From Nitrospinales bacterium (GTDB taxonomy: Bacteria > Nitrospinota > Nitrospinia > Nitrospinales > JAJDAT01): a stretch of 64,000 bases of DNA. The position numbers and the translations under genes were made by a program. How positions within the stretch are numbered: the stretch's first letter is position 1; every line of letters starts with the position of its first letter. The notes under the pieces were generated by a model. The model had not been told where the DNA came from and did not search any database. It saw only the letters and a list, made by a program, of their open reading frames with translations. Below, piece by piece: positions 1 through 64,000 of this stretch. The stretch is taken from the NCBI GenBank assembly GCA_038154245.1, contig JAYOZP010000002.1, forward strand, positions 114,928-178,927. Reading direction: 5' to 3'.

Positions 1-178
1 CAGAATCGGGCTGATATACCCCGATCATGTGTTTTAAAACTGTGCTTTTACCGCTTCCGCTTCCTCCCAAAATACAGGTAACTTTACCCTCTTCAAAATC
101 GGCGTTAAAGTTATCAAGGACAATCATCTTTTTGTCCCCTTCGCCAAAGGTTTTTTTAAGGTTTCTAATTTTTATCAT
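1..178 (-). CDS. ABC transporter ATP-binding protein, MlaF-like (N-terminal part only; gene runs off the window start)
   Basis: Not in ORF track. Reverse strand from ATG 178-176 reads MIKIRNLKKTFGEGDKKMIVLDNFNADFEEGKVTCILGGSGSGKSTVLKHMIGVYQPDS with Walker A GGSGSGKST. The ATG overlaps the TAA of the upstream permease (TAATG). Confidence 0.75.
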   Translation of the reverse strand, partial: MIKIRNLKKTFGEGDKKMIVLDNFNADFEEGKVTCILGGSGSGKSTVLKHMIGVYQPDS

Positions 179-1068
179 TATTCAAGAAAGAAGAAAAAAG
201 CTGTAAAAACCATATCAGAGATAATAATTAAAATCATTGATGTTACTACTGCCGAACGGGTGTTTTGTCCAACCTTTTCCGCTCCCCCTTCGATAACAAA
301 AGCAAGATAACTTCCAATCATAACTATGATTAAGGCAAACATTCCGCTCTTAAACAATCCTGAAAAAACATCTTTAATCTGAAGAGCTTCTACTGACCGG
401 TCTATGTAGATGACAGGATCAATTCCTAGCGTTGTTATTCCGACAAGGAATCCTCCAAAAATGCCCATTAAATTGCCTAGAATTGTTAGACAAGGCAACA
501 TTACTATAAGTGCAAGAAAACGTGGAACTATTAGAAACTTTACAGGATCAAGAGCCATGGTTTCTAACGCTAGGATTTCGTCTGAAACTTTCATAGTTCC
601 CAATTCTGCGGTGAAAGCGGCGCCTACGCGACCAGCCATTACAAGCGCCGCCATAAGAGGTCCTAGTTCGCGTGTTATCGCAACTCCTACTAGAGCTCCA
701 ACGTACTCTAAGGCTCCAAATTGCGACATTTGATAAGCTGTTTGGATAGCTAAAATGACCCCAATTAAAAATAAAGTCAAAAATACGATTAGAGCCGATT
801 TAACTCCAACTTCCTCCATTTGAATCCACATTGATCCCCATTTAACGGGTTTTCCTTTTAATGGTTCTATAAAGGAGCAATAGAGAGTATGACGAGTTAA
901 ATAATAAACGCCGCTAATTTCTTTGAACAAATCTGCAAAAGTATCTTTTATTCGAAACGCTTTGCGTCCAATGTAACCAAAAAATTGAGCTGTCATAACT
1001 ATCTTATGATTAGATTTCAAATAAACTTCAATATTTCGAAACAACGACTTAAAAAAGCAGAACCTCAA
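178..1068 (-). CDS. mlaE: MlaE-type ABC permease (phospholipid/toluene-tolerance transporter family)
   Basis: Polytopic ORF containing ALVGVAITRELGPLMAALVMAGRVGAAFTAELGTMKVSDEILALETMALDPVKFLIVPR, typical of MlaE/Ttg2B. It is followed by an ABC ATPase. The true start may be M25 (MTAQFF, nt 996). Confidence 0.8.
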   Translation of the reverse strand: MRFCFFKSLFRNIEVYLKSNHKIVMTAQFFGYIGRKAFRIKDTFADLFKEISGVYYLTRHTLYCSFIEPLKGKPVKWGSMWIQMEEVGVKSALIVFLTLFLIGVILAIQTAYQMSQFGALEYVGALVGVAITRELGPLMAALVMAGRVGAAFTAELGTMKVSDEILALETMALDPVKFLIVPRFLALIVMLPCLTILGNLMGIFGGFLVGITTLGIDPVIYIDRSVEALQIKDVFSGLFKSGMFALIIVMIGSYLAFVIEGGAEKVGQNTRSAVVTSMILIIISDMVFTAFFFFLE

Positions 1069-1150
1069 TTATTGGAAGGCCGTTTTTTAAAACCGTTTTA
1101 GAAGACGATTTTTTGATGGATTGGATTTTAAATATCGTGTCGCGTTTTTA

Positions 1151-1489
1151 TTAAATTCCTTCGAGAGCTTTTTCTCGAGAATCGAAAATATCGAACACGG
1201 TCGTAAGGCGGGCGATTTCGAAAATATCCTTAACGCAGGGGCTAAGACCGGCTAGTCTAAATTTGTTCTGCGTATTATGGCTCCATTGCAATCCTTCAAC
1301 AAATGTGGCTATGCCTGAACTGTCGATGTATGAAACCCCTGATAAATCGACAACGATTGCCTTTTGGTCGTCGCGAAAAAGACCAATTAATTGTTTTTGA
1401 AGTTCCGGAGAAGAATCCATATCTACATCTCCCTTGACGGAAACAACAACAGCGCTACCCACCTCGTCTGCTTGAAAATCTAATGCCAT
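1151..1489 (-). CDS. STAS-domain anti-sigma-factor antagonist (RsbV/SpoIIAA-like)
   Basis: 112 aa with VDLSGVSYIDSSGIATFVEG, including the DSSG motif whose serine is the phospho-acceptor in SpoIIAA/RsbV. Confidence 0.8.
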   Translation of the reverse strand: MALDFQADEVGSAVVVSVKGDVDMDSSPELQKQLIGLFRDDQKAIVVDLSGVSYIDSSGIATFVEGLQWSHNTQNKFRLAGLSPCVKDIFEIARLTTVFDIFDSREKALEGI

Positions 1490-1496
1490 TTTTTTC

Positions 1497-1934
1497 CTAA
1501 GTGTTTTGTGAAACGGAACTGCACTGGAGATCCAACTTTTTGGACATAGTTAATAGCGTCCCTTTTTCTCGTTTAGTGCAGTAATCAACGTCGTCCATTA
1601 TTTGAAAAATAAAAAAAGTTCCTAATCCGCCAGGTCGTATTTCATCTAATGGACGAGGTTTAATCTTTTCAGCATCGCATTGTTTTCCATAATCTCTAAT
1701 TTTTGCTACAAATTGATTATCGTGAAAGTCAAAACAGAGTTCGATGGGCTGCCCAGGGGAACCTTCGTAGCTATATTTAATGACATTAGAACAAGCTTCG
1801 TCTACGCAAAGGACCAGTTTGCATGATAATTCCTCAGCAACCTTTTGACATGCAAGATATTGTTTCAATGTTTCTCTTGCAAGGCGTAAATATTTAGATT
1901 CGCTCGGAATTGTTAATTTTATGGGCGCTTTCAT
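1497..1934 (-). CDS. Anti-sigma regulatory factor, serine kinase (RsbW/SpoIIAB-like HATPase)
   Basis: 145 aa with the N-box-like DEACSNVIKYSY and G-box-like RPGGLGTFFIFQIMDDV. It sits between the PP2C phosphatase and the STAS gene and overlaps the phosphatase gene by 4 nt. Confidence 0.7.
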   Translation of the reverse strand: MKAPIKLTIPSESKYLRLARETLKQYLACQKVAEELSCKLVLCVDEACSNVIKYSYEGSPGQPIELCFDFHDNQFVAKIRDYGKQCDAEKIKPRPLDEIRPGGLGTFFIFQIMDDVDYCTKREKGTLLTMSKKLDLQCSSVSQNT

Positions 1935-3229
1935 AAAACGTCAAAGGTCAATATAGTTAAATCGTCGAACTGAGATGCGTCTCCAACAAAATCATTAATT
2001 CTTTTGTGGACTAATGCAATAAGATCTTCAAGTGAGCCTGTTTCATTTAACAGGATATCACACAAACGTTCCAAACCGAACTGGTTGTTTTGATTATCTT
2101 TGGGTTCGACTGCGCCGTCTGTGTAAAGCAAAATTCTGTCTCCTTGATGGATAATTATTTCTTCTTCAGGATATTTTGCGGTTGGAATAATTCCAAGAGG
2201 AGGACCTCCGGCTGGGCATTTTTCCTCTAGTTTTTTGTCTGAATTTTTATAGATTAAACTTGGGTGACCGGCATTTGCAACTTTCAAAGTTTTTTTCTTT
2301 AAATCCAATAGAAGGTAAACGGCGGTTGTAAACATGCCTCCCTTTGCATTTTCACATAAGACTTTATTTACTCCCTCAAGTGTTGGGCCAGGATTAGGGT
2401 CTTTTTGAGAAACATACCTGAAATCGCTCATTAATCGAGCCATTAGTAACGCCGCTGGAACTCCTTTACCTGAAACGTCGCCTATAACAATTCCAAGCTT
2501 TTCTTGGCCAAAGGGAATAAAGTCAAAATAATCTCCTCCAACTTCTCTAGCAGGCAAAGTTTTAGCGCCAAAAGCAAACCCTGGAACTTCAGGAACTTCT
2601 GAAGGTAAGAAACTTTCTTGCACTGATCTGGAAAGCTCCATATCTCTTTCCATTCGTTTCATATTTACTATAGCTTGATGAGATCGTGCATTTTGGACGG
2701 CTAGCGCTGCGCTCTCGCAAAACATCTGAAAAAGCGTTTTATCGTTTTCATAAAACGTTTTTCCCGAGTCTCTATGGTGGATAACTTGGCAAACTCCAAT
2801 GGTTTCGCCTTTGACATGTAATGGAGAGCAAAGTATTGCGCCTGTTTTAAATCCTGTTTCCTTATCGTAACTAGGGTTAAAATTTGGATGTTCGTATGCG
2901 TCTTTAATAAGAATAGTTTCTCCCGTTTGGGCGACAGTTCCAGCAATTCCCTGACCAACTTTTATTTGACGGATTTTTCCTACTTCTTTCAGTTTTTCTC
3001 CAACTGAACTTAAGGCTATTTGGATATTTAATTCTCCAGTTTCGGGATCTAATAACAAGAGCGAGCAAGCGTCTGCTTTAGCTACTTGTTTTGCGCTTTG
3101 CATAATTGTGTCCAAAAGTTTGTCTAATTCCAACTGAGAATTCAAAAGAGAATTTACTTGAAAACAGGTTTCAAGTTGGGCGAGTCGTTCTTTACACTTG
3201 GGGAGATTTTCTTGATAATCCTGGGGCAT
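1931..3229 (-). CDS. GAF-domain PP2C/SpoIIE-family serine phosphatase (RsbU-like)
   Basis: The N-terminal GAF-like region contains LLLLDPETGEL and GIAGTVAQTGE. The C-terminal PPM motifs are GGDYFDF, GDVSGKGVPAALLMA, LLYTDGAVE and FDDLTILTF. Confidence 0.8.
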   Translation of the reverse strand: MPQDYQENLPKCKERLAQLETCFQVNSLLNSQLELDKLLDTIMQSAKQVAKADACSLLLLDPETGELNIQIALSSVGEKLKEVGKIRQIKVGQGIAGTVAQTGETILIKDAYEHPNFNPSYDKETGFKTGAILCSPLHVKGETIGVCQVIHHRDSGKTFYENDKTLFQMFCESAALAVQNARSHQAIVNMKRMERDMELSRSVQESFLPSEVPEVPGFAFGAKTLPAREVGGDYFDFIPFGQEKLGIVIGDVSGKGVPAALLMARLMSDFRYVSQKDPNPGPTLEGVNKVLCENAKGGMFTTAVYLLLDLKKKTLKVANAGHPSLIYKNSDKKLEEKCPAGGPPLGIIPTAKYPEEEIIIHQGDRILLYTDGAVEPKDNQNNQFGLERLCDILLNETGSLEDLIALVHKRINDFVGDASQFDDLTILTFDVL

Positions 3230-3456
3230 TTTTATTTTGAGAATGAGAAAAAGTGGGTGAAGCGAATTATTTAGTTATTTTTTATACATCAGGAAACTAC
3301 TTAATAAAACAGGTAATTTCTCTTCTTGTCCTATTGGATAAAATTAAGGCTTTCTCTTGCTAAAAAACACCGTTAAAATTATCATAGAAGGTTTAAAGCC
3401 AAATTTAAGACTTATTTAGTATTCGATAGCTTTGTGTTTTTATGGTTTTTATTTAA

Positions 3457-5724
3457 ATGGATTCAACTTCTAAATTTTCTTACCGCAAATTTACCGAAAA
3501 AAATAAAAATAGAAGATGGTCTCCAATCAAAGAAACTCTAAAAAATACATTACTGGATATAGGCCGACCTCGATTTCATATTTTAGATTGGTTGATTTTT
3601 CATTGGAATATTGCCGTTGGTCCTCAGTTAGGGGCTATTTCAAAAGTCGAAAAATTTCGATCGAAGCGGCTTGATATTGCCGTTACAAATGAAGAATGGG
3701 TTCGCGCTATACGCCCTTTGGAAAAAAGTATTATAAGGCAAATAAATCAGTCGGCTGGAGAAACTTTAATAGAGAGTTTAAGATTTAAGGTAAAAACAAA
3801 TTTAAATAAACCCATAAATAAAATTATGAGAGAAACTACTAAACAAAATGTGTTCGAAGGGAAGCGCGAATTGAACGATATGAAAACAAAAAATGAAGAT
3901 AATCTGAGACCGATTGAAAAATTAGAACGGCTAAAAGATAAGTTTAGATTCGTTTCAATTATGTTCTCTCTTGGAGCTTTAACTTTTTTAGCAAATTGCG
4001 CTTCAGTTCCTGAAACCTCTCCTGAAAAAATAGATTTAAATAGTTCATATTCCACTAAAGAAGTTAGTGAAATTCGAGCTAATAACCCGGATAAGAATTA
4101 TAAAGATCCACGGTCTTATTACCATTTTCTGATGGCGGTTAGAGCTGAACGTGAATGGGATTTTGAAAAAGCCGCTAAAAATTATAAAAAAGTAGTAAAT
4201 CATGATCCCACCAGCCATGAGTTTAGGTTGACTTTGGCGCGACTTCTGTTGAGATTAGGAAAATTGGACGATGTGGAAGAGGTTTGTAAAGAAGCTTTGA
4301 AGCGGTTTCCGAAAGACGAGGTCTTTTCAATAATTCTAGCCGATACTTTGTCAAGCCGTGGGAGAAATGAAGAGGCCCTTTCGTATTTAAAAAACGGATT
4401 GGAAAATTCTTCAAAGAAGAATAAGACTTATGCTTTAGCAGGGTCAATCTATTCTAAGAATGGAGATTTGGAGAAAGCTAGGGAAATGTTTGAAAAGCTT
4501 TCTTTAGTAAGCCCTGGGAATCCGTTGGGTCACCATTATTTGGGGACTACCTTAGCCAAGTTGAATCGCTTTAATGACGCTGAAAAATCATTAAGAAAAG
4601 CACTTGGTTTAAGGCCGAGTTTCAAAAAATCCAGAGAATTTCTAGCTTGGGTACTTGAAAAAATGGGTTTAAGAGAGAAAGCTATCGCACAGTACAATTT
4701 TTTATTGAAACTGGACCCAGACGATAAATCCGCAGAAAAGAGATTAGAACGCCTAATTCTTGCTGAAGAGAAAAATGAAAAGCTAATTTATGAGGGTTTT
4801 TCGATTCCCGAAGATTCAACTGTTAATTTGAAACTTGGGATTATGTTTTATGAGCAAGGAAGAGCGGGCAGAGCGTTAGAGGAGTTTCGACTTCTGCTTG
4901 CCGAAAAAGAGAATAAAAGCTTAAGGTTATTGATCGCCAAGATTTATGAAGATAAAGAGAGATACAAAGAAGCCTTAGCTGAATTATATTTAGTTCGTAA
5001 AATGGAACCTGATTCTGTGGGAGTTTTGTTACAAATTGCTAGAATGCAAAACCTTAATGAGAATATAAAAGAGTCTATTAAGGTATTAGAAGAAGCGGTC
5101 AAAATTGAACCTGAAGAAGATCAGCTCTACCATTCTTTGTCTTTGGCTTATATGTCAGAGAATAATTATCAAATTGCAATCAAAAATATTCGAAAAGCCA
5201 TTGAAATTGACGACAGAAAAGATTCTTACTTTTTTGAGCTAGGAGCTCTTTTAGAACGAGTTGGAAAGTATGACGAGGCTATTAATTCTATGCAGCAAGT
5301 TTTAGAAATCAATCCCATGCATTCTAATGCCCATAATTTTATTGGATATATGTACGCTTTGCAGGGTAAAAAACTTGATCTAGCAATTGAACATTTGAAA
5401 AAAGCTTTGATGATCCAACCACAAAATGGCTATTTTCTTGATAGTTTAGGTTGGGTTTATTTTAAAAAAGGCGAAAAACAAAAAGCGTTGGAGGAAATTA
5501 AAAAAGCAATGATATATACCGACCCAGATCCTGTTTTATATGAGCATTTGGGCGATATTCATTACTCCTTAAAAAACTATTTTGAGGCGAATAAAGCTTG
5601 GAAAATTAGCCTTTCCTTAACAAATAAAAGAGTAGAGAAACCAGATGGCGGTGAAGTGCCAGATTCTAGCGAATTAAAACGGAAAATTCGCGATGTGAGA
5701 GTTTTATTAAATAATAGTCTTTAA
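3457..5724 (+). CDS. DUF721/DciA-like N-terminal domain fused to a TM segment and a long TPR region
   Basis: aa 40-112 (LDWLIFHWNIAVGPQLGAISKVEKFRSKRLDIAVTNEEWVRAIRPLEKSIIRQINQSAGETLIESLRFKV) look like DUF721. A hydrophobic segment FRFVSIMFSLGALTFLANCASV lies at aa 163-184. About 550 aa of TPR-like repeats follow. No stop codon separates the parts. Confidence 0.6.
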   Translation: MDSTSKFSYRKFTEKNKNRRWSPIKETLKNTLLDIGRPRFHILDWLIFHWNIAVGPQLGAISKVEKFRSKRLDIAVTNEEWVRAIRPLEKSIIRQINQSAGETLIESLRFKVKTNLNKPINKIMRETTKQNVFEGKRELNDMKTKNEDNLRPIEKLERLKDKFRFVSIMFSLGALTFLANCASVPETSPEKIDLNSSYSTKEVSEIRANNPDKNYKDPRSYYHFLMAVRAEREWDFEKAAKNYKKVVNHDPTSHEFRLTLARLLLRLGKLDDVEEVCKEALKRFPKDEVFSIILADTLSSRGRNEEALSYLKNGLENSSKKNKTYALAGSIYSKNGDLEKAREMFEKLSLVSPGNPLGHHYLGTTLAKLNRFNDAEKSLRKALGLRPSFKKSREFLAWVLEKMGLREKAIAQYNFLLKLDPDDKSAEKRLERLILAEEKNEKLIYEGFSIPEDSTVNLKLGIMFYEQGRAGRALEEFRLLLAEKENKSLRLLIAKIYEDKERYKEALAELYLVRKMEPDSVGVLLQIARMQNLNENIKESIKVLEEAVKIEPEEDQLYHSLSLAYMSENNYQIAIKNIRKAIEIDDRKDSYFFELGALLERVGKYDEAINSMQQVLEINPMHSNAHNFIGYMYALQGKKLDLAIEHLKKALMIQPQNGYFLDSLGWVYFKKGEKQKALEEIKKAMIYTDPDPVLYEHLGDIHYSLKNYFEANKAWKISLSLTNKRVEKPDGGEVPDSSELKRKIRDVRVLLNNSL

Positions 5725-5754
5725 ATATATTAAAGCCAGCTTAAATTTTAATTA

Positions 5755-6564
5755 ATGAAACTCTTTGAATTTGTGTTTGAAAAACCTTATTTGAAAAAAG
5801 CTTTACTGATTGGATTCCTTTTATCGGTTTTTAGTTCTATTGGTTGCCAAACTCTTCCAGAAAAAAAATCTCTTAAATTCACGAAAAGAGTAGATATAGG
5901 TCCCTTTTTATTCAAAGCTTTGTCTGATAGGGGGAAAATTTTAAACGATTTTAAATCGTTTGCTCGAACCGTGGTGAATAAAAATGGTCGTAAACAATCG
6001 ATTAAACAGGCTATTGTTATTCGTGGCTCAGACTCAATAAGGATAGATGTTTTATCTTTATTTAATCAGCCATTGGGTGTTTTTATTCAAAAAAAAGACC
6101 GCACTTTTCTTTTCGATCCCAGCGAAAATAAATACTATAGGAATGAAGAGGCTTTAAGGTTATTAGAGAGACTTTTGGGAATGAGGCTTAACTTTGAAGA
6201 ATTTATTCCCCTTGTTTCTGGAAATATTCCTTTTATAGAACAATTGACTCCTAAAAATTCATGGATTTCAGAAGATGGTTCAATTTATAAGCTATTTCTT
6301 CAGCTTCCAGATTCAGAACTTGGTTTTAAAGTGGAAATTGACGCTGAAACTCGAATTCCCAAAAAAATATATAAAATATTGAAGGATAAAGAGATTTATA
6401 GTGTTGTTTGGGAAAATTTCAAAATAGTGGGGGGATATGACCTGCCTCATATTTTGGAATGGTCCAATAGTAATAATGAGAGTTTAGTGGTAAAACTTAA
6501 TAAACCAGTTCCAAATACTGGCATAAAAGATTCTGCTTTTAATTTAAACATTCCTGTAAATTGA
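5755..6564 (+). CDS. Outer-membrane lipoprotein, LolB-like by position
   Basis: Signal peptide with lipobox (LLSVFSSIGC). It lies directly upstream of and overlaps ispE, the position lolB has in the proteobacterial lolB-ispE-prs arrangement. No diagnostic motif seen. Confidence 0.45.
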   Translation: MKLFEFVFEKPYLKKALLIGFLLSVFSSIGCQTLPEKKSLKFTKRVDIGPFLFKALSDRGKILNDFKSFARTVVNKNGRKQSIKQAIVIRGSDSIRIDVLSLFNQPLGVFIQKKDRTFLFDPSENKYYRNEEALRLLERLLGMRLNFEEFIPLVSGNIPFIEQLTPKNSWISEDGSIYKLFLQLPDSELGFKVEIDAETRIPKKIYKILKDKEIYSVVWENFKIVGGYDLPHILEWSNSNNESLVVKLNKPVPNTGIKDSAFNLNIPVN

Positions 6565-7472
6565 TCTTAAAAACTCCAGCCAAGGTAAATTTCGGGCTTC
6601 AAATTTTATATAAACGCCCAGATGGGTTCCATGAGCTTGAAACAATACTCCAAATGGTTGCTTTATATGATGAAATGGAGTTTTTTGCGGGTGATGGCGA
6701 AATAAAATTAATTTGTAACAAGCAAGGAGTTCCTGAAGATGAAAGTAACCTGGTTTTTAAAGCGGCTAAGGTATTAAGAGATAAGTTTCCCGAAAAAACG
6801 AGCTCAGGCGTAAAAATTCAATTGAAAAAGAACATTCCCGCTGGAGCAGGGCTTGGGGGAGGGAGTGGAAATGCAGCCTTGGCTCTCCTGGGGCTCAATA
6901 AATTTTGGAACCTCGGTTTAAGTAATGATGAATTGATCCCATTTGCGGCTTCATTGGGTTCTGATATACCATTTTTTTTGGTTTCTCCTACGGCTTTAGG
7001 GACTGGAAGAGGGGATAAAATAGCCAAAATTATGAGTCCTCGAAAAATTTCCGTTGTCATTGTTTTTCCAGGCTTTTCTATTTCAACTCCTTGGGTATAT
7101 CAAAACCTAAAATTAGAGTTGACAAAAAAGGAAAACAATATTAGCATTTTGCAAAAATTTTTATCCCAATCAGATATTTCACAATTAGGGAATTCTCTTC
7201 AAAATCATCTAGAACCTATTGTTTTTAAAAAATATCCTGTTGTTCGGGAAATTAAAGACAAATTGTTAGAAATAGGCGCGTGTGGAGCTTTAATGTCAGG
7301 TAGCGGCTCTGCAGTTTTTGGGATTTTTGAAGATTCATTCAAAGCTAAGGAAGCTTATGAAATGCTTCCAAAAGCCAGCTGGTCTTTGTATTTAACGGAA
7401 ACGGTATCTAGTTTTGCTGAATTTTTGCCGGAATCTCTTATTGAATATTCCCAAAATATGAATTTAAAATAA
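6561..7472 (+). CDS. ispE: 4-diphosphocytidyl-2-C-methyl-D-erythritol kinase
   Basis: PAKVNFGLQILYKRPDGFHELET at the N-terminus, the GHMP-kinase motif IPAGAGLGGGSGNAA, and GSGSAVFG near the C-terminus. Confidence 0.9.
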   Translation: MILKTPAKVNFGLQILYKRPDGFHELETILQMVALYDEMEFFAGDGEIKLICNKQGVPEDESNLVFKAAKVLRDKFPEKTSSGVKIQLKKNIPAGAGLGGGSGNAALALLGLNKFWNLGLSNDELIPFAASLGSDIPFFLVSPTALGTGRGDKIAKIMSPRKISVVIVFPGFSISTPWVYQNLKLELTKKENNISILQKFLSQSDISQLGNSLQNHLEPIVFKKYPVVREIKDKLLEIGACGALMSGSGSAVFGIFEDSFKAKEAYEMLPKASWSLYLTETVSSFAEFLPESLIEYSQNMNLK

Positions 7473-7683
7473 AAATCTCCCTCGGTTTTGCCATGGCCGG
7501 GTAAATCGGGAAAAAACATAGCCGGTCGGGGTAATATTAAGTATTCATTTCGCGCAGAAATTGGAAATAGGCAAAACTGAAAAAGCCTTGGGCGGGCTAA
7601 GACTAAGCCATCCTCCCGATTAAACGATTCAATTTAAACGCGAATATTTTAGGCCTTTATTTTAAAGGCTGTTAATAGATTAT

Positions 7684-7755
7684 TGGGGCGTCGACAAGCG
7701 GTAAGTCACAGGATTTTGATTCCTGCATGCGGAGGTTCGAATCCTCCCGCCCCAG
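7684..7755 (+). tRNA. tRNA-Gln (anticodon TTG)
   Basis: Cloverleaf read by eye. Acceptor TGGGGCG/CGCCCCA, anticodon stem CAGGA/TCCTG with loop TTTTGAT, T-arm GGAGG-TTCGAAT-CCTCC. CCA is not encoded. Confidence 0.9.
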
Positions 7756-7771
7756 TTAACTTAATGATAAA

Positions 7772-8725
7772 ATGACGAGTCAAAACGGAAAAGTTCTTAT
7801 TTTTTCAGGAAGAGCCAACCCAGAACTTTCGCAAGAAATTAGCGATTGTATGGGCGTTTCGTTGGGGAGAACTGTTCTTAAAAACTTTTCCGATGATGAG
7901 ATTTATTTTCGTATCGAAGAAAACGTTCGAGGCGGGGACGTTTTTGTTATTCAGCCGACCTGTAATCCAGGCAATACCCATATAATGGAATTGCTAATTA
8001 TGATTGATGCGTTTAAGCGTGCATCCGCTAAAAGAATAACAGCTGTAATTCCTTATTATGGTTACGGTCGTCAAGATCGAAAATGCGAACCAAGAGTTCC
8101 TATTAGCTCTAAGCTTGTAGCCGACTTGCTACATACAGTGGGAACCCATCGGGTTTTAGCTGTTGATTTGCATGCAGGGCAAATTCAGGGTTTTTTTGAC
8201 ATTCCAGTGGATCATTTGTACGCTATGAGCGTTTTGATCCAATATATGAAATCAGAGTTTGACCCTGGAAATTTAGTTATTATTTCCCCAGATGCAGGCG
8301 GTGTGGAGCGAGCTCGAGCTTATGCGAAAAGGTTAGGCGCTGGGCTAGCGATTATCGATAAGAGAAGAGAAGCTATTAATGAAGCGAAAGCCATGCACAT
8401 TATTGGCGAAGTAAAAAACAAAATCGCCATAGTTGTTGATGATATGGTCGATACTGCAGGTACGCTTATGGAAGCGGTAAACGCTGTTTTGGATGAAGGC
8501 GCTTTGGAAGTTCATGCTTGTTGTAGTCACCCTGTTCTTTCGGGTCCGGCTCATGAAAGGATTTCTAAATCGCCCTTAAAATCATTGATTACGACGAATA
8601 CTATTCCTCTTAAAGGGGATTTAAAAAATAACTTAAAAATTAAAGTGCTTTCTGTTGCTCCCCTACTTGCGGAAGCTATATTAAGAATTCATAAAGAAAG
8701 CTCTGTTAGTTCATTATTTGAATAG
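7772..8725 (+). CDS. prs: Ribose-phosphate pyrophosphokinase
   Basis: 317 aa with [41 protein letters not shown] and the PRPP-binding loop [11 protein letters not shown]. Confidence 0.95.
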
Positions 8726-8743
8726 AAATTAAAGGAAAATAAT

Positions 8744-9379
8744 ATGTCGACAACCGTTAACGGAACTTTAAGGAAGGACACCGGAAAGCGTTCTACCAAA
8801 AAGGTGCGCAAAGAAGGAAATTTACCAGCAGTATTATATGGTCAAAAGGATGTTTTGTCTTTGGCCGTTAATCCTAAGGAATTGATGAAACTAATTAAGC
8901 AAAAGGGTCAAAATATAGTAATCGATTTGGCCATTGCGGGCGATTCTTCTCCAAGTCGTAAAGTCATGCTAAAAGACTGCCAGAGGCATCCTTTGAAAGA
9001 ACTTTGGGTTCACGCTGATTTTTATGAGTTGGATATGTCTCAAACAATTAGGATTCAAGTTCCAGTGGTTTTGGAAGGTATCTCTCCCGGAGAAAAGAAG
9101 GGCGGCGTTTTAAATCATGCAATCCGGAATATAGATTTAGCTTGTTTGCCTGCCGATATTCCCCAAAATATTAAGGTATCCATCGCTGAATTAGAAATTG
9201 GAGACGCCATTCATGTTTCTGATTTGAATTTACCTGAAAAATTTAAAGTATTTGCGTCGTCTTCTGCGACGGTAGTTTTAGTTCAACAAGAAAAACGCGC
9301 TGCCGCTAAAGCTGCAGAAGGAGAAGCCGCTGACGCAGCAGCTCCTGCTTCTAGCGAACCTCCAAAAGAAGAGGGATAA
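8744..9379 (+). CDS. rplY: 50S ribosomal protein L25 / general stress protein Ctc
   Basis: RKEGNLPAVLYGQK at the N-terminus and an Ala/Glu-rich C-terminal tail. Conserved prs-ctc-pth order. Confidence 0.85.
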   Translation: MSTTVNGTLRKDTGKRSTKKVRKEGNLPAVLYGQKDVLSLAVNPKELMKLIKQKGQNIVIDLAIAGDSSPSRKVMLKDCQRHPLKELWVHADFYELDMSQTIRIQVPVVLEGISPGEKKGGVLNHAIRNIDLACLPADIPQNIKVSIAELEIGDAIHVSDLNLPEKFKVFASSSATVVLVQQEKRAAAKAAEGEAADAAAPASSEPPKEEG

Positions 9380-9402
9380 TCGGAATTTATCGATTCATTT
9401 TA

Positions 9403-9449
9403 CGGAAGAAAAAATTTAATGGTTCTTTATGTTTTCTTCCGGGTTTTTT
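9403..9449 (+). terminator. Rho-independent terminator after rplY
   Basis: Perfect 10-bp stem CGGAAGAAAA / TTTTCTTCCG (9403-9412 and 9432-9441), followed by GGTTTTTT. Confidence 0.6.
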
Positions 9450-9463
9450 AAAAACTTAACGTT

Positions 9464-10033
9464 GTGTTTATTATCCTTGGTTTGGGTAATCCCGGGTTAG
9501 AATATGAGTCCACCCGCCATAATCTTGGGTTTATGGTAGTAGACGCTTTGGCGGAAAAGTATGATGTAAAGTTTTCCGGATCAACAATAAATTGTGTTTA
9601 TGGGGATGGCGAGGTAAGAAATATTCCGGTTAGAATCGGAAAACCCATGACATATATGAACGAAAGTGGGGTTGCCGCTAAAGCAATTCTTTCAGTTTCA
9701 AAATTATCCCCAAATCGTTTGATTGTTGCGCATGACGAGATTGATTTTGTATTTGGAAAAATTAAGGTAAAGCACAAAGGCGGCGATGCTGGGCAACGTG
9801 GTATTCGCTCGATCATTTACCGGTTAAATGACGACCAATTTTCCAGGATTCGAGTAGGAGTAGGAAGGCCTGAAGGTAATCGCGATATTGTTGATTATTT
9901 ATTGTCGCCGTTTGAGGAAGAGGAGTGGCCTGAAGTAAAAATTATTGTTGAACGAGCAGTTGAGACTATTGAAACAACTTTAGAAGACTTAAATCGAAAA
10001 ATAAATAATTCGGAGGAAGAGGAAGAATGCTAA
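9464..10033 (+). CDS. pth: Peptidyl-tRNA hydrolase
   Basis: [30 protein letters not shown] and [15 protein letters not shown] start. Confidence 0.9.
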
Positions 10034-12102
10034 AGGAATACAAAGGGGAACTGATTTTTGTCGCCGTTTCCTTGGTAGTTTATTTTATTTTTGCCGCGTT
10101 TGGCGCGTCGGAAAACTTCGCTTATCTGGCTGTTGTATTTGGTTTTTTTGGATTATGCGTCGCGTGGAAAATTTATGAATATGTTGACGATCATTCAGAC
10201 GGTAATGATCGAATGGTTGAGATTGCCGATTCTATTCATGAAGGAGCTATGGTTTTCCTTTCTAGAGAATACAAAATTCTAGGCTATTTTGTGGCCTTTG
10301 TTGCCCTTTTATTGATAGTTGTTATTAGCTTTCAAAAAGGACTTTGGATAGGGCTCTGGACGGCGGTTGCTTACGCAGTAGGCGCTGGTTGTTCAATGTT
10401 AGCGGGATTTTTTGGAATGAACGCCGCGACATCAGCTAACGTTCGAACCTCTCAAGCCGCTAATGAAGGCGGTCAAGCTCCTGCTCTTTCGGTTGCTTTT
10501 AATGGCGGCGCTGTTATGGGGCTTTGTGTCGCTAGTTTAGGCTTGGTAGGAGTTGGCGGATTATTTTTATTATTTGCTCGAGGAGATTCTGTTAGCGTAA
10601 TTAGCGGGTTTGCTATGGGAGCTAGTTCCATAGCTTTATTTGCTCGTGTTGGCGGTGGTATTTATACCAAGATTGCAGACGTTGGTTCGGATTTAGTTGG
10701 TAAAGTTGAAGCTGGAATTCCGGAGGACGACCCTAGAAATCCTGGAGTTATTGCAGATAACGTTGGCGATTGTGTTGGCGATACTGCAGGGCTTGGAGCT
10801 GATATTTTTGAATCCTATTGTAGTTCCATGATTGCGGCTTTAGCTATTGGCGCGACAATGTCTACGATGAGAATGGAATATATGTCATTGCCAATTATTA
10901 TCGCGATGATTGGATTAATTGCGTCTATTGTTGGTATCCGTTCTATTGCAGTGTTAAAACATATGGACCCTGCCGATGTTTTGCGCTACACCACTTTTAT
11001 TAGCGCTGGCGCAATGCTTCTTGTATCCGCAATTGTTATAAAAATTATGAATCTTCCAATGGGTGTTTTCTGGGCTCTTACTTTTGGTTGTATTGCAGGC
11101 ATAGCTATTGGATTAATCACTGAGTACTATACAGCTGGAAAACCTGTTATTAAAATTGCTGAATCGAGTAAAACCGGTGTCGCTACCGTTATGATTACAG
11201 GATTAGCGGTTGCTATGGAGAGTACAGCATTACCAATTATGACTATTGCTACCGCAATTTATTTGGCTTCCGCTACTGCAGGTCTTTATGGAGTTGCATT
11301 GGCTGCTGTTGGTATGTTAGCTACAGTTGGGATTACTATGTCAGTTGACGCTTATGGGCCGATTGCCGATAACGCTGGCGGAATTTCAGAAATGGCTAAT
11401 CTTGGACCGGAAACCCGAAAGATTACCGATGGGTTGGATGCTTTGGGCAATACCACTGCAGCTATTGGTAAGGGGTTTGCGATTGGTTCTGCGGCTCTAA
11501 CCGCCCTTGCGTTATTCACCGCATTTTGCCAAGCCGCTCATATTGAATCTATTGATATTACTAAAACGACCGTAATTGTTGGATTTTTCATTGGCGGGAT
11601 GGTTCCTTATGTTGTAGCGGCAATGACTATGACGTCTGTAGGAAAAGGGGCTTTTGAGATGGTTGAAGAAATTCGACGTCAGTTTAGAGAAATCCCAGGT
11701 TTGCTTGAAGGTACTGGAAAACCAGATACCGCAAAGTGTATTGATATTAGCACTGCGGCTGCTCTTCGAGAGATGATTGCTCCAGGGGTTATAGCATTCA
11801 TCATGCCAATTTTAATAGGCGTGGGATTTGGAGCGGAAGCTTTAGGCGGAATGTTAGTTGGCGCGACTCTTTCAGGCGTTTTGTTAGCCTTGTTAATGTC
11901 TAACGGCGGCGGCGCTTGGGATAACGCCAAAAAGTTTGTTGAAGGCGGTATGCTCGGCGGTAAAGGCTCAGAAGCTCATAAGGCGACTGTAGTTGGCGAT
12001 ACTGTTGGAGATCCTTTGAAAGATACTTCGGGACCAGCTATGAACATCCTCATTAAGTTGATGTCCATCGTTTCTTTGGTGTTGGCTCCCATGTTTGTAT
12101 AA
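10027..12102 (+). CDS. hppA: Membrane-bound proton/sodium-translocating pyrophosphatase (K+-dependent type by the GNTTAA motif)
   Basis: 691-aa polytopic protein with [46 protein letters not shown] and [16 protein letters not shown]. Confidence 0.95.
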
Positions 12103-12120
12103 GAATTTAGATACTTAAAA

Positions 12121-12156
12121 GGCCGGATGAGGTTTCCTCATCCGGCCTTTTTTTTT
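12121..12156 (+). terminator. Rho-independent terminator after hppA (possibly bidirectional, shared with pilB)
   Basis: 12-bp perfect stem GGCCGGATGAGG / CCTCATCCGGCC, followed by nine T. Confidence 0.85.
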
Positions 12157-12219
12157 GATTATCCTATTTTAGTGATTTCTACCTGAAGTTAACTGTTTTA
12201 GAGGTTAGAAAACGTATTA

Positions 12220-13929
12220 CTAGGCAAAGGTGACGCGGTTAACTTCTTCAATGGTTGTGTAACCGCCTAGTACTTTGGAAAGAGCGTCTTGCCTAATGGT
12301 TTTGAGGCCTTGAGTTTTTTGAGCCAGTTGTCGAATGGACATTGGCGCGGCTTCTTTTAATATTAGTTCTCTAATTTCATCAGTTACAACCAAAACTTCG
12401 AATACTCCCATTCGGCCCGCATAACCGCTTTTTTTGCAAGCTTTACAACCCTCTCCTTTAAAAAGGGTAATTTTTTTGTCCGTTCCGCGGGGATATAGTT
12501 GGGCAATTTCACTTCTATCGGGTTCATAAGTAATTTTGCAGGTTTTACAAATTTTTCGAACCAAGCGCTGAGCTAAGACTCCCACAATTGAAGAAGCTAA
12601 TAAAAACGGTTCGACTCCCAAATCAGAAAGTCGGGAAATTGCTCCGGCTGTATCGTTAGTATGAAGTGTGCTAAGAACTAAATGCCCAGTTAAGGCCGCT
12701 TGAATAGCAATTTCGCTGGTCTCGCCATCTCGGATTTCCCCAACCATAATGATATCTGGATCTTGCCGCATAAGGGACCGCAGTCCAGTTGCAAAGGTGA
12801 CGCCAGCTTTAGCGTTAACCTGGGTTTGACGGATTCCAGGGAGCCTGTATTCCACAGGATCTTCAATAGTTTTAATATTTTTTCTATCGTCGTTGATAGC
12901 GCTTAATGAGCCATATAATGTTGTTGTTTTTCCACTTCCAGTAGGACCTGTAACTAAAATAACTCCATAAGGTTTAGACAAAAGAGTGGAAAATTTTTCT
13001 AAACTACTTCCCATTAAACCAGAGTCTTTCAAGTCAACATTGAGTTTGCTTTTGTCTAATATCCGGAGAACAACGTTTTCTCCATATATAGTTGGACAGG
13101 TAGAAACCCGTAGTTCAATTTCTTTGCCTCCCAGCTTTGCGGAGAAACCTCCGTCTTGAGGAGCTCTTGTTTCTGAAATATCCATATTAGCTAAGACCTT
13201 AATCCGAGAAATAAGGGCAGACTCTACTCCTTTTGGAGGGCTGGTCGCTTTAAATAGAACGCCGTCTATTCTATAACGTATAGCTAGGTCGCCTTCTTCT
13301 GGTTCTATATGGATATCACTCGCTCCATCGTCCAAAGCTTGTTTTAAAACCATTTCTACCAATTTCGCAACTGGAGTGTCGGCAGTACCCTCTTCTAGAG
13401 CTGGCGCAGCGTCTCCCTCTAAAGCGGCCTGAGACTCTTCTTTTTTTACATCTAAAGCCCCTAGGCTTTTCATCGCTGCATTTATAGATGCTGCGACTCC
13501 ATAATGTTCCTGGATGGCTCGATCAATATCTTCCTGGCTCGCTACTGCTGTTTCCACATCCATACCCGCTTGAATAGTCACTTCATCAATAGCAAAAATA
13601 TTCAAAGGATTGGCCATTGCGATATGGAGTATGCCGTCTTTAATGGCAATTGGCATTAGTTTGTGTCTTTCGGCGACGGCTTGATTTACTTTTGCTACTG
13701 CTTCCGCTTCTATTTTTACGTCTTGCATGTCTAAGAATGGGATTCTTAGCTGAGCGGCTAGATTGCTGAGCATGCGTTCTTCAGAAATAAAGCGCATTTT
13801 GATTAGGATTTCTCCTAATTGGCCGCCATTTTGTTTTTGATATGCAAGGGCTTTACTTAATTGGTCTTGATCAATAGCGCCAGCTTGGATTAAAACGTCG
13901 CCTAACCTAAGTTTTTCTCGAATAGCCAT
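12220..13929 (-). CDS. pilB: Type IV pilus assembly ATPase (GspE/PilB family)
   Basis: N-terminal T2SSE_N-type domain (LGDVLIQAGAIDQDQLSKALAYQKQNGGQLGEILI). Walker A GPTGSGKTTT, Walker B DPDIIMVGEIRD, His box GHLVLSTLHTN, and a tetracysteine motif CKTC...CKACKKSGYAGR. pilC and a prepilin also lie in this window. Confidence 0.8.
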   Translation of the reverse strand: MAIREKLRLGDVLIQAGAIDQDQLSKALAYQKQNGGQLGEILIKMRFISEERMLSNLAAQLRIPFLDMQDVKIEAEAVAKVNQAVAERHKLMPIAIKDGILHIAMANPLNIFAIDEVTIQAGMDVETAVASQEDIDRAIQEHYGVAASINAAMKSLGALDVKKEESQAALEGDAAPALEEGTADTPVAKLVEMVLKQALDDGASDIHIEPEEGDLAIRYRIDGVLFKATSPPKGVESALISRIKVLANMDISETRAPQDGGFSAKLGGKEIELRVSTCPTIYGENVVLRILDKSKLNVDLKDSGLMGSSLEKFSTLLSKPYGVILVTGPTGSGKTTTLYGSLSAINDDRKNIKTIEDPVEYRLPGIRQTQVNAKAGVTFATGLRSLMRQDPDIIMVGEIRDGETSEIAIQAALTGHLVLSTLHTNDTAGAISRLSDLGVEPFLLASSIVGVLAQRLVRKICKTCKITYEPDRSEIAQLYPRGTDKKITLFKGEGCKACKKSGYAGRMGVFEVLVVTDEIRELILKEAAPMSIRQLAQKTQGLKTIRQDALSKVLGGYTTIEEVNRVTFA

Positions 13930-14127
13930 AAGAATTGGGTTTATAAACTTAAGGAAGTCTTAATGAATTGGTCAAAAGCTCTTATTTCGAGGGCCTTTGC
14001 CGCTAATAATTTTTTACCGAAAAATTTGCCGCCGGGAAAAACTTTCCCATCGAAAAACGATCCCAAAATACTAGCAATTATCCTATAAAACCCTTTTTTA
14101 TAAGAGTTTAAGGGTTCCTGTTTTTTT

Positions 14128-14143
14128 TGGCATATCTTTTGCT
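14128..14143 (+). promoter_or_regulatory. Sigma-54 (-24/-12) promoter upstream of fliK-flgD-flgE
   Basis: TGGCATATCTTTTGCT versus consensus TGGCACG-N4-TTGCW. GG is at 14129-30 and GC at 14141-42, the canonical spacing. It lies 48 nt upstream of the fliK start. Confidence 0.55.
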
Positions 14144-14190
14144 TTAGTAATGGCAAGTAAAAAAACGGAACCAAAGTTTAGGAAAAAATA

Positions 14191-15822
14191 GTGGACGTAA
14201 AAAACAACATAGTCGCATTACTTCAACCCCTAGCCCCTACGGGTAACGATCTTCCGATCAGCAATAAACCGGGGTTAGACGAAGAAAATAGTTTCTCAAA
14301 TATTCTAGAAGAAGCGACCACTAAAGTCAAACAAGCTGATGAGAAGGCTGAAAATCGATCTAGCGATGAAAAACAGTCGTCTAAATCTGAAGAAAAAGAC
14401 CAAACTTCTAAAACTTCCGAAGAGACCAAAAATTCCGATGAAAAGAAGGTTAATGATCAAAAATCTCAAACTGTAAATTCATCTAAAGAATCTTCCGACT
14501 CTGTAAAAGAGTCTTCTATCGCTCAACAAACGGCTGCTACTAAAACGACAGATGTAAACGTAAACGCTGAAGATACGCAAAACGCCGTTGTCCAGCAACT
14601 TCAAGCTTTAGGCTTAGAGCCAGAACAAATCCAAACTTTTTTAAATTTGTTTAATGTTAATGAAACTACTCAAGTTTCAGATGACTTTCTTGAAGCTTTA
14701 GATACTCAACTCAATTTATTCCAAAAAGCTACAGATGTTGAGAAGCTCCCAGTCGCTCCAGTTGAAAACTCTAATCTTTCATCGCTAAAAGCGAGAGAAA
14801 AATTAGCTGCAGATTTTTTAAGAAGCGCCGGAATAGAAAGTAAAGAAGCCGAAAGTTTAGTTCAAAAAATGATTCAAGCTAAAACCGGAGAAACGGTTTC
14901 ATTAGATAACGTAGTGAGCGAAACAGAGACCTCTTCATCTGATAATTCTTTAGAAGCTCTTTTAGGATTCCTGAAAAAACCAGTCCAAAAAGAAATTTCA
15001 AATAAAGAGCAAATCGTTAAATTAGAAAAAGCTTCTGCCGAACAGCAAATTAAACAATCTGAAAACTCACAAGCTGCATTGAAAGCTGGAACTCAATTAA
15101 CAGAAAACGCAGAGATCGCCGCTCCAAGAATTCAAACTCAAGACCCATTGGCGAAAATTTTTGATCAAGTTCAATTCCAAACCGCTTCAACTGAAGAAGG
15201 CGGTTTGAAACCAATTATGACCGGATTCCAAAATTCAGCGGATAACGGTCCTTTTATGGACTTAAACAACGGTAAAACTTCTCCAGAGTTTATGATCCAA
15301 AATGTGGCTAAAGTAAACGAAAACTTTTCTTCTACGTTGAATGAAGTAAAAGCGACCGCGAGCGCAAGTTCCAAAGAATTGCCAAACGGAGTTTCGGAGA
15401 AAAATGTAGTTGATCAGGTGGTTCAGAAGTTTTCGATTAAAGGAACCGATAACCAAAATGAAATTAAAATAAAATTGGATCCTCCCGCTTTAGGTACAGT
15501 GAGGATGAACATAAACACTTCGGGAGATTCGGTTAAAACTACGATCATTGCGGAAAATCAAGCCGTTAAACAAGCTATCGAATCGAATATGAATCAGTTA
15601 AAAGATTCGTTTACAAGCCAAGGTATGAAAATAGAAAGTTTCGAAGTTATGGTTGGCGGAGAACCAGGATTTAAAGAGAATCGACAACAACAGTCTCAAG
15701 GCAGTAATTTTGGAAACTCAAATGCAAATGGATTTGAGCAGGAACCACTAGAAACTAATTTAGCGGGAGCTTATCCCTCTAGATACGATGTTAGCGCAGG
15801 CGGCGTTAGCGTAATTGTTTAA
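14191..15822 (+). CDS. fliK: Flagellar hook-length control protein FliK
   Basis: The N-terminal half is low-complexity and S/E/K/Q-rich. The C-terminal Flg_hook-like domain reads IKIKLDPPALGTVRMNINTSGDSVKTTIIAENQAVKQAIESNMNQLKDSFTSQGMKIESFEV. Directly upstream of flgD-flgE. GTG start. Confidence 0.75.
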   Translation: MDVKNNIVALLQPLAPTGNDLPISNKPGLDEENSFSNILEEATTKVKQADEKAENRSSDEKQSSKSEEKDQTSKTSEETKNSDEKKVNDQKSQTVNSSKESSDSVKESSIAQQTAATKTTDVNVNAEDTQNAVVQQLQALGLEPEQIQTFLNLFNVNETTQVSDDFLEALDTQLNLFQKATDVEKLPVAPVENSNLSSLKAREKLAADFLRSAGIESKEAESLVQKMIQAKTGETVSLDNVVSETETSSSDNSLEALLGFLKKPVQKEISNKEQIVKLEKASAEQQIKQSENSQAALKAGTQLTENAEIAAPRIQTQDPLAKIFDQVQFQTASTEEGGLKPIMTGFQNSADNGPFMDLNNGKTSPEFMIQNVAKVNENFSSTLNEVKATASASSKELPNGVSEKNVVDQVVQKFSIKGTDNQNEIKIKLDPPALGTVRMNINTSGDSVKTTIIAENQAVKQAIESNMNQLKDSFTSQGMKIESFEVMVGGEPGFKENRQQQSQGSNFGNSNANGFEQEPLETNLAGAYPSRYDVSAGGVSVIV

Positions 15823-15858
15823 ATAAAATCAAACGAAAGATTTAAACGGAGCAAAAAA

Positions 15859-16524
15859 ATGGTCGGCGGATTAACTCCAATTCCATCAAAGATAGATCCT
15901 AATTCACAAATCCAAAGTGATAAAAGTTCTTTGGGAAAAGACGATTTTATGACTTTGTTGGTCGCTCAATTACAAGCTCAAGATCCCACAAATCCTATGG
16001 ATGCTCAGGACTTTAGCGCTCAGCTTGCTCAATTTAGTACTGTTGAACAAATGTTCAATGTGAATGAAAACTTAGCTGCTTTGCAACAGTCTCAATTAGC
16101 TTTAAATAATACATCTGCTTTGACTTTAATTGGAAAAACAGTCAATTCGACCGGAAATAGCTTTAACTACGCGGAAGGCGCATCGGTAGATTTGAAATAC
16201 AATCTCCCAGCGGACGCCGAAAAAGTAACTATTGATATCTTAAACAGTAGTAGTCAGTTGGTTGCAACGATAGACCAATCAGATGTAAAAGCCGGCAAGG
16301 CTCTCTTCACTTGGTCTGGATTAGATTCTCAAGGCGATGAAGTACCAGCTGGAGATTATACGTTTAATGTAAATGCTCAAGATAGTTTGGGCAATTCATT
16401 TTCAGCCGAAACGTTGTCTTCTGGAAAAGTTTCGGAAGTGATTTTTGATCAAGGGATTAGTTACGCAATAGTTAACGGTGTGAAAATACCAACGACTCAA
16501 ATAACTCAAGTGTCGGGCAATTAA
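15859..16524 (+). CDS. flgD: Flagellar hook assembly/capping protein FlgD
   Basis: LGKDDFMTLLVAQLQAQDPTNPMDAQDFSAQLAQFSTVEQ is the typical FlgD N-terminus. The C-terminal part is Ig-like. Confidence 0.85.
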   Translation: MVGGLTPIPSKIDPNSQIQSDKSSLGKDDFMTLLVAQLQAQDPTNPMDAQDFSAQLAQFSTVEQMFNVNENLAALQQSQLALNNTSALTLIGKTVNSTGNSFNYAEGASVDLKYNLPADAEKVTIDILNSSSQLVATIDQSDVKAGKALFTWSGLDSQGDEVPAGDYTFNVNAQDSLGNSFSAETLSSGKVSEVIFDQGISYAIVNGVKIPTTQITQVSGN

Positions 16525-16545
16525 TTTAAATAAGGAGAAAGAATC

Positions 16546-17778
16546 ATGTCTTTAGTCAGCGCATTATTCACTGGTGTAACGGGATTGTCCGGAAATTCTC
16601 AAGCCTTGGAAGTATTAGGAGATAATATTTCCAATGTTAACACTGTGGGTTTTAAAGCGAGTCGTCCTGTATTTGGCGATATTTTGAGCACCATTTTAAA
16701 TAATGGTTCCACGCAAAGTCAGATTGGTCGAGGTTCGCAATTGAGCGGTGTTGTTCAATCTTTCAACCAAGGTTCTTTTGAGTCCTCGGATAACGCTTTG
16801 GATTTGGCTATCGACGGGTCTGGTTTTTTTGTTGTTTCCCAAAATGGCGGCGACTTTTATACCCGCGCAGGTCAATTTAGATTAAATGAAAATGGTTTGG
16901 TTCAAAATATAACTGGGCAAGTATTGCAAGGTAATCGAATCACCAATGGGACAACGGCTACCACTAGATCTGATGTTGATCTTGCAGGCGTGCAATCTGC
17001 TCCTCAAGCGTCTACTACTTTTACGATTGGAACGAATTTAAATGCCGCAGCTTCTGCTGGAACTACGTTTACCACTCCGGTCTCAACTTTCAATTCTTTG
17101 GGTACGCAAAACGTATTGAGCATAACTTTTACTAAACAATCTGGGGCTAATCAATGGGGCTACGCAATTACGCCATCTTCAGGAACAATTACTGCTGGGG
17201 CTTCTGGTACCGTTACCTTTGATACTAGCGGTCAATTGTCCTTAGTTAATGGGGCGACTGTAGCCGATCAAACGATATCTTTAACTTTTACAGGGGATCC
17301 TGCCGCCGCCGCTCAATCGCTAAATTGGAATTTAGCGGACGCTACAGGAACAAATGGCAAACTTACGGGATTTGCCGCTCAGTCGAATAACAACTCTGTA
17401 GTTCAAGATGGTTTTTCAACAGGTACTCTCGTAGGATTGAGCGTTAATGGCCTTGGAATTATTCAGGGATTATTTAACAACGGCCAAACGGAAAATTTGT
17501 TTGAGGTTGCCATGGCCGACTTTTTAGCTCCAACTGGCTTAACTCGATCTGGGTCTAATTTATTTGCGGAATCTGCCGATTCAGGATCGCCTGTTTTTGG
17601 AACGGCAACTGCCGGTGGTTTTGGAGGTATTGTTGGAAGCTCATTAGAATTATCCAACGTAGATTTGTCGGCTCAATTCGTAACTTTGATTCAAACTCAA
17701 CAGGCTTTCCAAGCCAGCGCTAGAATCATCAATACAACTGACGACCTTTTGACCGAGACGGTTAACTTGGTCAGATAA
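16546..17778 (+). CDS. flgE: Flagellar hook protein FlgE
   Basis: N-terminal rod/hook motif SALFTGVTGLSGNSQALEVLGDNISNVNTVGFK. C-terminal LELSNVDLSAQFVTLIQTQQAFQASARIINTTDDLLTETVNL. Confidence 0.9.
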   Translation: MSLVSALFTGVTGLSGNSQALEVLGDNISNVNTVGFKASRPVFGDILSTILNNGSTQSQIGRGSQLSGVVQSFNQGSFESSDNALDLAIDGSGFFVVSQNGGDFYTRAGQFRLNENGLVQNITGQVLQGNRITNGTTATTRSDVDLAGVQSAPQASTTFTIGTNLNAAASAGTTFTTPVSTFNSLGTQNVLSITFTKQSGANQWGYAITPSSGTITAGASGTVTFDTSGQLSLVNGATVADQTISLTFTGDPAAAAQSLNWNLADATGTNGKLTGFAAQSNNNSVVQDGFSTGTLVGLSVNGLGIIQGLFNNGQTENLFEVAMADFLAPTGLTRSGSNLFAESADSGSPVFGTATAGGFGGIVGSSLELSNVDLSAQFVTLIQTQQAFQASARIINTTDDLLTETVNLVR

Positions 17779-17793
17779 TAAATGACGATTAAA

Positions 17794-17822
17794 GGGATCC
17801 GGTTTACCGGGTCCCTTTTTTT
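17794..17822 (+). terminator. Rho-independent terminator after flgE
   Basis: Stem GGGATCCGG / CCGGGTCCC (one G-U pair), loop TTTA, followed by TTTTTTT. Confidence 0.75.
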
Positions 17823-17875
17823 AATTTGGCGAATTTCTTCTAGCGAAAAGTGTTTGACTTTGCTAGATTGACCTC

Positions 17876-18781
17876 ATGGTTAATGAGCGAATTGATGAGG
17901 TTAAGTCCGCTACGGTTCTCAGATTTAACGATCTATGGAAACGAAATGTTGAGGCAAACTTTCCTAAAATTAAAGTAAATCCAGGCGTTCAAAATCTTAA
18001 AAAGAGATTTAAAAAACTTCCTTCCATTATTGTTGGCGCCGGACCTTCATTAGATAAAAATATCCAGCACTTAGCGCGTATTCAAGAAAAAGCTATTATC
18101 ATTGCTGGAGATGCCGCGTTAAAATCTTTATTGAGTCATGGAATTAAACCTCCTTTAGTTGTTTGTCTTGATCCACAAGAGGATATTGCGAAGTTTTTTA
18201 CAGGGGTTTCGCATGAAGGCATGACTTTGGTTGCTCCAACGATCGTCCATCCGCGAATACTTGATATCTGGGAAGGCAAAGTCATTTTCTATAACAAGTA
18301 TGCGCCCGATATCCCATTGTTGACTGAAATTCAAAATGCGTTACCTCAAGTTGGGGTTTTGACTCCAGGTGGAACGGTTCTTTCGATCGCTTATGATTTG
18401 GCATTTCAAGCGGCTTCCGATCCAATTATTTTTATTGGTCAGGATCTATCCTATGAAAATAAAGCGGTTTATGCGAGAGGTGGGGAAACATCAGGTCAAA
18501 ATTGGGAAACTCTTTGTCGTCGTCAACCCGAAAATATTGTTTACGAAACTGATATTAGAGGACAAAAAATTCCTACCTTAAAATCAATGTCTGTGACAAA
18601 ACAATGGTTTCACTGGGCATTTACTAGCTGGAAAAGAGATACAAGGTTAACTGTTTATAATTGTAGCGAAGGTGGAATTTTAACCGATCATTGCGAATGG
18701 ATTTCTTTTCGGGAAGCGATTTATAAGCATTGTACTAAGAAAGTTAATATCGCCTGGACTTTAAAAAAAGCTTTAAAATAA
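17876..18781 (+). CDS. Motility-accessory-factor-like protein (DUF115 / MptE-like)
   Basis: IIVGAGPSLDKNIQHLARIQEKAIIIAGDAALKSLLSHGIKPPLVVCLDPQE matches the DUF115 core found in Maf flagellin-glycosylation proteins. Adjacent to the hook operon. Confidence 0.65.
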   Translation: MVNERIDEVKSATVLRFNDLWKRNVEANFPKIKVNPGVQNLKKRFKKLPSIIVGAGPSLDKNIQHLARIQEKAIIIAGDAALKSLLSHGIKPPLVVCLDPQEDIAKFFTGVSHEGMTLVAPTIVHPRILDIWEGKVIFYNKYAPDIPLLTEIQNALPQVGVLTPGGTVLSIAYDLAFQAASDPIIFIGQDLSYENKAVYARGGETSGQNWETLCRRQPENIVYETDIRGQKIPTLKSMSVTKQWFHWAFTSWKRDTRLTVYNCSEGGILTDHCEWISFREAIYKHCTKKVNIAWTLKKALK

Positions 18782-18799
18782 ACATATCGATTTTTGTTT

Positions 18800-20563
18800 T
18801 TATAAAACTTTTTCCAATTTCAAAAGCCTTATTAATTGATCGACTCCGGGTTGTTTTGGATCAAGTTCGAGAGATCGTTTGAAATAAATTAATCCTTCTC
18901 GTTTATTTTTCAAGTAATAATAATTTACAACGCCTAAGTTTCTAAAAGCTGTTGCGTAGTTTGGGTTGATTTCAACTGCTTTTTTTAAGAAGTCATTAGC
19001 CGCTTTATAATTCTTCAACGCCAAATAAGTCTCTCCAATTCTACCTATTGGTTCGGGGAGTTCTGGAGCTAAAATACTTGCCTTAACAAAATTTGCCAAA
19101 GCTTCTTCAAATCTTCTTTGTTGATAATAAAGCGACCCCAAATTAAATTGCGTTTGAAAAAAATTTGGATCTAGTTTTATAGCGTTTTCATAATAATAAA
19201 TTGCTTTTTGAGGTTTTCCGGCGATAGTTTTTGCCCGACCTAAGTTAATCCATGCCCTTGTTTTGTTGGGAGACTTTCTTAAAGTATCCATCCAAAGAGT
19301 TTCTTCGGTTTTCCAAATTGAATTTCTTTTAATGGTGGTAAGGCATAAAAATATGACACAAGAGATTAATAATAATTTTCTTCGTAAACGAACATCTGGG
19401 TTGGAAAACTTATGAACAAACCGGGAACCTAAAACTGCAAAAATTAATAATGGACCTAGTATTCCCAGATAGACCCTGTGTTCTGCCGCTAAATCTAATA
19501 AGGTAATTATCGAAGATGAAGGAGAAATAACGATGTAAAACCAGGATAGTCCAAAAAAATAAATTCTGAAATTTTTGTTAATTAAAAAGATCCATAATGG
19601 CACACATATAAACGCGATAGCGGTAAGTAGCTTTAGAGAAAATGTTGCAATAGGAATATCTGGGTCTATGTTTAAATTAAATGGAAAGAGGAACAACTTA
19701 AGGTAATAGAAGACAATTACCGAGGGTTGACTTAGCATGTAATTTAATCGACCAACAACCTCCCCGGCAGTAGAAGGTCCAATGAGAAACTTTTCATCAG
19801 TCATTAGTTTCCACATCAAAGCCGATAAAAACAAAATAGAGAATCCCAAAATTGGCCATCGGAATTTTTTTAATGTCTTAATGGGTTTAGAATCCGATGG
19901 TATTACGCAAATCCAATATAGAAATATTATAGCTGGAAGCGTTATGACGCTTTGTTTGAAACCAAAACCGACGATTGATAAAACCGCGATTAAGGAAATT
20001 GTCCTTGCCCATGCCAAGAGATTTTTATGTTTTTGATTGTTTAAGAACTTTTGAAACGTTAAGAAACCGGTCAAATAAACTGTAGCTGCTAATAGCTCTG
20101 ATCGACTAACAATATAAACTACCGATTCGGTTTGCAAAGGGTGACATAAAAAACCAACGCTAGCTAAAAATCCCGCAAAATTTGCCATAGAATTTTGGTC
20201 TACTGATTCCTTTTGCCCAAAACTCCGAAAAATTTCTAATGTGATAAAGAATACTAATATTGTATTTAGAATATGTACGGCTAGATTGAAAAGGTGAAAT
20301 CCAAACGGGTTTACCCTGTTTAATAAAGCATTGATTGCTATAGTAATTCGGGTGAGGCCGCGAGAAGGATATTCATTGATTACAAAGTTCCAGTTAATTA
20401 TTTTTTCTGGATTTTGAATATTAGCGCCGTTTTTTACATATAAGACGCTATCGAATTGAAGGGGATTGTGAAGATGGTTCGCAAATACGATAATTCCTAG
20501 TAGCGCAATCGCGCAGCAAATTCCAATTTTTGATCTAATGCCTAATAGGGATAAATTATTCAT
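18800..20563 (-). CDS. Polytopic GT-C-like (TMTC/PMT-like) membrane protein with C-terminal TPR repeats, paralogue 3
   Basis: N-terminal multi-TM region with FGFHLFNLAVHILNTILVF and AAEHRVYLGILGP. C-terminal TPR repeats. Overlaps the upstream paralogue by 8 nt. Confidence 0.65.
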   Translation of the reverse strand: MNNLSLLGIRSKIGICCAIALLGIIVFANHLHNPLQFDSVLYVKNGANIQNPEKIINWNFVINEYPSRGLTRITIAINALLNRVNPFGFHLFNLAVHILNTILVFFITLEIFRSFGQKESVDQNSMANFAGFLASVGFLCHPLQTESVVYIVSRSELLAATVYLTGFLTFQKFLNNQKHKNLLAWARTISLIAVLSIVGFGFKQSVITLPAIIFLYWICVIPSDSKPIKTLKKFRWPILGFSILFLSALMWKLMTDEKFLIGPSTAGEVVGRLNYMLSQPSVIVFYYLKLFLFPFNLNIDPDIPIATFSLKLLTAIAFICVPLWIFLINKNFRIYFFGLSWFYIVISPSSSIITLLDLAAEHRVYLGILGPLLIFAVLGSRFVHKFSNPDVRLRRKLLLISCVIFLCLTTIKRNSIWKTEETLWMDTLRKSPNKTRAWINLGRAKTIAGKPQKAIYYYENAIKLDPNFFQTQFNLGSLYYQQRRFEEALANFVKASILAPELPEPIGRIGETYLALKNYKAANDFLKKAVEINPNYATAFRNLGVVNYYYLKNKREGLIYFKRSLELDPKQPGVDQLIRLLKLEKVL

Positions 20564-22526
20564 TAGCGTCGCCGGTAATTTTTTGCAATGTCTTTAAAAC
20601 TTTGGCTTTTTCGAAATCTAAAGGTTCTAGAGTTAAATAAATTTTAAGATTTTCTATCGCCAATTTATAATTTCCCGTTTTAGCGTATAAAGTAGCCAAG
20701 TTGTTATAGGTTTCTACATGATTTTTGTCGATCTCTATAGTTTTAAGAAACGCTTTTTCCGCAAGTCGGTACATTTCATTTTCAAAAAAGACCACTCCCA
20801 TATTATTTTGCGAAGAAGAGTTTTTGGGATCAAGGCTAAGAGTCTTTTTATACTCTTTTATAGCGTCGTCTCTACGTTTCAAAGCTTTGTATGCGTTACC
20901 GAGCGCATAATGAAAATCGGGATTGTCTGGTTTCTTAGAGACGGCTTTTTCAAAATAGCTTATGCTTTCTAAAGGGTTATTTAAGCGAATTTGAGTTAAT
21001 CCCGCGTTATAAAAAATTAACCCATTATCTTCCCCATAAAATATTGCGCGATCAAAATACTTTTTAGCCGCCAAATAGTTTTTTCTCTTGAAAAAAATAT
21101 GCCCCAAATTTAAATATGCCGATTTGAAAGCTGGATTTAATTTTAATGCGATTTTTAAATGTTTTTCGGCCTCTTCGTCCATTTCTTTATTTAAAAATGC
21201 GATTGCCAAATTATTATGAGCTATTACTTTGTTGGGAGATTTTCTAACCACATCTTCCCAGATCAAAATTTCATTCTTAAAATCGAGACTGCGATTAATT
21301 GACAGAACCGCCATTAATAATAAAGTTAGTAAAAAAAGTAATTTTCTAATCGTTAAAAAACGAATTGTATTTAACCAAAGAGTTCCAAAGACCAGACAAA
21401 AGCCAATAGCCGGAAGGTACAATCTGTGCTCTGTCGCTATTTGTTTTAAAGGAATGAATGTGGATGTGGGAGCTAGAGTTACAAAAATCCAAATTAATCC
21501 AAATTTAGCTATTTTTGATTGCGATTTTAAGGTTGTCGTTAAAATAGTAAAAATAGTCGCGATGGCTAACAGCAGCTTAAAGTTGAAAAAATTAGATATT
21601 AGCCTAAAGTCTGGTTCGAAATTCAGATTGATTGGTAAAAGTAATTTTAAAGCGTAATAGTAAATTGCAACTTCAAATTGGGTAATGAAATAAGAAAAGC
21701 GATTCTGTACTAGGGAAACAGGATCCGTTTTTAACATAAATATATTGCCAGTTTGATATTGTCTTATTCCTAGGTAGATGAATAAACAAATCAAAAGAGG
21801 CAATGCAGTAAATAAAATATTTTTCCAGTTTGCCGAGTCGGTAAATATCCATAAAAAAATAATTGCCATTATGGGCATAGTTACAATAATGGCCTTGCTT
21901 CCAAATCCTAAAAATAACGCCGCTAGCAAAATAGACGGGAAGATAAACACATCCATTAATGGCGATTTGTTTTTTGAGATTTTTTTCCAACGAACAAAAG
22001 TTAACGTCGCCCCTAAATAAAAAAAGGTGGCCAGTAATGATGAGCGGCTGGAAAGATAGACAACCGACTCAACGTTTATGGGATTCAAAACATGAATCAA
22101 CGAAGCCACTAACGGAAGATTTTTCAAACGAGATCTAATTTCGGGATTTTCTTTTTCTAAAAACTCCCAACAGAGGAAGAACAATAAAATCCCTGTACAG
22201 ACATGTAATACAGAATTTAATAGATGAAAACCAAAGGACTGACTTCCTCCTAAATGAAGATTCAAGGAATATGTTAATAAAAGGAATGAGCGACTAAAAA
22301 TTCGTTCGATCCCTACAATTTCTTGGAATTTATTCAGATCCTGAATATAGGGATTATTTACGATTGCATGATCGTCGTCGTAAAGAAAAGGGGAAGAAAT
22401 TGACGAAACGTAAACGCTAGTTCCAATTGTCGTTAGAATGACAATTGAAAGAATAAACTTGATGGTTAGCGAAGGATTAAAAGACCGGAGCCAAAAATTC
22501 ATTTTTTGTTTAATTCTTTGAGCCAA
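20556..22526 (-). CDS. Polytopic GT-C-like (TMTC/PMT-like) membrane protein with C-terminal TPR repeats, paralogue 2
   Basis: FGFHLLNSVLHVCTGILLF, ATEHRLYLPAIGF, C-terminal TPRs. The likely real start is M9 (ATG 22502-22500), which forms an ATGA overlap with the stop of the upstream paralogue. Confidence 0.65.
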   Translation of the reverse strand: MAQRIKQKMNFWLRSFNPSLTIKFILSIVILTTIGTSVYVSSISSPFLYDDDHAIVNNPYIQDLNKFQEIVGIERIFSRSFLLLTYSLNLHLGGSQSFGFHLLNSVLHVCTGILLFFLCWEFLEKENPEIRSRLKNLPLVASLIHVLNPINVESVVYLSSRSSLLATFFYLGATLTFVRWKKISKNKSPLMDVFIFPSILLAALFLGFGSKAIIVTMPIMAIIFLWIFTDSANWKNILFTALPLLICLFIYLGIRQYQTGNIFMLKTDPVSLVQNRFSYFITQFEVAIYYYALKLLLPINLNFEPDFRLISNFFNFKLLLAIATIFTILTTTLKSQSKIAKFGLIWIFVTLAPTSTFIPLKQIATEHRLYLPAIGFCLVFGTLWLNTIRFLTIRKLLFLLTLLLMAVLSINRSLDFKNEILIWEDVVRKSPNKVIAHNNLAIAFLNKEMDEEAEKHLKIALKLNPAFKSAYLNLGHIFFKRKNYLAAKKYFDRAIFYGEDNGLIFYNAGLTQIRLNNPLESISYFEKAVSKKPDNPDFHYALGNAYKALKRRDDAIKEYKKTLSLDPKNSSSQNNMGVVFFENEMYRLAEKAFLKTIEIDKNHVETYNNLATLYAKTGNYKLAIENLKIYLTLEPLDFEKAKVLKTLQKITGDANE

Positions 22527-24769
22527 TATGAAATCTGAATTCTTTCCTTGGGATTTACGCTAGATTTTAAAGCAGTCTCAAACAAGTTTCTTGCCTGGTC
22601 TGGTTGACCTTCATTTTTCCAATACATTAGACCTAATTGAATGCGAATGGCATTTAAATTTGGGTCTTGAGCAAGCACAATTTCTAATTGTTTAATCGCT
22701 TCTTTGTTATCGCCTTTTTGTGAAAGGACTTTAGCTAATAGGGTCCGTGCATTAAGAAGTTTTGGATTTAATTCGAGCGCGTTTTTGAAAGAGCCAATAG
22801 CTTGGTTCAACTTGCCCAGCTGCACATAATTAATTCCCATAGAAATGTGAGCTTTAGGAAAAGATTTTTGAATGTTCAGAAATTTTGAAAAATATTGATT
22901 AGAATTTTCGAATTGCCCAGATTTTTGATAAACAAATGCAAGATTATAAAGGGCATTCTCAAATTCAGGTTTAACTTCTAAACAGTTTAAAAATGATTCT
23001 ATTGCTCTTTCTAATCTCCCCAGTTTCATATTTGCTGTTCCGATGTTGTAATGAGCTTTGAATGAATTTGGGATTGATTTAAGAGCGATTTTCGATTGTT
23101 TAATTGATTCTTCAAATCGGCCCATTTTTCCATAAACTTCCCCTAAGTTTATTCGCGCTAGAGGATAATCTTCGCCTGCGGCTACTTTTGTGGATCGAGT
23201 ATTAATAGCGGCTAGATAGCTCTTTTCCGCCTCTTTGAGTTTGTTTGTTTGGTTTTGAACCGATCCTAAACCTAAATAAGCTTGATAATATTTGGGATTT
23301 AATTCAATAGCGCGTTTATATTCTTTTTCGGATAAATTCAATTGCTTTTTATCCATATAAATATTTGCAAGATTATAATGAGTGGTTTCAAGAAAATCCG
23401 ATATTTCGACGCTTTTTTTGAAATACTTTAAAGCCAAATCTATTTCGTCTTTTTCATAGTAGGCTTTTCCAAGGTTTGTATAAGGTCTAGGAGAACTGGG
23501 AGATTTCTTTAAAGTATCTTGCCAAAGGTTAAACTCGTCAATCCAAACTTTGTTTCTTTGCGTGGTAAGAACAGCGAAAGAAACTAATAATAACGTCAGA
23601 AAAATATATCGTGTTTTTTTTGGAATAGATTGGACTGCCAAAGCGAATAGCGGGCATATTCCTAGTGTTGCCGGAAGATAGAGTCTATGTTCTACCGCTA
23701 AATCGTTAACTGGAAGTATGCTTGAAGTAGGAGCTAAGGTAAATATAAACCAACCAGCGCAAATTTTCCCCCATTTTCCTCCTTTTAAACCTGTGCCTAT
23801 AATTAGTACTAACCCTATTAACGCCGCTAAAACAATTTTAGGGTCGCTTTGTATTTTAGTAAATGGGTAATTAACATCTACATTTAAGTTGATGGGCCAT
23901 AAAAGAATTTTTATATAATAGAAGATAATGATTTTGACTTGGATACAAAAATACCCAAAATAGCCATATATTTCTTTTCCATTATCTATAATGGGGATTT
24001 TAGTGACGAAAAGAAGCGTCGATACTAACAAAAAAAAGTAAATAATTAGGATAGGAACGCTTGTCAACTTTTGGAATAAGTCAGGGTACTTTTTAGGACA
24101 AATTAGGAAAATAAAAAGCAAAAATAAAGCGACAGGGAAAGTAGCCGCGACAATTTTAGAAGTTAAACTTAAGTAAAAGCATAAAAAAACTAAAAGAACC
24201 CGTATAGAGACATTAAAAATTCTTTTATTTTTCTGTTGAAAAATTTGCAGGAAATACCAAACTCCTAAAAGGTAGAAAAGCGTTAATAACTCAGACGATC
24301 GCGACGATATATAGGTTACGGATTCAGTGAAAACAGGATGTATTGCAAATACAAATGAGGATATTAGAGCAAATGAAATTCCATTTCCAGGCGATTGACC
24401 TGAAATTTTAAAGGCTAATTGAAGAATGAAGAAAACAAGAATTGTTGTTAGAACATGAAAAATTAAATTTAGTAAATGAAACCCAAATGGATTATTTTTA
24501 TTTAGCGTGTTATTTAGGGCTAAAGTAAATAAAACAACCGGACGGGCTGAAATTGCGAGAAATAAAACTTTTGGCGAAAAATTGTCAAAAGAAAAAATTT
24601 TAACTCTTTTTTCGTATTCTTCTAGGTTTGATACCCAAATTCTGTGTTGGAACGTGATGTCGTCGTATTGGAAAGACCCTTTTAGAGAATTAAAATAAAC
24701 TATAGTGGTTGCGAGTATTAAAACTAAAACACAACATAGTGTTTGTCTATTTTGAGAAAGATTATTCAT
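22499..24769 (-). CDS. Polytopic GT-C-like (TMTC/PMT-like) membrane protein with C-terminal TPR repeats, paralogue 1
   Basis: FGFHLLNLIFHVLTTILVF, AVEHRLYLPATLG, and about 9 C-terminal TPRs. The N-terminus MNNLS is shared with paralogue 3. Confidence 0.65.
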   Translation of the reverse strand: MNNLSQNRQTLCCVLVLILATTIVYFNSLKGSFQYDDITFQHRIWVSNLEEYEKRVKIFSFDNFSPKVLFLAISARPVVLFTLALNNTLNKNNPFGFHLLNLIFHVLTTILVFFILQLAFKISGQSPGNGISFALISSFVFAIHPVFTESVTYISSRSSELLTLFYLLGVWYFLQIFQQKNKRIFNVSIRVLLVFLCFYLSLTSKIVAATFPVALFLLFIFLICPKKYPDLFQKLTSVPILIIYFFLLVSTLLFVTKIPIIDNGKEIYGYFGYFCIQVKIIIFYYIKILLWPINLNVDVNYPFTKIQSDPKIVLAALIGLVLIIGTGLKGGKWGKICAGWFIFTLAPTSSILPVNDLAVEHRLYLPATLGICPLFALAVQSIPKKTRYIFLTLLLVSFAVLTTQRNKVWIDEFNLWQDTLKKSPSSPRPYTNLGKAYYEKDEIDLALKYFKKSVEISDFLETTHYNLANIYMDKKQLNLSEKEYKRAIELNPKYYQAYLGLGSVQNQTNKLKEAEKSYLAAINTRSTKVAAGEDYPLARINLGEVYGKMGRFEESIKQSKIALKSIPNSFKAHYNIGTANMKLGRLERAIESFLNCLEVKPEFENALYNLAFVYQKSGQFENSNQYFSKFLNIQKSFPKAHISMGINYVQLGKLNQAIGSFKNALELNPKLLNARTLLAKVLSQKGDNKEAIKQLEIVLAQDPNLNAIRIQLGLMYWKNEGQPDQARNLFETALKSSVNPKERIQISYWLKELNKK

Positions 24770-24950
24770 TTCTATTAATGAGAAATAGGTCTTAATTTAT
24801 GATTTAAATTTCGATGAATTGCGCAAAACAAATGAAGAAAATCAGAAGAAAAGCAAAAAGTTGATCGATTCAATAAGTTGTGATTTGAAATTAGCTTTTA
24901 TAATAGATCTTCAATTACTAATGAAAATTTGAACCTTAGTTTAAAGCATT

Positions 24951-24966
24951 AGGCTATTATTTTGCA
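24951..24966 (+). promoter_or_regulatory. Candidate sigma-54-type promoter upstream of the sugar-modification operon
   Basis: AGGCTATTATTTTGCA has GG and TTGCA at the canonical -24/-12 spacing, but the TGGCAC half is degenerate. It lies 85 nt upstream of the 25051 start. Confidence 0.3.
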
Positions 24967-25050
24967 AAACTGAATAGACCTTTTTGATTTCAAGCATACT
25001 TAAAATATTAAATTCATTTTCGGGATAAATTTGCTTCCAAGGTTTCCAAT

Positions 25051-26256
25051 ATGAATCACAATATAATAACTCGGAATACTTGCAGACTCTGTGGGTTTTC
25101 TAAATTAGAAGATATTTTTTCTTTGGGAAACCTTTATATTTCCACGTTTGTAGAAAAGAAAGATGAAGGAATTAAAGCTCCCTTAGATTTAACGCTTTGT
25201 AATAAGTGTTCTCTTCTTCAATTGCGCCATACTGCTCCCATGGAATTAATGTATTCGAGGTACTATTGGTACCGGTCGGGAGTAACGGATACCATGCGAG
25301 CTGCATTACGCGATATTACCGAAGATATTGAACGTATAGTGGATTTAAAACAAGGAGATGTCGTATTGGATATTGGCGCAAACGACGGCACTTTGTTAAA
25401 AACTTATTCGTGCGAGGGGCTAAAGAAGGTGGGGTGCGAACCTGCCAATAACCTGATTGAACTGCTACGAGAGGTAACGCCGTTTTCTATTCACGATTTT
25501 TGGAATGCTGATGTTTACGACTCTTTAGCTAGAGAAAATGGATTTGGAAAAGCCAAAGTAGTTACCGCAATTGGTATGTTTTACGATATGGAAGATCCGA
25601 ACCAATTTGTCGCCGACGTGACCAAAGTTCTCGCAGAAGATGGAGTTTTCGTCGCTCAACTTATGTGTTTACGCCCAATGTTAGAGAAAAACGACCTTGG
25701 GAATATTTGTCATGAGCATTTGGAATATTATACTTTGGAGTCGTTAAAGTATCTTTTTGAAAATAATGGATTAGAAATGTTCAAGTTGGAGGAAAACTCG
25801 GTAAATGGTGGGAGTTATCGGATTTTCTGCCGTCATTTAAAAGATGGAGGAATTCCATTTGATGAAACCTATACGCGCGCCGATTATCAAGCCTTTTTTG
25901 GACGAATCGAAAAGAACAAAAAAGAATGCGTCGATTTCATTAAAAAAGAAGTCTCGTCTGGGAAATCCGTTTACATTTATGGAGCTTCTACAAAAGGCAA
26001 TACGATTCTCCAATACTATGGTTTAGATCATAATTGGATAAAAGCGGCGGCCGAGCGCAGTCCTGAAAAATGGGGTAAATTTACGGTAGGTACGCAGATA
26101 CCTATTATTTCAGAAGAACAAGCTCGATCCGACCGTCCTGATTATTTTTTGGTTCTTCCGTGGGCTTTTTTTGACGAATTTTATGTCAGGGAAGCCGCAT
26201 GGCGAGAGACAGGCGGTAAGTTTATAGTTCCGTTACCGGATTTCCGAGTGGTATGA
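25051..26256 (+). CDS. SAM-dependent sugar C-methyltransferase-like protein (Zn-ribbon + class I MTase + C-terminal MTase_14-like domain)
   Basis: N-terminal Cys pairs CRLCGF...CNKCSLLQL, a SAM-binding-like VLDIGANDGTLL, and a long C-terminal domain as in NDP-hexose C-methyltransferases. Confidence 0.65.
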   Translation: MNHNIITRNTCRLCGFSKLEDIFSLGNLYISTFVEKKDEGIKAPLDLTLCNKCSLLQLRHTAPMELMYSRYYWYRSGVTDTMRAALRDITEDIERIVDLKQGDVVLDIGANDGTLLKTYSCEGLKKVGCEPANNLIELLREVTPFSIHDFWNADVYDSLARENGFGKAKVVTAIGMFYDMEDPNQFVADVTKVLAEDGVFVAQLMCLRPMLEKNDLGNICHEHLEYYTLESLKYLFENNGLEMFKLEENSVNGGSYRIFCRHLKDGGIPFDETYTRADYQAFFGRIEKNKKECVDFIKKEVSSGKSVYIYGASTKGNTILQYYGLDHNWIKAAAERSPEKWGKFTVGTQIPIISEEQARSDRPDYFLVLPWAFFDEFYVREAAWRETGGKFIVPLPDFRVV

Positions 26257-26350
26257 TTATTGTTCCTGAAGAAAAATAAAAAAATAGGGTAGACACTATG
26301 AAAGCTTTTTTAAAACGTTTTATATACTGAATTCAACTAGGAGATATTTT

Positions 26351-27340
26351 TTGAAAAAAGCTTTGATTTTAGGAATTACGGGGCAAGATGGAAGTTATCT
26401 TGCCGAGATTCTTCTAGAAAAAGGTTACGAAGTACATGGATTGCAAAGAAGATCTGCAACCGGAAATACTCGTAACATCGATCATTTATTAAGAAACCCA
26501 GAAATTTTCGAAAAAAAACTGTTTTTACATCGCGGCGATTTAGCGGATGTCACTTCTCTCTTTAGAATAATTAACGAAGTTCAACCTGAAGAAATATATA
26601 ACGAAGCGGACCAAGATCACGCGGGTTGGAGTTTTAGCATAATTGACTATTCGTTAGATATTACCGGTTCGGCGGTTGGGCGTATTTTAGAAACAATTCG
26701 CCAGATAAATCCTAAAATAAAGTATTTCCAACCTTGTACATCAAATATGTTTGGACACGCCAAGGAACCTCTTCAAAATGAAGAGACTCCTTTTAGCCCG
26801 CAAAATCCTTATGCCTGTGGAAAAGTATTGGCGTATATATTGTGTAAACATTTTCGCGAAGCCTATGGGATGTTTGTTTCCACTGGAATTTTTTATAACC
26901 ATGAATCTCCTCGCCGCACAGAAGATTATGTAACGAGAAAGATCACTCTCGCCGTTGCTCGAATTGCAAGAGGCAAGCAAGACAAGCTAATTTTAGGAGA
27001 TCTATCAGCCTACATTGACTGGGGATATGCAAAAGAATATATGGAAGCTGCATGGAATATTCTTCAATTAGACGAACCAGACGATTTCGTGGTCGCAACT
27101 GGAGAAGCTCATAGCGTTAAAGATTTTGTAGACGAAGCGTTTAAGGCGGCTGATCTTGATTCAGAAAAATATGTCATGTCCCACAAAAAATTTTTGAGAC
27201 CTACCAAAAATCACGTTCTCAAAGGCGATATCTCAAAAGCTCGCAAAACGTTTGATTTTGATCCGAAGATCAAATTTAAAGAGCTAGTGAAGTTGATGGT
27301 TGAAGCCGATCTTAAGCTAGTCGAAAAAGAGAATAATTAG
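26351..27340 (+). CDS. gmd: GDP-mannose 4,6-dehydratase
   Basis: KKALILGITGQDGSYLAEILLEKGYEVHGLQRRSA, NPYACGKVLAY (YxxxK-type), FYNHESPRR and WGYAKEYMEA. Confidence 0.85.
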   Translation: MKKALILGITGQDGSYLAEILLEKGYEVHGLQRRSATGNTRNIDHLLRNPEIFEKKLFLHRGDLADVTSLFRIINEVQPEEIYNEADQDHAGWSFSIIDYSLDITGSAVGRILETIRQINPKIKYFQPCTSNMFGHAKEPLQNEETPFSPQNPYACGKVLAYILCKHFREAYGMFVSTGIFYNHESPRRTEDYVTRKITLAVARIARGKQDKLILGDLSAYIDWGYAKEYMEAAWNILQLDEPDDFVVATGEAHSVKDFVDEAFKAADLDSEKYVMSHKKFLRPTKNHVLKGDISKARKTFDFDPKIKFKELVKLMVEADLKLVEKENN

Positions 27341-28072
27341 ATGCTTTCCATAATACTGCCTACCTATAACGAGTCCGGTAATATTGCCAGGATGATAGAG
27401 TGGATTATGGAAGAAGTGTCTTTACCTTTAGAAGTGATTATTGTCGACGACGATTCTCCCGACAAAACTTGGGAAGTCGCCGAAGAAACTCAAAAAACTT
27501 ACCCAAATGTGAGAGTGTTGAGAAGGATTGGAAAAAGCGGTTTAACATCTGCAATTGTCGACGGTATAGAAATCGCTAAAGGTGATGTTTTTGTATGGAT
27601 GGACGCCGACTTATCTATTTCTCCCGCAAAAATACCAGAGCTAATGAAAAAGATTGACGAAGGTAACGATGTTGTCATCGCTTCCCGTTATGTAGTAGGC
27701 GGAGGAACGGTAATTATAGAAAAAGAAGACGATTCGTTGGTTTTGGTCATCTTGAGCTTTGTATTGAATTGGTTTATTCAAAGAATGCTCGACCCTAGAA
27801 TTCATGATTACACCAGCGGTTTTATCGCGATCCGCAAGCGGGTTGCCGAACATGTAGAGATTAAGGGAGATCACGGGGAATACTTTATAAGCTTAACTTA
27901 TAAAGCATTGAAAGATGGTTTTAAGGTTGTAGAGATCCCATATATTTTAGGAGCTCGCGACTATGGAGTGTCTAAAACCGGGACCCGTTGGTGGCATTAT
28001 TTTCAAAAAGGATTTAAATATTTAGGCGTTACAATCTCCATGTTGTTTTATAGAAGCAGACCTATTAAATAG
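27341..28072 (+). CDS. GT2 polyprenol-phosphate sugar synthase (Dpm1/Ppm1-like)
   Basis: LSIILPTYNESGNI, IIVDDDSPDKT, WMDADLS (DxD) and ASRYVVGGG. The start abuts the gmd stop. Confidence 0.75.
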   Translation: MLSIILPTYNESGNIARMIEWIMEEVSLPLEVIIVDDDSPDKTWEVAEETQKTYPNVRVLRRIGKSGLTSAIVDGIEIAKGDVFVWMDADLSISPAKIPELMKKIDEGNDVVIASRYVVGGGTVIIEKEDDSLVLVILSFVLNWFIQRMLDPRIHDYTSGFIAIRKRVAEHVEIKGDHGEYFISLTYKALKDGFKVVEIPYILGARDYGVSKTGTRWWHYFQKGFKYLGVTISMLFYRSRPIK

Positions 28073-28320
28073 ATTTTTCTTCACATTTTTTTAAAACTCT
28101 TTCCTGTAAATTATTCGCTTTTCGTTAGTTCTAAAATGCCTCAAAACCTATTAAACTTTTTAAGAATTAAACTGTGAGACATTGATTGAGACATGCCAAG
28201 AATACGTTTCACAAAGTTTACCTTTTGAGACATTTCATTGTTTAAATAATTATGATTATTTTTAAAAAAAGGAAAATGGAAATTGACGGATGGAAATTGG
28301 GAACTTTTTTGAATTTAATT

Positions 28321-30903
28321 TCAATTATTCAAATTACGATTGCTAGGGCGTATATGAATACCTAGTTTTTCATTTATCCATTGTTTATCTTTATATTCAA
28401 TTTGGTTTAAGTAGCTATGTTGAATTACTAATTCTTGGAGCAATCGCCTACCAATCGGATTTCCTTCTAGGTCCGAGTATAATTTATCCAAAAGTTTTCT
28501 TGGAATATCTTTTGTGAATTCTAAATGGATGGCAATTTCAACTAAACGATGGGCAGGAGAATTTTTATTTTCCTCACTTATTTCTTCAAATACTTCTAGT
28601 AATTTTTCTGTACCTATAGAATTCCCTATTTTCCTTATTACCGAAAAAGAGGTTCCATAACATAACATTACGAATATGTTCTTTGCTATTTTAGCAATAT
28701 CCTTACTAGACAAATCACTTTTTACTTTGATGAGAGACCCAATGAAGTTTATTAATTGGTCTTTATCGTCTTTTGTTGCTGAAAGAAAAAAATTTAAGAA
28801 TTTCAATCCGGAGGAATAAGCGGATAATGTTAAATCTTTTAAGTCTTGCTTAGTTAATGAGCCGTATCTATTTCTTAAAATTTGACCAATGATTTCAACA
28901 ATCCTCACCGAGCGGTTAATTTCGCGATAAATTTTATTTTCATCCTCCGGGGTTAAAATCTCTAATTCTTCTTCTGTATCTTCAATCTCATCTTGAATTT
29001 CATCTTTAGTTTTAAGACGTTTTTTTCTTTCCTCATCTACATTTTTTTGATCAATCACCAAACTAGGGATTGTATCCATATAGTCGTAAAGGTAATCAGT
29101 ATCAGAAATATCTAATGTTATTGGATCAGTGCCATCAAATATTGTCAAAGCAGTAAGAAGTATTTCATCGGTAACATATTGATTTTTTGAATGGTGAACT
29201 AAAAAAATCAAAATATTTGCGTTTTTTTCCGTATGTAAGTTATTACATAAATCTTCAACAATTTTTTTATAACTTTCATTATTCAAATGATCGGCTATAT
29301 GTTTAGCGACATAAAAATAAAAAATATACCTATAGTTAAAACTATAATCGCCATCTTTTTCTTTAATGATTCCCGAAGTGATTAAGACTTTAATAATTTT
29401 TTCATGAGACTCTAAGACAAAGCTTTTGCTATATTCTTTTTTAAATTGGTCTAATTGTTTTTCGTTAATAGACTCACTCCCCGTTAAAAAAATAAAATAA
29501 GCTAGTTGGGTGGAATAATTTAAATAACCATCAAAATCACTTGCATTAATTTTGGCCTTACTTAATGCCCCTTGAATTAAGTTTTGGTAACAATGGCCAT
29601 AAGAAGTCAAGGAATAGTCAGAAGGAGTAGTGGTATCAAGTAATTGTATGATTGATAAAACATAAATTGGCTTAGGGGGAACAATGTTTTCTCTTATTAT
29701 GGCGTCAACATGACACATTACGGTATCAGTTTCATTATGAATTGTTACAACATCAATCGTATCTTCTTCCCCCATGCTAACCCATTTTTCAATTAGTTCA
29801 CATCGCCGGGAATTTCCGAAAGGAAATATTTCATATTGTTCAAAATCGGCCAGTTCAATAAACTTTGTTTCCATATACATAATTGAGGTATGAGAAAATA
29901 ATACCAAATGATCAACTAAGCTTAAGACATTATCGAGAAATTTCTTTTGCGCTCGGATATTTAATTTTATTTGGTCATAATCATCTACAATTAAAATTAT
30001 TTTACAATTTTCGGAAATAAAATCTTTGTATGTTTGGTTAGAGTATTGTTCAGAAATTAGCTTACTTATTAAGTCCTCGGGTTTTTGGGAACTAATTTTT
30101 ATTCCATTGCAAAATAAAGGAAGGCAATTATCATTAAAATAAGATTTAAAAAATATTTTGGCTAAAGAAGTCTTTCCGCTTTGTTCTTCTCCCATGATTA
30201 GAACTTTATTTGGTAGATTTTCTACTTTATCTAGAGTTTTTGAGTTTATTTTTCTATCAATTACTTCAATATTTTTTTTTATCTTTTTTAAATCAGGAAA
30301 AACAAATATATCGTCTAAATAAACTTTTTCCTTTTTGCGATTTTGAAAAATAACCTCGGTATCATTTAGTTTGTTAGCGAAATCGGAATTTAATGTAAAT
30401 TTATTGAATAAAAAATTTGAATCAGTTGTTTTCTCGAATGAAGAATTAATTTTTTTCACTGAATCTTTTATTGAATTAATAACTTGAATCCATGCGGAAT
30501 CTCTTTGATTACCATAAGTACTAACGGGTTTTCCATCTTTTGGTGCAGCTAAATACTCTCCTAGTTCACTATCTTGCCAATCACAAGGCTTTATTATTAT
30601 TGGGATAATTCTACATTCATTATTTTTTAATCGATCTAACGTTTCTTTTAGCTCAACTTCATAGCAGTACCAGGATTTTAGAAAATTTGCGCTAACCAAA
30701 AAAGCTATTAACTTAGAATTTAATAAATTTTTTTTTATTTCTGGATCTAATTTATCTCCAACGACCAATTTATTATCGGTCCACTCTCCTATTAAACCAT
30801 TCCTTTTGATGGTTGAAATGTGCGTTAATAGTTCATCTAAATATGTTTTATCGTTATGAGAATAGCTAATAAACAACTTTAATGGAGGAGGTTTGTCGTT
30901 CAT
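28321..30903 (-). CDS. TIR-domain + P-loop STAND-like NTPase + helical C-terminal region (candidate single-gene defence protein)
   Basis: aa 9-110 form a TIR_2-like domain (LFISYSHNDKTYLDEL, AFLVSANFLKSWYCYEVEL with the conserved Glu, IIPIIIKPC). Walker A GEEQSGKT is at aa 238-245 and Walker B IILIVDDYD at aa 302-309. About 450 further aa have no motif I recognise. The two 60-nt lines I counted are 20-25% GC. Confidence 0.75.
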   Translation of the reverse strand: MNDKPPPLKLFISYSHNDKTYLDELLTHISTIKRNGLIGEWTDNKLVVGDKLDPEIKKNLLNSKLIAFLVSANFLKSWYCYEVELKETLDRLKNNECRIIPIIIKPCDWQDSELGEYLAAPKDGKPVSTYGNQRDSAWIQVINSIKDSVKKINSSFEKTTDSNFLFNKFTLNSDFANKLNDTEVIFQNRKKEKVYLDDIFVFPDLKKIKKNIEVIDRKINSKTLDKVENLPNKVLIMGEEQSGKTSLAKIFFKSYFNDNCLPLFCNGIKISSQKPEDLISKLISEQYSNQTYKDFISENCKIILIVDDYDQIKLNIRAQKKFLDNVLSLVDHLVLFSHTSIMYMETKFIELADFEQYEIFPFGNSRRCELIEKWVSMGEEDTIDVVTIHNETDTVMCHVDAIIRENIVPPKPIYVLSIIQLLDTTTPSDYSLTSYGHCYQNLIQGALSKAKINASDFDGYLNYSTQLAYFIFLTGSESINEKQLDQFKKEYSKSFVLESHEKIIKVLITSGIIKEKDGDYSFNYRYIFYFYVAKHIADHLNNESYKKIVEDLCNNLHTEKNANILIFLVHHSKNQYVTDEILLTALTIFDGTDPITLDISDTDYLYDYMDTIPSLVIDQKNVDEERKKRLKTKDEIQDEIEDTEEELEILTPEDENKIYREINRSVRIVEIIGQILRNRYGSLTKQDLKDLTLSAYSSGLKFLNFFLSATKDDKDQLINFIGSLIKVKSDLSSKDIAKIAKNIFVMLCYGTSFSVIRKIGNSIGTEKLLEVFEEISEENKNSPAHRLVEIAIHLEFTKDIPRKLLDKLYSDLEGNPIGRRLLQELVIQHSYLNQIEYKDKQWINEKLGIHIRPSNRNLNN

Positions 30904-31253
30904 AATTAATGGTCTATTAAGGTGATATAAAAATAGTTGATTAGATTTTTAGAATATTACCATATTCATTTACCATAATGGTATACCAAATTTAATTCCA
31001 ATTTAGAAAATGCATCAATAGCCTTTTTAAATAAAAAGAATTTCTTCGAGTTAGACCAGATGGCAAAGTGGTTTTACTCGGATAAGTTTTTTAAAGTTGG
31101 CTATTTAGCTAGTTTTCTTCAAGCGAATTGGATTTTTTTACTACGGTGAGCAGCAATAAACGATACACAAGCTTTAAGAATTTTTCTTTTAAAAGTGAGA
31201 TACATGGGTGAGATACATAGTATATAATGTGATCTTTCTTAGTGACTAATCAA

Positions 31254-31262
31254 TGTTATAAT
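31254..31262 (+). promoter_or_regulatory. Candidate extended -10 promoter element for ssrA
   Basis: TGTTATAAT ends 24 nt before the mature tmRNA 5' end. No good -35 was found. Confidence 0.3.
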
Positions 31263-31286
31263 AAGTTAACGCATGAATCGAAATTT

Positions 31287-31640
31287 GGGGGCGACCTGGC
31301 TTCGACGGGAGTAAAGAGACCCTGGTTGCATGTACGGGATACCGTTGGCCCGTTAAAAAACGGTAACATCATAATTGCTAACGATTATGACATCGCTGTA
31401 GCAGCTTAATTTCTGCTACCGTTCTCTCCTTCTTTCGTCCGTAAGAGGGAAGCGAACGTTATAAAACGGACTGGCTAGATTTGTGAGCCTTGGGCAAATT
31501 TGGCGAGATTTTTAAAGGCTGGCTTAAATTAAATCCTGTTCGTGGGAGTTGATTAAAGCGAGATCTTAAAACACGAAATAAGCATGTAGACGCCTTGCGT
31601 TAAAGACTTTCGGACGGGGGTTCGATTCCCCCCGCCTCCA
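31287..31640 (+). ncRNA. ssrA: tmRNA (SsrA), tag peptide ANDYDIAVAA
   Basis: The 5' GGGGGCG pairs with the 3' CGCCTCC, including a G3:U pair, with discriminator A at 31640. T-arm GGGGGTTCGATTCCCCC. Resume codon GCT is at 31377, and the reading frame GCT AAC GAT TAT GAC ATC GCT GTA GCA GCT TAA ends at 31409. CCA is not encoded. Confidence 0.95.
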
Positions 31641-31881
31641 TAAATTTCCATATTCCCCCCTATAATATAATAAACTACCATCCTCCGCAGTCTGGGAAAC
31701 AGAGGTATTTAAAGTTAAATTTCGGTAGGGTCAGAAAAAGAAAAAGCCCCTGAAAGGTAAACCTCCAGAGGCTTTTTTCGACAATATTATGGGGAGCGGT
31801 CTAAAGAAGTATGCTCCAGAATTTGATTCCAATCTTCTAAAGTTTTAAATAGCTGTTTAGATATTTCTCTCCTCACCTCCA
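31641..31881. repeat. Islet repeat unit 1 (segments A1-B1-C1)
   Basis: A1 31641-31701 (TAAATTTCCATATTCCC...AGTCTGGGAAACA). B1 31702-31780 includes an imperfect hairpin flanked by A and T runs. C1 31801-31881 ends in a tmRNA-3'-like sequence. Confidence 0.7.
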
Positions 31882-31882
31882 A
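31787..31882 (-). CDS. Conserved micro-ORF, copy 1 (31 aa, TTG start)
   Basis: (M)EVRREISKQLFKTLEDWNQILEHTSLDRSP. Within codons 6-27 it differs from copy 3 at 5 synonymous codons and one E/D change. Followed by a conserved ATAATATTGTCGAAAAAA + hairpin + T-run. Confidence 0.4.
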   Translation of the reverse strand: MEVRREISKQLFKTLEDWNQILEHTSLDRSP

Positions 31883-32095
31883 ATTATTGCGATCTTATAA
31901 AATAAAAGAAAGCTCCCTGAAAATTGACCTTTGAAGTTCAACGAAACGAAAACGGGAAAACGTCTGTTTTTTTCATAAATTTCCGGTAATTTATGTTTTC
32001 GTTTTCTTAGAATTCAAACCACGAGAAGTTTTTGCAAATTCCGACAAAATATTATAGACTGAATATTATCTGTTAATTTTCTGTTTAGGTGGATT

Positions 32096-32395
32096 ATGTT
32101 TTCAATGGATGCTATATACCCCGTGTCAGACTTTAGCCGTAAACCCGCTGAACATATCAAACGTTTAAAAAAAACGGGTAAGCCAGCAATACTCACGGTG
32201 AACGGTAAAGCCCAGATTGTCGTGCAGGATGCCAAAGCCTATGAAGAAATGGTTGAGCTTTTAGATAGCTTGGAGAGCATTGCCTTATCTGCAAAACAAC
32301 ACGATGAAGGAAAAGCGTCACCAGCAAAAGAAGTTTTTGCTAGACTGGAGAAGCGTTTATCTAAAAAATACCCGAATGCAACGCTTCAAGATTAG
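32096..32395 (+). CDS. Phd/YefM-family antitoxin
   Basis: IYPVSDFSRKPAEHIKRLKKTGKPAILTVNGKAQIVVQDAKAYEEMVE is the typical Phd/YefM N-terminal fold signature. SD AGGTGGA. Overlaps the toxin start by 20 nt. Confidence 0.8.
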   Translation: MFSMDAIYPVSDFSRKPAEHIKRLKKTGKPAILTVNGKAQIVVQDAKAYEEMVELLDSLESIALSAKQHDEGKASPAKEVFARLEKRLSKKYPNATLQD

Positions 32396-32678
32396 TATTC
32401 CGCTCCATGTTGAAAATGAAATTGAGCATTATATTGATGTCATTGCCCAAGATAATATCAAAGCGGCTTTGAACTGGTATCGAGAGATCGAAGCGCAAAT
32501 TTATACCTTAGATCAAGATCCGAAACGTTGCCCGGTAGCATTTGAAAACCGTTTTCATGAATACGAAATAAGAAACCTAATATTCGGCAATTATCGAGTG
32601 CTCTTCCGTATAGAAAATAAGACAGTTCAAATTCTCCATGTCAAACACGGAAAAATGGAACGCAAACCGTTAGAGTAG
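32376..32678 (+). CDS. RelE/ParE-family toxin
   Basis: 100 aa counted from M33 of the tracked ORF: MQRFKISIPLHVENEIEHYIDVIAQDN...YEIRNLIFGNYRVLFRIENKTVQILHVKHG. This follows the ParE/RelE pattern, and the gene is paired with an upstream antitoxin. Confidence 0.75.
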   Translation: MQRFKISIPLHVENEIEHYIDVIAQDNIKAALNWYREIEAQIYTLDQDPKRCPVAFENRFHEYEIRNLIFGNYRVLFRIENKTVQILHVKHGKMERKPLE

Positions 32679-32750
32679 GGAAATCTGAAAAGTTTAGGGC
32701 GGCGCTTTGAAAAAACTATTTTGTTCTGTTTCAAGTTGTCTATACCTCAC

Positions 32751-33040
32751 ATTCCGGGAAACAGAGGTTTTAAAGGGGGTAAATTTCGATAAGATCAGAA
32801 AAAGAGAAAGCCTCCAGAGGAAGGACATCTGAGGGCTGATTTTTTTTGGTAGTATAATTACCCAAAGAAGTATGTTCTAGAATCTGGTTCCATTCTTCTA
32901 AGGTCTTAAATAATTGTTTCGATATTTCTCCCCTTGCCTCCATAACTTTCCATATTCCCCTCTATAATATAATAAGCTACCATCTTCCGTAGTCTGGGAA
33001 ACAAAAAAGCCTTCGAAGGAAAACCTCCGAGGGAGAGCCT
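32751..33040. repeat. Islet repeat unit 2 (segments B2-C2-A2 plus a partial B)
   Basis: B2 from GGGAAACAGAGGTTTTAAAGG at 32756. C2 32863-32942. A2 32943-33003 is near-identical to A1. A partial hairpin GCCTTCGAAGGAAAACCTCCGAGGG follows. Confidence 0.7.
32770..32943 (-). CDS. Conserved micro-ORF, copy 2 (57 aa, lacks the early stop and reads through the hairpin)
   Basis: MEARGEISKQLFKTLEEWNQILEHTSLGNYTTKKNQ... Codons 6-28 differ from copy 3 at 7 codons, all synonymous. Confidence 0.35.
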   Translation of the reverse strand: MEARGEISKQLFKTLEEWNQILEHTSLGNYTTKKNQPSDVLPLEAFSFSDLIEIYPL

Positions 33041-33095
33041 TAACCTTTCCGCATAAGGATGGATTTAAATAAAGATATTCTGCTATAATAAAAAT

Positions 33096-33329
33096 ATGAG
33101 TGAAACATACCTAAATGGAAAAATCACTGTAACATCTCTTTCTGCGCCAACGGCTAATGACTTGGAGAAGTTACGGGTATTGTCAGAGGAAGATAGAAAC
33201 ACTTTGCTTAACGAAGCGTTGGAACGTGGTCGTAATAGCGGGGTGAGCGACAAAACAGTTGATGAAATTTGGGATTCAGCGCTTCTAAAAGCCAAAGCAA
33301 TAAAAGAAAAATCCCAATATGCGCTATAG
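33096..33329 (+). CDS. Putative antitoxin (ParD/CC2985-like C-terminal motif)
   Basis: 77 aa. LEKLRVLSEEDRNTLLNEALERGRNSGVSDKTVDEIW resembles the ParD-family C-terminal segment. Its stop overlaps the ATG of a parE-like reading frame. Confidence 0.5.
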   Translation: MSETYLNGKITVTSLSAPTANDLEKLRVLSEEDRNTLLNEALERGRNSGVSDKTVDEIWDSALLKAKAIKEKSQYAL

Positions 33330-33604
33330 GCTTTCTAAGAAAGCTGTAGCTGATCTTGAGAATATTCTTATCGAAGGAATTCTTACTTTTGGCGAGTTGC
33401 AAGCCTTAAAATATCAGGATTCATTTAAGAAAACATTCGATTTGCTTGCCTATATTAGGACGTTGGAGCGAGCGTAGCAACACAAATGAACATCGATTTT
33501 TGCATGGTTCGCATGTTATCTATTATCGTATAGAGTCTGAGGAGATTGTGATTGAAAGTATAATTTATGGTCCAATCATTACAGATATTTGGGGCGATAG
33601 GTGA
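33319..33604 (+). pseudogene. parE-family toxin gene inactivated by a frameshift near 33450
   Basis: Frame 1 reads MRYRLSKKAVADLENILIEGILTFGELQALKYQDSFKKTFDLLAYIRTLERA* (stop at 33475). Frame 2 continues PILGRWSERSNTNEHRFLHGSHVIYYRIESEEIVIESIIYGPIITDIWGDR* (stop at 33602-33604). Joined, the two frames match the ParE pattern. Confidence 0.7.
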
Positions 33605-33763
33605 AGGGAAAAAGCCCCCGGAGGAAAACCTCCGAGGGCTGTTTTTTCGACAATATTATTTCCTATGGAGACGGAAAGTCACCTAAAGAAGTATGCTCCA
33701 GAATTTGATTCCATTCTTCCAGGGTTTTAAATAATTGTTTCGATATTTCATCCCCTGGCTCCA
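33605..33763. repeat. Islet repeat unit 3 (segments B3-C3)
   Basis: Hairpin GCCCCCGGAGG-AAAA-CCTCCGAGGGC flanked by A and T runs (33611-33650). C3 33683-33763. Confidence 0.7.
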
Positions 33764-33764
33764 T
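33663..33764 (-). CDS. Conserved micro-ORF, copy 3 (33 aa)
   Basis: MEPGDEISKQLFKTLEEWNQILEHTSLGDFPSP. The ATG is the reverse complement of the tmRNA-3'-like CCAT. Followed by a conserved 3' region and hairpin terminator. Confidence 0.45.
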   Translation of the reverse strand: MEPGDEISKQLFKTLEEWNQILEHTSLGDFPSP

Positions 33765-33852
33765 TTCTCACCAGATAATTAATCAAGTGTATTTGTGTGT
33801 TACAACCCACCTTTTAAGTTTATAAAAAACTTAATTACCTCTTTCAAAATAA

Positions 33853-35304
33853 ATGTCTAATTTTCTGAAGATTAAAGCCTGGCTGAAAACTCCAGATAAT
33901 TATTTACTAGCAATTACTTTTATATTTCTAATTGTTGGTATTTATTTTCGTTTTGAAGCATTCGAGGTGGTGCGAATAACAGAATGGGTTACCAGAGATT
34001 TTGATAGAGCCTTTCATTTATTCGATGGAGATTATATTCCTCTTGCAGGGTCGGAGAGAAATGCGGGAGGAAGGCTTCTAGGACCTTTTTTATATTTCTT
34101 TTTGGCAATTCCCTTATTTTTTAAATATTCCTATGAATCGATATACGCTTTCAATTTGATTCTAAATATTGCTTCTCTTATTTTTTTCTTTTGGTTGATT
34201 AAAAAGTATTTTGGAAAAGTTACAGGAGCTTTTGCTGCAATTTTATTATCGGTGAGCATTGTTCACATAGATAGCGCGGGTTTCCCCATAAATCCTACCT
34301 TTATATTTCCTTTGATTTTCATATTCTTATGGCTCTTATTCAAAATTGTAATAGAAAATCAAATAAAGTATTTCTCCTGGATTTTTGTGACGATTTCATT
34401 GGGAATCCAAATGCATTTTTCACTGGCAACCTATTACCTCATTCCATTGGTTGCCTGTTTAGCGTTAAAAATCAAAATCACTAAAACCGAGATAGTCAAA
34501 ACCGTACTTTTCTCACTTCTTTGTTTTACGCCTTATCTGATTTATAAATTCCAATTTTATGAACCAGAAATTAAATTGACTGAAACTTTCTTTAACCAGG
34601 GAATCTCGTTGGTTTCTTTTTTAAAGACAATTTTGCTTCATGATTTGTTTTTAAGAATTAATCAAGAAATGTCAATTTACGGATATTACACGATACCAAA
34701 CTATATCCGAATTCTAAATTATCTGTTTTCGATAATTTCATTTTATGGTTTGATCTTTTTAATCGTTATTCATTATAGAAAAAACAATTTTCAGAAATGC
34801 AAAAAAGAAGTTTTGTTAATTTTAACATTTTATATTCCCGCGCTTATTTATGCCCTAAGTAAGCCGCAAAACGTCTGGCACTTTTGGTATTACTTTATTT
34901 TTATTATTCCGATGATTCTGATTAAGGCTCGTTTTTTATTCAACTGTATACAAAAAATAACCAATGAAACTTTATTAAAAATTGCGAGTTTTTCGGTCGT
35001 TACATTTATTTCTTTTATAGCTTTAATTAGTTTAATAAGTTTTCATAAAGTGAGCGTAGGCTTTGCGCAGATCGTGAGATTAGAAAGTTTTAGTAATCCT
35101 AGAAACCTGACTTTGGTTTATAGCAGACTAATGTCCAATTTAGGATTAACGCCCAAGGAATTTTTTGATAGCGCGTTTATTGAAGGAGACTCGGTAGGAT
35201 CGTTTAAATTTTTAGAATTGGCTTACGATAAGCAAGCTGTGAAAAGGGCAAGCCTTCCAACGCTCAAAGCTGTTTTTATATTGTGCCGGGTGGGTATAAG
35301 TTAG
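33853..35304 (+). CDS. Polytopic membrane protein, GT-C/ArnT-PMT_2-like
   Basis: 483 aa with about 11 hydrophobic segments. The first loop DFDRAFHLFDGDYIPLAGSERNAGGRLLGPFLYFFLAIPLFF resembles the ArnT/PMT_2 family. No search was run. Confidence 0.4.
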   Translation: MSNFLKIKAWLKTPDNYLLAITFIFLIVGIYFRFEAFEVVRITEWVTRDFDRAFHLFDGDYIPLAGSERNAGGRLLGPFLYFFLAIPLFFKYSYESIYAFNLILNIASLIFFFWLIKKYFGKVTGAFAAILLSVSIVHIDSAGFPINPTFIFPLIFIFLWLLFKIVIENQIKYFSWIFVTISLGIQMHFSLATYYLIPLVACLALKIKITKTEIVKTVLFSLLCFTPYLIYKFQFYEPEIKLTETFFNQGISLVSFLKTILLHDLFLRINQEMSIYGYYTIPNYIRILNYLFSIISFYGLIFLIVIHYRKNNFQKCKKEVLLILTFYIPALIYALSKPQNVWHFWYYFIFIIPMILIKARFLFNCIQKITNETLLKIASFSVVTFISFIALISLISFHKVSVGFAQIVRLESFSNPRNLTLVYSRLMSNLGLTPKEFFDSAFIEGDSVGSFKFLELAYDKQAVKRASLPTLKAVFILCRVGIS

Positions 35305-36041
35305 GAAAAAAAATAATTCTTTCTGAAAAGATAATGGAATCTCTAAATAATCTTTTTCAAGATAAGTCGATTAATATTGTCAAACAAGGCTCATTTTTGT
35401 TTTCCGATTTAGAGCAATATAAAGATAAGAAGATTCATGTTTTTGAATACAAACCAAGAATTAGTCAACCTTGTTATACAAATACAAGAAATAACTTTCT
35501 AACAGGAAAGGACAATAAAGATTATCTTAAAGAGAGTTATGGCGTTAACAAAAACCTTGATGGAGAACTTTTTATAAAACCTATATTTAAGCAATCAGAT
35601 TTTGATAATAATTCGAATTTAGTATCCTGGAAAAATAAGTCTATCGTTTTTAACTCAAAATTGAACACTCCAATTAGGATTGAAGTTTCATTAGTAAAGA
35701 ATGACGATAAATATAGTTTACGTAGCGATTTAAATTATTATAGTTGGGGTAAGAAAAATACAAATTTGTTTCATATCAAAAAATTAGATCTGAAGGTTTT
35801 GAGGAAAGAATCTGTTGGTAAGAAAAATAATTTATCTTTTTCAATTATTGATCCTCAAACCTGGGTTTCGAAAGTTAGATCTAAGTCGGTTGGCGTAGAG
35901 AACTTTGATTGGTATAGAGAGTTTGATTTTGTCGAGGTTAACAACTTACAAAAAGATAGTTTTGACGTTGAGCTTCATTGGGAAGTTATGTTTCCCAATA
36001 GGAAGGATCAATGCTGTCTAAAATTTAAAACAATTCTTTAA
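35283..36041 (+). CDS. Hypothetical protein (probable start ATG 35334)
   Basis: Open frame overlapping the preceding membrane-protein gene. Lys/Asn-rich. No recognisable motif. Confidence 0.4.
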   Translation: MPGGYKLGKKIILSEKIMESLNNLFQDKSINIVKQGSFLFSDLEQYKDKKIHVFEYKPRISQPCYTNTRNNFLTGKDNKDYLKESYGVNKNLDGELFIKPIFKQSDFDNNSNLVSWKNKSIVFNSKLNTPIRIEVSLVKNDDKYSLRSDLNYYSWGKKNTNLFHIKKLDLKVLRKESVGKKNNLSFSIIDPQTWVSKVRSKSVGVENFDWYREFDFVEVNNLQKDSFDVELHWEVMFPNRKDQCCLKFKTIL

Positions 36042-36082
36042 TATTTTCTGAATGCCTAGACTATAATTGCTTTTCATTTTTT

Positions 36083-36778
36083 ATGATTGCTCAAGTATAT
36101 TGCAAACATTTGGATTTGGCTGGCGCGGAAATTTGCCAAAAAGCCGGAGCGGATCATGTAGGCTGGCAAATAGATTTAAATGAATTTGAGAGTTGGGAAA
36201 GTATCCAAACTCGTATAAAAGAATATGTGAAAATTTCAGAGTATCTGAGCGATCAAAAAATTTCTTCGGCTTTTCTTGTTCATCCAACGTTAGATGGAGA
36301 GCTGATAAAGAAAATTTTGGACATCGTTCGGCCAACAATTTATTTTGCAAGTGGCGAACGGTCTATAGAGACCATCCGTTGGTTATCCCGCAAAAAAAAC
36401 GCTCCACAAATTATGGTTCCCATTGGAGTACCAACAAAAGACTGTCTATTGCCAGACTATGATCCCATCTCAGAGATGAAAAATTATTCGTCTTTTGTTC
36501 AATGGTTTACTACCGACACGATCAATCCGAGCGAAAGCGTTGAATCATTTGGTTGTTCTGGGAAGACGGGTAATTGGGACGCTTTTCCCGAGTTGATAGA
36601 AAAGAGTCCGTGTCCGGTAATTGTTTCTGGTGGAATGAATTCTAAGAATATTCTGGATGTTTATAAAATTTGCAAGCCATTCGGATTCGACGCCCATTCC
36701 TCAGTTTGTAAAGACGGTTATCCAGACTTAGAGTTGGCAAAAGAATTTGCACAAGCAGTTCACGCCTTAGATAGTTGA
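36083..36778 (+). CDS. Phosphoribosylanthranilate isomerase (TrpF)-like TIM-barrel protein
   Basis: GADHVGW near the N-terminus. C-terminal GKTGNWDAF...PVIVSGGMNSKNILDVYKICKPFGFDAHSSV resembles the TrpF phosphate-binding end. Confidence 0.45.
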   Translation: MIAQVYCKHLDLAGAEICQKAGADHVGWQIDLNEFESWESIQTRIKEYVKISEYLSDQKISSAFLVHPTLDGELIKKILDIVRPTIYFASGERSIETIRWLSRKKNAPQIMVPIGVPTKDCLLPDYDPISEMKNYSSFVQWFTTDTINPSESVESFGCSGKTGNWDAFPELIEKSPCPVIVSGGMNSKNILDVYKICKPFGFDAHSSVCKDGYPDLELAKEFAQAVHALDS

Positions 36779-36844
36779 CGGAGTTTTAATAAATAGCAGA
36801 AGGCGAAGAAGTTAATCTTTTTGCATTGGCGGGGAGTGGGGTGT

Positions 36845-38188
36845 TTAACTTACGGGTTGGTTTTCAATAGCTTTTGCAACTAAATCATAGTCTAAGGCCC
36901 TGTCGATACGCATTGGAACGATTTGGCCTGGCAATACTTCGCTTTCTTCTATGATGATTTGTCCGTCTATTTCTGGAGCTTGAAAAGAAGCTCTGCCAGT
37001 CATCAAGAAACTCTCTTCTTCCAGGCCTTCCACTAAAACTTGATAAGTTTTTCCAATTTTTCTCTGGTTTTTGCGAAACGAGATTTCTTTTTGAATTCGC
37101 ATCAACTCATTTTTTCTTTCTCCGGCAACTTCCGATGGAACTTTGTCCGAAAAGTCAAAAGCGGCGGTTCCCTCTTCGTCTGAGTATGTAAAAACCCCTA
37201 CATGATCAAATTCGGCTTCGTCTAAAAATTTTGCCAATTTTTGAAAACGTTCTTCAGTTTCTCCAGGAAACCCGACTATGAATGTTGTACGTAAAGCGAT
37301 ATCTGGAATTTTATTTCTACAGTTTTCGATCATGTTCCTAACGAGAGTTTCTGTTTCTTGACGTTTCATTAACTTTAACATTTCGTTATCGATATGTTGA
37401 AGCGGAACATCAATATAATTACAGACTTTTTCTTCGTCGCGAATACATTCAAGAAGAGTGTCGTCGATTAAAGTTGGGTAGCAGTATAGTAATCTGAGCC
37501 AATCAACGTCTTTTACTTTTACCAGTTCCTTGAGTAGTTGAACCAAACCATTTTTTAGTCCTAAATCGTTTCCATACAGGGTAGTGACTTGCGATACTAG
37601 ATTGAATTCGCGAACTCCCTTTTGGGTTAGCGCGGTGGTTTCTTCGACAATGGATTCAATGGTTCTGCTGCGGAAAGCTCCTCTAATTTTTGGAATATAG
37701 CAGAAGGCGCATTTGAAGGAACAACCTTCTCCGATTTTCAAGTAGGTAGAGTAAAAAGGAGTGATTAATTTTCTTTGACCGTAGGATTCAAAATATTCTG
37801 GAATGATGGTTGGTTTTCGATCTTCATCCAGATTTGTTGACTCTTTTTCTAAAAGGTTTTTTAGCTGTGGGTAGCCGTCGACTCCCATGAGCAAATCGAT
37901 TTCCGGGATTTCATCGATTAGTTCTTCTCCGTATCTTTGGGAAAGGCAACCCGTCACGACTAACTTGGAGCAATTACCATCGGTTTTTAGTTGAGCCATT
38001 TCAAAAATTGCGTCGATAGATTCTTTTTTAGAAGATTCAATAAAGCCGCAAGTATTGACAATCAGAACATCGGCTTCTTCATGAGCTGCGGTCCACTCGT
38101 AACCATTTTTTAGTAAATCTCCTAGAGCCAACTCTGTATCTACCGTGTTTTTGGGGCAACCCAGGCTCACCATTCCTATTTTTTTCAT
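36845..38188 (-). CDS. rimO: Ribosomal protein S12 methylthiotransferase
   Basis: MTTase N-domain MVSLGCPKNTVDTE, radical-SAM CSFKCAFC, C-terminal TRAM domain, 447 aa. Confidence 0.85.
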   Translation of the reverse strand: MKKIGMVSLGCPKNTVDTELALGDLLKNGYEWTAAHEEADVLIVNTCGFIESSKKESIDAIFEMAQLKTDGNCSKLVVTGCLSQRYGEELIDEIPEIDLLMGVDGYPQLKNLLEKESTNLDEDRKPTIIPEYFESYGQRKLITPFYSTYLKIGEGCSFKCAFCYIPKIRGAFRSRTIESIVEETTALTQKGVREFNLVSQVTTLYGNDLGLKNGLVQLLKELVKVKDVDWLRLLYCYPTLIDDTLLECIRDEEKVCNYIDVPLQHIDNEMLKLMKRQETETLVRNMIENCRNKIPDIALRTTFIVGFPGETEERFQKLAKFLDEAEFDHVGVFTYSDEEGTAAFDFSDKVPSEVAGERKNELMRIQKEISFRKNQRKIGKTYQVLVEGLEEESFLMTGRASFQAPEIDGQIIIEESEVLPGQIVPMRIDRALDYDLVAKAIENQPVS

Positions 38189-38242
38189 TCAGCCTCTATT
38201 CTTAAAACCTTTAAAATTTCGCGAAACAAGAATTTTGTCATC

Positions 38243-38881
38243 TTAACTTTCGTCGATTCTTTGTTTCATTCTTTTGACCAGTTCTGGATATCCTTTAGAG
38301 CGGATCACCTTTTTAAATTGGGATCTTAAGTTGTTTCGCATACTGACCCCATCAAGGATCACGTCGGTAATACGCCAATCTCCTTCGCTTGAATGGAGAG
38401 AGAAGTTTATGTCAATTTCGCCTTGATTGGGACTGGCGATGGAAATAGGCACCGACGCTTTGCCTTCTTCAATTTCGCCGCTTAAAAATTTTATTTTTAG
38501 ATTGGCGAAAAACTGAGCCGAACTGGGAAAGGCAATTTTAACAAAAACTTGGCTTAGAAGCGAGACAAAGGATTTTTGTTCTTCTGGAGTTTGTTCTTTC
38601 CAATATTTACCCAAAGTTTTTTGGCTAACCTTTTCCAGATCCATCAAGCGCAACGCTTTTTGAGACGAAATATGATTAATTTCGATCTGCTCTTTCGAAA
38701 GCTTTTCCTCTTTTTTTATTTGGTTTATCGCATTGAGTAATTCTCTTACTGTTTGCTCTGGGGTTAGCGTTGGTTTTTTTGCGAGCGCGTGGCTTACAGA
38801 TAAATTAAGGCCAATCAAAATGATGAAAATTTTTAATAGTTTTTTATGGGTCATTTTTTGTCTCTTAACAGCGTTTCTCAA
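38243..38881 (-). CDS. mlaC: MlaC/Ttg2D-like periplasmic phospholipid-binding protein
   Basis: Signal peptide, then KTLGKYWKEQTPEEQKSFVSLLSQVFVKIAF and DWRITDVILDGVSMRNNLRSQF, typical of the MlaC family. Confidence 0.6.
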   Translation of the reverse strand: MRNAVKRQKMTHKKLLKIFIILIGLNLSVSHALAKKPTLTPEQTVRELLNAINQIKKEEKLSKEQIEINHISSQKALRLMDLEKVSQKTLGKYWKEQTPEEQKSFVSLLSQVFVKIAFPSSAQFFANLKIKFLSGEIEEGKASVPISIASPNQGEIDINFSLHSSEGDWRITDVILDGVSMRNNLRSQFKKVIRSKGYPELVKRMKQRIDES

Positions 38882-39147
38882 AATACAATAACAATCATTT
38901 AACGGGTAATTTGTGTTTTTCTTTACTAGTATTATAATAAAGAAAATTCGGCTATGTAAGCGATATTGCGTTATTGAAAAACGGTTAAGAATTTACTTAT
39001 TTAGCGATAATTTGAGAATGTAGTTTTAACAATTGCTGATTGAAAAAACTTTAGAGAACCTCTAGTTGCTCGTGTTTTGACTAGTTTGCTGTCGCCTAAG
39101 CCTTTATTTCAAAGGTTAGACTCCTAGCAAATCTTGGTCCCCTTTAG

Positions 39148-39855
39148 ATGAAAAAATTATTGATTTTCATTATATTTTTAGTTTTCATGGGAACGCCAAG
39201 ATTGACCATAGCCGTTCAATCCGATTCCTTTGAGTATTTTCAAAGTTTGGAAAAAAAATTAAAAAGCTCTTTACTAAAAGATCCCAATTCCTGGGAACTC
39301 TATTGGCGGTTGGCGCGGGCCCAGTTTTATATGGGAAACCGATCAAAAAGCGAGAAAGAACAAAAAAGTCTTTATTATTTATGTAAAAAAAATGCGGACC
39401 AATCGTTAGATTTTAATCCAGAGTCTGCCGGCGGTAATTATTATAAGGCTATATGCTCTGGCAAGCTGGGACAACTCGATGGAATTTGGAGTTCATTGTC
39501 GATGATTTCGGGATTTAGGAAACAAATGGAACGCGCGGTTAAATTAGATCCATATTTTGAATATGGAGGCCCCCATCGAGCCTTAGGCAAATTTTTCCAC
39601 GATCTACCTTTTGTTCTAGGCGGAGATTTAAAAAGATCGATTGAACATTTAAAATTAGCGGTTCAGTTGGGACCGGAATATTCAGATAATTATTACTATC
39701 TTTCCGAATCGTTATTTGACGCAGAGGAATATGAATCTGCAAAACCTATATTGTCGGAGTATTTAGAAAAGAGTCGTAATGAGAAAGACGCTTCGGAAAA
39801 AAGAAAACGCGCTGAAGACTTTCTTCGGCAGATTGATATGATTCTCCAGCCTTAA
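39148..39855 (+). CDS. Secreted TPR-like protein (TatT-family-like)
   Basis: Signal peptide. GGPHRALGKFFHDLPFVLGGDLKRSIEHLKLAV resembles the TatT-family C-terminal motif. Weak call. Confidence 0.35.
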   Translation: MKKLLIFIIFLVFMGTPRLTIAVQSDSFEYFQSLEKKLKSSLLKDPNSWELYWRLARAQFYMGNRSKSEKEQKSLYYLCKKNADQSLDFNPESAGGNYYKAICSGKLGQLDGIWSSLSMISGFRKQMERAVKLDPYFEYGGPHRALGKFFHDLPFVLGGDLKRSIEHLKLAVQLGPEYSDNYYYLSESLFDAEEYESAKPILSEYLEKSRNEKDASEKRKRAEDFLRQIDMILQP

Positions 39856-39862
39856 CCCATCC

Positions 39863-41560
39863 ATGCTCAAAGAATTACATATTTCTAATATTGCGATAAT
39901 AGATAAATTGCAAGTTGAGTTTCGAGAGGGTCTTAATGTCCTTACCGGCGAAACGGGAGCGGGAAAATCTATTATCATAGACGCTTTGAATCTCGCTTTA
40001 GGCGGTAGAGCCGATACGGATATGATTCGTTCAGGTCAAACGACCGCTTCGGTTGAAGCTTTATTTTATTCTGAAGATCCTGAACTCCTTCGGTTATTAG
40101 AGAATTTGGGTATCGAAACCGAAGATAATCAAATTATAATTAAGCGAATTATTTCTTCCAAAGATAAGAACCGAAATTTTATTAATGGGAGCAATATAAC
40201 CGTTGGAGTTTTATCGCAGATCGGTCAAAATTTGGTCGATATTCACGGTCAACACGATCATCAAACGTTACTCCAACCTACGCGTCACCTTGAGATGTTA
40301 GACGCATATGGAAAGTTGACGAATGAAAGAGATAAACTTACCGCTAGTTATAAAGATTATTTATCGGTTTGTAAGCAAATCCAGGAGTTAGAATCTAGCG
40401 AACGAGAGAGATTGCAAAGAGAGGATTTACTTCGGTTTCAATTGGAGGAAATTGACCGCGCGGAGTTGTCCGAAGATGAAGAAGAAAAATTGAAAACGGA
40501 ATTAAAGAGACTTTCAAATTTTGAAGCCATTCATCAAAGTCTAAATCGCGCTTCAGCTTTTCTTTCCGAAGACGAAGGTTCCATCATTGAAAAATTGCGT
40601 ATTGTTGAAAAAGAATTAGGAGCTTTAGAGGTATTGGATTCTGAAACTGAATCTTTTTCAAAACAAGCCCAAAACATTTTTTACGAAGTGGAAGATTTGG
40701 CTGAAAAACTTTCTTCGTTTGCTTATTCAATTGAATTTAATCCTGAACGTCTCTCTGAAATTGAAGATCGAATTGCAGAAATTAATGAATTAAAAAGGAA
40801 ATATGGAAACGATATTGGATCTATATTGGCTTACCGAGAAGAGATTAGCGAAGAGTTAGAAACTCTTTCGTCGTCTCAAGAAGAAGCGGAGTTATTAAAA
40901 TCGAAACGTTTAGAATTGGAAAAAACCCTTAGTAAATTAGCGGTTAAATTAGCTGATAAACGAGAAGCGACAGCGGCAGAATTGAAAAAGAAACTAGAAA
41001 AAGAACTTCGCGATTTAAATATGAAAAAGGCTTGTATCGAAGCTTTATTTAAATATGAAGAAGGAGGTTTTGTCGAGTTTCGCAATAAAAAGACAAAGTT
41101 GAGTACATTAGGTTTGGGGAGTATGGAGTTTGCATTTTCTTCTAACCCTGGGGAAACGCCTAAACCATTATCAAAAATCGCTTCAGGAGGAGAGCTTTCA
41201 CGAGTCGCATTAGCGCTAAAGACAATCCTAAATAAACAAGATCCAGTTCCGGTTTTGGTTTTTGACGAAGTTGATACAGGAGTGGGAGGCCCGACAGCGG
41301 AAAAAATTGGAACGAAGCTTCTTAATTTAGCCAAAACTAAACAGGCGTTATGTATTACTCATTTGCCGCAAATTGCGGGCATGGGTAACGCTCATTTTTC
41401 AATTTCCAAAGAAGCCGACGATCGCACTCGCGTTCAAATACGCGAATTAAATTACGATCAAAGGGTAGAGGAAATTGCCCGTATGTCGGGAGGAGAGAAA
41501 GTTTCAGATACCGCTAGAAATTACGCTCGCGAAATGATTAAAAATAAATCGAAAAGCTGA
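39863..41560 (+). CDS. recN: DNA repair protein RecN
   Basis: LHISNIAIIDKLQVEF...LTGETGAGKSIIIDAL, a long coiled-coil middle region, ASGGELSRVALALK and LVFDEVDTGVGG. Confidence 0.95.
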   Translation: MLKELHISNIAIIDKLQVEFREGLNVLTGETGAGKSIIIDALNLALGGRADTDMIRSGQTTASVEALFYSEDPELLRLLENLGIETEDNQIIIKRIISSKDKNRNFINGSNITVGVLSQIGQNLVDIHGQHDHQTLLQPTRHLEMLDAYGKLTNERDKLTASYKDYLSVCKQIQELESSERERLQREDLLRFQLEEIDRAELSEDEEEKLKTELKRLSNFEAIHQSLNRASAFLSEDEGSIIEKLRIVEKELGALEVLDSETESFSKQAQNIFYEVEDLAEKLSSFAYSIEFNPERLSEIEDRIAEINELKRKYGNDIGSILAYREEISEELETLSSSQEEAELLKSKRLELEKTLSKLAVKLADKREATAAELKKKLEKELRDLNMKKACIEALFKYEEGGFVEFRNKKTKLSTLGLGSMEFAFSSNPGETPKPLSKIASGGELSRVALALKTILNKQDPVPVLVFDEVDTGVGGPTAEKIGTKLLNLAKTKQALCITHLPQIAGMGNAHFSISKEADDRTRVQIRELNYDQRVEEIARMSGGEKVSDTARNYAREMIKNKSKS

Positions 41561-41580
41561 GTTTAAAGATTTTTAAGTTA

Positions 41581-43455
41581 TTAAAAATAATTGACCGCAG
41601 CGCTTACGTATAAGATTCCGCTGCTTGCATCGGCTGGATTTGGTCCAAAAAGCGGATACCCATATACGAGCGAAAAGTTAGTGGAAGGTCCCCATTGCTC
41701 GGTCTTGCCAAAGTTTACCGTAACTCCCGCGCCAATTCCCGTTAATAGATCGTTGAATTCTCCAGGTTGTCTATCTTTAATATAAGTTCGACCGTGGTCG
41801 ATAAAACCTAAGAATGAAATGGTTTGGCGTAAAGTAAGATCGCCGACACCGACGGGATAATCTGAAGGAAAAGGAACGGTCCATTCCAGCGAGCTTACGT
41901 AACCCATGTCGCCGGAAATTTCAGATAAAGTGAAACCTCTTACTGTTCCCATTCCGCCCACTGCAAATTGATCGGGAGAAAGCACTCGTTTATCCACGAC
42001 TTGGCCGAAAGCTTTCATAATAAAATAGCTATTTAGGAAAGCGACGCTTTGGTAACGCGTTAAGTTTAGCTCTAAAATAGAAACGTCTCCTCTTCCTCTA
42101 AAGCGGGAGAGTAAAGCTCGATCGTCTGTTTCTGATATACCTCGGCTTAATCGAAAGCTTCCAAAAGTTCGACCTTGAAAAGAGTCCGTATAATTACCTC
42201 CAAGATCTCCATAAAATCCACGAAGTTGATCGTTGCTTGTTGTTTCGCCTAATCTAAAGTTTTTGAAATTTTTAATATTAAATCCAGCTTTAAAAGCAAG
42301 TTGTCCGTAACGGGATCGATAAAGAGGGTGGTTTGCTTCTACGGTAAAAATATTAGTTCTTCCACCCGCTTCTAATGCGTTGAGTTCTCTACCTAGCTTT
42401 TGTTCGGAATAAGTGTAAGAAAGACGTAAGGTTGTTCCGTAATAATTTAATGGAAAAATATAATTAGGGGCAATAAACCTTTGGTTTAGGTTAGAACTTG
42501 AACCTCGAATAGAAAATTGATCGCCAAGCGTTAGCAAGTTACCAACGGTAGCCGTCGCTCCCAGTCGGTTTCTTCCCGTAAAGCGCGAACCAAAGTTATC
42601 GCCGTCAATCCCATAAGAATAATTTTGAGATTCTTTGACTTCTAAAACTAGGTTCGAAGTGCCAGGCAGCTCTCCAGGTTTTAAAAGCGACCTTACGGTA
42701 ACTCCCATCATATCGTTAAGTTCAAGCAGCGTTCTTTCTAAAGTTTGTTCCCTTATATTGTCTTTCTCGTTTACGCGAGCTAAGAATTTTTTTAATTCTT
42801 CGCTATCGACTTTTTTATTTCCAGTAATTTCAATTTTTCCAATTTTCCCTTCTGAAACTTGGAGCGTTACCGTTCCATCTTTAATTTTCTGGGCCGGTAT
42901 ATATGCGCGCGCTAAGAAGTAACCTTTAGAGCCATAATAAGAAGTAATTTCCTGAGCCATGAGCAGTAATAGCCCCATAGTCATTTGTCCGCCTTCGGTA
43001 AAGTTAGCCGCTTTCAAAAGGATTTCATCGTCAAAGACAGAGTTTCCTTTGATAATTAGTTTTTTAACGGCAAATGCAGGTCCTGCGGATGGGTCTACCA
43101 CTTTACGACTGTCTGGGACGACTATTTCTGGCGTTTCTTGCTGGGGCGGCGGCTGAAATTTTGGTTGAGATTGTCTAAGGGATTTCTCGCCAAGACCAGA
43201 TTCTGTCGAAGGAGGTAGAGGAGCTTGCGCCAGAAAATCTTCTGGAGAAAAAGGCTGGGTTACAATGATTTCAGGAATTTTTTGTTTTCTTGGGGCGCCA
43301 AACCTGGGGCGAGTTTTTCTTATAAGTTTTTCGCTTAATCCGATTTCCGTTGCAGGAGGTAACTTTTCGTCGTTTTCCAGTTGTTGCGCTATTGATGTTT
43401 CTGCAAACAGAAATATCAATAAAAACAAGATTAGTAAAATCTTTGGAAAAAGCAT
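41581..43455 (-). CDS. ShlB/FhaC/HecB-family two-partner-secretion transporter (TpsB)
   Basis: Signal peptide. POTRA_2-like FAVKKLIIKGNSVFDDEILL...GYFLARAYIPAQKIKDGTVTLQVSEGKIGKIEITGN. C-terminal beta-barrel ending in F. Confidence 0.8.
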   Translation of the reverse strand: MLFPKILLILFLLIFLFAETSIAQQLENDEKLPPATEIGLSEKLIRKTRPRFGAPRKQKIPEIIVTQPFSPEDFLAQAPLPPSTESGLGEKSLRQSQPKFQPPPQQETPEIVVPDSRKVVDPSAGPAFAVKKLIIKGNSVFDDEILLKAANFTEGGQMTMGLLLLMAQEITSYYGSKGYFLARAYIPAQKIKDGTVTLQVSEGKIGKIEITGNKKVDSEELKKFLARVNEKDNIREQTLERTLLELNDMMGVTVRSLLKPGELPGTSNLVLEVKESQNYSYGIDGDNFGSRFTGRNRLGATATVGNLLTLGDQFSIRGSSSNLNQRFIAPNYIFPLNYYGTTLRLSYTYSEQKLGRELNALEAGGRTNIFTVEANHPLYRSRYGQLAFKAGFNIKNFKNFRLGETTSNDQLRGFYGDLGGNYTDSFQGRTFGSFRLSRGISETDDRALLSRFRGRGDVSILELNLTRYQSVAFLNSYFIMKAFGQVVDKRVLSPDQFAVGGMGTVRGFTLSEISGDMGYVSSLEWTVPFPSDYPVGVGDLTLRQTISFLGFIDHGRTYIKDRQPGEFNDLLTGIGAGVTVNFGKTEQWGPSTNFSLVYGYPLFGPNPADASSGILYVSAAVNYF

Positions 43456-43590
43456 GGCCCTTTATCAAAAAAAGCGTGCACGTGAGCCAATAGACTTTTT
43501 TTTGAAAAAAATCTTTACGGCTTTTTAGGGAATTTAAAGAAGACATCTAAAAACTCAAATCAGTGAAGAGTGAATTTTTAAAAATTTTCT

Positions 43591-44640
43591 TTAAAAAAGA
43601 CCTTCCAACCTAGGTTTCTTTTTGATGTCTGGAGAAATATGATTTGCCAAATATGAAAGTATCAATGATATTCTTGGTTTGTCCGATTCTTTGTTTTTTT
43701 GAATCTTTTTTATGATTAAGTTGACGGCGCGGCCCCCTTCTTCTGTCGCTCGAAAAACGAGATAATCTCCATTTTTTAATCGACCATTTAGAGTCGTTCG
43801 ATCTTTTTCAAAACCTTTTTTAAAAAAGTAATTTCGTAATAAGGACGATCCTTGAATTATAGCTGTGTCCTTCGCTTTTGAAAAAAATGGAGCTCCCCAA
43901 ATGATGTTGATCTGAACGAGCCGATTAGATTCGTGACCCAGGATATAAATTACTCTGGCTATTCCAGCTTCAGGCAATAGATCAGGGACGTCTACATTTA
44001 ATGAAATGGTGGACTCAATTACATTCTTTTCGATATTTATTTGGTCAACAGAAATATTGAAGTCTTTTTTTATCGCATTTGTAATTTCATTTTGATTCAT
44101 CCCAAATTTGGCAGACCTATAACCTTCAATAATAAAATCGCCAGAAGATCGCTGGATTTGAGTTTGCGCTTTTGGAGAGGAAGGTGATTTTGGCGGTTCC
44201 GGTTCTTTTTTTTGTTCCGCCTTTACTTCTTTTGGTTTAATAAGACTAACTAGGATTTTTCCTCTAGAGCGAATGTATTTGCTGGTTAGGCGAACCTCTT
44301 TTTTACCTCGTCGATCCGAAGAGTAACCTTTTTTCTGCCGATAAATCGTTTTGCCGTCTAAAAGAATTTGTTCGGGCTCGTTTCCTTTTTTCACTAAGGG
44401 AATACTACGAACGGCATCTAGTATGTTAGAGCTAACAGATTTTCCATCGGCTCCTAGCCCAACTTCGACGGCAAAATCGCTTATCGCATTAATTTCAGAC
44501 TGCTTTTTCTTAGGGAGATTGTTTCGGAACTCAACTCCAGGTTTTGATTCTGAAAAAGCAGGTTGAATATTAAGTAAAAAAGGAACTCCGCTATATTCTA
44601 AAATCGCAAAGAATAAGAAAGCTCCAATCCATCTACCCAT
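43591..44640 (-). CDS. Secreted hypothetical protein, paralogue of the 44701..45381 gene in its C-terminal ~170 aa
   Basis: The N-terminal hydrophobic segment ends in AFS. The shared domain begins GYRSAKFGMNQNEITNAIKKDFNIS and includes ARVIYILGHESNRLVQINIIWG. Confidence 0.6.
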   Translation of the reverse strand: MGRWIGAFLFFAILEYSGVPFLLNIQPAFSESKPGVEFRNNLPKKKQSEINAISDFAVEVGLGADGKSVSSNILDAVRSIPLVKKGNEPEQILLDGKTIYRQKKGYSSDRRGKKEVRLTSKYIRSRGKILVSLIKPKEVKAEQKKEPEPPKSPSSPKAQTQIQRSSGDFIIEGYRSAKFGMNQNEITNAIKKDFNISVDQINIEKNVIESTISLNVDVPDLLPEAGIARVIYILGHESNRLVQINIIWGAPFFSKAKDTAIIQGSSLLRNYFFKKGFEKDRTTLNGRLKNGDYLVFRATEEGGRAVNLIIKKIQKNKESDKPRISLILSYLANHISPDIKKKPRLEGLF

Positions 44641-44700
44641 TCGTTTACCTAATACTGGCGGGGTTAAGAAATTTTTCTGGAAAAACGAAAGATAAGCTTT

Positions 44701-45381
44701 TTAAAACGAGCCTTCTTCAATTTTCATAACATCCGGACTATTAGGATCTTGGATATACGATAGTCTCAAAGAAAGTTCTGGTTTTTCTTCGTTATTAGAA
44801 GAATCGGCGTTTTCGTCCTTTTTTTGATTTTGAGGATTGTTCAAAAGCAGAACGACCATTCTGCCGCTACTATCGGTTCCTCGAAAAACCAAAACAGAGC
44901 CGTCGTTTAATTTAGCGTTTAACACTAGATTGTCTTTTCGGAAACCTTTGCGCGCAAAGTAATTACGCAGTAAGTTAGCGGCTGAAACGATTTGACCTGG
45001 ATCGGGAGCTGGGTTTACAGGTTTACCCCATATTACGTTAACCTGGATTAGCTTTTTTGATTGATAACCTAAAATATAAACTACTCGCGCTACGCCGCCT
45101 TCTTCCATTAGCTTTGGAACAGTAACCGCTAAACTTGTGGTTTTTTCTAGGGCATTTTCTGATTTCTCAACTGAACTCGACGAAATATTAAAATCTTTAT
45201 TAATCGCATTTTTTATTTCAGATTCAGTCATCCCAAACTTTGCCGATCTAAAACCGTCTACCGATGCCGGTTCTCCTCCTGATACAGAAGTGGTTGATTC
45301 CACAGCGGCAAACGCTGGATTCACAATCAAACAAATTGAAAAAAGTAAGGCACAAAGCCATGCGCTTTTTGTTTTATTCAT
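44701..45381 (-). CDS. Secreted hypothetical protein (paralogous domain)
   Basis: Signal peptide ending in NPAFA. Contains GFRSAKFGMTESEIKNAINKDFNIS and ARVVYILGYQSKKLIQVNVIWG. Confidence 0.6.
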   Translation of the reverse strand: MNKTKSAWLCALLFSICLIVNPAFAAVESTTSVSGGEPASVDGFRSAKFGMTESEIKNAINKDFNISSSSVEKSENALEKTTSLAVTVPKLMEEGGVARVVYILGYQSKKLIQVNVIWGKPVNPAPDPGQIVSAANLLRNYFARKGFRKDNLVLNAKLNDGSVLVFRGTDSSGRMVVLLLNNPQNQKKDENADSSNNEEKPELSLRLSYIQDPNSPDVMKIEEGSF

Positions 45382-53877: not shown

Positions 53878-54399
53878 TTATGTTCCTTTTTTCTTTGCTT
53901 TTGGAGCCAGGATCATCACTAAAGTACGGCCTTCTTTTTTAGCGGCTTGTTCTACTGTCCCAAACTCTTCGCACGCTTCCGCTATTTTTTCTAAAAGCTT
54001 TTGTCCTTGTTCAGGATGAACAATTTCTCTGCCTTTAAAGAATATTAAGACTTTGGCTTTATCGCCATGTTCTAAAAATCGTTGAACGTGCTTTAATTTA
54101 AAATCAAAATCGTGAATATCGGTATTAGGCCGAAATTTAACTTCTTTTATGTGAACGACTTTTTGATTCTTTTTAGCTTCGTGGGCGCGTTTACTTTGCT
54201 TGTATTTAAATTTACCGTAATCCATAATCCGGCAAACCGGAGGATTTGCAGTTGGCGCTACTTCGACTAAATCTAAATCTCTTTCTTTTGCCATTGTTAA
54301 CGCTTCGCGGGTTGGAAAAGTTCCTAAAGGCCCACCGTCGTCGCTAATAACGCTAACTTCTTTTACACGGATCATTTCGTTGACGCGTTGCTTTTTAAT
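53878..54399 (-). CDS. infC: Translation initiation factor IF-3 (ATT start codon)
   Basis: The tracked ORF starts at an internal ATG (54375). Eight codons upstream, AGGAGG-N7-ATT (54399-54397) gives (M)KKQRVNEMIRVKEV..., matching the usual IF-3 N-terminus and the atypical start codon known for infC. Confidence 0.9.
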   Translation of the reverse strand: MKKQRVNEMIRVKEVSVISDDGGPLGTFPTREALTMAKERDLDLVEVAPTANPPVCRIMDYGKFKYKQSKRAHEAKKNQKVVHIKEVKFRPNTDIHDFDFKLKHVQRFLEHGDKAKVLIFFKGREIVHPEQGQKLLEKIAEACEEFGTVEQAAKKEGRTLVMILAPKAKKKGT

Positions 54400-54433
54400 C
54401 GATCGTCCTCCTAAAAAAAATTAATAGCTACCG

Positions 54434-56182
54434 TTAGTCCAAAGCTTTTTCTGTTTCTGCTTTTTTAAGTTCGGAAATAAAGTCTTCTAAATCCATGATT
54501 CGAGTTTCTTTGGATTTTCTTTTTCTAACGGCAATTTTTCCAGCTTCAACTTCTTTTTCACCTAACACAATTGCGTAAGGAATTTTTGCTAGTTGAGCTT
54601 CCCTAATTTTGAACCCAATTTTTTCGTTTCGTAAATCTTTTTCGAATCGAAAATTTTCTTGGCTCAGCCTTTCAGCAATTTTTTCGACATATTCTACCTG
54701 ATGATCGGTGATAGGTAAAATAATTACTTGCACTGGAGCCAACCAAATTGGAAAAGCTCCTGCAAAATGCTCGATTAAACAGCCAAAAAATCGTTCGATC
54801 GACCCCATTAAAGCGCGATGGATCATGATTGGGCGTGCTTTTTTCCCATCTTCACCAATATAATTAATATCGAACCTTTGAGGTAAGTTAAAATCGACCT
54901 GAACTGTGGAAACTTGCCAAAAACGATTAAGGCTGTCTTTGATTTTGATATCTATTTTAGGTCCGTAAAATACGCCTTCTCCAGGATCTTCTTCGTAATC
55001 CAGCTCAATTTTTTCTAATGCGCTTTTTAGAGCCCCTGTTGCTTGCTCCCAATCACCGTCGGAACCAACTGATTTTTCAGGCCTTGTGCTTAAATATACC
55101 TTAAATTCATTAAATCCAAATGAACGTAGTATAAACAAAATAAAATCAACTACTTTCAGGATTTCAGCTTCTAATTGATCGGGGCTACAGAAAAGATGAG
55201 CATCGTCTTGGGTGAACCCTCGAACTCTCAATAATCCATGTAAAACCCCAGAGCGTTCGTATCTATAAACAGTTCCTAATTCGGCCCATCTTAAAGGCAA
55301 ATCTCGATAACTTCTTAACCCGGTTTTAAATATTTGCACATGAAACGGACAGTTCATTGGCTTTAGAACATATTCCTGGCCGTCTACGTCCATTCCGGAA
55401 AACATATTGTCTTTATAAAAGTCGGTATGGCCGCTAGTTTCCCATAGGTCAATTTTGGCGGCATGAGGACTTGCTACAAGCTCATAACCGTTTTTATAAT
55501 GCTCTTTTTTCCAGAATTCCTCCATTATATAGCGAATTCTGGCGCCTTTTGGATGCCATAAGATTAAACCTGGGCCAACATCTTCGGAAACTGTATATAA
55601 ATCCAACTCTTTGCCAAGTTTTCTATGGTCTCGTTTTTTAGCTTCTTCCAGACGGTTTAAATAATCTTTGAGTTCTTTTTTATTCCGCCAACAAGTTCCG
55701 TAAATCCTTTGTAATCCAGCATTTTTTTCGTCGCCACGCCAATATGCCGCTGAAGTATGTAGCAATTTTATGGATTTTAAGTAACCAGTCGATGGAACAT
55801 GAGGGCCTTCGCAAAGGTCTGTAAAATCTCCCTGAGAGTATATGGAAACGATTTCCTCATCGATACTATCTAAAATTTCTTTTTTATAAGACTCGCCTTT
55901 TTCGCGAAAAAATTCGTAAGCTTCTTCTTTTGTTAGGTCTTTTCTGACAATTTCGTGGTTTCTTTTTGCAATTTCCTTCATTTTGTCCTCGATCTTTTTA
56001 AGATCTTCGGGGACAAAAGGAGTTTCTCGGTAAAAATCGTAAAAATAACCGTCCTGTATGGGCGGCCCGATGGTTAATTGAGTTTCAGGGAAGAGTTCTT
56101 TTACAGCTTGGGCGGTTAAATGGGCAGCGCTATGCCTTAAAGTTTCTAAATCGATATCTTCTATTTTAATTTTGTCGTTCAT
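54434..56182 (-). CDS. thrS: Threonyl-tRNA synthetase (starts at the editing domain; no N-terminal TGS domain)
   Basis: LRHSAAHLTAQAVKELFP (editing domain), class II motifs YRYERSGVLHGLLRVRGFTQDDAH and GSIERF, and a C-terminal anticodon-binding domain. 582 aa. Confidence 0.95.
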   Translation of the reverse strand: MNDKIKIEDIDLETLRHSAAHLTAQAVKELFPETQLTIGPPIQDGYFYDFYRETPFVPEDLKKIEDKMKEIAKRNHEIVRKDLTKEEAYEFFREKGESYKKEILDSIDEEIVSIYSQGDFTDLCEGPHVPSTGYLKSIKLLHTSAAYWRGDEKNAGLQRIYGTCWRNKKELKDYLNRLEEAKKRDHRKLGKELDLYTVSEDVGPGLILWHPKGARIRYIMEEFWKKEHYKNGYELVASPHAAKIDLWETSGHTDFYKDNMFSGMDVDGQEYVLKPMNCPFHVQIFKTGLRSYRDLPLRWAELGTVYRYERSGVLHGLLRVRGFTQDDAHLFCSPDQLEAEILKVVDFILFILRSFGFNEFKVYLSTRPEKSVGSDGDWEQATGALKSALEKIELDYEEDPGEGVFYGPKIDIKIKDSLNRFWQVSTVQVDFNLPQRFDINYIGEDGKKARPIMIHRALMGSIERFFGCLIEHFAGAFPIWLAPVQVIILPITDHQVEYVEKIAERLSQENFRFEKDLRNEKIGFKIREAQLAKIPYAIVLGEKEVEAGKIAVRKRKSKETRIMDLEDFISELKKAETEKALD

Positions 56183-56282
56183 GAAAAACGGATCTTATTG
56201 CATATATGGTTATTGGATAAAGAGAAGCGAATCTTTTAGCTATTTATCCAGAATATAGCCAATCAAAAAAATGCTCAAAACA

Positions 56283-56354
56283 TAGGCACGGGCGGTTTCG
56301 AACCGCCGACCCCTTGCATGTCAAGCAAGTACTCTACCCCTGAGCTACGCGCCT
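56283..56354 (-). tRNA. tRNA-Val (anticodon GAC)
   Basis: The reverse complement reads AGGCGCG-TA-GCTCAGGGGTAGAGT-A-CTTGC-TTGACAT-GCAAG-GGGTC-GGCGG-TTCGAAA-CCGCC-CGTGCCT-A. Confidence 0.9.
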
Positions 56355-56466
56355 AAAATTTTGCAATGGTCCATTTTATTTCCAAAGGCTAATTTGTCAA
56401 GCAAAAAGGCCTATCCTGGGTTTTGTACTTTCAAAAATTTCAACAAGTTAACCAAGTTTTGGTTAT

Positions 56467-57630
56467 TTAATTCGCTTTCTTGTGTTTATTTACTATTTCA
56501 ACAACGGTGTTAATGACTCTATCGAGTTGGCTGTGTGTCATTTTTGGATAAAGCGGAAGAGTTAGAATCCTATTTGAGTAGTCCGTGGCAACCGGAAAAT
56601 CTTCCGGTTTCAGGTTAAATGTTTTAGCGTAATAGGGTTGTAGATGCAAAGCTATAAAATGCACCGCAACTCCAATTCCTGAAGCTTGTAAAGCATTTAA
56701 GAATTCATCTCTAGTTATACTTAATTTGTCCAATCTTAGAGCTATAACGTAAATATGATAAGCCGATTCAGCGTAATCTTTTATTTCTAAGGTTTCAATC
56801 TCGTCAATATCTTTGAAGGCCTCGTCGTATTTTTGGCTATATTCTTTTCGAATTTTTAGGAATTTATTAGCCTTTTTTATTTGATGAATGCCCAAGGCGG
56901 CGTTAATATCGGCCATATTATACTTGAACCCTGGCGTTTCTAATTGCCAGTGAGCGTATCCATTATTACCGTAGCGCTTCCATGCGTCACGACTTAAACC
57001 GTGTAATCTAAAGACGCGGATTTTTTCGGCCAAGGCGTCGTCATTGACGGTGATCATTCCTCCTTCTCCCGTTGTTATGTTTTTGTTTGCATAAAAACTA
57101 AAAGAAGTGGTGTGTCCCAAATTGCCGACTTTTCGCCCTTTATATTTTGTTTCTAAAGCGTGTGCGGCGTCTTCAAAAATTATTAATCCTTTTTTTTCCG
57201 CTATTGCCTCAATCGAGTCCATATCGCAGGGATGTCCCGCATAATGCACTGGCATTATGGCTCTAGTTCGCGATGTTATTTTTTCTTCTATGCCGCTCGG
57301 GTTTATATTCAAAGTTCCTTTTTCTATATCTGAAAAAACAGGTTTGAAATTGTTCAAGACAATGACGTTTGCCGTTGCGGGAAAAGTCATTGGAGTGGTA
57401 ATGATTTCATCTCCTGTTTCAAAGTTTTGCAAAGCTAACGATATGTTTAGACCGGCTGTGCAGGAGTTTAAAGCAATGGCATGTTTGCAGCCTATATAAT
57501 CCCGAAACGCTTCTTCAAATCGTTGAGTTTTTGGACCTGTAGTCATCCAACCTGATTTGAGAGTATCTACAACTTCATTTATTTCATCGTCTTCTAGCCA
57601 GGATCTATGGAAGGGTAGGTCGATGCTCAT
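56467..57630 (-). CDS. DegT/DnrJ/EryC1/StrS-family PLP-dependent sugar aminotransferase
   Basis: TGPKTQRFEEAF, DEIITTPMTFPATAN, FEDAAHA and SFSFYANKNITTGEGG (PLP-lysine region). Confidence 0.85.
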   Translation of the reverse strand: MSIDLPFHRSWLEDDEINEVVDTLKSGWMTTGPKTQRFEEAFRDYIGCKHAIALNSCTAGLNISLALQNFETGDEIITTPMTFPATANVIVLNNFKPVFSDIEKGTLNINPSGIEEKITSRTRAIMPVHYAGHPCDMDSIEAIAEKKGLIIFEDAAHALETKYKGRKVGNLGHTTSFSFYANKNITTGEGGMITVNDDALAEKIRVFRLHGLSRDAWKRYGNNGYAHWQLETPGFKYNMADINAALGIHQIKKANKFLKIRKEYSQKYDEAFKDIDEIETLEIKDYAESAYHIYVIALRLDKLSITRDEFLNALQASGIGVAVHFIALHLQPYYAKTFNLKPEDFPVATDYSNRILTLPLYPKMTHSQLDRVINTVVEIVNKHKKAN

Positions 57631-57760
57631 TATCTATGCTGTTTCAAGTTAAAAGGAATATGACTTAGGAGTTCTAAGTACGTTGCTTTTTTAAATAATT
57701 GGTTTTACAAAAAGTTAAGTAACGAATGATCTGCGAGGTTTTTTTGTTTACTTCAAAAGA

Positions 57761-58483
57761 TTATTTTTTTATTTGTGTTACCAAAGAACCAAAACCTAAA
57801 TCAGGAGAATCAAACTCGCTAAACTTTGTACTTTCCCAGTCGCCTTTATTGTTTGGAATAAAGTGATAAAAAACGTTTCCGCTTAGGCTCGTAGTATTCC
57901 GCAAAAGAGTAATGTACCAACTACCATCAATTTTTTCCCAATAATCGTGCATTGTTAGGGAAACTGGAAATCTCAAAATTCCCCGTACTCTTCCCGGGTC
58001 CATTGTTTGGATGCCTTTATAAGTCATGACGCCTTGAGCGTACTTTCCATGATCGCTTATTAGCAACTTATCAAAACTGATCCTATCGATTTTGATGTAT
58101 TTGTTCGAAGTCAATGGATAGTATCTGAAGGCTGGAAATCCTAAAATGTCCTTTTTATCTTGATGCGAGTTAATATGTTCCATTGAAGGAACGGTGTAAC
58201 CGCCTGATATGTGCGCTCTGTTGTCTTTTCGATAATCGTGGGTTACTTTGCCGTCGAAATATTTAAATTCGGCAAGAGACACTTTTTTTCTAAACTCTGG
58301 ATGTTGGTAGGAATATATTTTTTCCCAATTACTCTCCATTTTGTACTTTATGTAATTCTTTTGAATTTCGTATAGTTTCTTAACCTCTTGAATTCTATCT
58401 TGCCCAATATCTCCGTAAGCCATTTCTGGAAACGGGCTCAAAAAGTATAAGGTTAAAGTTAATAATCCTAATCGAAAAACCAT
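57761..58483 (-). CDS. Secreted hypothetical protein
   Basis: N-terminal signal-like segment MVFRLGLLTLTLYFLSPFPEMAYG. No family recognised. Confidence 0.45.
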   Translation of the reverse strand: MVFRLGLLTLTLYFLSPFPEMAYGDIGQDRIQEVKKLYEIQKNYIKYKMESNWEKIYSYQHPEFRKKVSLAEFKYFDGKVTHDYRKDNRAHISGGYTVPSMEHINSHQDKKDILGFPAFRYYPLTSNKYIKIDRISFDKLLISDHGKYAQGVMTYKGIQTMDPGRVRGILRFPVSLTMHDYWEKIDGSWYITLLRNTTSLSGNVFYHFIPNNKGDWESTKFSEFDSPDLGFGSLVTQIKK

Positions 58484-59039
58484 GGCAATACTCTCCGAAA
58501 TAAATCTTTAAAAAAAATACTACTTAATCAATATTATCGGCGTTAATTTTATAAATATTAAGTTGTGAAAGGATCGAAAAATCTGAGAAAAGAAAGCTTA
58601 CAAATTATTTTGTATTTTGAATATAAGTTTCGCGGCAAAATGGTTTGTGAAAAATCGTCCTAAAACTTGAAAAAAAGAAATCGTATATTTAGTTTTCCAC
58701 CTTTAATATACGTTCTATTATAACCTTTGCCATAAGTTGTTTTCAAAAAAAATCATAAAAAGTTGTAATTAAAAATTTTTAAAAAATAATTTAGCTAAAA
58801 AAACTAAAAAATCCTTTAACGCTTTTTTATGTAAATTGATTAAATGGTTTAGTGGATTTGTTTTTATTGTCCGAAAATTAAATTTAAAAATTCCTTTTAT
58901 TCAAAGGCAACTCTAGTAGAGGATAGGAAATAGAACCGTTTGATCGAGTTGGAAACCTTATTTTACGGTGTTAAGCTTATTTGATAATATGCGGTTAGTA
59001 AAAACAAAAAGCATGGTTACCACGGTTTATCAAACTTGA

Positions 59040-60632
59040 ATGGATAGTGAGCGGTCGATAATTGTCATGGCGGAACCTTTGAATCGAGACGATGAGTTAG
59101 GAGCATTCCGAACTTTTGCAAAAAAAAGGCTTTCTTTGAGTCTTTTATTTATTTTGCCTGCGGTTATAGCTTTATTTGCTTTTAGTTCTGGTTTTGTGGC
59201 TTTGGATATTTTGGATTACTTTTTTTTAGAAAAAAATAAGCCCTTTGTTCCATTAGAATGGGAGTTTGTAACGAAAATTCTTGGTTTGATAAAGCTGGAG
59301 GTGATTCTATTTACGGTTCTTGGTATTGGAGCCGGAATTGGCGTCGCTTATGGAATTTTGAAGCCAATGAATAGAATTATGGAAAGCGCCAAACAGATAG
59401 CGAAGGGAGATTTTAAAGCTCATTTGAATGTGGAAGATTTAGGAGAGTTCCAACCATTGGGCCAAGAGATAAACCGCATGGTTTCGTCGGTTAATCAATA
59501 TATGGTCGATAGTATGACGGGTTCATGGATTATGATGGACCCACTGGGAAAAATACTTTCTTTGAATACTGGGGCCATGTCTCTTTTGGGTGGAAACTTG
59601 GACGAATTTATTGGATTACCGGTTAATAAGTTAATAGAGAGATCAATTTTTATTGGAAAATTAGGGGAACTGGTAAAAAACACCGTGGAAAACGGGCAAA
59701 TCTATTCAGGTGAAGAGGTAATTGTCCCGGATTTGAACCAAAAAGAAAGTCGATTTTCTCTTTCCACAAAAGTTTTTAAAGGTGAAGAAAATGAAACGAC
59801 CGGGATTGTTTTAGCTATTAGGGATTTAACACGTGAGAAAGAAGTTCAAGAACATATCCAAAGAACGGGAGAATTAGCCTCTTTAGGCGGAATGGCGGCG
59901 GGATTGGCTCATGAAATACGGAACCCTTTAGGGACTATTAAGGGATTGACCCAACTATTAGAAGAAGAAGCAAATGAAGACGCAAAAAGTAAAAAATATG
60001 TAAAAACTATTATTAAAGAAGTTGATCGTTTGAATAGAGTTGTTACCGACTTATTGCAATTTGCTCAACCTGCTTCGAAAGAGTTTTTATTTTATGACGT
60101 GAATGCGCTATTAGAAAACGCTTTAGAGCTTTGTAGAATCGATCTCGAAAGGAAAAAAGCTAAAATATCTAAAGAATTCGGAAGTTATCTTCCAAGCGTT
60201 TGGGCTGATGAGAGAAAACTTATTCAAGTTTTTTTAAATTTGCTTTTAAACGCCGGCGAAGCGTTGGACGATGCCAAGGAATTAAAAATAATTACCTATT
60301 TTGACCCTAAGGGATTTTTAACATCGACTGGAGAAAGCTCTGGGGCTATTAAAATCAAGATCATGAACACGGGTCCTGAAATTGACCCTGGAATTCGCTC
60401 AAGGATTTTTGATCCGTTTTTTACTACCCGAACAGAGGGTACTGGGTTGGGATTGGCCATAGTTTCCCAAATTATTGCTTCACATAAAGGAACAATTTCA
60501 GCGGAAAGAGAAGGTCTATATACGGTATTTTTGATAACCTTACCGAGTCAAAAAGAATCTGACGCTAGCGAATTGTCTGAACAACAAGTTAAAAACCGGA
60601 AACCAGAAAGGGAGACTCATGAGTTCGCCTAA
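59040..60632 (+). CDS. Sensor histidine kinase (2 TM, HAMP, PAS-like, HisKA, HATPase; NtrB/PilS-like)
   Basis: H-box LAHEIRNPL, N-box LNLLLNAGEA, G-boxes DPFFTT and GTGLGLAIV. Confidence 0.85.
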   Translation: MDSERSIIVMAEPLNRDDELGAFRTFAKKRLSLSLLFILPAVIALFAFSSGFVALDILDYFFLEKNKPFVPLEWEFVTKILGLIKLEVILFTVLGIGAGIGVAYGILKPMNRIMESAKQIAKGDFKAHLNVEDLGEFQPLGQEINRMVSSVNQYMVDSMTGSWIMMDPLGKILSLNTGAMSLLGGNLDEFIGLPVNKLIERSIFIGKLGELVKNTVENGQIYSGEEVIVPDLNQKESRFSLSTKVFKGEENETTGIVLAIRDLTREKEVQEHIQRTGELASLGGMAAGLAHEIRNPLGTIKGLTQLLEEEANEDAKSKKYVKTIIKEVDRLNRVVTDLLQFAQPASKEFLFYDVNALLENALELCRIDLERKKAKISKEFGSYLPSVWADERKLIQVFLNLLLNAGEALDDAKELKIITYFDPKGFLTSTGESSGAIKIKIMNTGPEIDPGIRSRIFDPFFTTRTEGTGLGLAIVSQIIASHKGTISAEREGLYTVFLITLPSQKESDASELSEQQVKNRKPERETHEFA

Positions 60633-61995
60633 AATTTTAATTGTCGACGATGAAGAAGGTATTCGGTTTTTTTTATCGGAAGCAATATCTCGCGAGGGAT
60701 ATATTCCTGAAACGGCTTCAACTGGAGAAGAAGCTTTAAAAAAAGTAGAAGATGAATTTTTTGATTTAGTAATTACCGATTACAACATGCCTGGAATGAA
60801 TGGTATCCAAGCGTTTTCAAAAATGAGAGATATTCATCCTCATATCGTTGGAATTTTGATCACGGCTTATGGAGATAAGTCTTTAGCGATGGAGGCCATG
60901 AATCTTGGCATGTTCGACTATTTTACAAAACCGGTGGATATCAAAGAAGTTCGTGTTGTTATTAGGCGAGCTATAGAAAGGAGTATGTTACAAAAAGAAG
61001 TTGTTACTTTACGTTCCACTTTAGAAAAAAACTATCCTTCTAATGAAATTTTAGGAGTTTCTACCGCTACTCGTGAAGTTGTTGAAAGAATTCATAGGGT
61101 CGCCGATAGCGACGTTTCCGCTTTAATATTAGGGGAAAGCGGTACAGGTAAAGAATTAGTGGCCCAAGCTCTCCATTATAATAGTTCTCGAAAACATAGA
61201 CCCTTTGTAAAAATTAATTGTACTGCTGTTCCGCATGATCTTTTAGAAGCTGAGTTTTTTGGATTTGAAAAAGGAGCTTTTACGGGAGCCATCAAACGAA
61301 AAATTGGCAAATTTGAGCAAGCTAACGAGGGGACTTTGTTTCTTGATGAAATTGGCGATATGCCTATGTCAACCCAAGCAAAAATTTTGAGGGTTATTCA
61401 AGAAAACGAGCTGCAGAGAGTTGGAGGAGAAAATACTATTAAAATTGATATTCGTTTAGTGGCCGCAACTAATAAGGATTTAAAAAAGGCGATTGCTGAA
61501 GGAGAGTTTCGCGAAGATTTATTCTATCGTTTGAATGTCGTAGCGATTAACTTACCGCCTTTAAGACAACGAAAAGAAGATATCCCAATATTATCTAATC
61601 ATTTTTTAGAAGTTTATAACCAGAAATTTAAAAAAAATATTCAAAGTATTACTCCAGAAGGTATTGAAATATTAACTAATTATTCATGGCCTGGGAATAT
61701 TCGCGAACTTGAAAACGTAATGCAGAGGGGCATAATTTTGGCTTATGGGCCTGCATTAGGCAAAAAAGATTTGTTAGATGTTTATCCGTCATTAAGCGAC
61801 GGAGTTGAATCTTCCAGCCCTGTGGGAGCCAGTCTTTCCGACAAAGTTGGTATGACAGTTGAGTCCACAGAAAAAAAATTAATACTTGAAGCATTAAAAG
61901 AAGAAAACTGGAAACGCCAGGAAACAGCTAAAATATTAAATATTAGTCGCAAAAGTTTGCATAACAAAATGAAAAAATACGGCATTGTAGAGTAA
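60619..61995 (+). CDS. Sigma-54-dependent response regulator (NtrC/PilR family)
   Basis: Receiver domain (ILIVDDE, DYNMPGMNG), AAA+ Walker A GESGTGKE, the sigma-54 contact motif EKGAFTGA, and a C-terminal Fis-type HTH ETAKILNISRKSLHNKMKKYGI. Confidence 0.9.
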   Translation: MSSPKILIVDDEEGIRFFLSEAISREGYIPETASTGEEALKKVEDEFFDLVITDYNMPGMNGIQAFSKMRDIHPHIVGILITAYGDKSLAMEAMNLGMFDYFTKPVDIKEVRVVIRRAIERSMLQKEVVTLRSTLEKNYPSNEILGVSTATREVVERIHRVADSDVSALILGESGTGKELVAQALHYNSSRKHRPFVKINCTAVPHDLLEAEFFGFEKGAFTGAIKRKIGKFEQANEGTLFLDEIGDMPMSTQAKILRVIQENELQRVGGENTIKIDIRLVAATNKDLKKAIAEGEFREDLFYRLNVVAINLPPLRQRKEDIPILSNHFLEVYNQKFKKNIQSITPEGIEILTNYSWPGNIRELENVMQRGIILAYGPALGKKDLLDVYPSLSDGVESSSPVGASLSDKVGMTVESTEKKLILEALKEENWKRQETAKILNISRKSLHNKMKKYGIVE

Positions 61996-62076
61996 ATATT
62001 ACAGTAATTTAACAACATTTTTTGGTTCTATGCATGTACAATTATTAAATACACAACTTGGAATTAATTAAGAAAA

Positions 62077-63318
62077 ATGGCCGTTTTTGAATACAAAGCA
62101 AGAGATAGAATGGGGCAAATGGTAACCGGTACCATGAGCGCAAATACCGCAGATGCCGTTAGCCAAGAACTATCAAAAATGGGTCATTTTCCTGTAAAAA
62201 TAAAAGAAGAAGGTGGCGGAACTGGAGAAAATGCAAATAAAAGTGGAGGAAAAAAGAAAGGGTTTCTCTCTAGTTTTCAGAAGGTGACCACAGAAGATTT
62301 GGTCCTTTTCACGCGCCAAATGTCTACTCTTTTTAATGCTGGTATTCCCTTATTACAAATTCTTTCAGCTCTCTCAGATCAAGTAACTAATTCTCGTTTT
62401 AAAGATGTGCTCTTGCAAATGCGAAGAGAAATTGAAGATGGCCTTTCTCTTTCCGAAGCTATGCAAAAGCATGAAGATGTTTTTCCCGAATTATTTGTAG
62501 CAATGATACAAGCGGGTGAGGCTGGCGGCGTGATGGATGATATTTTAGGCCGGTTAGCCGATTTGATCGAAAAACAAGCGGAAAATGAAGCGAAAATTAG
62601 GGCTGCAATGCGTTATCCAAAGATGGTCGTTGGGGCTATGGCTGTTGCTATCGGTATTTTGATGTGGAAAGTAGTGCCTATTTTCGTTTCTATGTTTGAA
62701 AAAGCGAAAATCGAGCTTCCTTGGGCTACAAAATTGTTAATTGCAGCTAATAATGCGGCACACGATTATTGGCATTTTGTCATTGGCGGATTTGTTCTTT
62801 TGTACGTATTGTTTAATAAATATACTAAAACGGAAAAAGGTAAATACCAATGGCATTATATTTGCTTAAAGTTTCCAATAATGGGTAACGTCTTGCTGAA
62901 ATCAAATATGTCGAAGTTCTCCAGAATATTAGGAACTTTGCAAGCAGGCGGTGTTCCTATTTTAGATATTTTATCCGTTTCTGCTCGTGTAGTTGATAAT
63001 GTGGTTTTATCAAAAATTATTTCTGACTTGAGAAAAAGCGTTCAGGAAGGTTTAGGGCTTGCCGCTCCATTAAGCAAGAGTGGATTTGTTCCTCCGCTTG
63101 TAATTCAGATGATTGCCGCTGGAGAAGAATCTGGTGCCCTAGACGATATGATGATGAAAGTAGCGGATTACTATGATGAAGAAGTTGATCAGGCGGTAAA
63201 AAACTTATCTTCCATGATAGAACCTATTTTGCTGGTTTTTATGGGCGGGTTAGTTTTATTCCTCGCTTTGGCTATTTTTATGCCGATGTGGGATATGTCC
63301 AAAATGGCCAAAAAATAA
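62077..63318 (+). CDS. pilC: Type IV pilus platform protein (T2SS F / PilC family)
   Basis: 413 aa with two T2SSF repeats (LVLFTRQMSTLFNAGIPLLQIL and FSRILGTLQAGGVPILDIL) and GEESGALDDMM. Confidence 0.85.
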   Translation: MAVFEYKARDRMGQMVTGTMSANTADAVSQELSKMGHFPVKIKEEGGGTGENANKSGGKKKGFLSSFQKVTTEDLVLFTRQMSTLFNAGIPLLQILSALSDQVTNSRFKDVLLQMRREIEDGLSLSEAMQKHEDVFPELFVAMIQAGEAGGVMDDILGRLADLIEKQAENEAKIRAAMRYPKMVVGAMAVAIGILMWKVVPIFVSMFEKAKIELPWATKLLIAANNAAHDYWHFVIGGFVLLYVLFNKYTKTEKGKYQWHYICLKFPIMGNVLLKSNMSKFSRILGTLQAGGVPILDILSVSARVVDNVVLSKIISDLRKSVQEGLGLAAPLSKSGFVPPLVIQMIAAGEESGALDDMMMKVADYYDEEVDQAVKNLSSMIEPILLVFMGGLVLFLALAIFMPMWDMSKMAKK

Positions 63319-63339
63319 AAAATAGGATTAATTAAATAA

Positions 63340-64000
63340 ATGCTTTTTAGTTTATCTCAAATGAAAAAATCTAAATTTTTGCAAATTGATAAAGTAAAGC
63401 AGGAGTCTGGTTTTACTTTAATTGAATTGATTACAGTTATAGTCATGGTTGGAATTCTTTCTTCTATGGCCCTGCAAAAAATGATGTCTGTGCAAGAGGA
63501 CGCTGAAATAGTGGCGGAAGACGCAACGATTGAAGTTATGCGCGCCAATTTGATAGGTAATTTCGGCGATGATCTTTTAAAAGGCGATTTTGCGGCTTAT
63601 CCAATAAATCCCTTTCAGAGTTTAACTAAAGTGCCAGAAGGCTACAATAGAAGAAGAAGTACCGCTCCCAATGGCGAAGAAGACGACGATCGTTTATGGG
63701 TATTTGTACAAGGTCAAACTGGAGCCGGATTAACTGCGGAGCAAGCTGGAACTACTTTGGTAAACTTTGTTCCTTCAGGTTTTATTTTTCATCAGCGGAG
63801 AGACCATACTGTTGTTAAATGGGGTTATGATTCTTCGCAAGGCGTTATTAGCGCTAAAGTTATTGTGAACAAAAGCGAACTTAAAGAAGCTTTACAAGCC
63901 GAGCAGATTGAACAAGGGGAAGAGACGGAAGACGATCTTCTACTTCAGCGTAGGCGTTTAGGAAACTTAAATGCCGATCAAGAGCAGAGCAACCGAACCA
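63340..64000 (+). CDS. Type IV prepilin-like protein (3' end beyond the window)
   Basis: Not in ORF track. An ATG at 63340 or 63361 gives MKKSKFLQIDKVKQESG|FTLIELITVIVMVGILSSMAL, with a class III signal (G-1, F+1, E+5). The frame stays open to the window end. Confidence 0.75.
   Translation, partial: MLFSLSQMKKSKFLQIDKVKQESGFTLIELITVIVMVGILSSMALQKMMSVQEDAEIVAEDATIEVMRANLIGNFGDDLLKGDFAAYPINPFQSLTKVPEGYNRRRSTAPNGEEDDDRLWVFVQGQTGAGLTAEQAGTTLVNFVPSGFIFHQRRDHTVVKWGYDSSQGVISAKVIVNKSELKEALQAEQIEQGEETEDDLLLQRRRLGNLNADQEQSNRT

Follow-up and report, generated by a model that had tools for sequence, protein, structure and literature searches.

DS-8 (DefensePredictor system 8; WP_032203427.1; NCBIfam NF053861, DS8_antiphage) is a single-protein antiphage system of E. 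coli that was validated in 2026 (PMC13092281). A metallophosphatase of about 300 aa, with the catalytic residues D52 and N84, precedes an NTPase that the DefensePredictor authors label a NACHT, and defense is lost in phosphatase mutants as well as in the Walker A mutant K375A (PMC13092281). Within the superfamily of proteins that share the DS-8 body, phage resistance has been shown for E. coli DS-8 only (PMC13092281). The Avs, bNACHT and Rst_TIR-NLR systems follow a similar logic: a single gene supplies the N-terminal effector, the STAND NTPase and the C-terminal sensor, and effectors are shuffled within a family; bNACHT proteins have been reported with TIR and SIR2 N-termini. A recent survey of STAND proteins, with a tree of 589 clades, described 198 defense-associated clades, with Avs7-24 among their names, and its main text discusses no TIR-Avs (PMC13581612, 2026).

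Outside bacteria, plant TIR-NLRs such as RPP1 and ROQ1 are built in the order TIR, NTPase switch, C-terminal sensor. RPP1 and ROQ1 tetramerise, thereby forming TIR NADase sites. Candidate systems have also been collected in annotation resources: PADLOC lists PDC-S60 (models PDLC05050 and PDLC05051), which to our knowledge is only a prediction from genomic association. Our literature searches on PDC-S60 and on nSTAND4 found nothing.

The window analyzed here is a stretch of 64,000 nucleotides from a Nitrospinales bacterium, a lineage known from metagenome assemblies only. On its minus strand, exactly as the original prediction had placed it, lies an ORF of 860 aa (28321..30903) that encodes a TIR domain, a STAND P-loop NTPase and an all-helical C-terminal domain of 320 aa, in this order, and that is a candidate single-gene defense system. 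This layout, which had been proposed from the letters alone, is recovered both by profile searches and by a full-length AF2 model (pLDDT 88). We consider it likely that the gene encodes an NLR-like single-protein sensor directed against phages, or against mobile elements, which belongs to the DS-8/PDC-S60 STAND family and uses a TIR domain as its effector.

The strongest link to a characterized system lies in the body of the protein. Residues 154-849 match positions 292-994 of the NCBIfam DS8_antiphage model (NF053861, E 1.4e-188, 628.9 bits), and a true DS-8 member is collinear with residues 166-856 at 29% identity (BLASTP, E 9e-76). The two proteins have in common a homologous NTPase, winged-helix and C-terminal helical body, the C-terminal motif GQI(L/M)RN and the organization as a single gene, and the Walker A lysine that DS-8 requires, K375, is the equivalent of the conserved K244 here. 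They differ at the N-terminus, where the metallophosphatase of DS-8 is replaced by a TIR of about 150 aa and no Metallophos match is detected. The protein scores below the equivalog cut-off of 790 bits, while a bona fide DS-8 member reaches 1101 bits over positions 1-993 of the model, so that attributing the validated function to it bridges a change of effector at roughly 29% identity. By the similarity of its NTPase, winged-helix and helical body, including the Walker A lysine, the protein can be assigned to the DS-8/PDC-S60 body superfamily. PADLOC, whose use had been suggested for this contig, would label the gene PDC-S60, since PDLC05050 matches residues 141-852 (E 9e-98); positions 1-162 of this profile are not aligned to the TIR, and the model recognizes the body in all effector classes of the family. 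The family is thus already known, PDC-S60 being listed by PADLOC and the DS-8 branch being modeled by NCBI.

This body occurs in about 2,700 representative clusters, with N-termini that include TIR, metallophosphatase (Metallophos), PNP (PNP_UDP_1), caspase, HD-CE and trypsin domains, or with a separate, adjacent SIR2 gene. TIR is the commonest N-terminus among the best matches. Relatives are found beside type I R-M systems, integrases, Eco57I R-M and Pycsar genes, and also on plasmids. Among 80 homologous loci we found neither a recurrent neighbor or partner gene nor a conserved non-defense operon, and the window encodes neither a ThsA-like protein nor another partner, in line with the original view of a gene that acts alone.

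The body begins with a linker or arm (aa 159-230; 30214..30429, minus strand, as all parts of the protein), where homology to DS-8 sets in according to the NCBIfam match from residue 154 and the BLASTP match from residue 166. It is followed by the P-loop nucleotide-binding domain (aa 231-380; 29764..30213), delimited by conservation, by weak Pfam matches to NACHT, AAA and nSTAND3, and by Foldseek similarity to the NOD modules of NLRs. Both motifs read from the sequence at the outset are conserved across 110 homologues: Walker A as G238-x-x-Q-x-G-K244-T245, with the lysine (codon at 30172-30174) present in 109 of the 110, and Walker B as hhhhD307-D308. The STAND helical and winged-helix part (aa 381-540; 29284..29763), supported by secondary structure, carries a match to Pfam nSTAND_NTPase4 (PF24406) at residues 478-532 (E 3.8e-11, 43.4 bits against a gathering cut-off of 27). 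On the strength of this score, the Walker motifs and the NLR-like NOD fold, the NTPase module is a member of the nSTAND4 clade.

When the full-length model was compared with the PDB using Foldseek, the best matches were the resistosome of the plant TIR-NLR RPP1 (E 1e-8), NLRP3, NOD2 and Avs4; global TM-scores to the plant and animal NLRs are low, at about 0.2. The likeness to plant TIR-NLRs and animal NLRs is one of architecture, not a demonstration of clade membership: no LRR, WD40 or recognizable TPR was found in the C-terminal domain, and Pfam NACHT (PF05729) scores 14.2 bits against a gathering cut-off of 26.7. Similarly, and despite the likeness in design, none of the PADLOC models for Avs1-5, bNACHT and Rst_TIR-NLR matched the protein at E ≤ 1, a threshold passed by PDC-S60, ThsB1, PDC-S66 and SAVED_TIR only; the NTPase differs from these systems in bearing the nSTAND_NTPase4 signature.

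The all-helical C-terminal domain (aa 541-860; 28324..29283) is modeled with confidence (pLDDT 87, pTM 0.83) and, by analogy with other STAND proteins, we take it to be the putative sensor. Structural searches with this domain gave no match in the PDB (best E 0.93) and none among viral structures. A helical C-terminus devoid of recognized motifs had been anticipated for about 450 aa, which holds for about 320 aa. The domain carries the invariant motif G673-Q-I-x-R-N-R679, and its conservation (mean pairwise identity 43%) equals that of the TIR and of the rest of the protein; this even conservation and the lack of a structural analogue count against our reading. The expectation that the sensor would be new stands insofar as nobody has characterized it, but the family itself is not new.

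At the other end of the protein, the TIR effector domain (aa 8-158; 30430..30882) is identified by Pfam TIR_2 (PF13676; aa 11-114, E 1.8e-11, 45 bits against a gathering cut-off of 28), by the PADLOC ThsB1-type TIR profile (aa 10-156, E 4.7e-39) and by residue conservation, so that the TIR_2-type assignment made initially passes the profile searches. The catalytic residue had been placed incorrectly. E84 (codon at 30652-30654) is a glutamate in 110 of 110 homologues, stands where the alpha-C helix begins and is aligned to the glutamate of Cat1, whereas E82 is conserved in 48 of the 110; the E82A mutant proposed in the original prediction is therefore the wrong target. S13, Y14, D18, S71, S77 and W109 are likewise invariant in the TIR of these homologues. 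By sequence, the TIRs of solved structure that come closest are AbTIR, Cat1, PdTIR and RPS4; AbTIR, Cat1 filaments and the plant TNL TIRs are NADases that work as assemblies. The profile matches and the conserved glutamate make this domain a candidate NADase, and we predict that it would cleave NAD+.

The TIR could alternatively act as in Thoeris: once activated it would not kill by depleting NAD+ but would make a nucleotide of the cyclic-ADPR type, or a related one, and so switch on an effector whose gene lies elsewhere in the genome. Its best PADLOC match, ThsB1, is indeed of the signal-making rather than the NAD+-depleting type, a Vibrio homologue shows a weak match to ThcB4 (type III Thoeris), and an additional stand-alone TIR gene sits beside the TIR-STAND gene in some Halomonas loci. 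Yet here the TIR is one part of a STAND sensor protein, not a protein of its own, ThsA is absent from the window and from the recurrent neighbors at the 80 loci, and genes for receptors of the ThsA-like, SLOG, Macro or caspase kinds are missing both beside the gene and from the 64 kb as a whole. The 80 loci also lack a conserved neighbor, and in sister proteins the position of the TIR is taken by enzymes that act directly as executioners or degraders (SIR2, PNP, caspase, trypsin, HD, phosphatase). We therefore regard a signal-generating role as unlikely.

The gene lies in a slot between two conserved anchors. A glycosyltransferase family 2 gene (27341..28072, plus strand; Pfam) forms the left anchor, with synteny conserved in all relatives, and the tmRNA gene ssrA (31287..31640, plus strand; ARAGORN, and Rfam RF00023 at 204.7 bits) forms the right one. 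The glycosyltransferase stop and ssrA are separated by 3214 bp, matching the 3.2-kb gap described at first, and toxin-antitoxin genes do occur nearby, as a Phd/ParE pair downstream of ssrA. In seven species-level relatives (L088, L089, L090, L093, L097, L100 and L101) the slot is empty and the gap is just 83-103 bp, while in another, L085, it holds a type I-C retron (E 3.5e-216). Comparison with the empty sites delimits a cargo segment of low GC (28140..31256), inserted between the glycosyltransferase gene and the -10 box of ssrA. The slot is an accessory, defense-hotspot location, as judged from two occupied sites and from relatives at the species rather than the strain level.

At the left junction, the empty sites of the first four of these relatives reveal a remnant of ssrA-upstream sequence (28106..28139, plus strand; ..GTAAATTATTCGCTTTTCGTTAGTTCTAAAATGC). 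A block at the right end, immediately upstream of the tmRNA (31191..31286, plus strand), aligns with the corresponding region of the retron-bearing relative; repeat and pattern searches found in it two tandem copies of GTGAGATACAT (31195-31218, plus strand) and a -10-like TATAAT (31257-31262, plus strand). There is only a loose resemblance between the left remnant and the promoter region on the right, and we do not claim a target-site duplication. Searches for flanking direct or inverted repeats, such as att sites or transposon ends, returned short AT-rich matches at chance level only, and the cargo segment contains no integrase ORF. Classical tmRNA islands carry an integrase gene and integrate at the 3' end of ssrA, of which a 3' segment is duplicated. 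We rejected this type of island here on account of the cargo's position, upstream of the -10 box of the ssrA promoter; it also lacks an integrase and a convincing direct repeat.

The base composition of the gene had been described as very AT-rich, with 20-25% GC in two 60-nt lines. It is a genuine GC outlier but a moderate one: the whole gene has 29.2% GC, against a mean of 38.3 ± 3.5% for 50 ORFs of the window (z = -2.6), and its individual 60-nt lines have a median GC of 28%, with extremes of 17% and 43%. Only one of these 50 ORFs has a lower GC, and none has a lower GC3.

These observations bear on two further readings of the locus. In the first, the protein would be a housekeeping or regulatory STAND NTPase in which the TIR is a mere interaction module and the proximity to ssrA is incidental. 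Some TIR domains are indeed only scaffolds, and many STAND clades are non-defense (PMC13581612). Such a role is nevertheless highly improbable for a gene that is absent from seven species-level relatives whose synteny is otherwise conserved, whose composition is atypical for the window and whose catalytic-type glutamate is invariant; nor is shuffling with proteases and NAD-targeting enzymes expected of a housekeeping regulator. In the second, the protein would be an NLR-like conflict system that is not directed at phages but serves against plasmids or mobile elements, in kin discrimination or in programmed cell death, or else it would be silent or non-functional cargo. Family members reside on plasmids, a tblastn search of 50,697 phage records returned no homologue, and DS-8 itself has no known trigger. 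A scan for expression signals also recognized none: promoter-like sites were less frequent than in shuffled sequence, and a terminator for the gene was not detected. The intact ORF, with 27 of 27 family-invariant residues kept, argues against decay, however, and the alternative occupant of the slot is a retron, a known antiphage system, while DS-8 was validated specifically against phages (PMC13092281). We judge this second reading to be quite improbable, if less so than a housekeeping function.

We thus favor antiphage defense, as the original prediction did, because the body is homologous to that of the experimentally validated DS-8, because proteins with this body carry various immune-type effector domains, and because the slot, which a retron fills in one relative, has no cargo in seven others. 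We predict that this copy would protect its host from phages, with depletion of NAD+ as the output. The mechanism that we propose is modeled on the RPP1 and ROQ1 tetramers. At rest, the NTPase module and the C-terminal helical domain would keep the protein as an inactive monomer. Sensing of an infection cue by the C-terminal domain would trigger ATP-dependent oligomerization of the STAND module, and the oligomer would cluster the TIR domains into composite NADase active sites around E84. Destruction of NAD+ would then leave the infected cell unable to support phage replication, resulting in abortive infection.

More speculatively, the TIR-fused branch may form a distinct Avs-like family in which the GQIxRNR domain would act as a novel type of sensor, responding to a cue that is new to STAND proteins, and the slot immediately upstream of the ssrA -10 box may be an integrase-independent exchange site for single-gene defense cassettes, whether TIR-STAND or retron. 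We put this forward as a tentative idea that may well prove wrong.

Finally, our results extend a known pattern and do not overturn the current understanding of these systems. They connect DS-8 with a modular family of far greater size. Because this family is large and its commonest N-terminus among the best matches is a TIR, the DS-8 body appears as a general sensor and switch chassis that is not specific to phosphatases. The occurrence of one chassis with TIR, phosphatase, SIR2, PNP or caspase effectors offers a natural comparison for what the C-terminal domain senses, and the empty, retron and TIR-STAND states of a single slot on one side of ssrA provide a clean example of a defense hotspot in an uncultured lineage.

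The minus-strand ORF at 28321-30903 encodes, as originally predicted, an 860-aa protein with an N-terminal TIR_2-type domain (aa 11-114, E 1.8e-11, 45 bits against a Pfam gathering score of 28), a P-loop NTPase and a C-terminal sequence predicted to be helical. The P-loop region (aa 231-376) gave NACHT, AAA and nSTAND3 matches in Pfam, all sub-threshold, and an nSTAND_NTPase4 signature was found at aa 478-532 (E 3.8e-11). Both nucleotide-binding motifs are conserved in an alignment of 110 homologues, Walker A as G238-x-E-Q-x-G-K244-T and Walker B as hhhhD307-D/N308. The same alignment upholds a conserved catalytic glutamate but moves its position: E82, the residue first proposed, is Glu in only 48 of the 110 homologues (D, G, N, Q or R elsewhere), whereas E84 is Glu in every one and pairs with the TIR Glu of Cat1 in a HMMER alignment. 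Members of the TIR subfamily share on average 43% pairwise identity in the C-terminal domain (where G673, N678 and R679 are invariant), 42% in the TIR and 36% in the nucleotide-binding domain.

The gene is indeed more AT-rich than its surroundings, with a GC content of 29.2% against 38.3 ± 3.5% for 50 window ORFs (z = -2.6); it ranks second lowest in GC and, at 23%, lowest in GC3. No Shine-Dalgarno-like sequence is evident before its ATG. A palindrome, TGGTATACCA, lies at 30979, some 60-90 bp 5' of the start codon (region 30960-31000), with repeated GGTAA motifs nearby, and together these could form a candidate operator.

Profile searches placed the protein next to a known defense system. It matches the PADLOC candidate PDC-S60 (PDLC05050) over aa 141-852 (E 9e-98), and the NCBIfam equivalog DS8_antiphage (NF053861) over aa 154-849, corresponding to model positions 292-994 (E 1.4e-188). 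As model positions 1-291 go unmatched, its score of 628.9 bits does not reach the 790-bit cut-off. DS-8 (WP_032203427.1), one of the systems found with DefensePredictor, consists of one E. coli protein that combines an N-terminal metallophosphatase with a NACHT-type NTPase, and its D52A, N84A and K375A mutants lose defense (PMC13092281). A bona fide DS-8 member encoded on a Paenisporosarcina plasmid (1101 bits, full model coverage) is collinear with the window protein over aa 166-856 (29% identity, E 9e-76), and the alignment includes a C-terminal EI(I/M)GQI(L/M)RN motif. The window protein thus has the DS-8 body, with the same switch and tail, but carries a TIR as its effector where DS-8 carries a metallophosphatase. 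On that plasmid (Paenisporosarcina antarctica NZ_CP038016.1, locus L096:1-13947), the DS-8 gene sits in a small defense island, with an Eco57I-type R-M gene on one side and a Pycsar effector-family gene on the other; a recombinase is encoded close by.

A search of 1.84 billion representatives with the body alone (aa 160-860) recovered 2,749 clusters at E ≤ 1e-3, 1,611 of them at E ≤ 1e-30. Among the best 150 of the 2,749 clusters, 57 have an N-terminal TIR, about 50 a DS-8-type metallophosphatase, and smaller groups a PNP_UDP_1 phosphorylase, a caspase, an HD-CE domain or a trypsin-like protease, while 14 consist of the body alone. Every N-terminal class matches one common part of PDLC05050 and the DS-8 model. 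Other forms were seen at the genome loci: a Desulfobacter protein (L068) has HD-CE, in locus L080 a SIR2 gene precedes and overlaps a body-only gene, and in nine cyanobacterial loci (L060, L062-L064, L067, L069, L071, L074 and L077) a conserved ORF of 168-182 aa without Pfam match (at about 9396-9971) lies directly upstream of a TIR-less body. Several of these cyanobacterial bodies look interrupted in crude ORF calls and may be split genes, frameshifts or pseudogenes. A single NTPase chassis on which NAD-targeting enzymes, proteases and nucleotide-degrading enzymes replace one another as effectors is what characterizes NLR-like immune receptors, as has been noted for bNACHT proteins and for prokaryotic STANDs in general.

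Even its nearest homologue shares just 54% identity with the window protein. TIR-type relatives of full length come from Gammaproteobacteria, Bacteroidota, Planctomycetota, Zixibacteria and one archaeal MAG, as well as on Vibrio parahaemolyticus plasmids, and none was found by tblastn in 50,697 phage records. Databases already contain hundreds of TIR-type homologues, most of which carry no annotation beyond "TIR domain-containing protein". In three Halomonas/Vreelandella loci (L038, L040 and L041, about 9995-10460), a stand-alone 146-aa TIR gene lies directly 5' of a full-length TIR-STAND gene, and its product shares 47% identity with the fused TIR. The fused copy in L040 has lost the FISYSH motif and reads VIIYNRKD, which suggests that the two TIRs have divided their tasks.

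The predicted structure agrees with an NLR-like assignment. The full-protein AF2 model is confident (mean pLDDT 88.2, pTM 0.71), and its best Foldseek matches in the PDB are the core of the plant TIR-NLR RPP1 resistosome (E 1e-8), the NACHT modules of NLRP3 and NOD2, and bacterial Avs4, with the low global TM-scores expected for multi-domain proteins. Modelled alone, also with confidence, the C-terminal 320 aa are all-helical (pLDDT 87, pTM 0.83); they have no significant match in the PDB (best E 0.93), and predicted structures from viruses gave none either (best E 0.48). A family profile search found solved relatives for the TIR domain only (Cat1, plant TIRs, TLRs and AbTIR) and none for the body of any family member.

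The best-supported reading is that the window protein is a single-protein NLR-like sensor. TIR activation by oligomerization is known from the RPP1 and ROQ1 resistosomes and from SARM1, and bacterial TIR filaments from TIR-STING, TIR-SAVED and Cat1. By analogy with these, we propose that a cue, presumably sensed through the C-terminal domain, would trigger ATP-dependent oligomerization of the STAND module, gathering the N-terminal TIR domains into active NADase sites around E84 and aborting infection through loss of NAD+. The NTPase lysine is needed in DS-8 (PMC13092281). Alternatively, the TIR could make a signal, as in Thoeris, instead of killing directly; its sequence is ThsB-like (ThsB1 profile of PADLOC, E 5e-39). 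The predicted absence of partner genes was borne out. Generic ATPase and regulator matches aside, PADLOC models detect no ThsA-like protein among the other 50 window ORFs, and no neighbor is conserved across 80 homologous loci. No neighbor family there exceeds seven TIR-type loci: the commonest, type I R-M subunits, lie near TIR-type genes at 6-7 loci, integrases recur in four, and the largest cluster overall is the cyanobacterial ORF of the TIR-less loci. Since there is no partner gene, and since the enzymes that serve as effectors in the sister proteins act directly, as executioners or by degradation, we favor a direct executioner role and give signal production a low probability. No conserved non-defense operon thus emerged around the homologues, an outcome that would have counted against the defense reading.

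The exact protein was found only in the window's own population; the neighboring GDP-mannose dehydratase cluster served to find relatives. Their flanking genes share 76-87% nucleotide identity with the window and their tmRNA 94-98%, with synteny kept across flgE, TPR genes, a methyltransferase, the dehydratase, a glycosyltransferase and ssrA. The slot between the last two, correctly described as a 3.2-kb gap (3214 bp) next to tmRNA (31287-31640), is empty in seven relatives (L088, L089, L090, L093, L097, L100 and L101; 83-103 bp). In an eighth, the species-level relative L085, it spans 2573 bp (11723-14295) and holds a type I-C retron, with an RT-Toprim fusion (RT gene 12284-14014; PADLOC model E 3.5e-216) and, upstream of it, a 12-nt inverted repeat typical of msr/msd (GGCTTACAGGCA/TGCCTGTAAGCC at 12127 and 12255). 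In the window, part of the empty-site sequence survives beside the glycosyltransferase gene: its left half (...CGTTAGTTCTAAAATGC) is found at 28106-28139. The right junction falls at 31257, the -10-like TATAAT of ssrA, which places the cargo at about 28140-31256. The window and L085 have ~95 bp in common directly 5' of the tmRNA, and this stretch includes a tandem repeat near the right end of the cargo (31195-31218; GTGAGATACAT x2, perfect in the window) that is kept in L085. Toward the left end there are three copies of GAGACAT (28176, 28188 and 28227). These cargo-end repeats may have arisen by chance, or they may act as an operator or a recombination site. A classical island at the ssrA 3' end is ruled out: the cargo lies 5' of ssrA, with no integrase, transposase or convincing flanking repeat. 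We infer, as the simplest reading, that cargo is exchanged by recombination between the conserved anchors. Both cargo-bearing genomes lack (window 26257-26350) the NUDIX gene that all other relatives carry between the C-methyltransferase and the GDP-mannose dehydratase (e.g. L088:9495-9938), which suggests that they are each other's closest kin.

The segment 3' of ssrA (31641-36800) also varies between relatives. In the window it carries the anticipated toxin-antitoxin genes, a Phd/ParE pair (32096-32678), followed by two small unannotatable genes that form a pair (33096-33604), a PMT_2-type glycosyltransferase of low GC (33853-35304) and, at 35283-36041, a 252-aa ORF whose GC is the lowest in the window; it also holds a PRAI-like gene. 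A radical-SAM gene follows at 36845-38188 and comes straight after ssrA in L088 and L093; a Fic gene lies downstream of ssrA in L100 and L101, and an RT, a caspase-like gene and a KAP NTPase in L090. A 55-aa ORF called at 31242-31409 is spurious, lying inside the tmRNA gene, with equivalent 45-46-aa calls in the relatives' contigs.

The single-gene TIR-STAND defense architecture is already a known kind, and both PADLOC (PDC-S60) and NCBI (DS-8) have models of the body family. The most useful products of this analysis are the correction to E84, the link to DS-8 and the series of effector swaps, together with a hotspot that can be cleanly compared in three states: empty, with a retron and with the TIR-STAND gene.

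Follow-up and report, generated by a model that had tools for sequence, protein, structure and literature searches.

Conserved micro-ORFs downstream of a Nitrospinales ssrA gene as probable detached ends of large serine integrases

Precedents for integrases that are split by integration are known, namely IntP/IntX of Mx8, the SSV-type integrases and DsiB of Dehalococcoides, and Mx8 also targets a tRNA gene. In mycobacteriophages such as BPs, attP lies inside the repressor gene, and integration truncates this gene and alters the properties of the protein; there, in contrast to the locus described here, the gene that is cut encodes a repressor and the integrase is a tyrosine recombinase. As summarised in a paper that refers to the original work, attP of Mx8 and of the SSV-type elements lies inside the integrase gene, so the C-terminal coding end of the integrase changes upon integration (PMC4383910, citing Tojo et al., 1996). 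These are tyrosine recombinases, whereas the enzyme proposed here is a large serine recombinase (LSR) and the exchanged piece is a short conserved segment, putatively a helix. According to the Islander paper of 2014, no integrases other than those of the tyrosine type were known at that time to target tRNA/tmRNA genes (PMC4383910).

In Dehalococcoides, islands are arranged in tandem downstream of ssrA, and direct repeats of its 3' end delimit them (McMurdie et al., 2011, PMC3146451). Beside attL stands DsiB, a serine recombinase of approximately 540 aa that reads toward ssrA and whose 3' end always overlaps attL; the overlapping part was judged to be divergent and probably non-functional, and it was speculated that the enzyme is fully functional perhaps only on the circle or near an island with the requisite 3' gene fragment (PMC3146451). 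Some of the ssrA units have no integrase and are possibly cis-mobilizable (PMC3146451). The same paper cites the concept of CIME accretion beside ICEs/IMEs at one att site.

The window analysed here, a stretch of 64,000 nt from a Nitrospinales bacterium, resembles the Dehalococcoides islands in that it also has tandem units 3' of ssrA that are bounded by repeats of the ssrA 3' end. As in CIME accretion, these units are separated by att repeats and the inner ones are without recombination and transfer genes; unlike CIME accretion, the repeat holds what would be a coding integrase fragment, which is more than a short att core. In comparison with DsiB, strong purifying selection acts on the 3' fragment displaced here, which is a conserved motif and for which fused forms exist; the elements concerned carry nikA/mobC and a relaxase, and their targets are tRNA-Arg, tRNA-Thr and ssrA. 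The LSR is likened to DsiB by the published description of the latter. We consider it probable that the micro-ORFs of this locus are detached 3' ends of LSR integrase genes, derived from elements whose insertion targets are the 3' ends of tRNA or tmRNA genes, and that the window copies are relics.

Three coding units downstream of ssrA

The region that adjoins ssrA is composed of the following features.

31287-31643, plus strand: ssrA, the tmRNA gene, tag ANDYDIAVAA (ARAGORN; Rfam RF00023, 204.7 bits)
31641-31701, plus strand: block F, conserved 60 nt directly 3' of ssrA, repeated after copy 2 (repeat D2, 91% identity)
31741-31778, no strand: hairpin T1, a two-way terminator-like stem-loop in the interval between ssrA and copy 1 (repeat D3, hairpin scan)
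31787-31882, minus strand: tail copy 1, LEVRREISKQLFKTLEDWNQILEHTSLDRSP and stop, with TTG at the degenerate core CCTCACCTCCA (family HMM, E 5e-19)
32096-32395, plus strand: PhdYefM-family antitoxin of TA module 1, cargo (Pfam PF02604, E 8e-12)
32376-32678, plus strand: ParE-family toxin of TA module 1, cargo, start set by comparison with L002 (PF05016, E 9e-10; orthologues in L002 and L003)
32750-32836, no strand: partial block F and spacer, then hairpin T2, homologous to 31688-31778 (repeats D5 and D6)
32770-32943, minus strand: tail copy 2, conserved part 32860-32943, MEARGEISKQLFKTLEEWNQILEHTSLGNY (HMM, E 1.6e-19)
32929-33003, plus strand: second ssrA 3' end core, TCCCCTTGCCTCCA, with block F, the junction of two tandem units (D2, 91%; blastn, 92.6% over 68 nt)
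33004-33040, no strand: hairpin T3 (repeat D3, hairpin scan)
33096-33329, plus strand: putative antitoxin of TA module 2, 77 aa, without Pfam match, conserved in L002 (position upstream of the ParE fragments)
33319-33604, plus strand: ParE-like toxin pseudogene of TA module 2, split by a frameshift into two ORFs, 33319-33477 and 33446-33604 (PF05016, E 0.004, on the second)
33609-33641, no strand: hairpin T4, terminator-like on the minus strand, after copy 3 (repeat search, hairpin scan)
33663-33764, minus strand: tail copy 3, MEPGDEISKQLFKTLEEWNQILEHTSLGDFPSP and stop, outermost unit, core CCCCTGGCTCCA (HMM, E 1.1e-19)

The three minus-strand copies (31787-31882, 32770-32943 and 33663-33764) encode the peptide (M)ExxxEISKQLFKTLE[ED]WNQILEHTSL, and the translations given for them in the original prediction were reproduced exactly, as were the differences counted there: within codons 6-28, copies 2 and 3 differ at seven codons (8 nt), all synonymously, while copies 1 and 3 differ at five synonymous codons plus one D/E and one D/G exchange. 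Over codons 6-27 the three copies have 13 variable sites, of which 11 are third positions and the other two first positions of Leu codons (binomial P for the third-position bias 2e-4, or 6e-4 if any phase is allowed), and when eight random substitutions were simulated 200,000 times the peptide was left unchanged in none of the runs. The Nei-Gojobori dN/dS between window copies is 0-0.03, with a pS of 0.46-0.79, and across the larger family pN/pS is 0.35 in the true frame against 0.98 and 1.29 in the other two frames. The micro-ORFs are real coding sequence, and the codon pattern, pN/pS and RNAalifold agree with the earlier claim that selection acts on the peptide and not on an RNA or a DNA site.

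That the block serves as DNA or RNA (an integrase arm site, an oriT or a tRNA/tmRNA-like RNA fragment) and that the ORF is incidental is highly improbable, and is already essentially refuted by the codon pattern. Its first ~25 nt do resemble the acceptor and T-loop region of the target, and an oriT would be expected at such a position upstream of mob genes; however, the variation falls mostly in third positions, phyla that differ in GC content still share the protein motif at 45-65% identity, and ARAGORN and Rfam call nothing at the tail blocks. Against the one compensatory pair that can be seen between copies 2 and 3 (CCAGGG/CCCTGG vs AAGG/CCTT) stands the RNAalifold result on 10 copies, a fold of no more than 5 pairs (-2.5 kcal/mol). 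A tmRNA or tRNA pseudogene was also rejected, ARAGORN and Rfam calling the true ssrA only; the weak matches to His_leader, ctRNA and permuted tmRNA coincide with the terminator-like hairpins and the ssrA flanks.

Each copy opens with (A/T)TGGAG(G/C)(C/T), the reverse complement of the ssrA 3' end GCCTCCA, and the three copies of this core, at 31882, 32943 and 33764, have the orientation of the ssrA 3' end; beyond the core of copy 3 there is unrelated chromosomal sequence. Evidently, ssrA is the integration target and its 3' end is the repeated core, and the proposal that the ORF straddles the attachment site, so that integration breaks it and excision rebuilds it, was borne out. Across the ssrA-type core GCCTCCAT the frame of the tail is ATG GAG GC. 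The target gene of each locus is situated downstream and inverted, and its sequence is repeated at the 5' end of the tail: this end matches ssrA in the window and L001, and tRNA-Arg in L008 (GGCGCGCCCG, 10/10) and L009 (ATGGCGCAC, 9/9).

Copy 2 also bears 60 nt of the downstream flank of ssrA (91% identity). This block F is found 3' of ssrA in L001 and L002 as well, with few positions that differ from the window copy, and it is a candidate left arm of the element or a candidate trailer of ssrA. Read from the sequence in the frame of the micro-ORF, it has a TAG seven codons before the ATG, and therefore the junction at copy 2 does not encode a fused integrase. The idea that block F is itself a remnant of an integrase 3' end was discarded: the one frame that stays open in it does not agree in phase with that of the tail, and most of the changes that separate its two copies are nonsynonymous.

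The conserved stretch that had been noted after copies 1 and 3, 18 nt long (TTTTTTCGACAATATTAT), is 100% identical in both. These copies had been taken for complete small transcription units; terminator-like hairpins do follow both on the minus strand, but no promoter-like site is found upstream of any of the three window copies, so the complete unit is not supported. The Shine-Dalgarno-like matches, read directly from the sequences, are only weak.

The copies are not equally intact, and several show signs of decay in place, such as the TTG at the core of copy 1. The 57-aa ORF of copy 2 is a run-on, in which a deletion removed the normal stop (compare L003, which ends in GNYPSP and a stop). 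The L002 counterpart of copy 1 has two nonsynonymous changes (K13Q and H24D), one synonymous change and a 5' deletion, and the outermost L002 copy carries a nonsense codon and is also truncated. It could be supposed that no mobile element is involved and that a native small gene that converges on ssrA was duplicated locally in tandem, since block F and the hairpins are repeated and the minimal unit of ssrA, block F, hairpin and copy 1 resembles an "empty" convergent gene pair. This is barely credible: the pS between copies is far above the divergence of the hosts (the window, L001 and L002 share 94-95% identity in ssrA), close relatives differ in their number of units, and the same peptide is found at tRNA-Arg-linked islands in Alphaproteobacteria and beside relaxases. 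The three window copies differ too much at synonymous sites for local duplication and are best read as orphaned tails from separate elements, some of them decaying.

The peptide family and its genomic settings

The family, whose motif is SNQLFxxLEEWNxxL, comprises at least 27 sequences spread over several phyla, and every member ends 4-15 aa after this motif. No Pfam or NCBIfam model matches the tail peptides, and ORFs of this kind, of ~33 codons, are mostly uncalled or annotated as hypothetical. Following the suggestion that the settings of homologues be compared, the peptide was always found at the far end of an island inserted in a gene for a tRNA or tmRNA, in most cases with nikA/mobC and a PF03432 relaxase just downstream. 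Downstream of the tail and on its strand, nikA/mobC and the relaxase come next in L004, L005, L007, L009, L010, L011, L012 and the P0004 contig. The distance to nikA varies between 10 and 160 nt. Arrays like that of the window are seen in L007 and L010, with three tails in each and TA or other genes as intervening cargo. L010 covers the first 12.8 kb of a 119-kb contig, Ga0675949_000345. Searches of viral contigs and phage genomes gave no match, and in plasmids and chromids only relic LSR ends turned up. Relics are carried by relatives of Phaeobacter, Tritonibacter and Sphingobium.

The original prediction had also asked whether the peptide is the N-terminus of a longer protein, such as a recombinase. 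In an exhaustive HMM search of 1.84 billion representatives only short ORFs were retrieved, and the sole long match, P0006, is an unrelated repeat protein, so that this candidate was dropped.

It is conceivable that the peptide is a free-standing helical protein of ~33 aa, the first cistron of a nikA/mobC-relaxase operon, whose start would just happen to overlap the att core, with the fusions described below as by-products of the geometry; it could be a relaxosome or regulatory accessory, or the trans partner of a truncated integrase. We regard this as unlikely, though it is partly compatible with the integrase-tail reading. It agrees with the position directly upstream of nikA/mobC and the relaxase in eight contexts, with the strong selection seen even among copies in integrase-less contexts, and with the conserved position of the stop, followed by a terminator-like hairpin in the inspected copies of the window, L004, L005 and L011 (absent in L009 and L012). 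The start of the ORF points both ways: about half of the copies (copies 2 and 3, L004 and L009-L011) have ATG at the core and most of the others GTG or TTG, with CTG also seen, whereas L008 (CCG) and L012 (GCG) have no start codon there. The missing promoter-like sites and poor Shine-Dalgarno-like matches speak against it, as do the disabling changes that the copies of the window/L002 lineage gather.

Three further candidates were rejected. A leader peptide or attenuator of the mob operon does not fit the heptad-type conservation, the absence of regulatory codons, the variable distance to nikA or the copies without hairpin. An oriT nick site was considered for TGGTGCGCC, which resembles the MOBQ core, and was dropped because the repeats match local tRNA genes in L008 and L009. 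Integron-like cassettes do not fit either: an integron integrase is missing, and what is repeated is coding sequence.

The link with large serine integrases

One complete element was recovered. L009, of 8.7 kb, consists of the tail, a NikA-like gene, a PF03432 relaxase, further genes and, at the tRNA-Arg end, a recombinase of 522 aa with the domains Resolvase, Recombinase and Zn_ribbon_recom, the last codons of which (...LEMAHRGGF.LDS and stop) run into tRNA-Arg. The frame in which the recombinase ORF crosses the 9-bp att repeat is that of the tail at the opposite end of the element: the codons over the repeat, ATG GCG CAC, have equal phase at both ends, and the tail begins MAHLEGEISN. In addition, in the database ORFs P0026, P0022 and P0028 the C-terminal region of an LSR (..RTxxIxLPFKxL..) is fused in frame to the tail, with the spacing of the virtual L009 junction and colinear with it; in BLASTP, the LSR part alone gave 53% identity over 38 aa (E 5e-16) and 47% over 19 aa (E 3e-6). 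The end that an integrated LSR has in tRNA antisense was verified in frame in L013 (tRNA-Thr) and L015 (tRNA-Arg, ..KIMADRGGFEPPTP and stop); L014 has the remnant of an LSR directly beside tRNA-Arg, and in the proteins P0029 and P0030 the last residues are of the tRNA-antisense type.

The frame continuity of L009 and the three fused proteins lead us to place the peptide at the C-terminus of the integrase in the circle. The agreement of the LSR frame at every readable junction (L009, L013 and L015) and the equal spacing of the three fused ORFs are also the main points against a free-standing protein, and with the copies that have no start codon at the core they displace the view of the original prediction that each micro-ORF is a self-contained small-protein gene. 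The same three observations mean that the alternative named there, stumps of a recombinase gene, applies in spirit, the stump being a natural C-terminal piece and not an N-terminal one. Full-length LSR proteins with the tail were absent from searches of 1.84 and 5.8 billion proteins, in which the three short fused fragments were the only fused forms; these fragments could come from tandem junctions instead of circles.

The window copies score E 1e-19 to 5e-19 against a family HMM that includes the tails of L009, P0026 and P0028, and a profile search likewise ties them to these tails. With the L009 LSR as query, tblastn gave no match in the window or in L001-L003; LSR and relaxase genes, or remnants of them, are absent from the window and these three closest relatives, nikA/mobC is also absent from the window, and Pfam finds among the neighbouring genes only housekeeping functions, a TIR-STAND protein and TA genes. 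The link of the ssrA-type copies with an LSR is therefore one of tail homology only, from which we infer that the Nitrospinota ssrA elements would also use such an LSR.

Under the integrase-tail reading, the source elements would be a family of integrative mobilizable or conjugative elements whose integrase ORF extends across attP. The excised circle would read, in order, integrase body, att core, tail (about 27 conserved and 4-7 variable codons), stop, often with a terminator hairpin, nikA/mobC and relaxase. Integration would cut inside the core and detach the tail from the integrase gene; the integrase body would stay beside the target gene and end in ~10 residues of tRNA antisense, while the tail, reading inward, would come to lie at attR, the far junction. 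At least three such units would have piled up downstream of ssrA in the window, where the integrase and mobilization genes would have been lost and two ParE-type TA modules, hairpins and tails would remain.

Large serine integrases normally require a separate directionality factor. Different C-termini in the free and the integrated state suggest a simple way to couple the activity of the enzyme to its state, and the swap may change the behaviour of the integrase, for instance if an integration-proficient enzyme were made only from the circle. Independent translation of the tail is conceivable, given the ATG at the core in about half of the copies and the hairpin after the stop. A full switch of state or directionality is quite unlikely; in it the full-length enzyme, encoded by the circle alone, would integrate, the integrated copy would encode an enzyme without tail, and the detached tail ahead of the mob operon, made from the core ATG upon induction of the transfer genes, would act in trans on the truncated enzyme as a split-protein, RDF-like factor and trigger excision.

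The conserved motif pinpoints candidate residues of the tail. In the AlphaFold model of the fused fragment P0026, with a mean pLDDT of 57.8, residues 58-81 form one helix; this does no more than suggest that the tail is a single helix, and the model was set aside as evidence. Recognised as integrase ends, the tails would be a precise marker for the far end of islands inserted in tRNA or tmRNA genes, and the C-terminus annotated for integrases of this clade would be wrong in every integrated element, which would be of use to tools that mine genomes for serine integrases and their att sites. The feature in the window would itself be ordinary, a graveyard of old insertions beside TA genes.

Short open reading frames beside ssrA in the window

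Downstream of ssrA there are three short open reading frames (ORFs), referred to here as tails, with two toxin-antitoxin (TA) modules between them:

31287-31643, + strand, ssrA (tmRNA, tag ANDYDIAVAA)
31787-31882, - strand, tail copy 1
32096-32395, PhdYefM antitoxin of TA module 1
32376-32678, ParE toxin of TA module 1
32770-32943, - strand, tail copy 2
33096-33329, putative antitoxin of TA module 2
33319-33604, ParE of TA module 2, frameshifted
33663-33764, - strand, tail copy 3
Upstream flank: GT2 glycosyltransferase and TIR-STAND protein
Downstream flank: PMT_2 membrane protein and housekeeping genes

The first bases of every tail copy, (A/T)TGGAG.., are the 3' end of ssrA in reverse complement, and the units are bordered by mutually similar terminator-like hairpins. 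No integrase or relaxase was found among the flanking genes examined. Re-translation reproduced exactly the three peptides of the original prediction, and the selection on the peptide that it had claimed is borne out by the synonymous pattern and the low dN/dS. Across codons 6-27 the three copies vary at 13 sites, 11 of them third positions and two Leu first positions (binomial P 6e-4 allowing any phase), and eight random substitutions preserved the peptide in 0 of 200,000 simulated trials. Pairwise dN/dS is 0-0.03 with pS of 0.46-0.79; the copies are thus not recent local duplicates, since their synonymous divergence far exceeds that of the hosts. Extending the comparison to 18 copies at DNA level, drawn from 12 sources (11 loci besides the window), gives a pN/pS of 0.35 in the true frame, against 0.98 and 1.29 in the two alternatives. 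Neither a conserved RNA fold nor an RNA-family match was found over the tail copies.

The nearest relatives are two Nitrospinota metagenome-assembled genomes (L001 and L002; ssrA identity 94-95%). Peptide-pattern scans located further copies in both and in a third close relative, L003, and exhaustive HMM and profile searches added some 25 short ORFs whose motif, [MV][VA]xxxGE.SNQLFxxLEEWNxxL, gives way to a short variable end. No Pfam or NCBIfam model matches the members. The same searches returned no long protein with the tail at its N-terminus, so that the N-terminal stump of a full-length recombinase, considered in the original prediction as what might undo it, has no counterpart in the family.

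Tail copies in other genomes and the complete element

In all copies for which DNA is available, the tail forms one boundary of an inserted segment and reads into it, and the other boundary is the target gene in inverse orientation. The target is ssrA in the window and L001 and tRNA-Arg in L008 and L009, and the 5' end of each tail repeats the 3' end of its own locus's target (L008, GGCGCGCCCG, 10/10; L009, ATGGCGCAC, 9/9), so the suspected association with ssrA or tRNA 3' ends holds in these four. Within the first 35 nt or so of all family copies, the T-loop-like TCGAA(C) is shifted by about 5 extra nt relative to real tRNA/tmRNA 3' ends (for example, AGAAATATCGAA vs AATCGAA); because this displacement is present in every tail, the T-loop-like part must have been passed down with the family, and the local target is tracked by the acceptor-like 8-10 nt alone. 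In eight contexts a NikA/MobC-like gene and a PF03432 relaxase come after the tail in the same orientation (L004, L005, L007, L009, L010, L011, the P0004 contig and L012, the last a weak tblastn match on a Sphingobium plasmid), with a type IV coupling protein in addition in L010. L007 and L010 each carry three tails separated by TA or other cargo, the same architecture as in the window. A second tRNA-3'-end-like fragment, GAGCCAACAGGAATCGAACC, about 90 nt upstream of the tail in L004 (4095-4125) and L010 (2560-2590), suggests a further, different att remnant.

L009 holds a complete element of 8.7 kb, with the following order:

10001-10108, tail copy, first
After the tail, NikA-like gene and relaxase
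After the relaxase, DUF3800, reverse transcriptase and small resolvase
Last, 522-aa large serine recombinase (LSR) with Resolvase, Recombinase and zinc-ribbon domains

The final 11 codons of the LSR (..LEMAHRGGF.LDS*) enter, on the opposite strand, a tRNA-Arg(ACG) gene that is absent from the ARAGORN output owing to two Ns. The repeat is read as ATG GCG CAC in the LSR frame; at the opposite end, the tail begins ATG GCG CAC TTA GAG.. (MAHLEGEISNTLFEVLEEWN..). The frame being the same at both ends, the LSR ORF would run on into the short ORF if the element were circularised. At 10001-10525 a NikA-like ORF lies in the frame of the tail, with a single TGA between them and no canonical start codon nearby, which could reflect readthrough, a sequencing error or an unusual start.

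A probable integrase gene across attP

The three short database ORFs P0026, P0022 and P0028, all fragments, contain the C-terminal region of an LSR (..RTxxIxLPFKxL..) and, about 17 residues on, the tail motif, with the spacing of the virtual L009 junction. Their LSR part matches that of L009 with 53% identity over 38 aa (E 5e-16) and 47% over 19 aa (E 3e-6); they may derive from tandem junctions and not from circles. LSR ends of the same clade in integrated form diverge exactly at the core (the att repeat of the target's 3' end) and continue as tRNA antisense:

P0029 and P0030, integrated-form LSR ends
L013, Tritonibacter, relic 12022-12810, integrated-form LSR end into tRNA-Thr
L014, Devosia, relic 12094-12465, recombinase remnant abutting tRNA-Arg
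L015, Phaeobacter pPGA1_262, relic 15926-16231, integrated-form LSR end ..KIMADRGGFEPPTP* into tRNA-Arg

The Met at the CCA position shares the phase of the tail in all three frame-readable junctions (L009, L013 and L015). The L013-L015 relics are C-terminal LSR halves on alphaproteobacterial chromids and plasmids, annotated merely as hypothetical proteins; that of Phaeobacter is interrupted by an IS21 element.

The original prediction took the short ORF for a self-contained gene; the L009 frame and the three fusions point instead to an integrase tail. Judged from sequence, the tail is probably the C-terminal end of an integrase encoded across attP: in the circle the recombinase ORF would be continuous through the core into the tail, and integration would part the tail from the integrase body. 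Such an origin would explain both the selection on a peptide that starts inside an att core and the lack of promoter signals upstream of the tail copies, together with start codons that differ between copies or are absent (TTG in copy 1, GTG in L001 and L003, CTG-GTG in L006, CCG in L008, GCG in L012). Independent translation from a core ATG in the integrated state, as a rival or an additional role, could draw on that same selection and seems unlikely. If the tail ends an integrase gene, the hairpin after its stop would be the integrase terminator ahead of the mob genes. The tail is predicted, in an AlphaFold model of low confidence, to be a single amphipathic helix. No Nitrospinota locus carrying the recombinase was recovered.

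Integrase genes across attP are already known: those of Mx8 and SSV cross it, and as of 2014 the known tRNA/tmRNA-targeting integrases were all tyrosine recombinases (Islander paper, PMC4383910), whereas the present case is the serine-recombinase version. Dehalococcoides has tandem ssrA islands in which the overlapping part was judged divergent (McMurdie et al., 2011, PMC3146451); here, in contrast, the tail is conserved, selected and linked to nikA-relaxase modules.

Relics and neighbouring insertions

In the window the tails are relics that show decay, and the integrase and mob genes are gone. The core of copy 1 is degenerate and reads TTG, and a deletion removed the normal stop of copy 2 (compare ..GNYPSP* in L003). 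In L002 the counterpart of copy 1 bears K13Q, H24D and a 5' deletion, and the outermost tail carries a nonsense codon and a truncation that runs into ParE. The second-module ParE-like toxin of the window (33319-33604) is split by its frameshift and its putative antitoxin is intact; a deletion in the L002 counterpart truncates the toxin and fuses the remainder to a tail fragment.

Block F, the 60 nt after ssrA, is repeated beyond copy 2 with 91% identity:

Window, 31641-31701 and 32944-33003
L001, 14330-14389
L002, 10167-10226

It is near-identical between the window and L001 although their ssrA genes differ, the differences being the first few bases past the ssrA end and one C in a C-run. Block F is non-coding in the tail frame, in which a stop codon precedes the copy-2 ATG by 7 codons, and may be a recombinase half-site, an ssrA trailer or an outward promoter.

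Between the GT2 glycosyltransferase and ssrA, the window encodes an 860-aa TIR + STAND NTPase (28321-30903, - strand) and L002 a 576-aa reverse transcriptase (10862-12592); a near-identical reverse transcriptase lies across ssrA in L001 (11984-13705), beside a caspase-like (Peptidase_C14) gene. These genes make both sides of ssrA look like a defence-gene hotspot. At 33853-36041 the window encodes a PMT_2-family membrane protein (483 aa) and a 252-aa ORF with no Pfam match; L002 has neither, and its homologue of window 36083-36778 lies about 0.4 kb past the last tail. This difference is a further insertion or deletion close beside the array.
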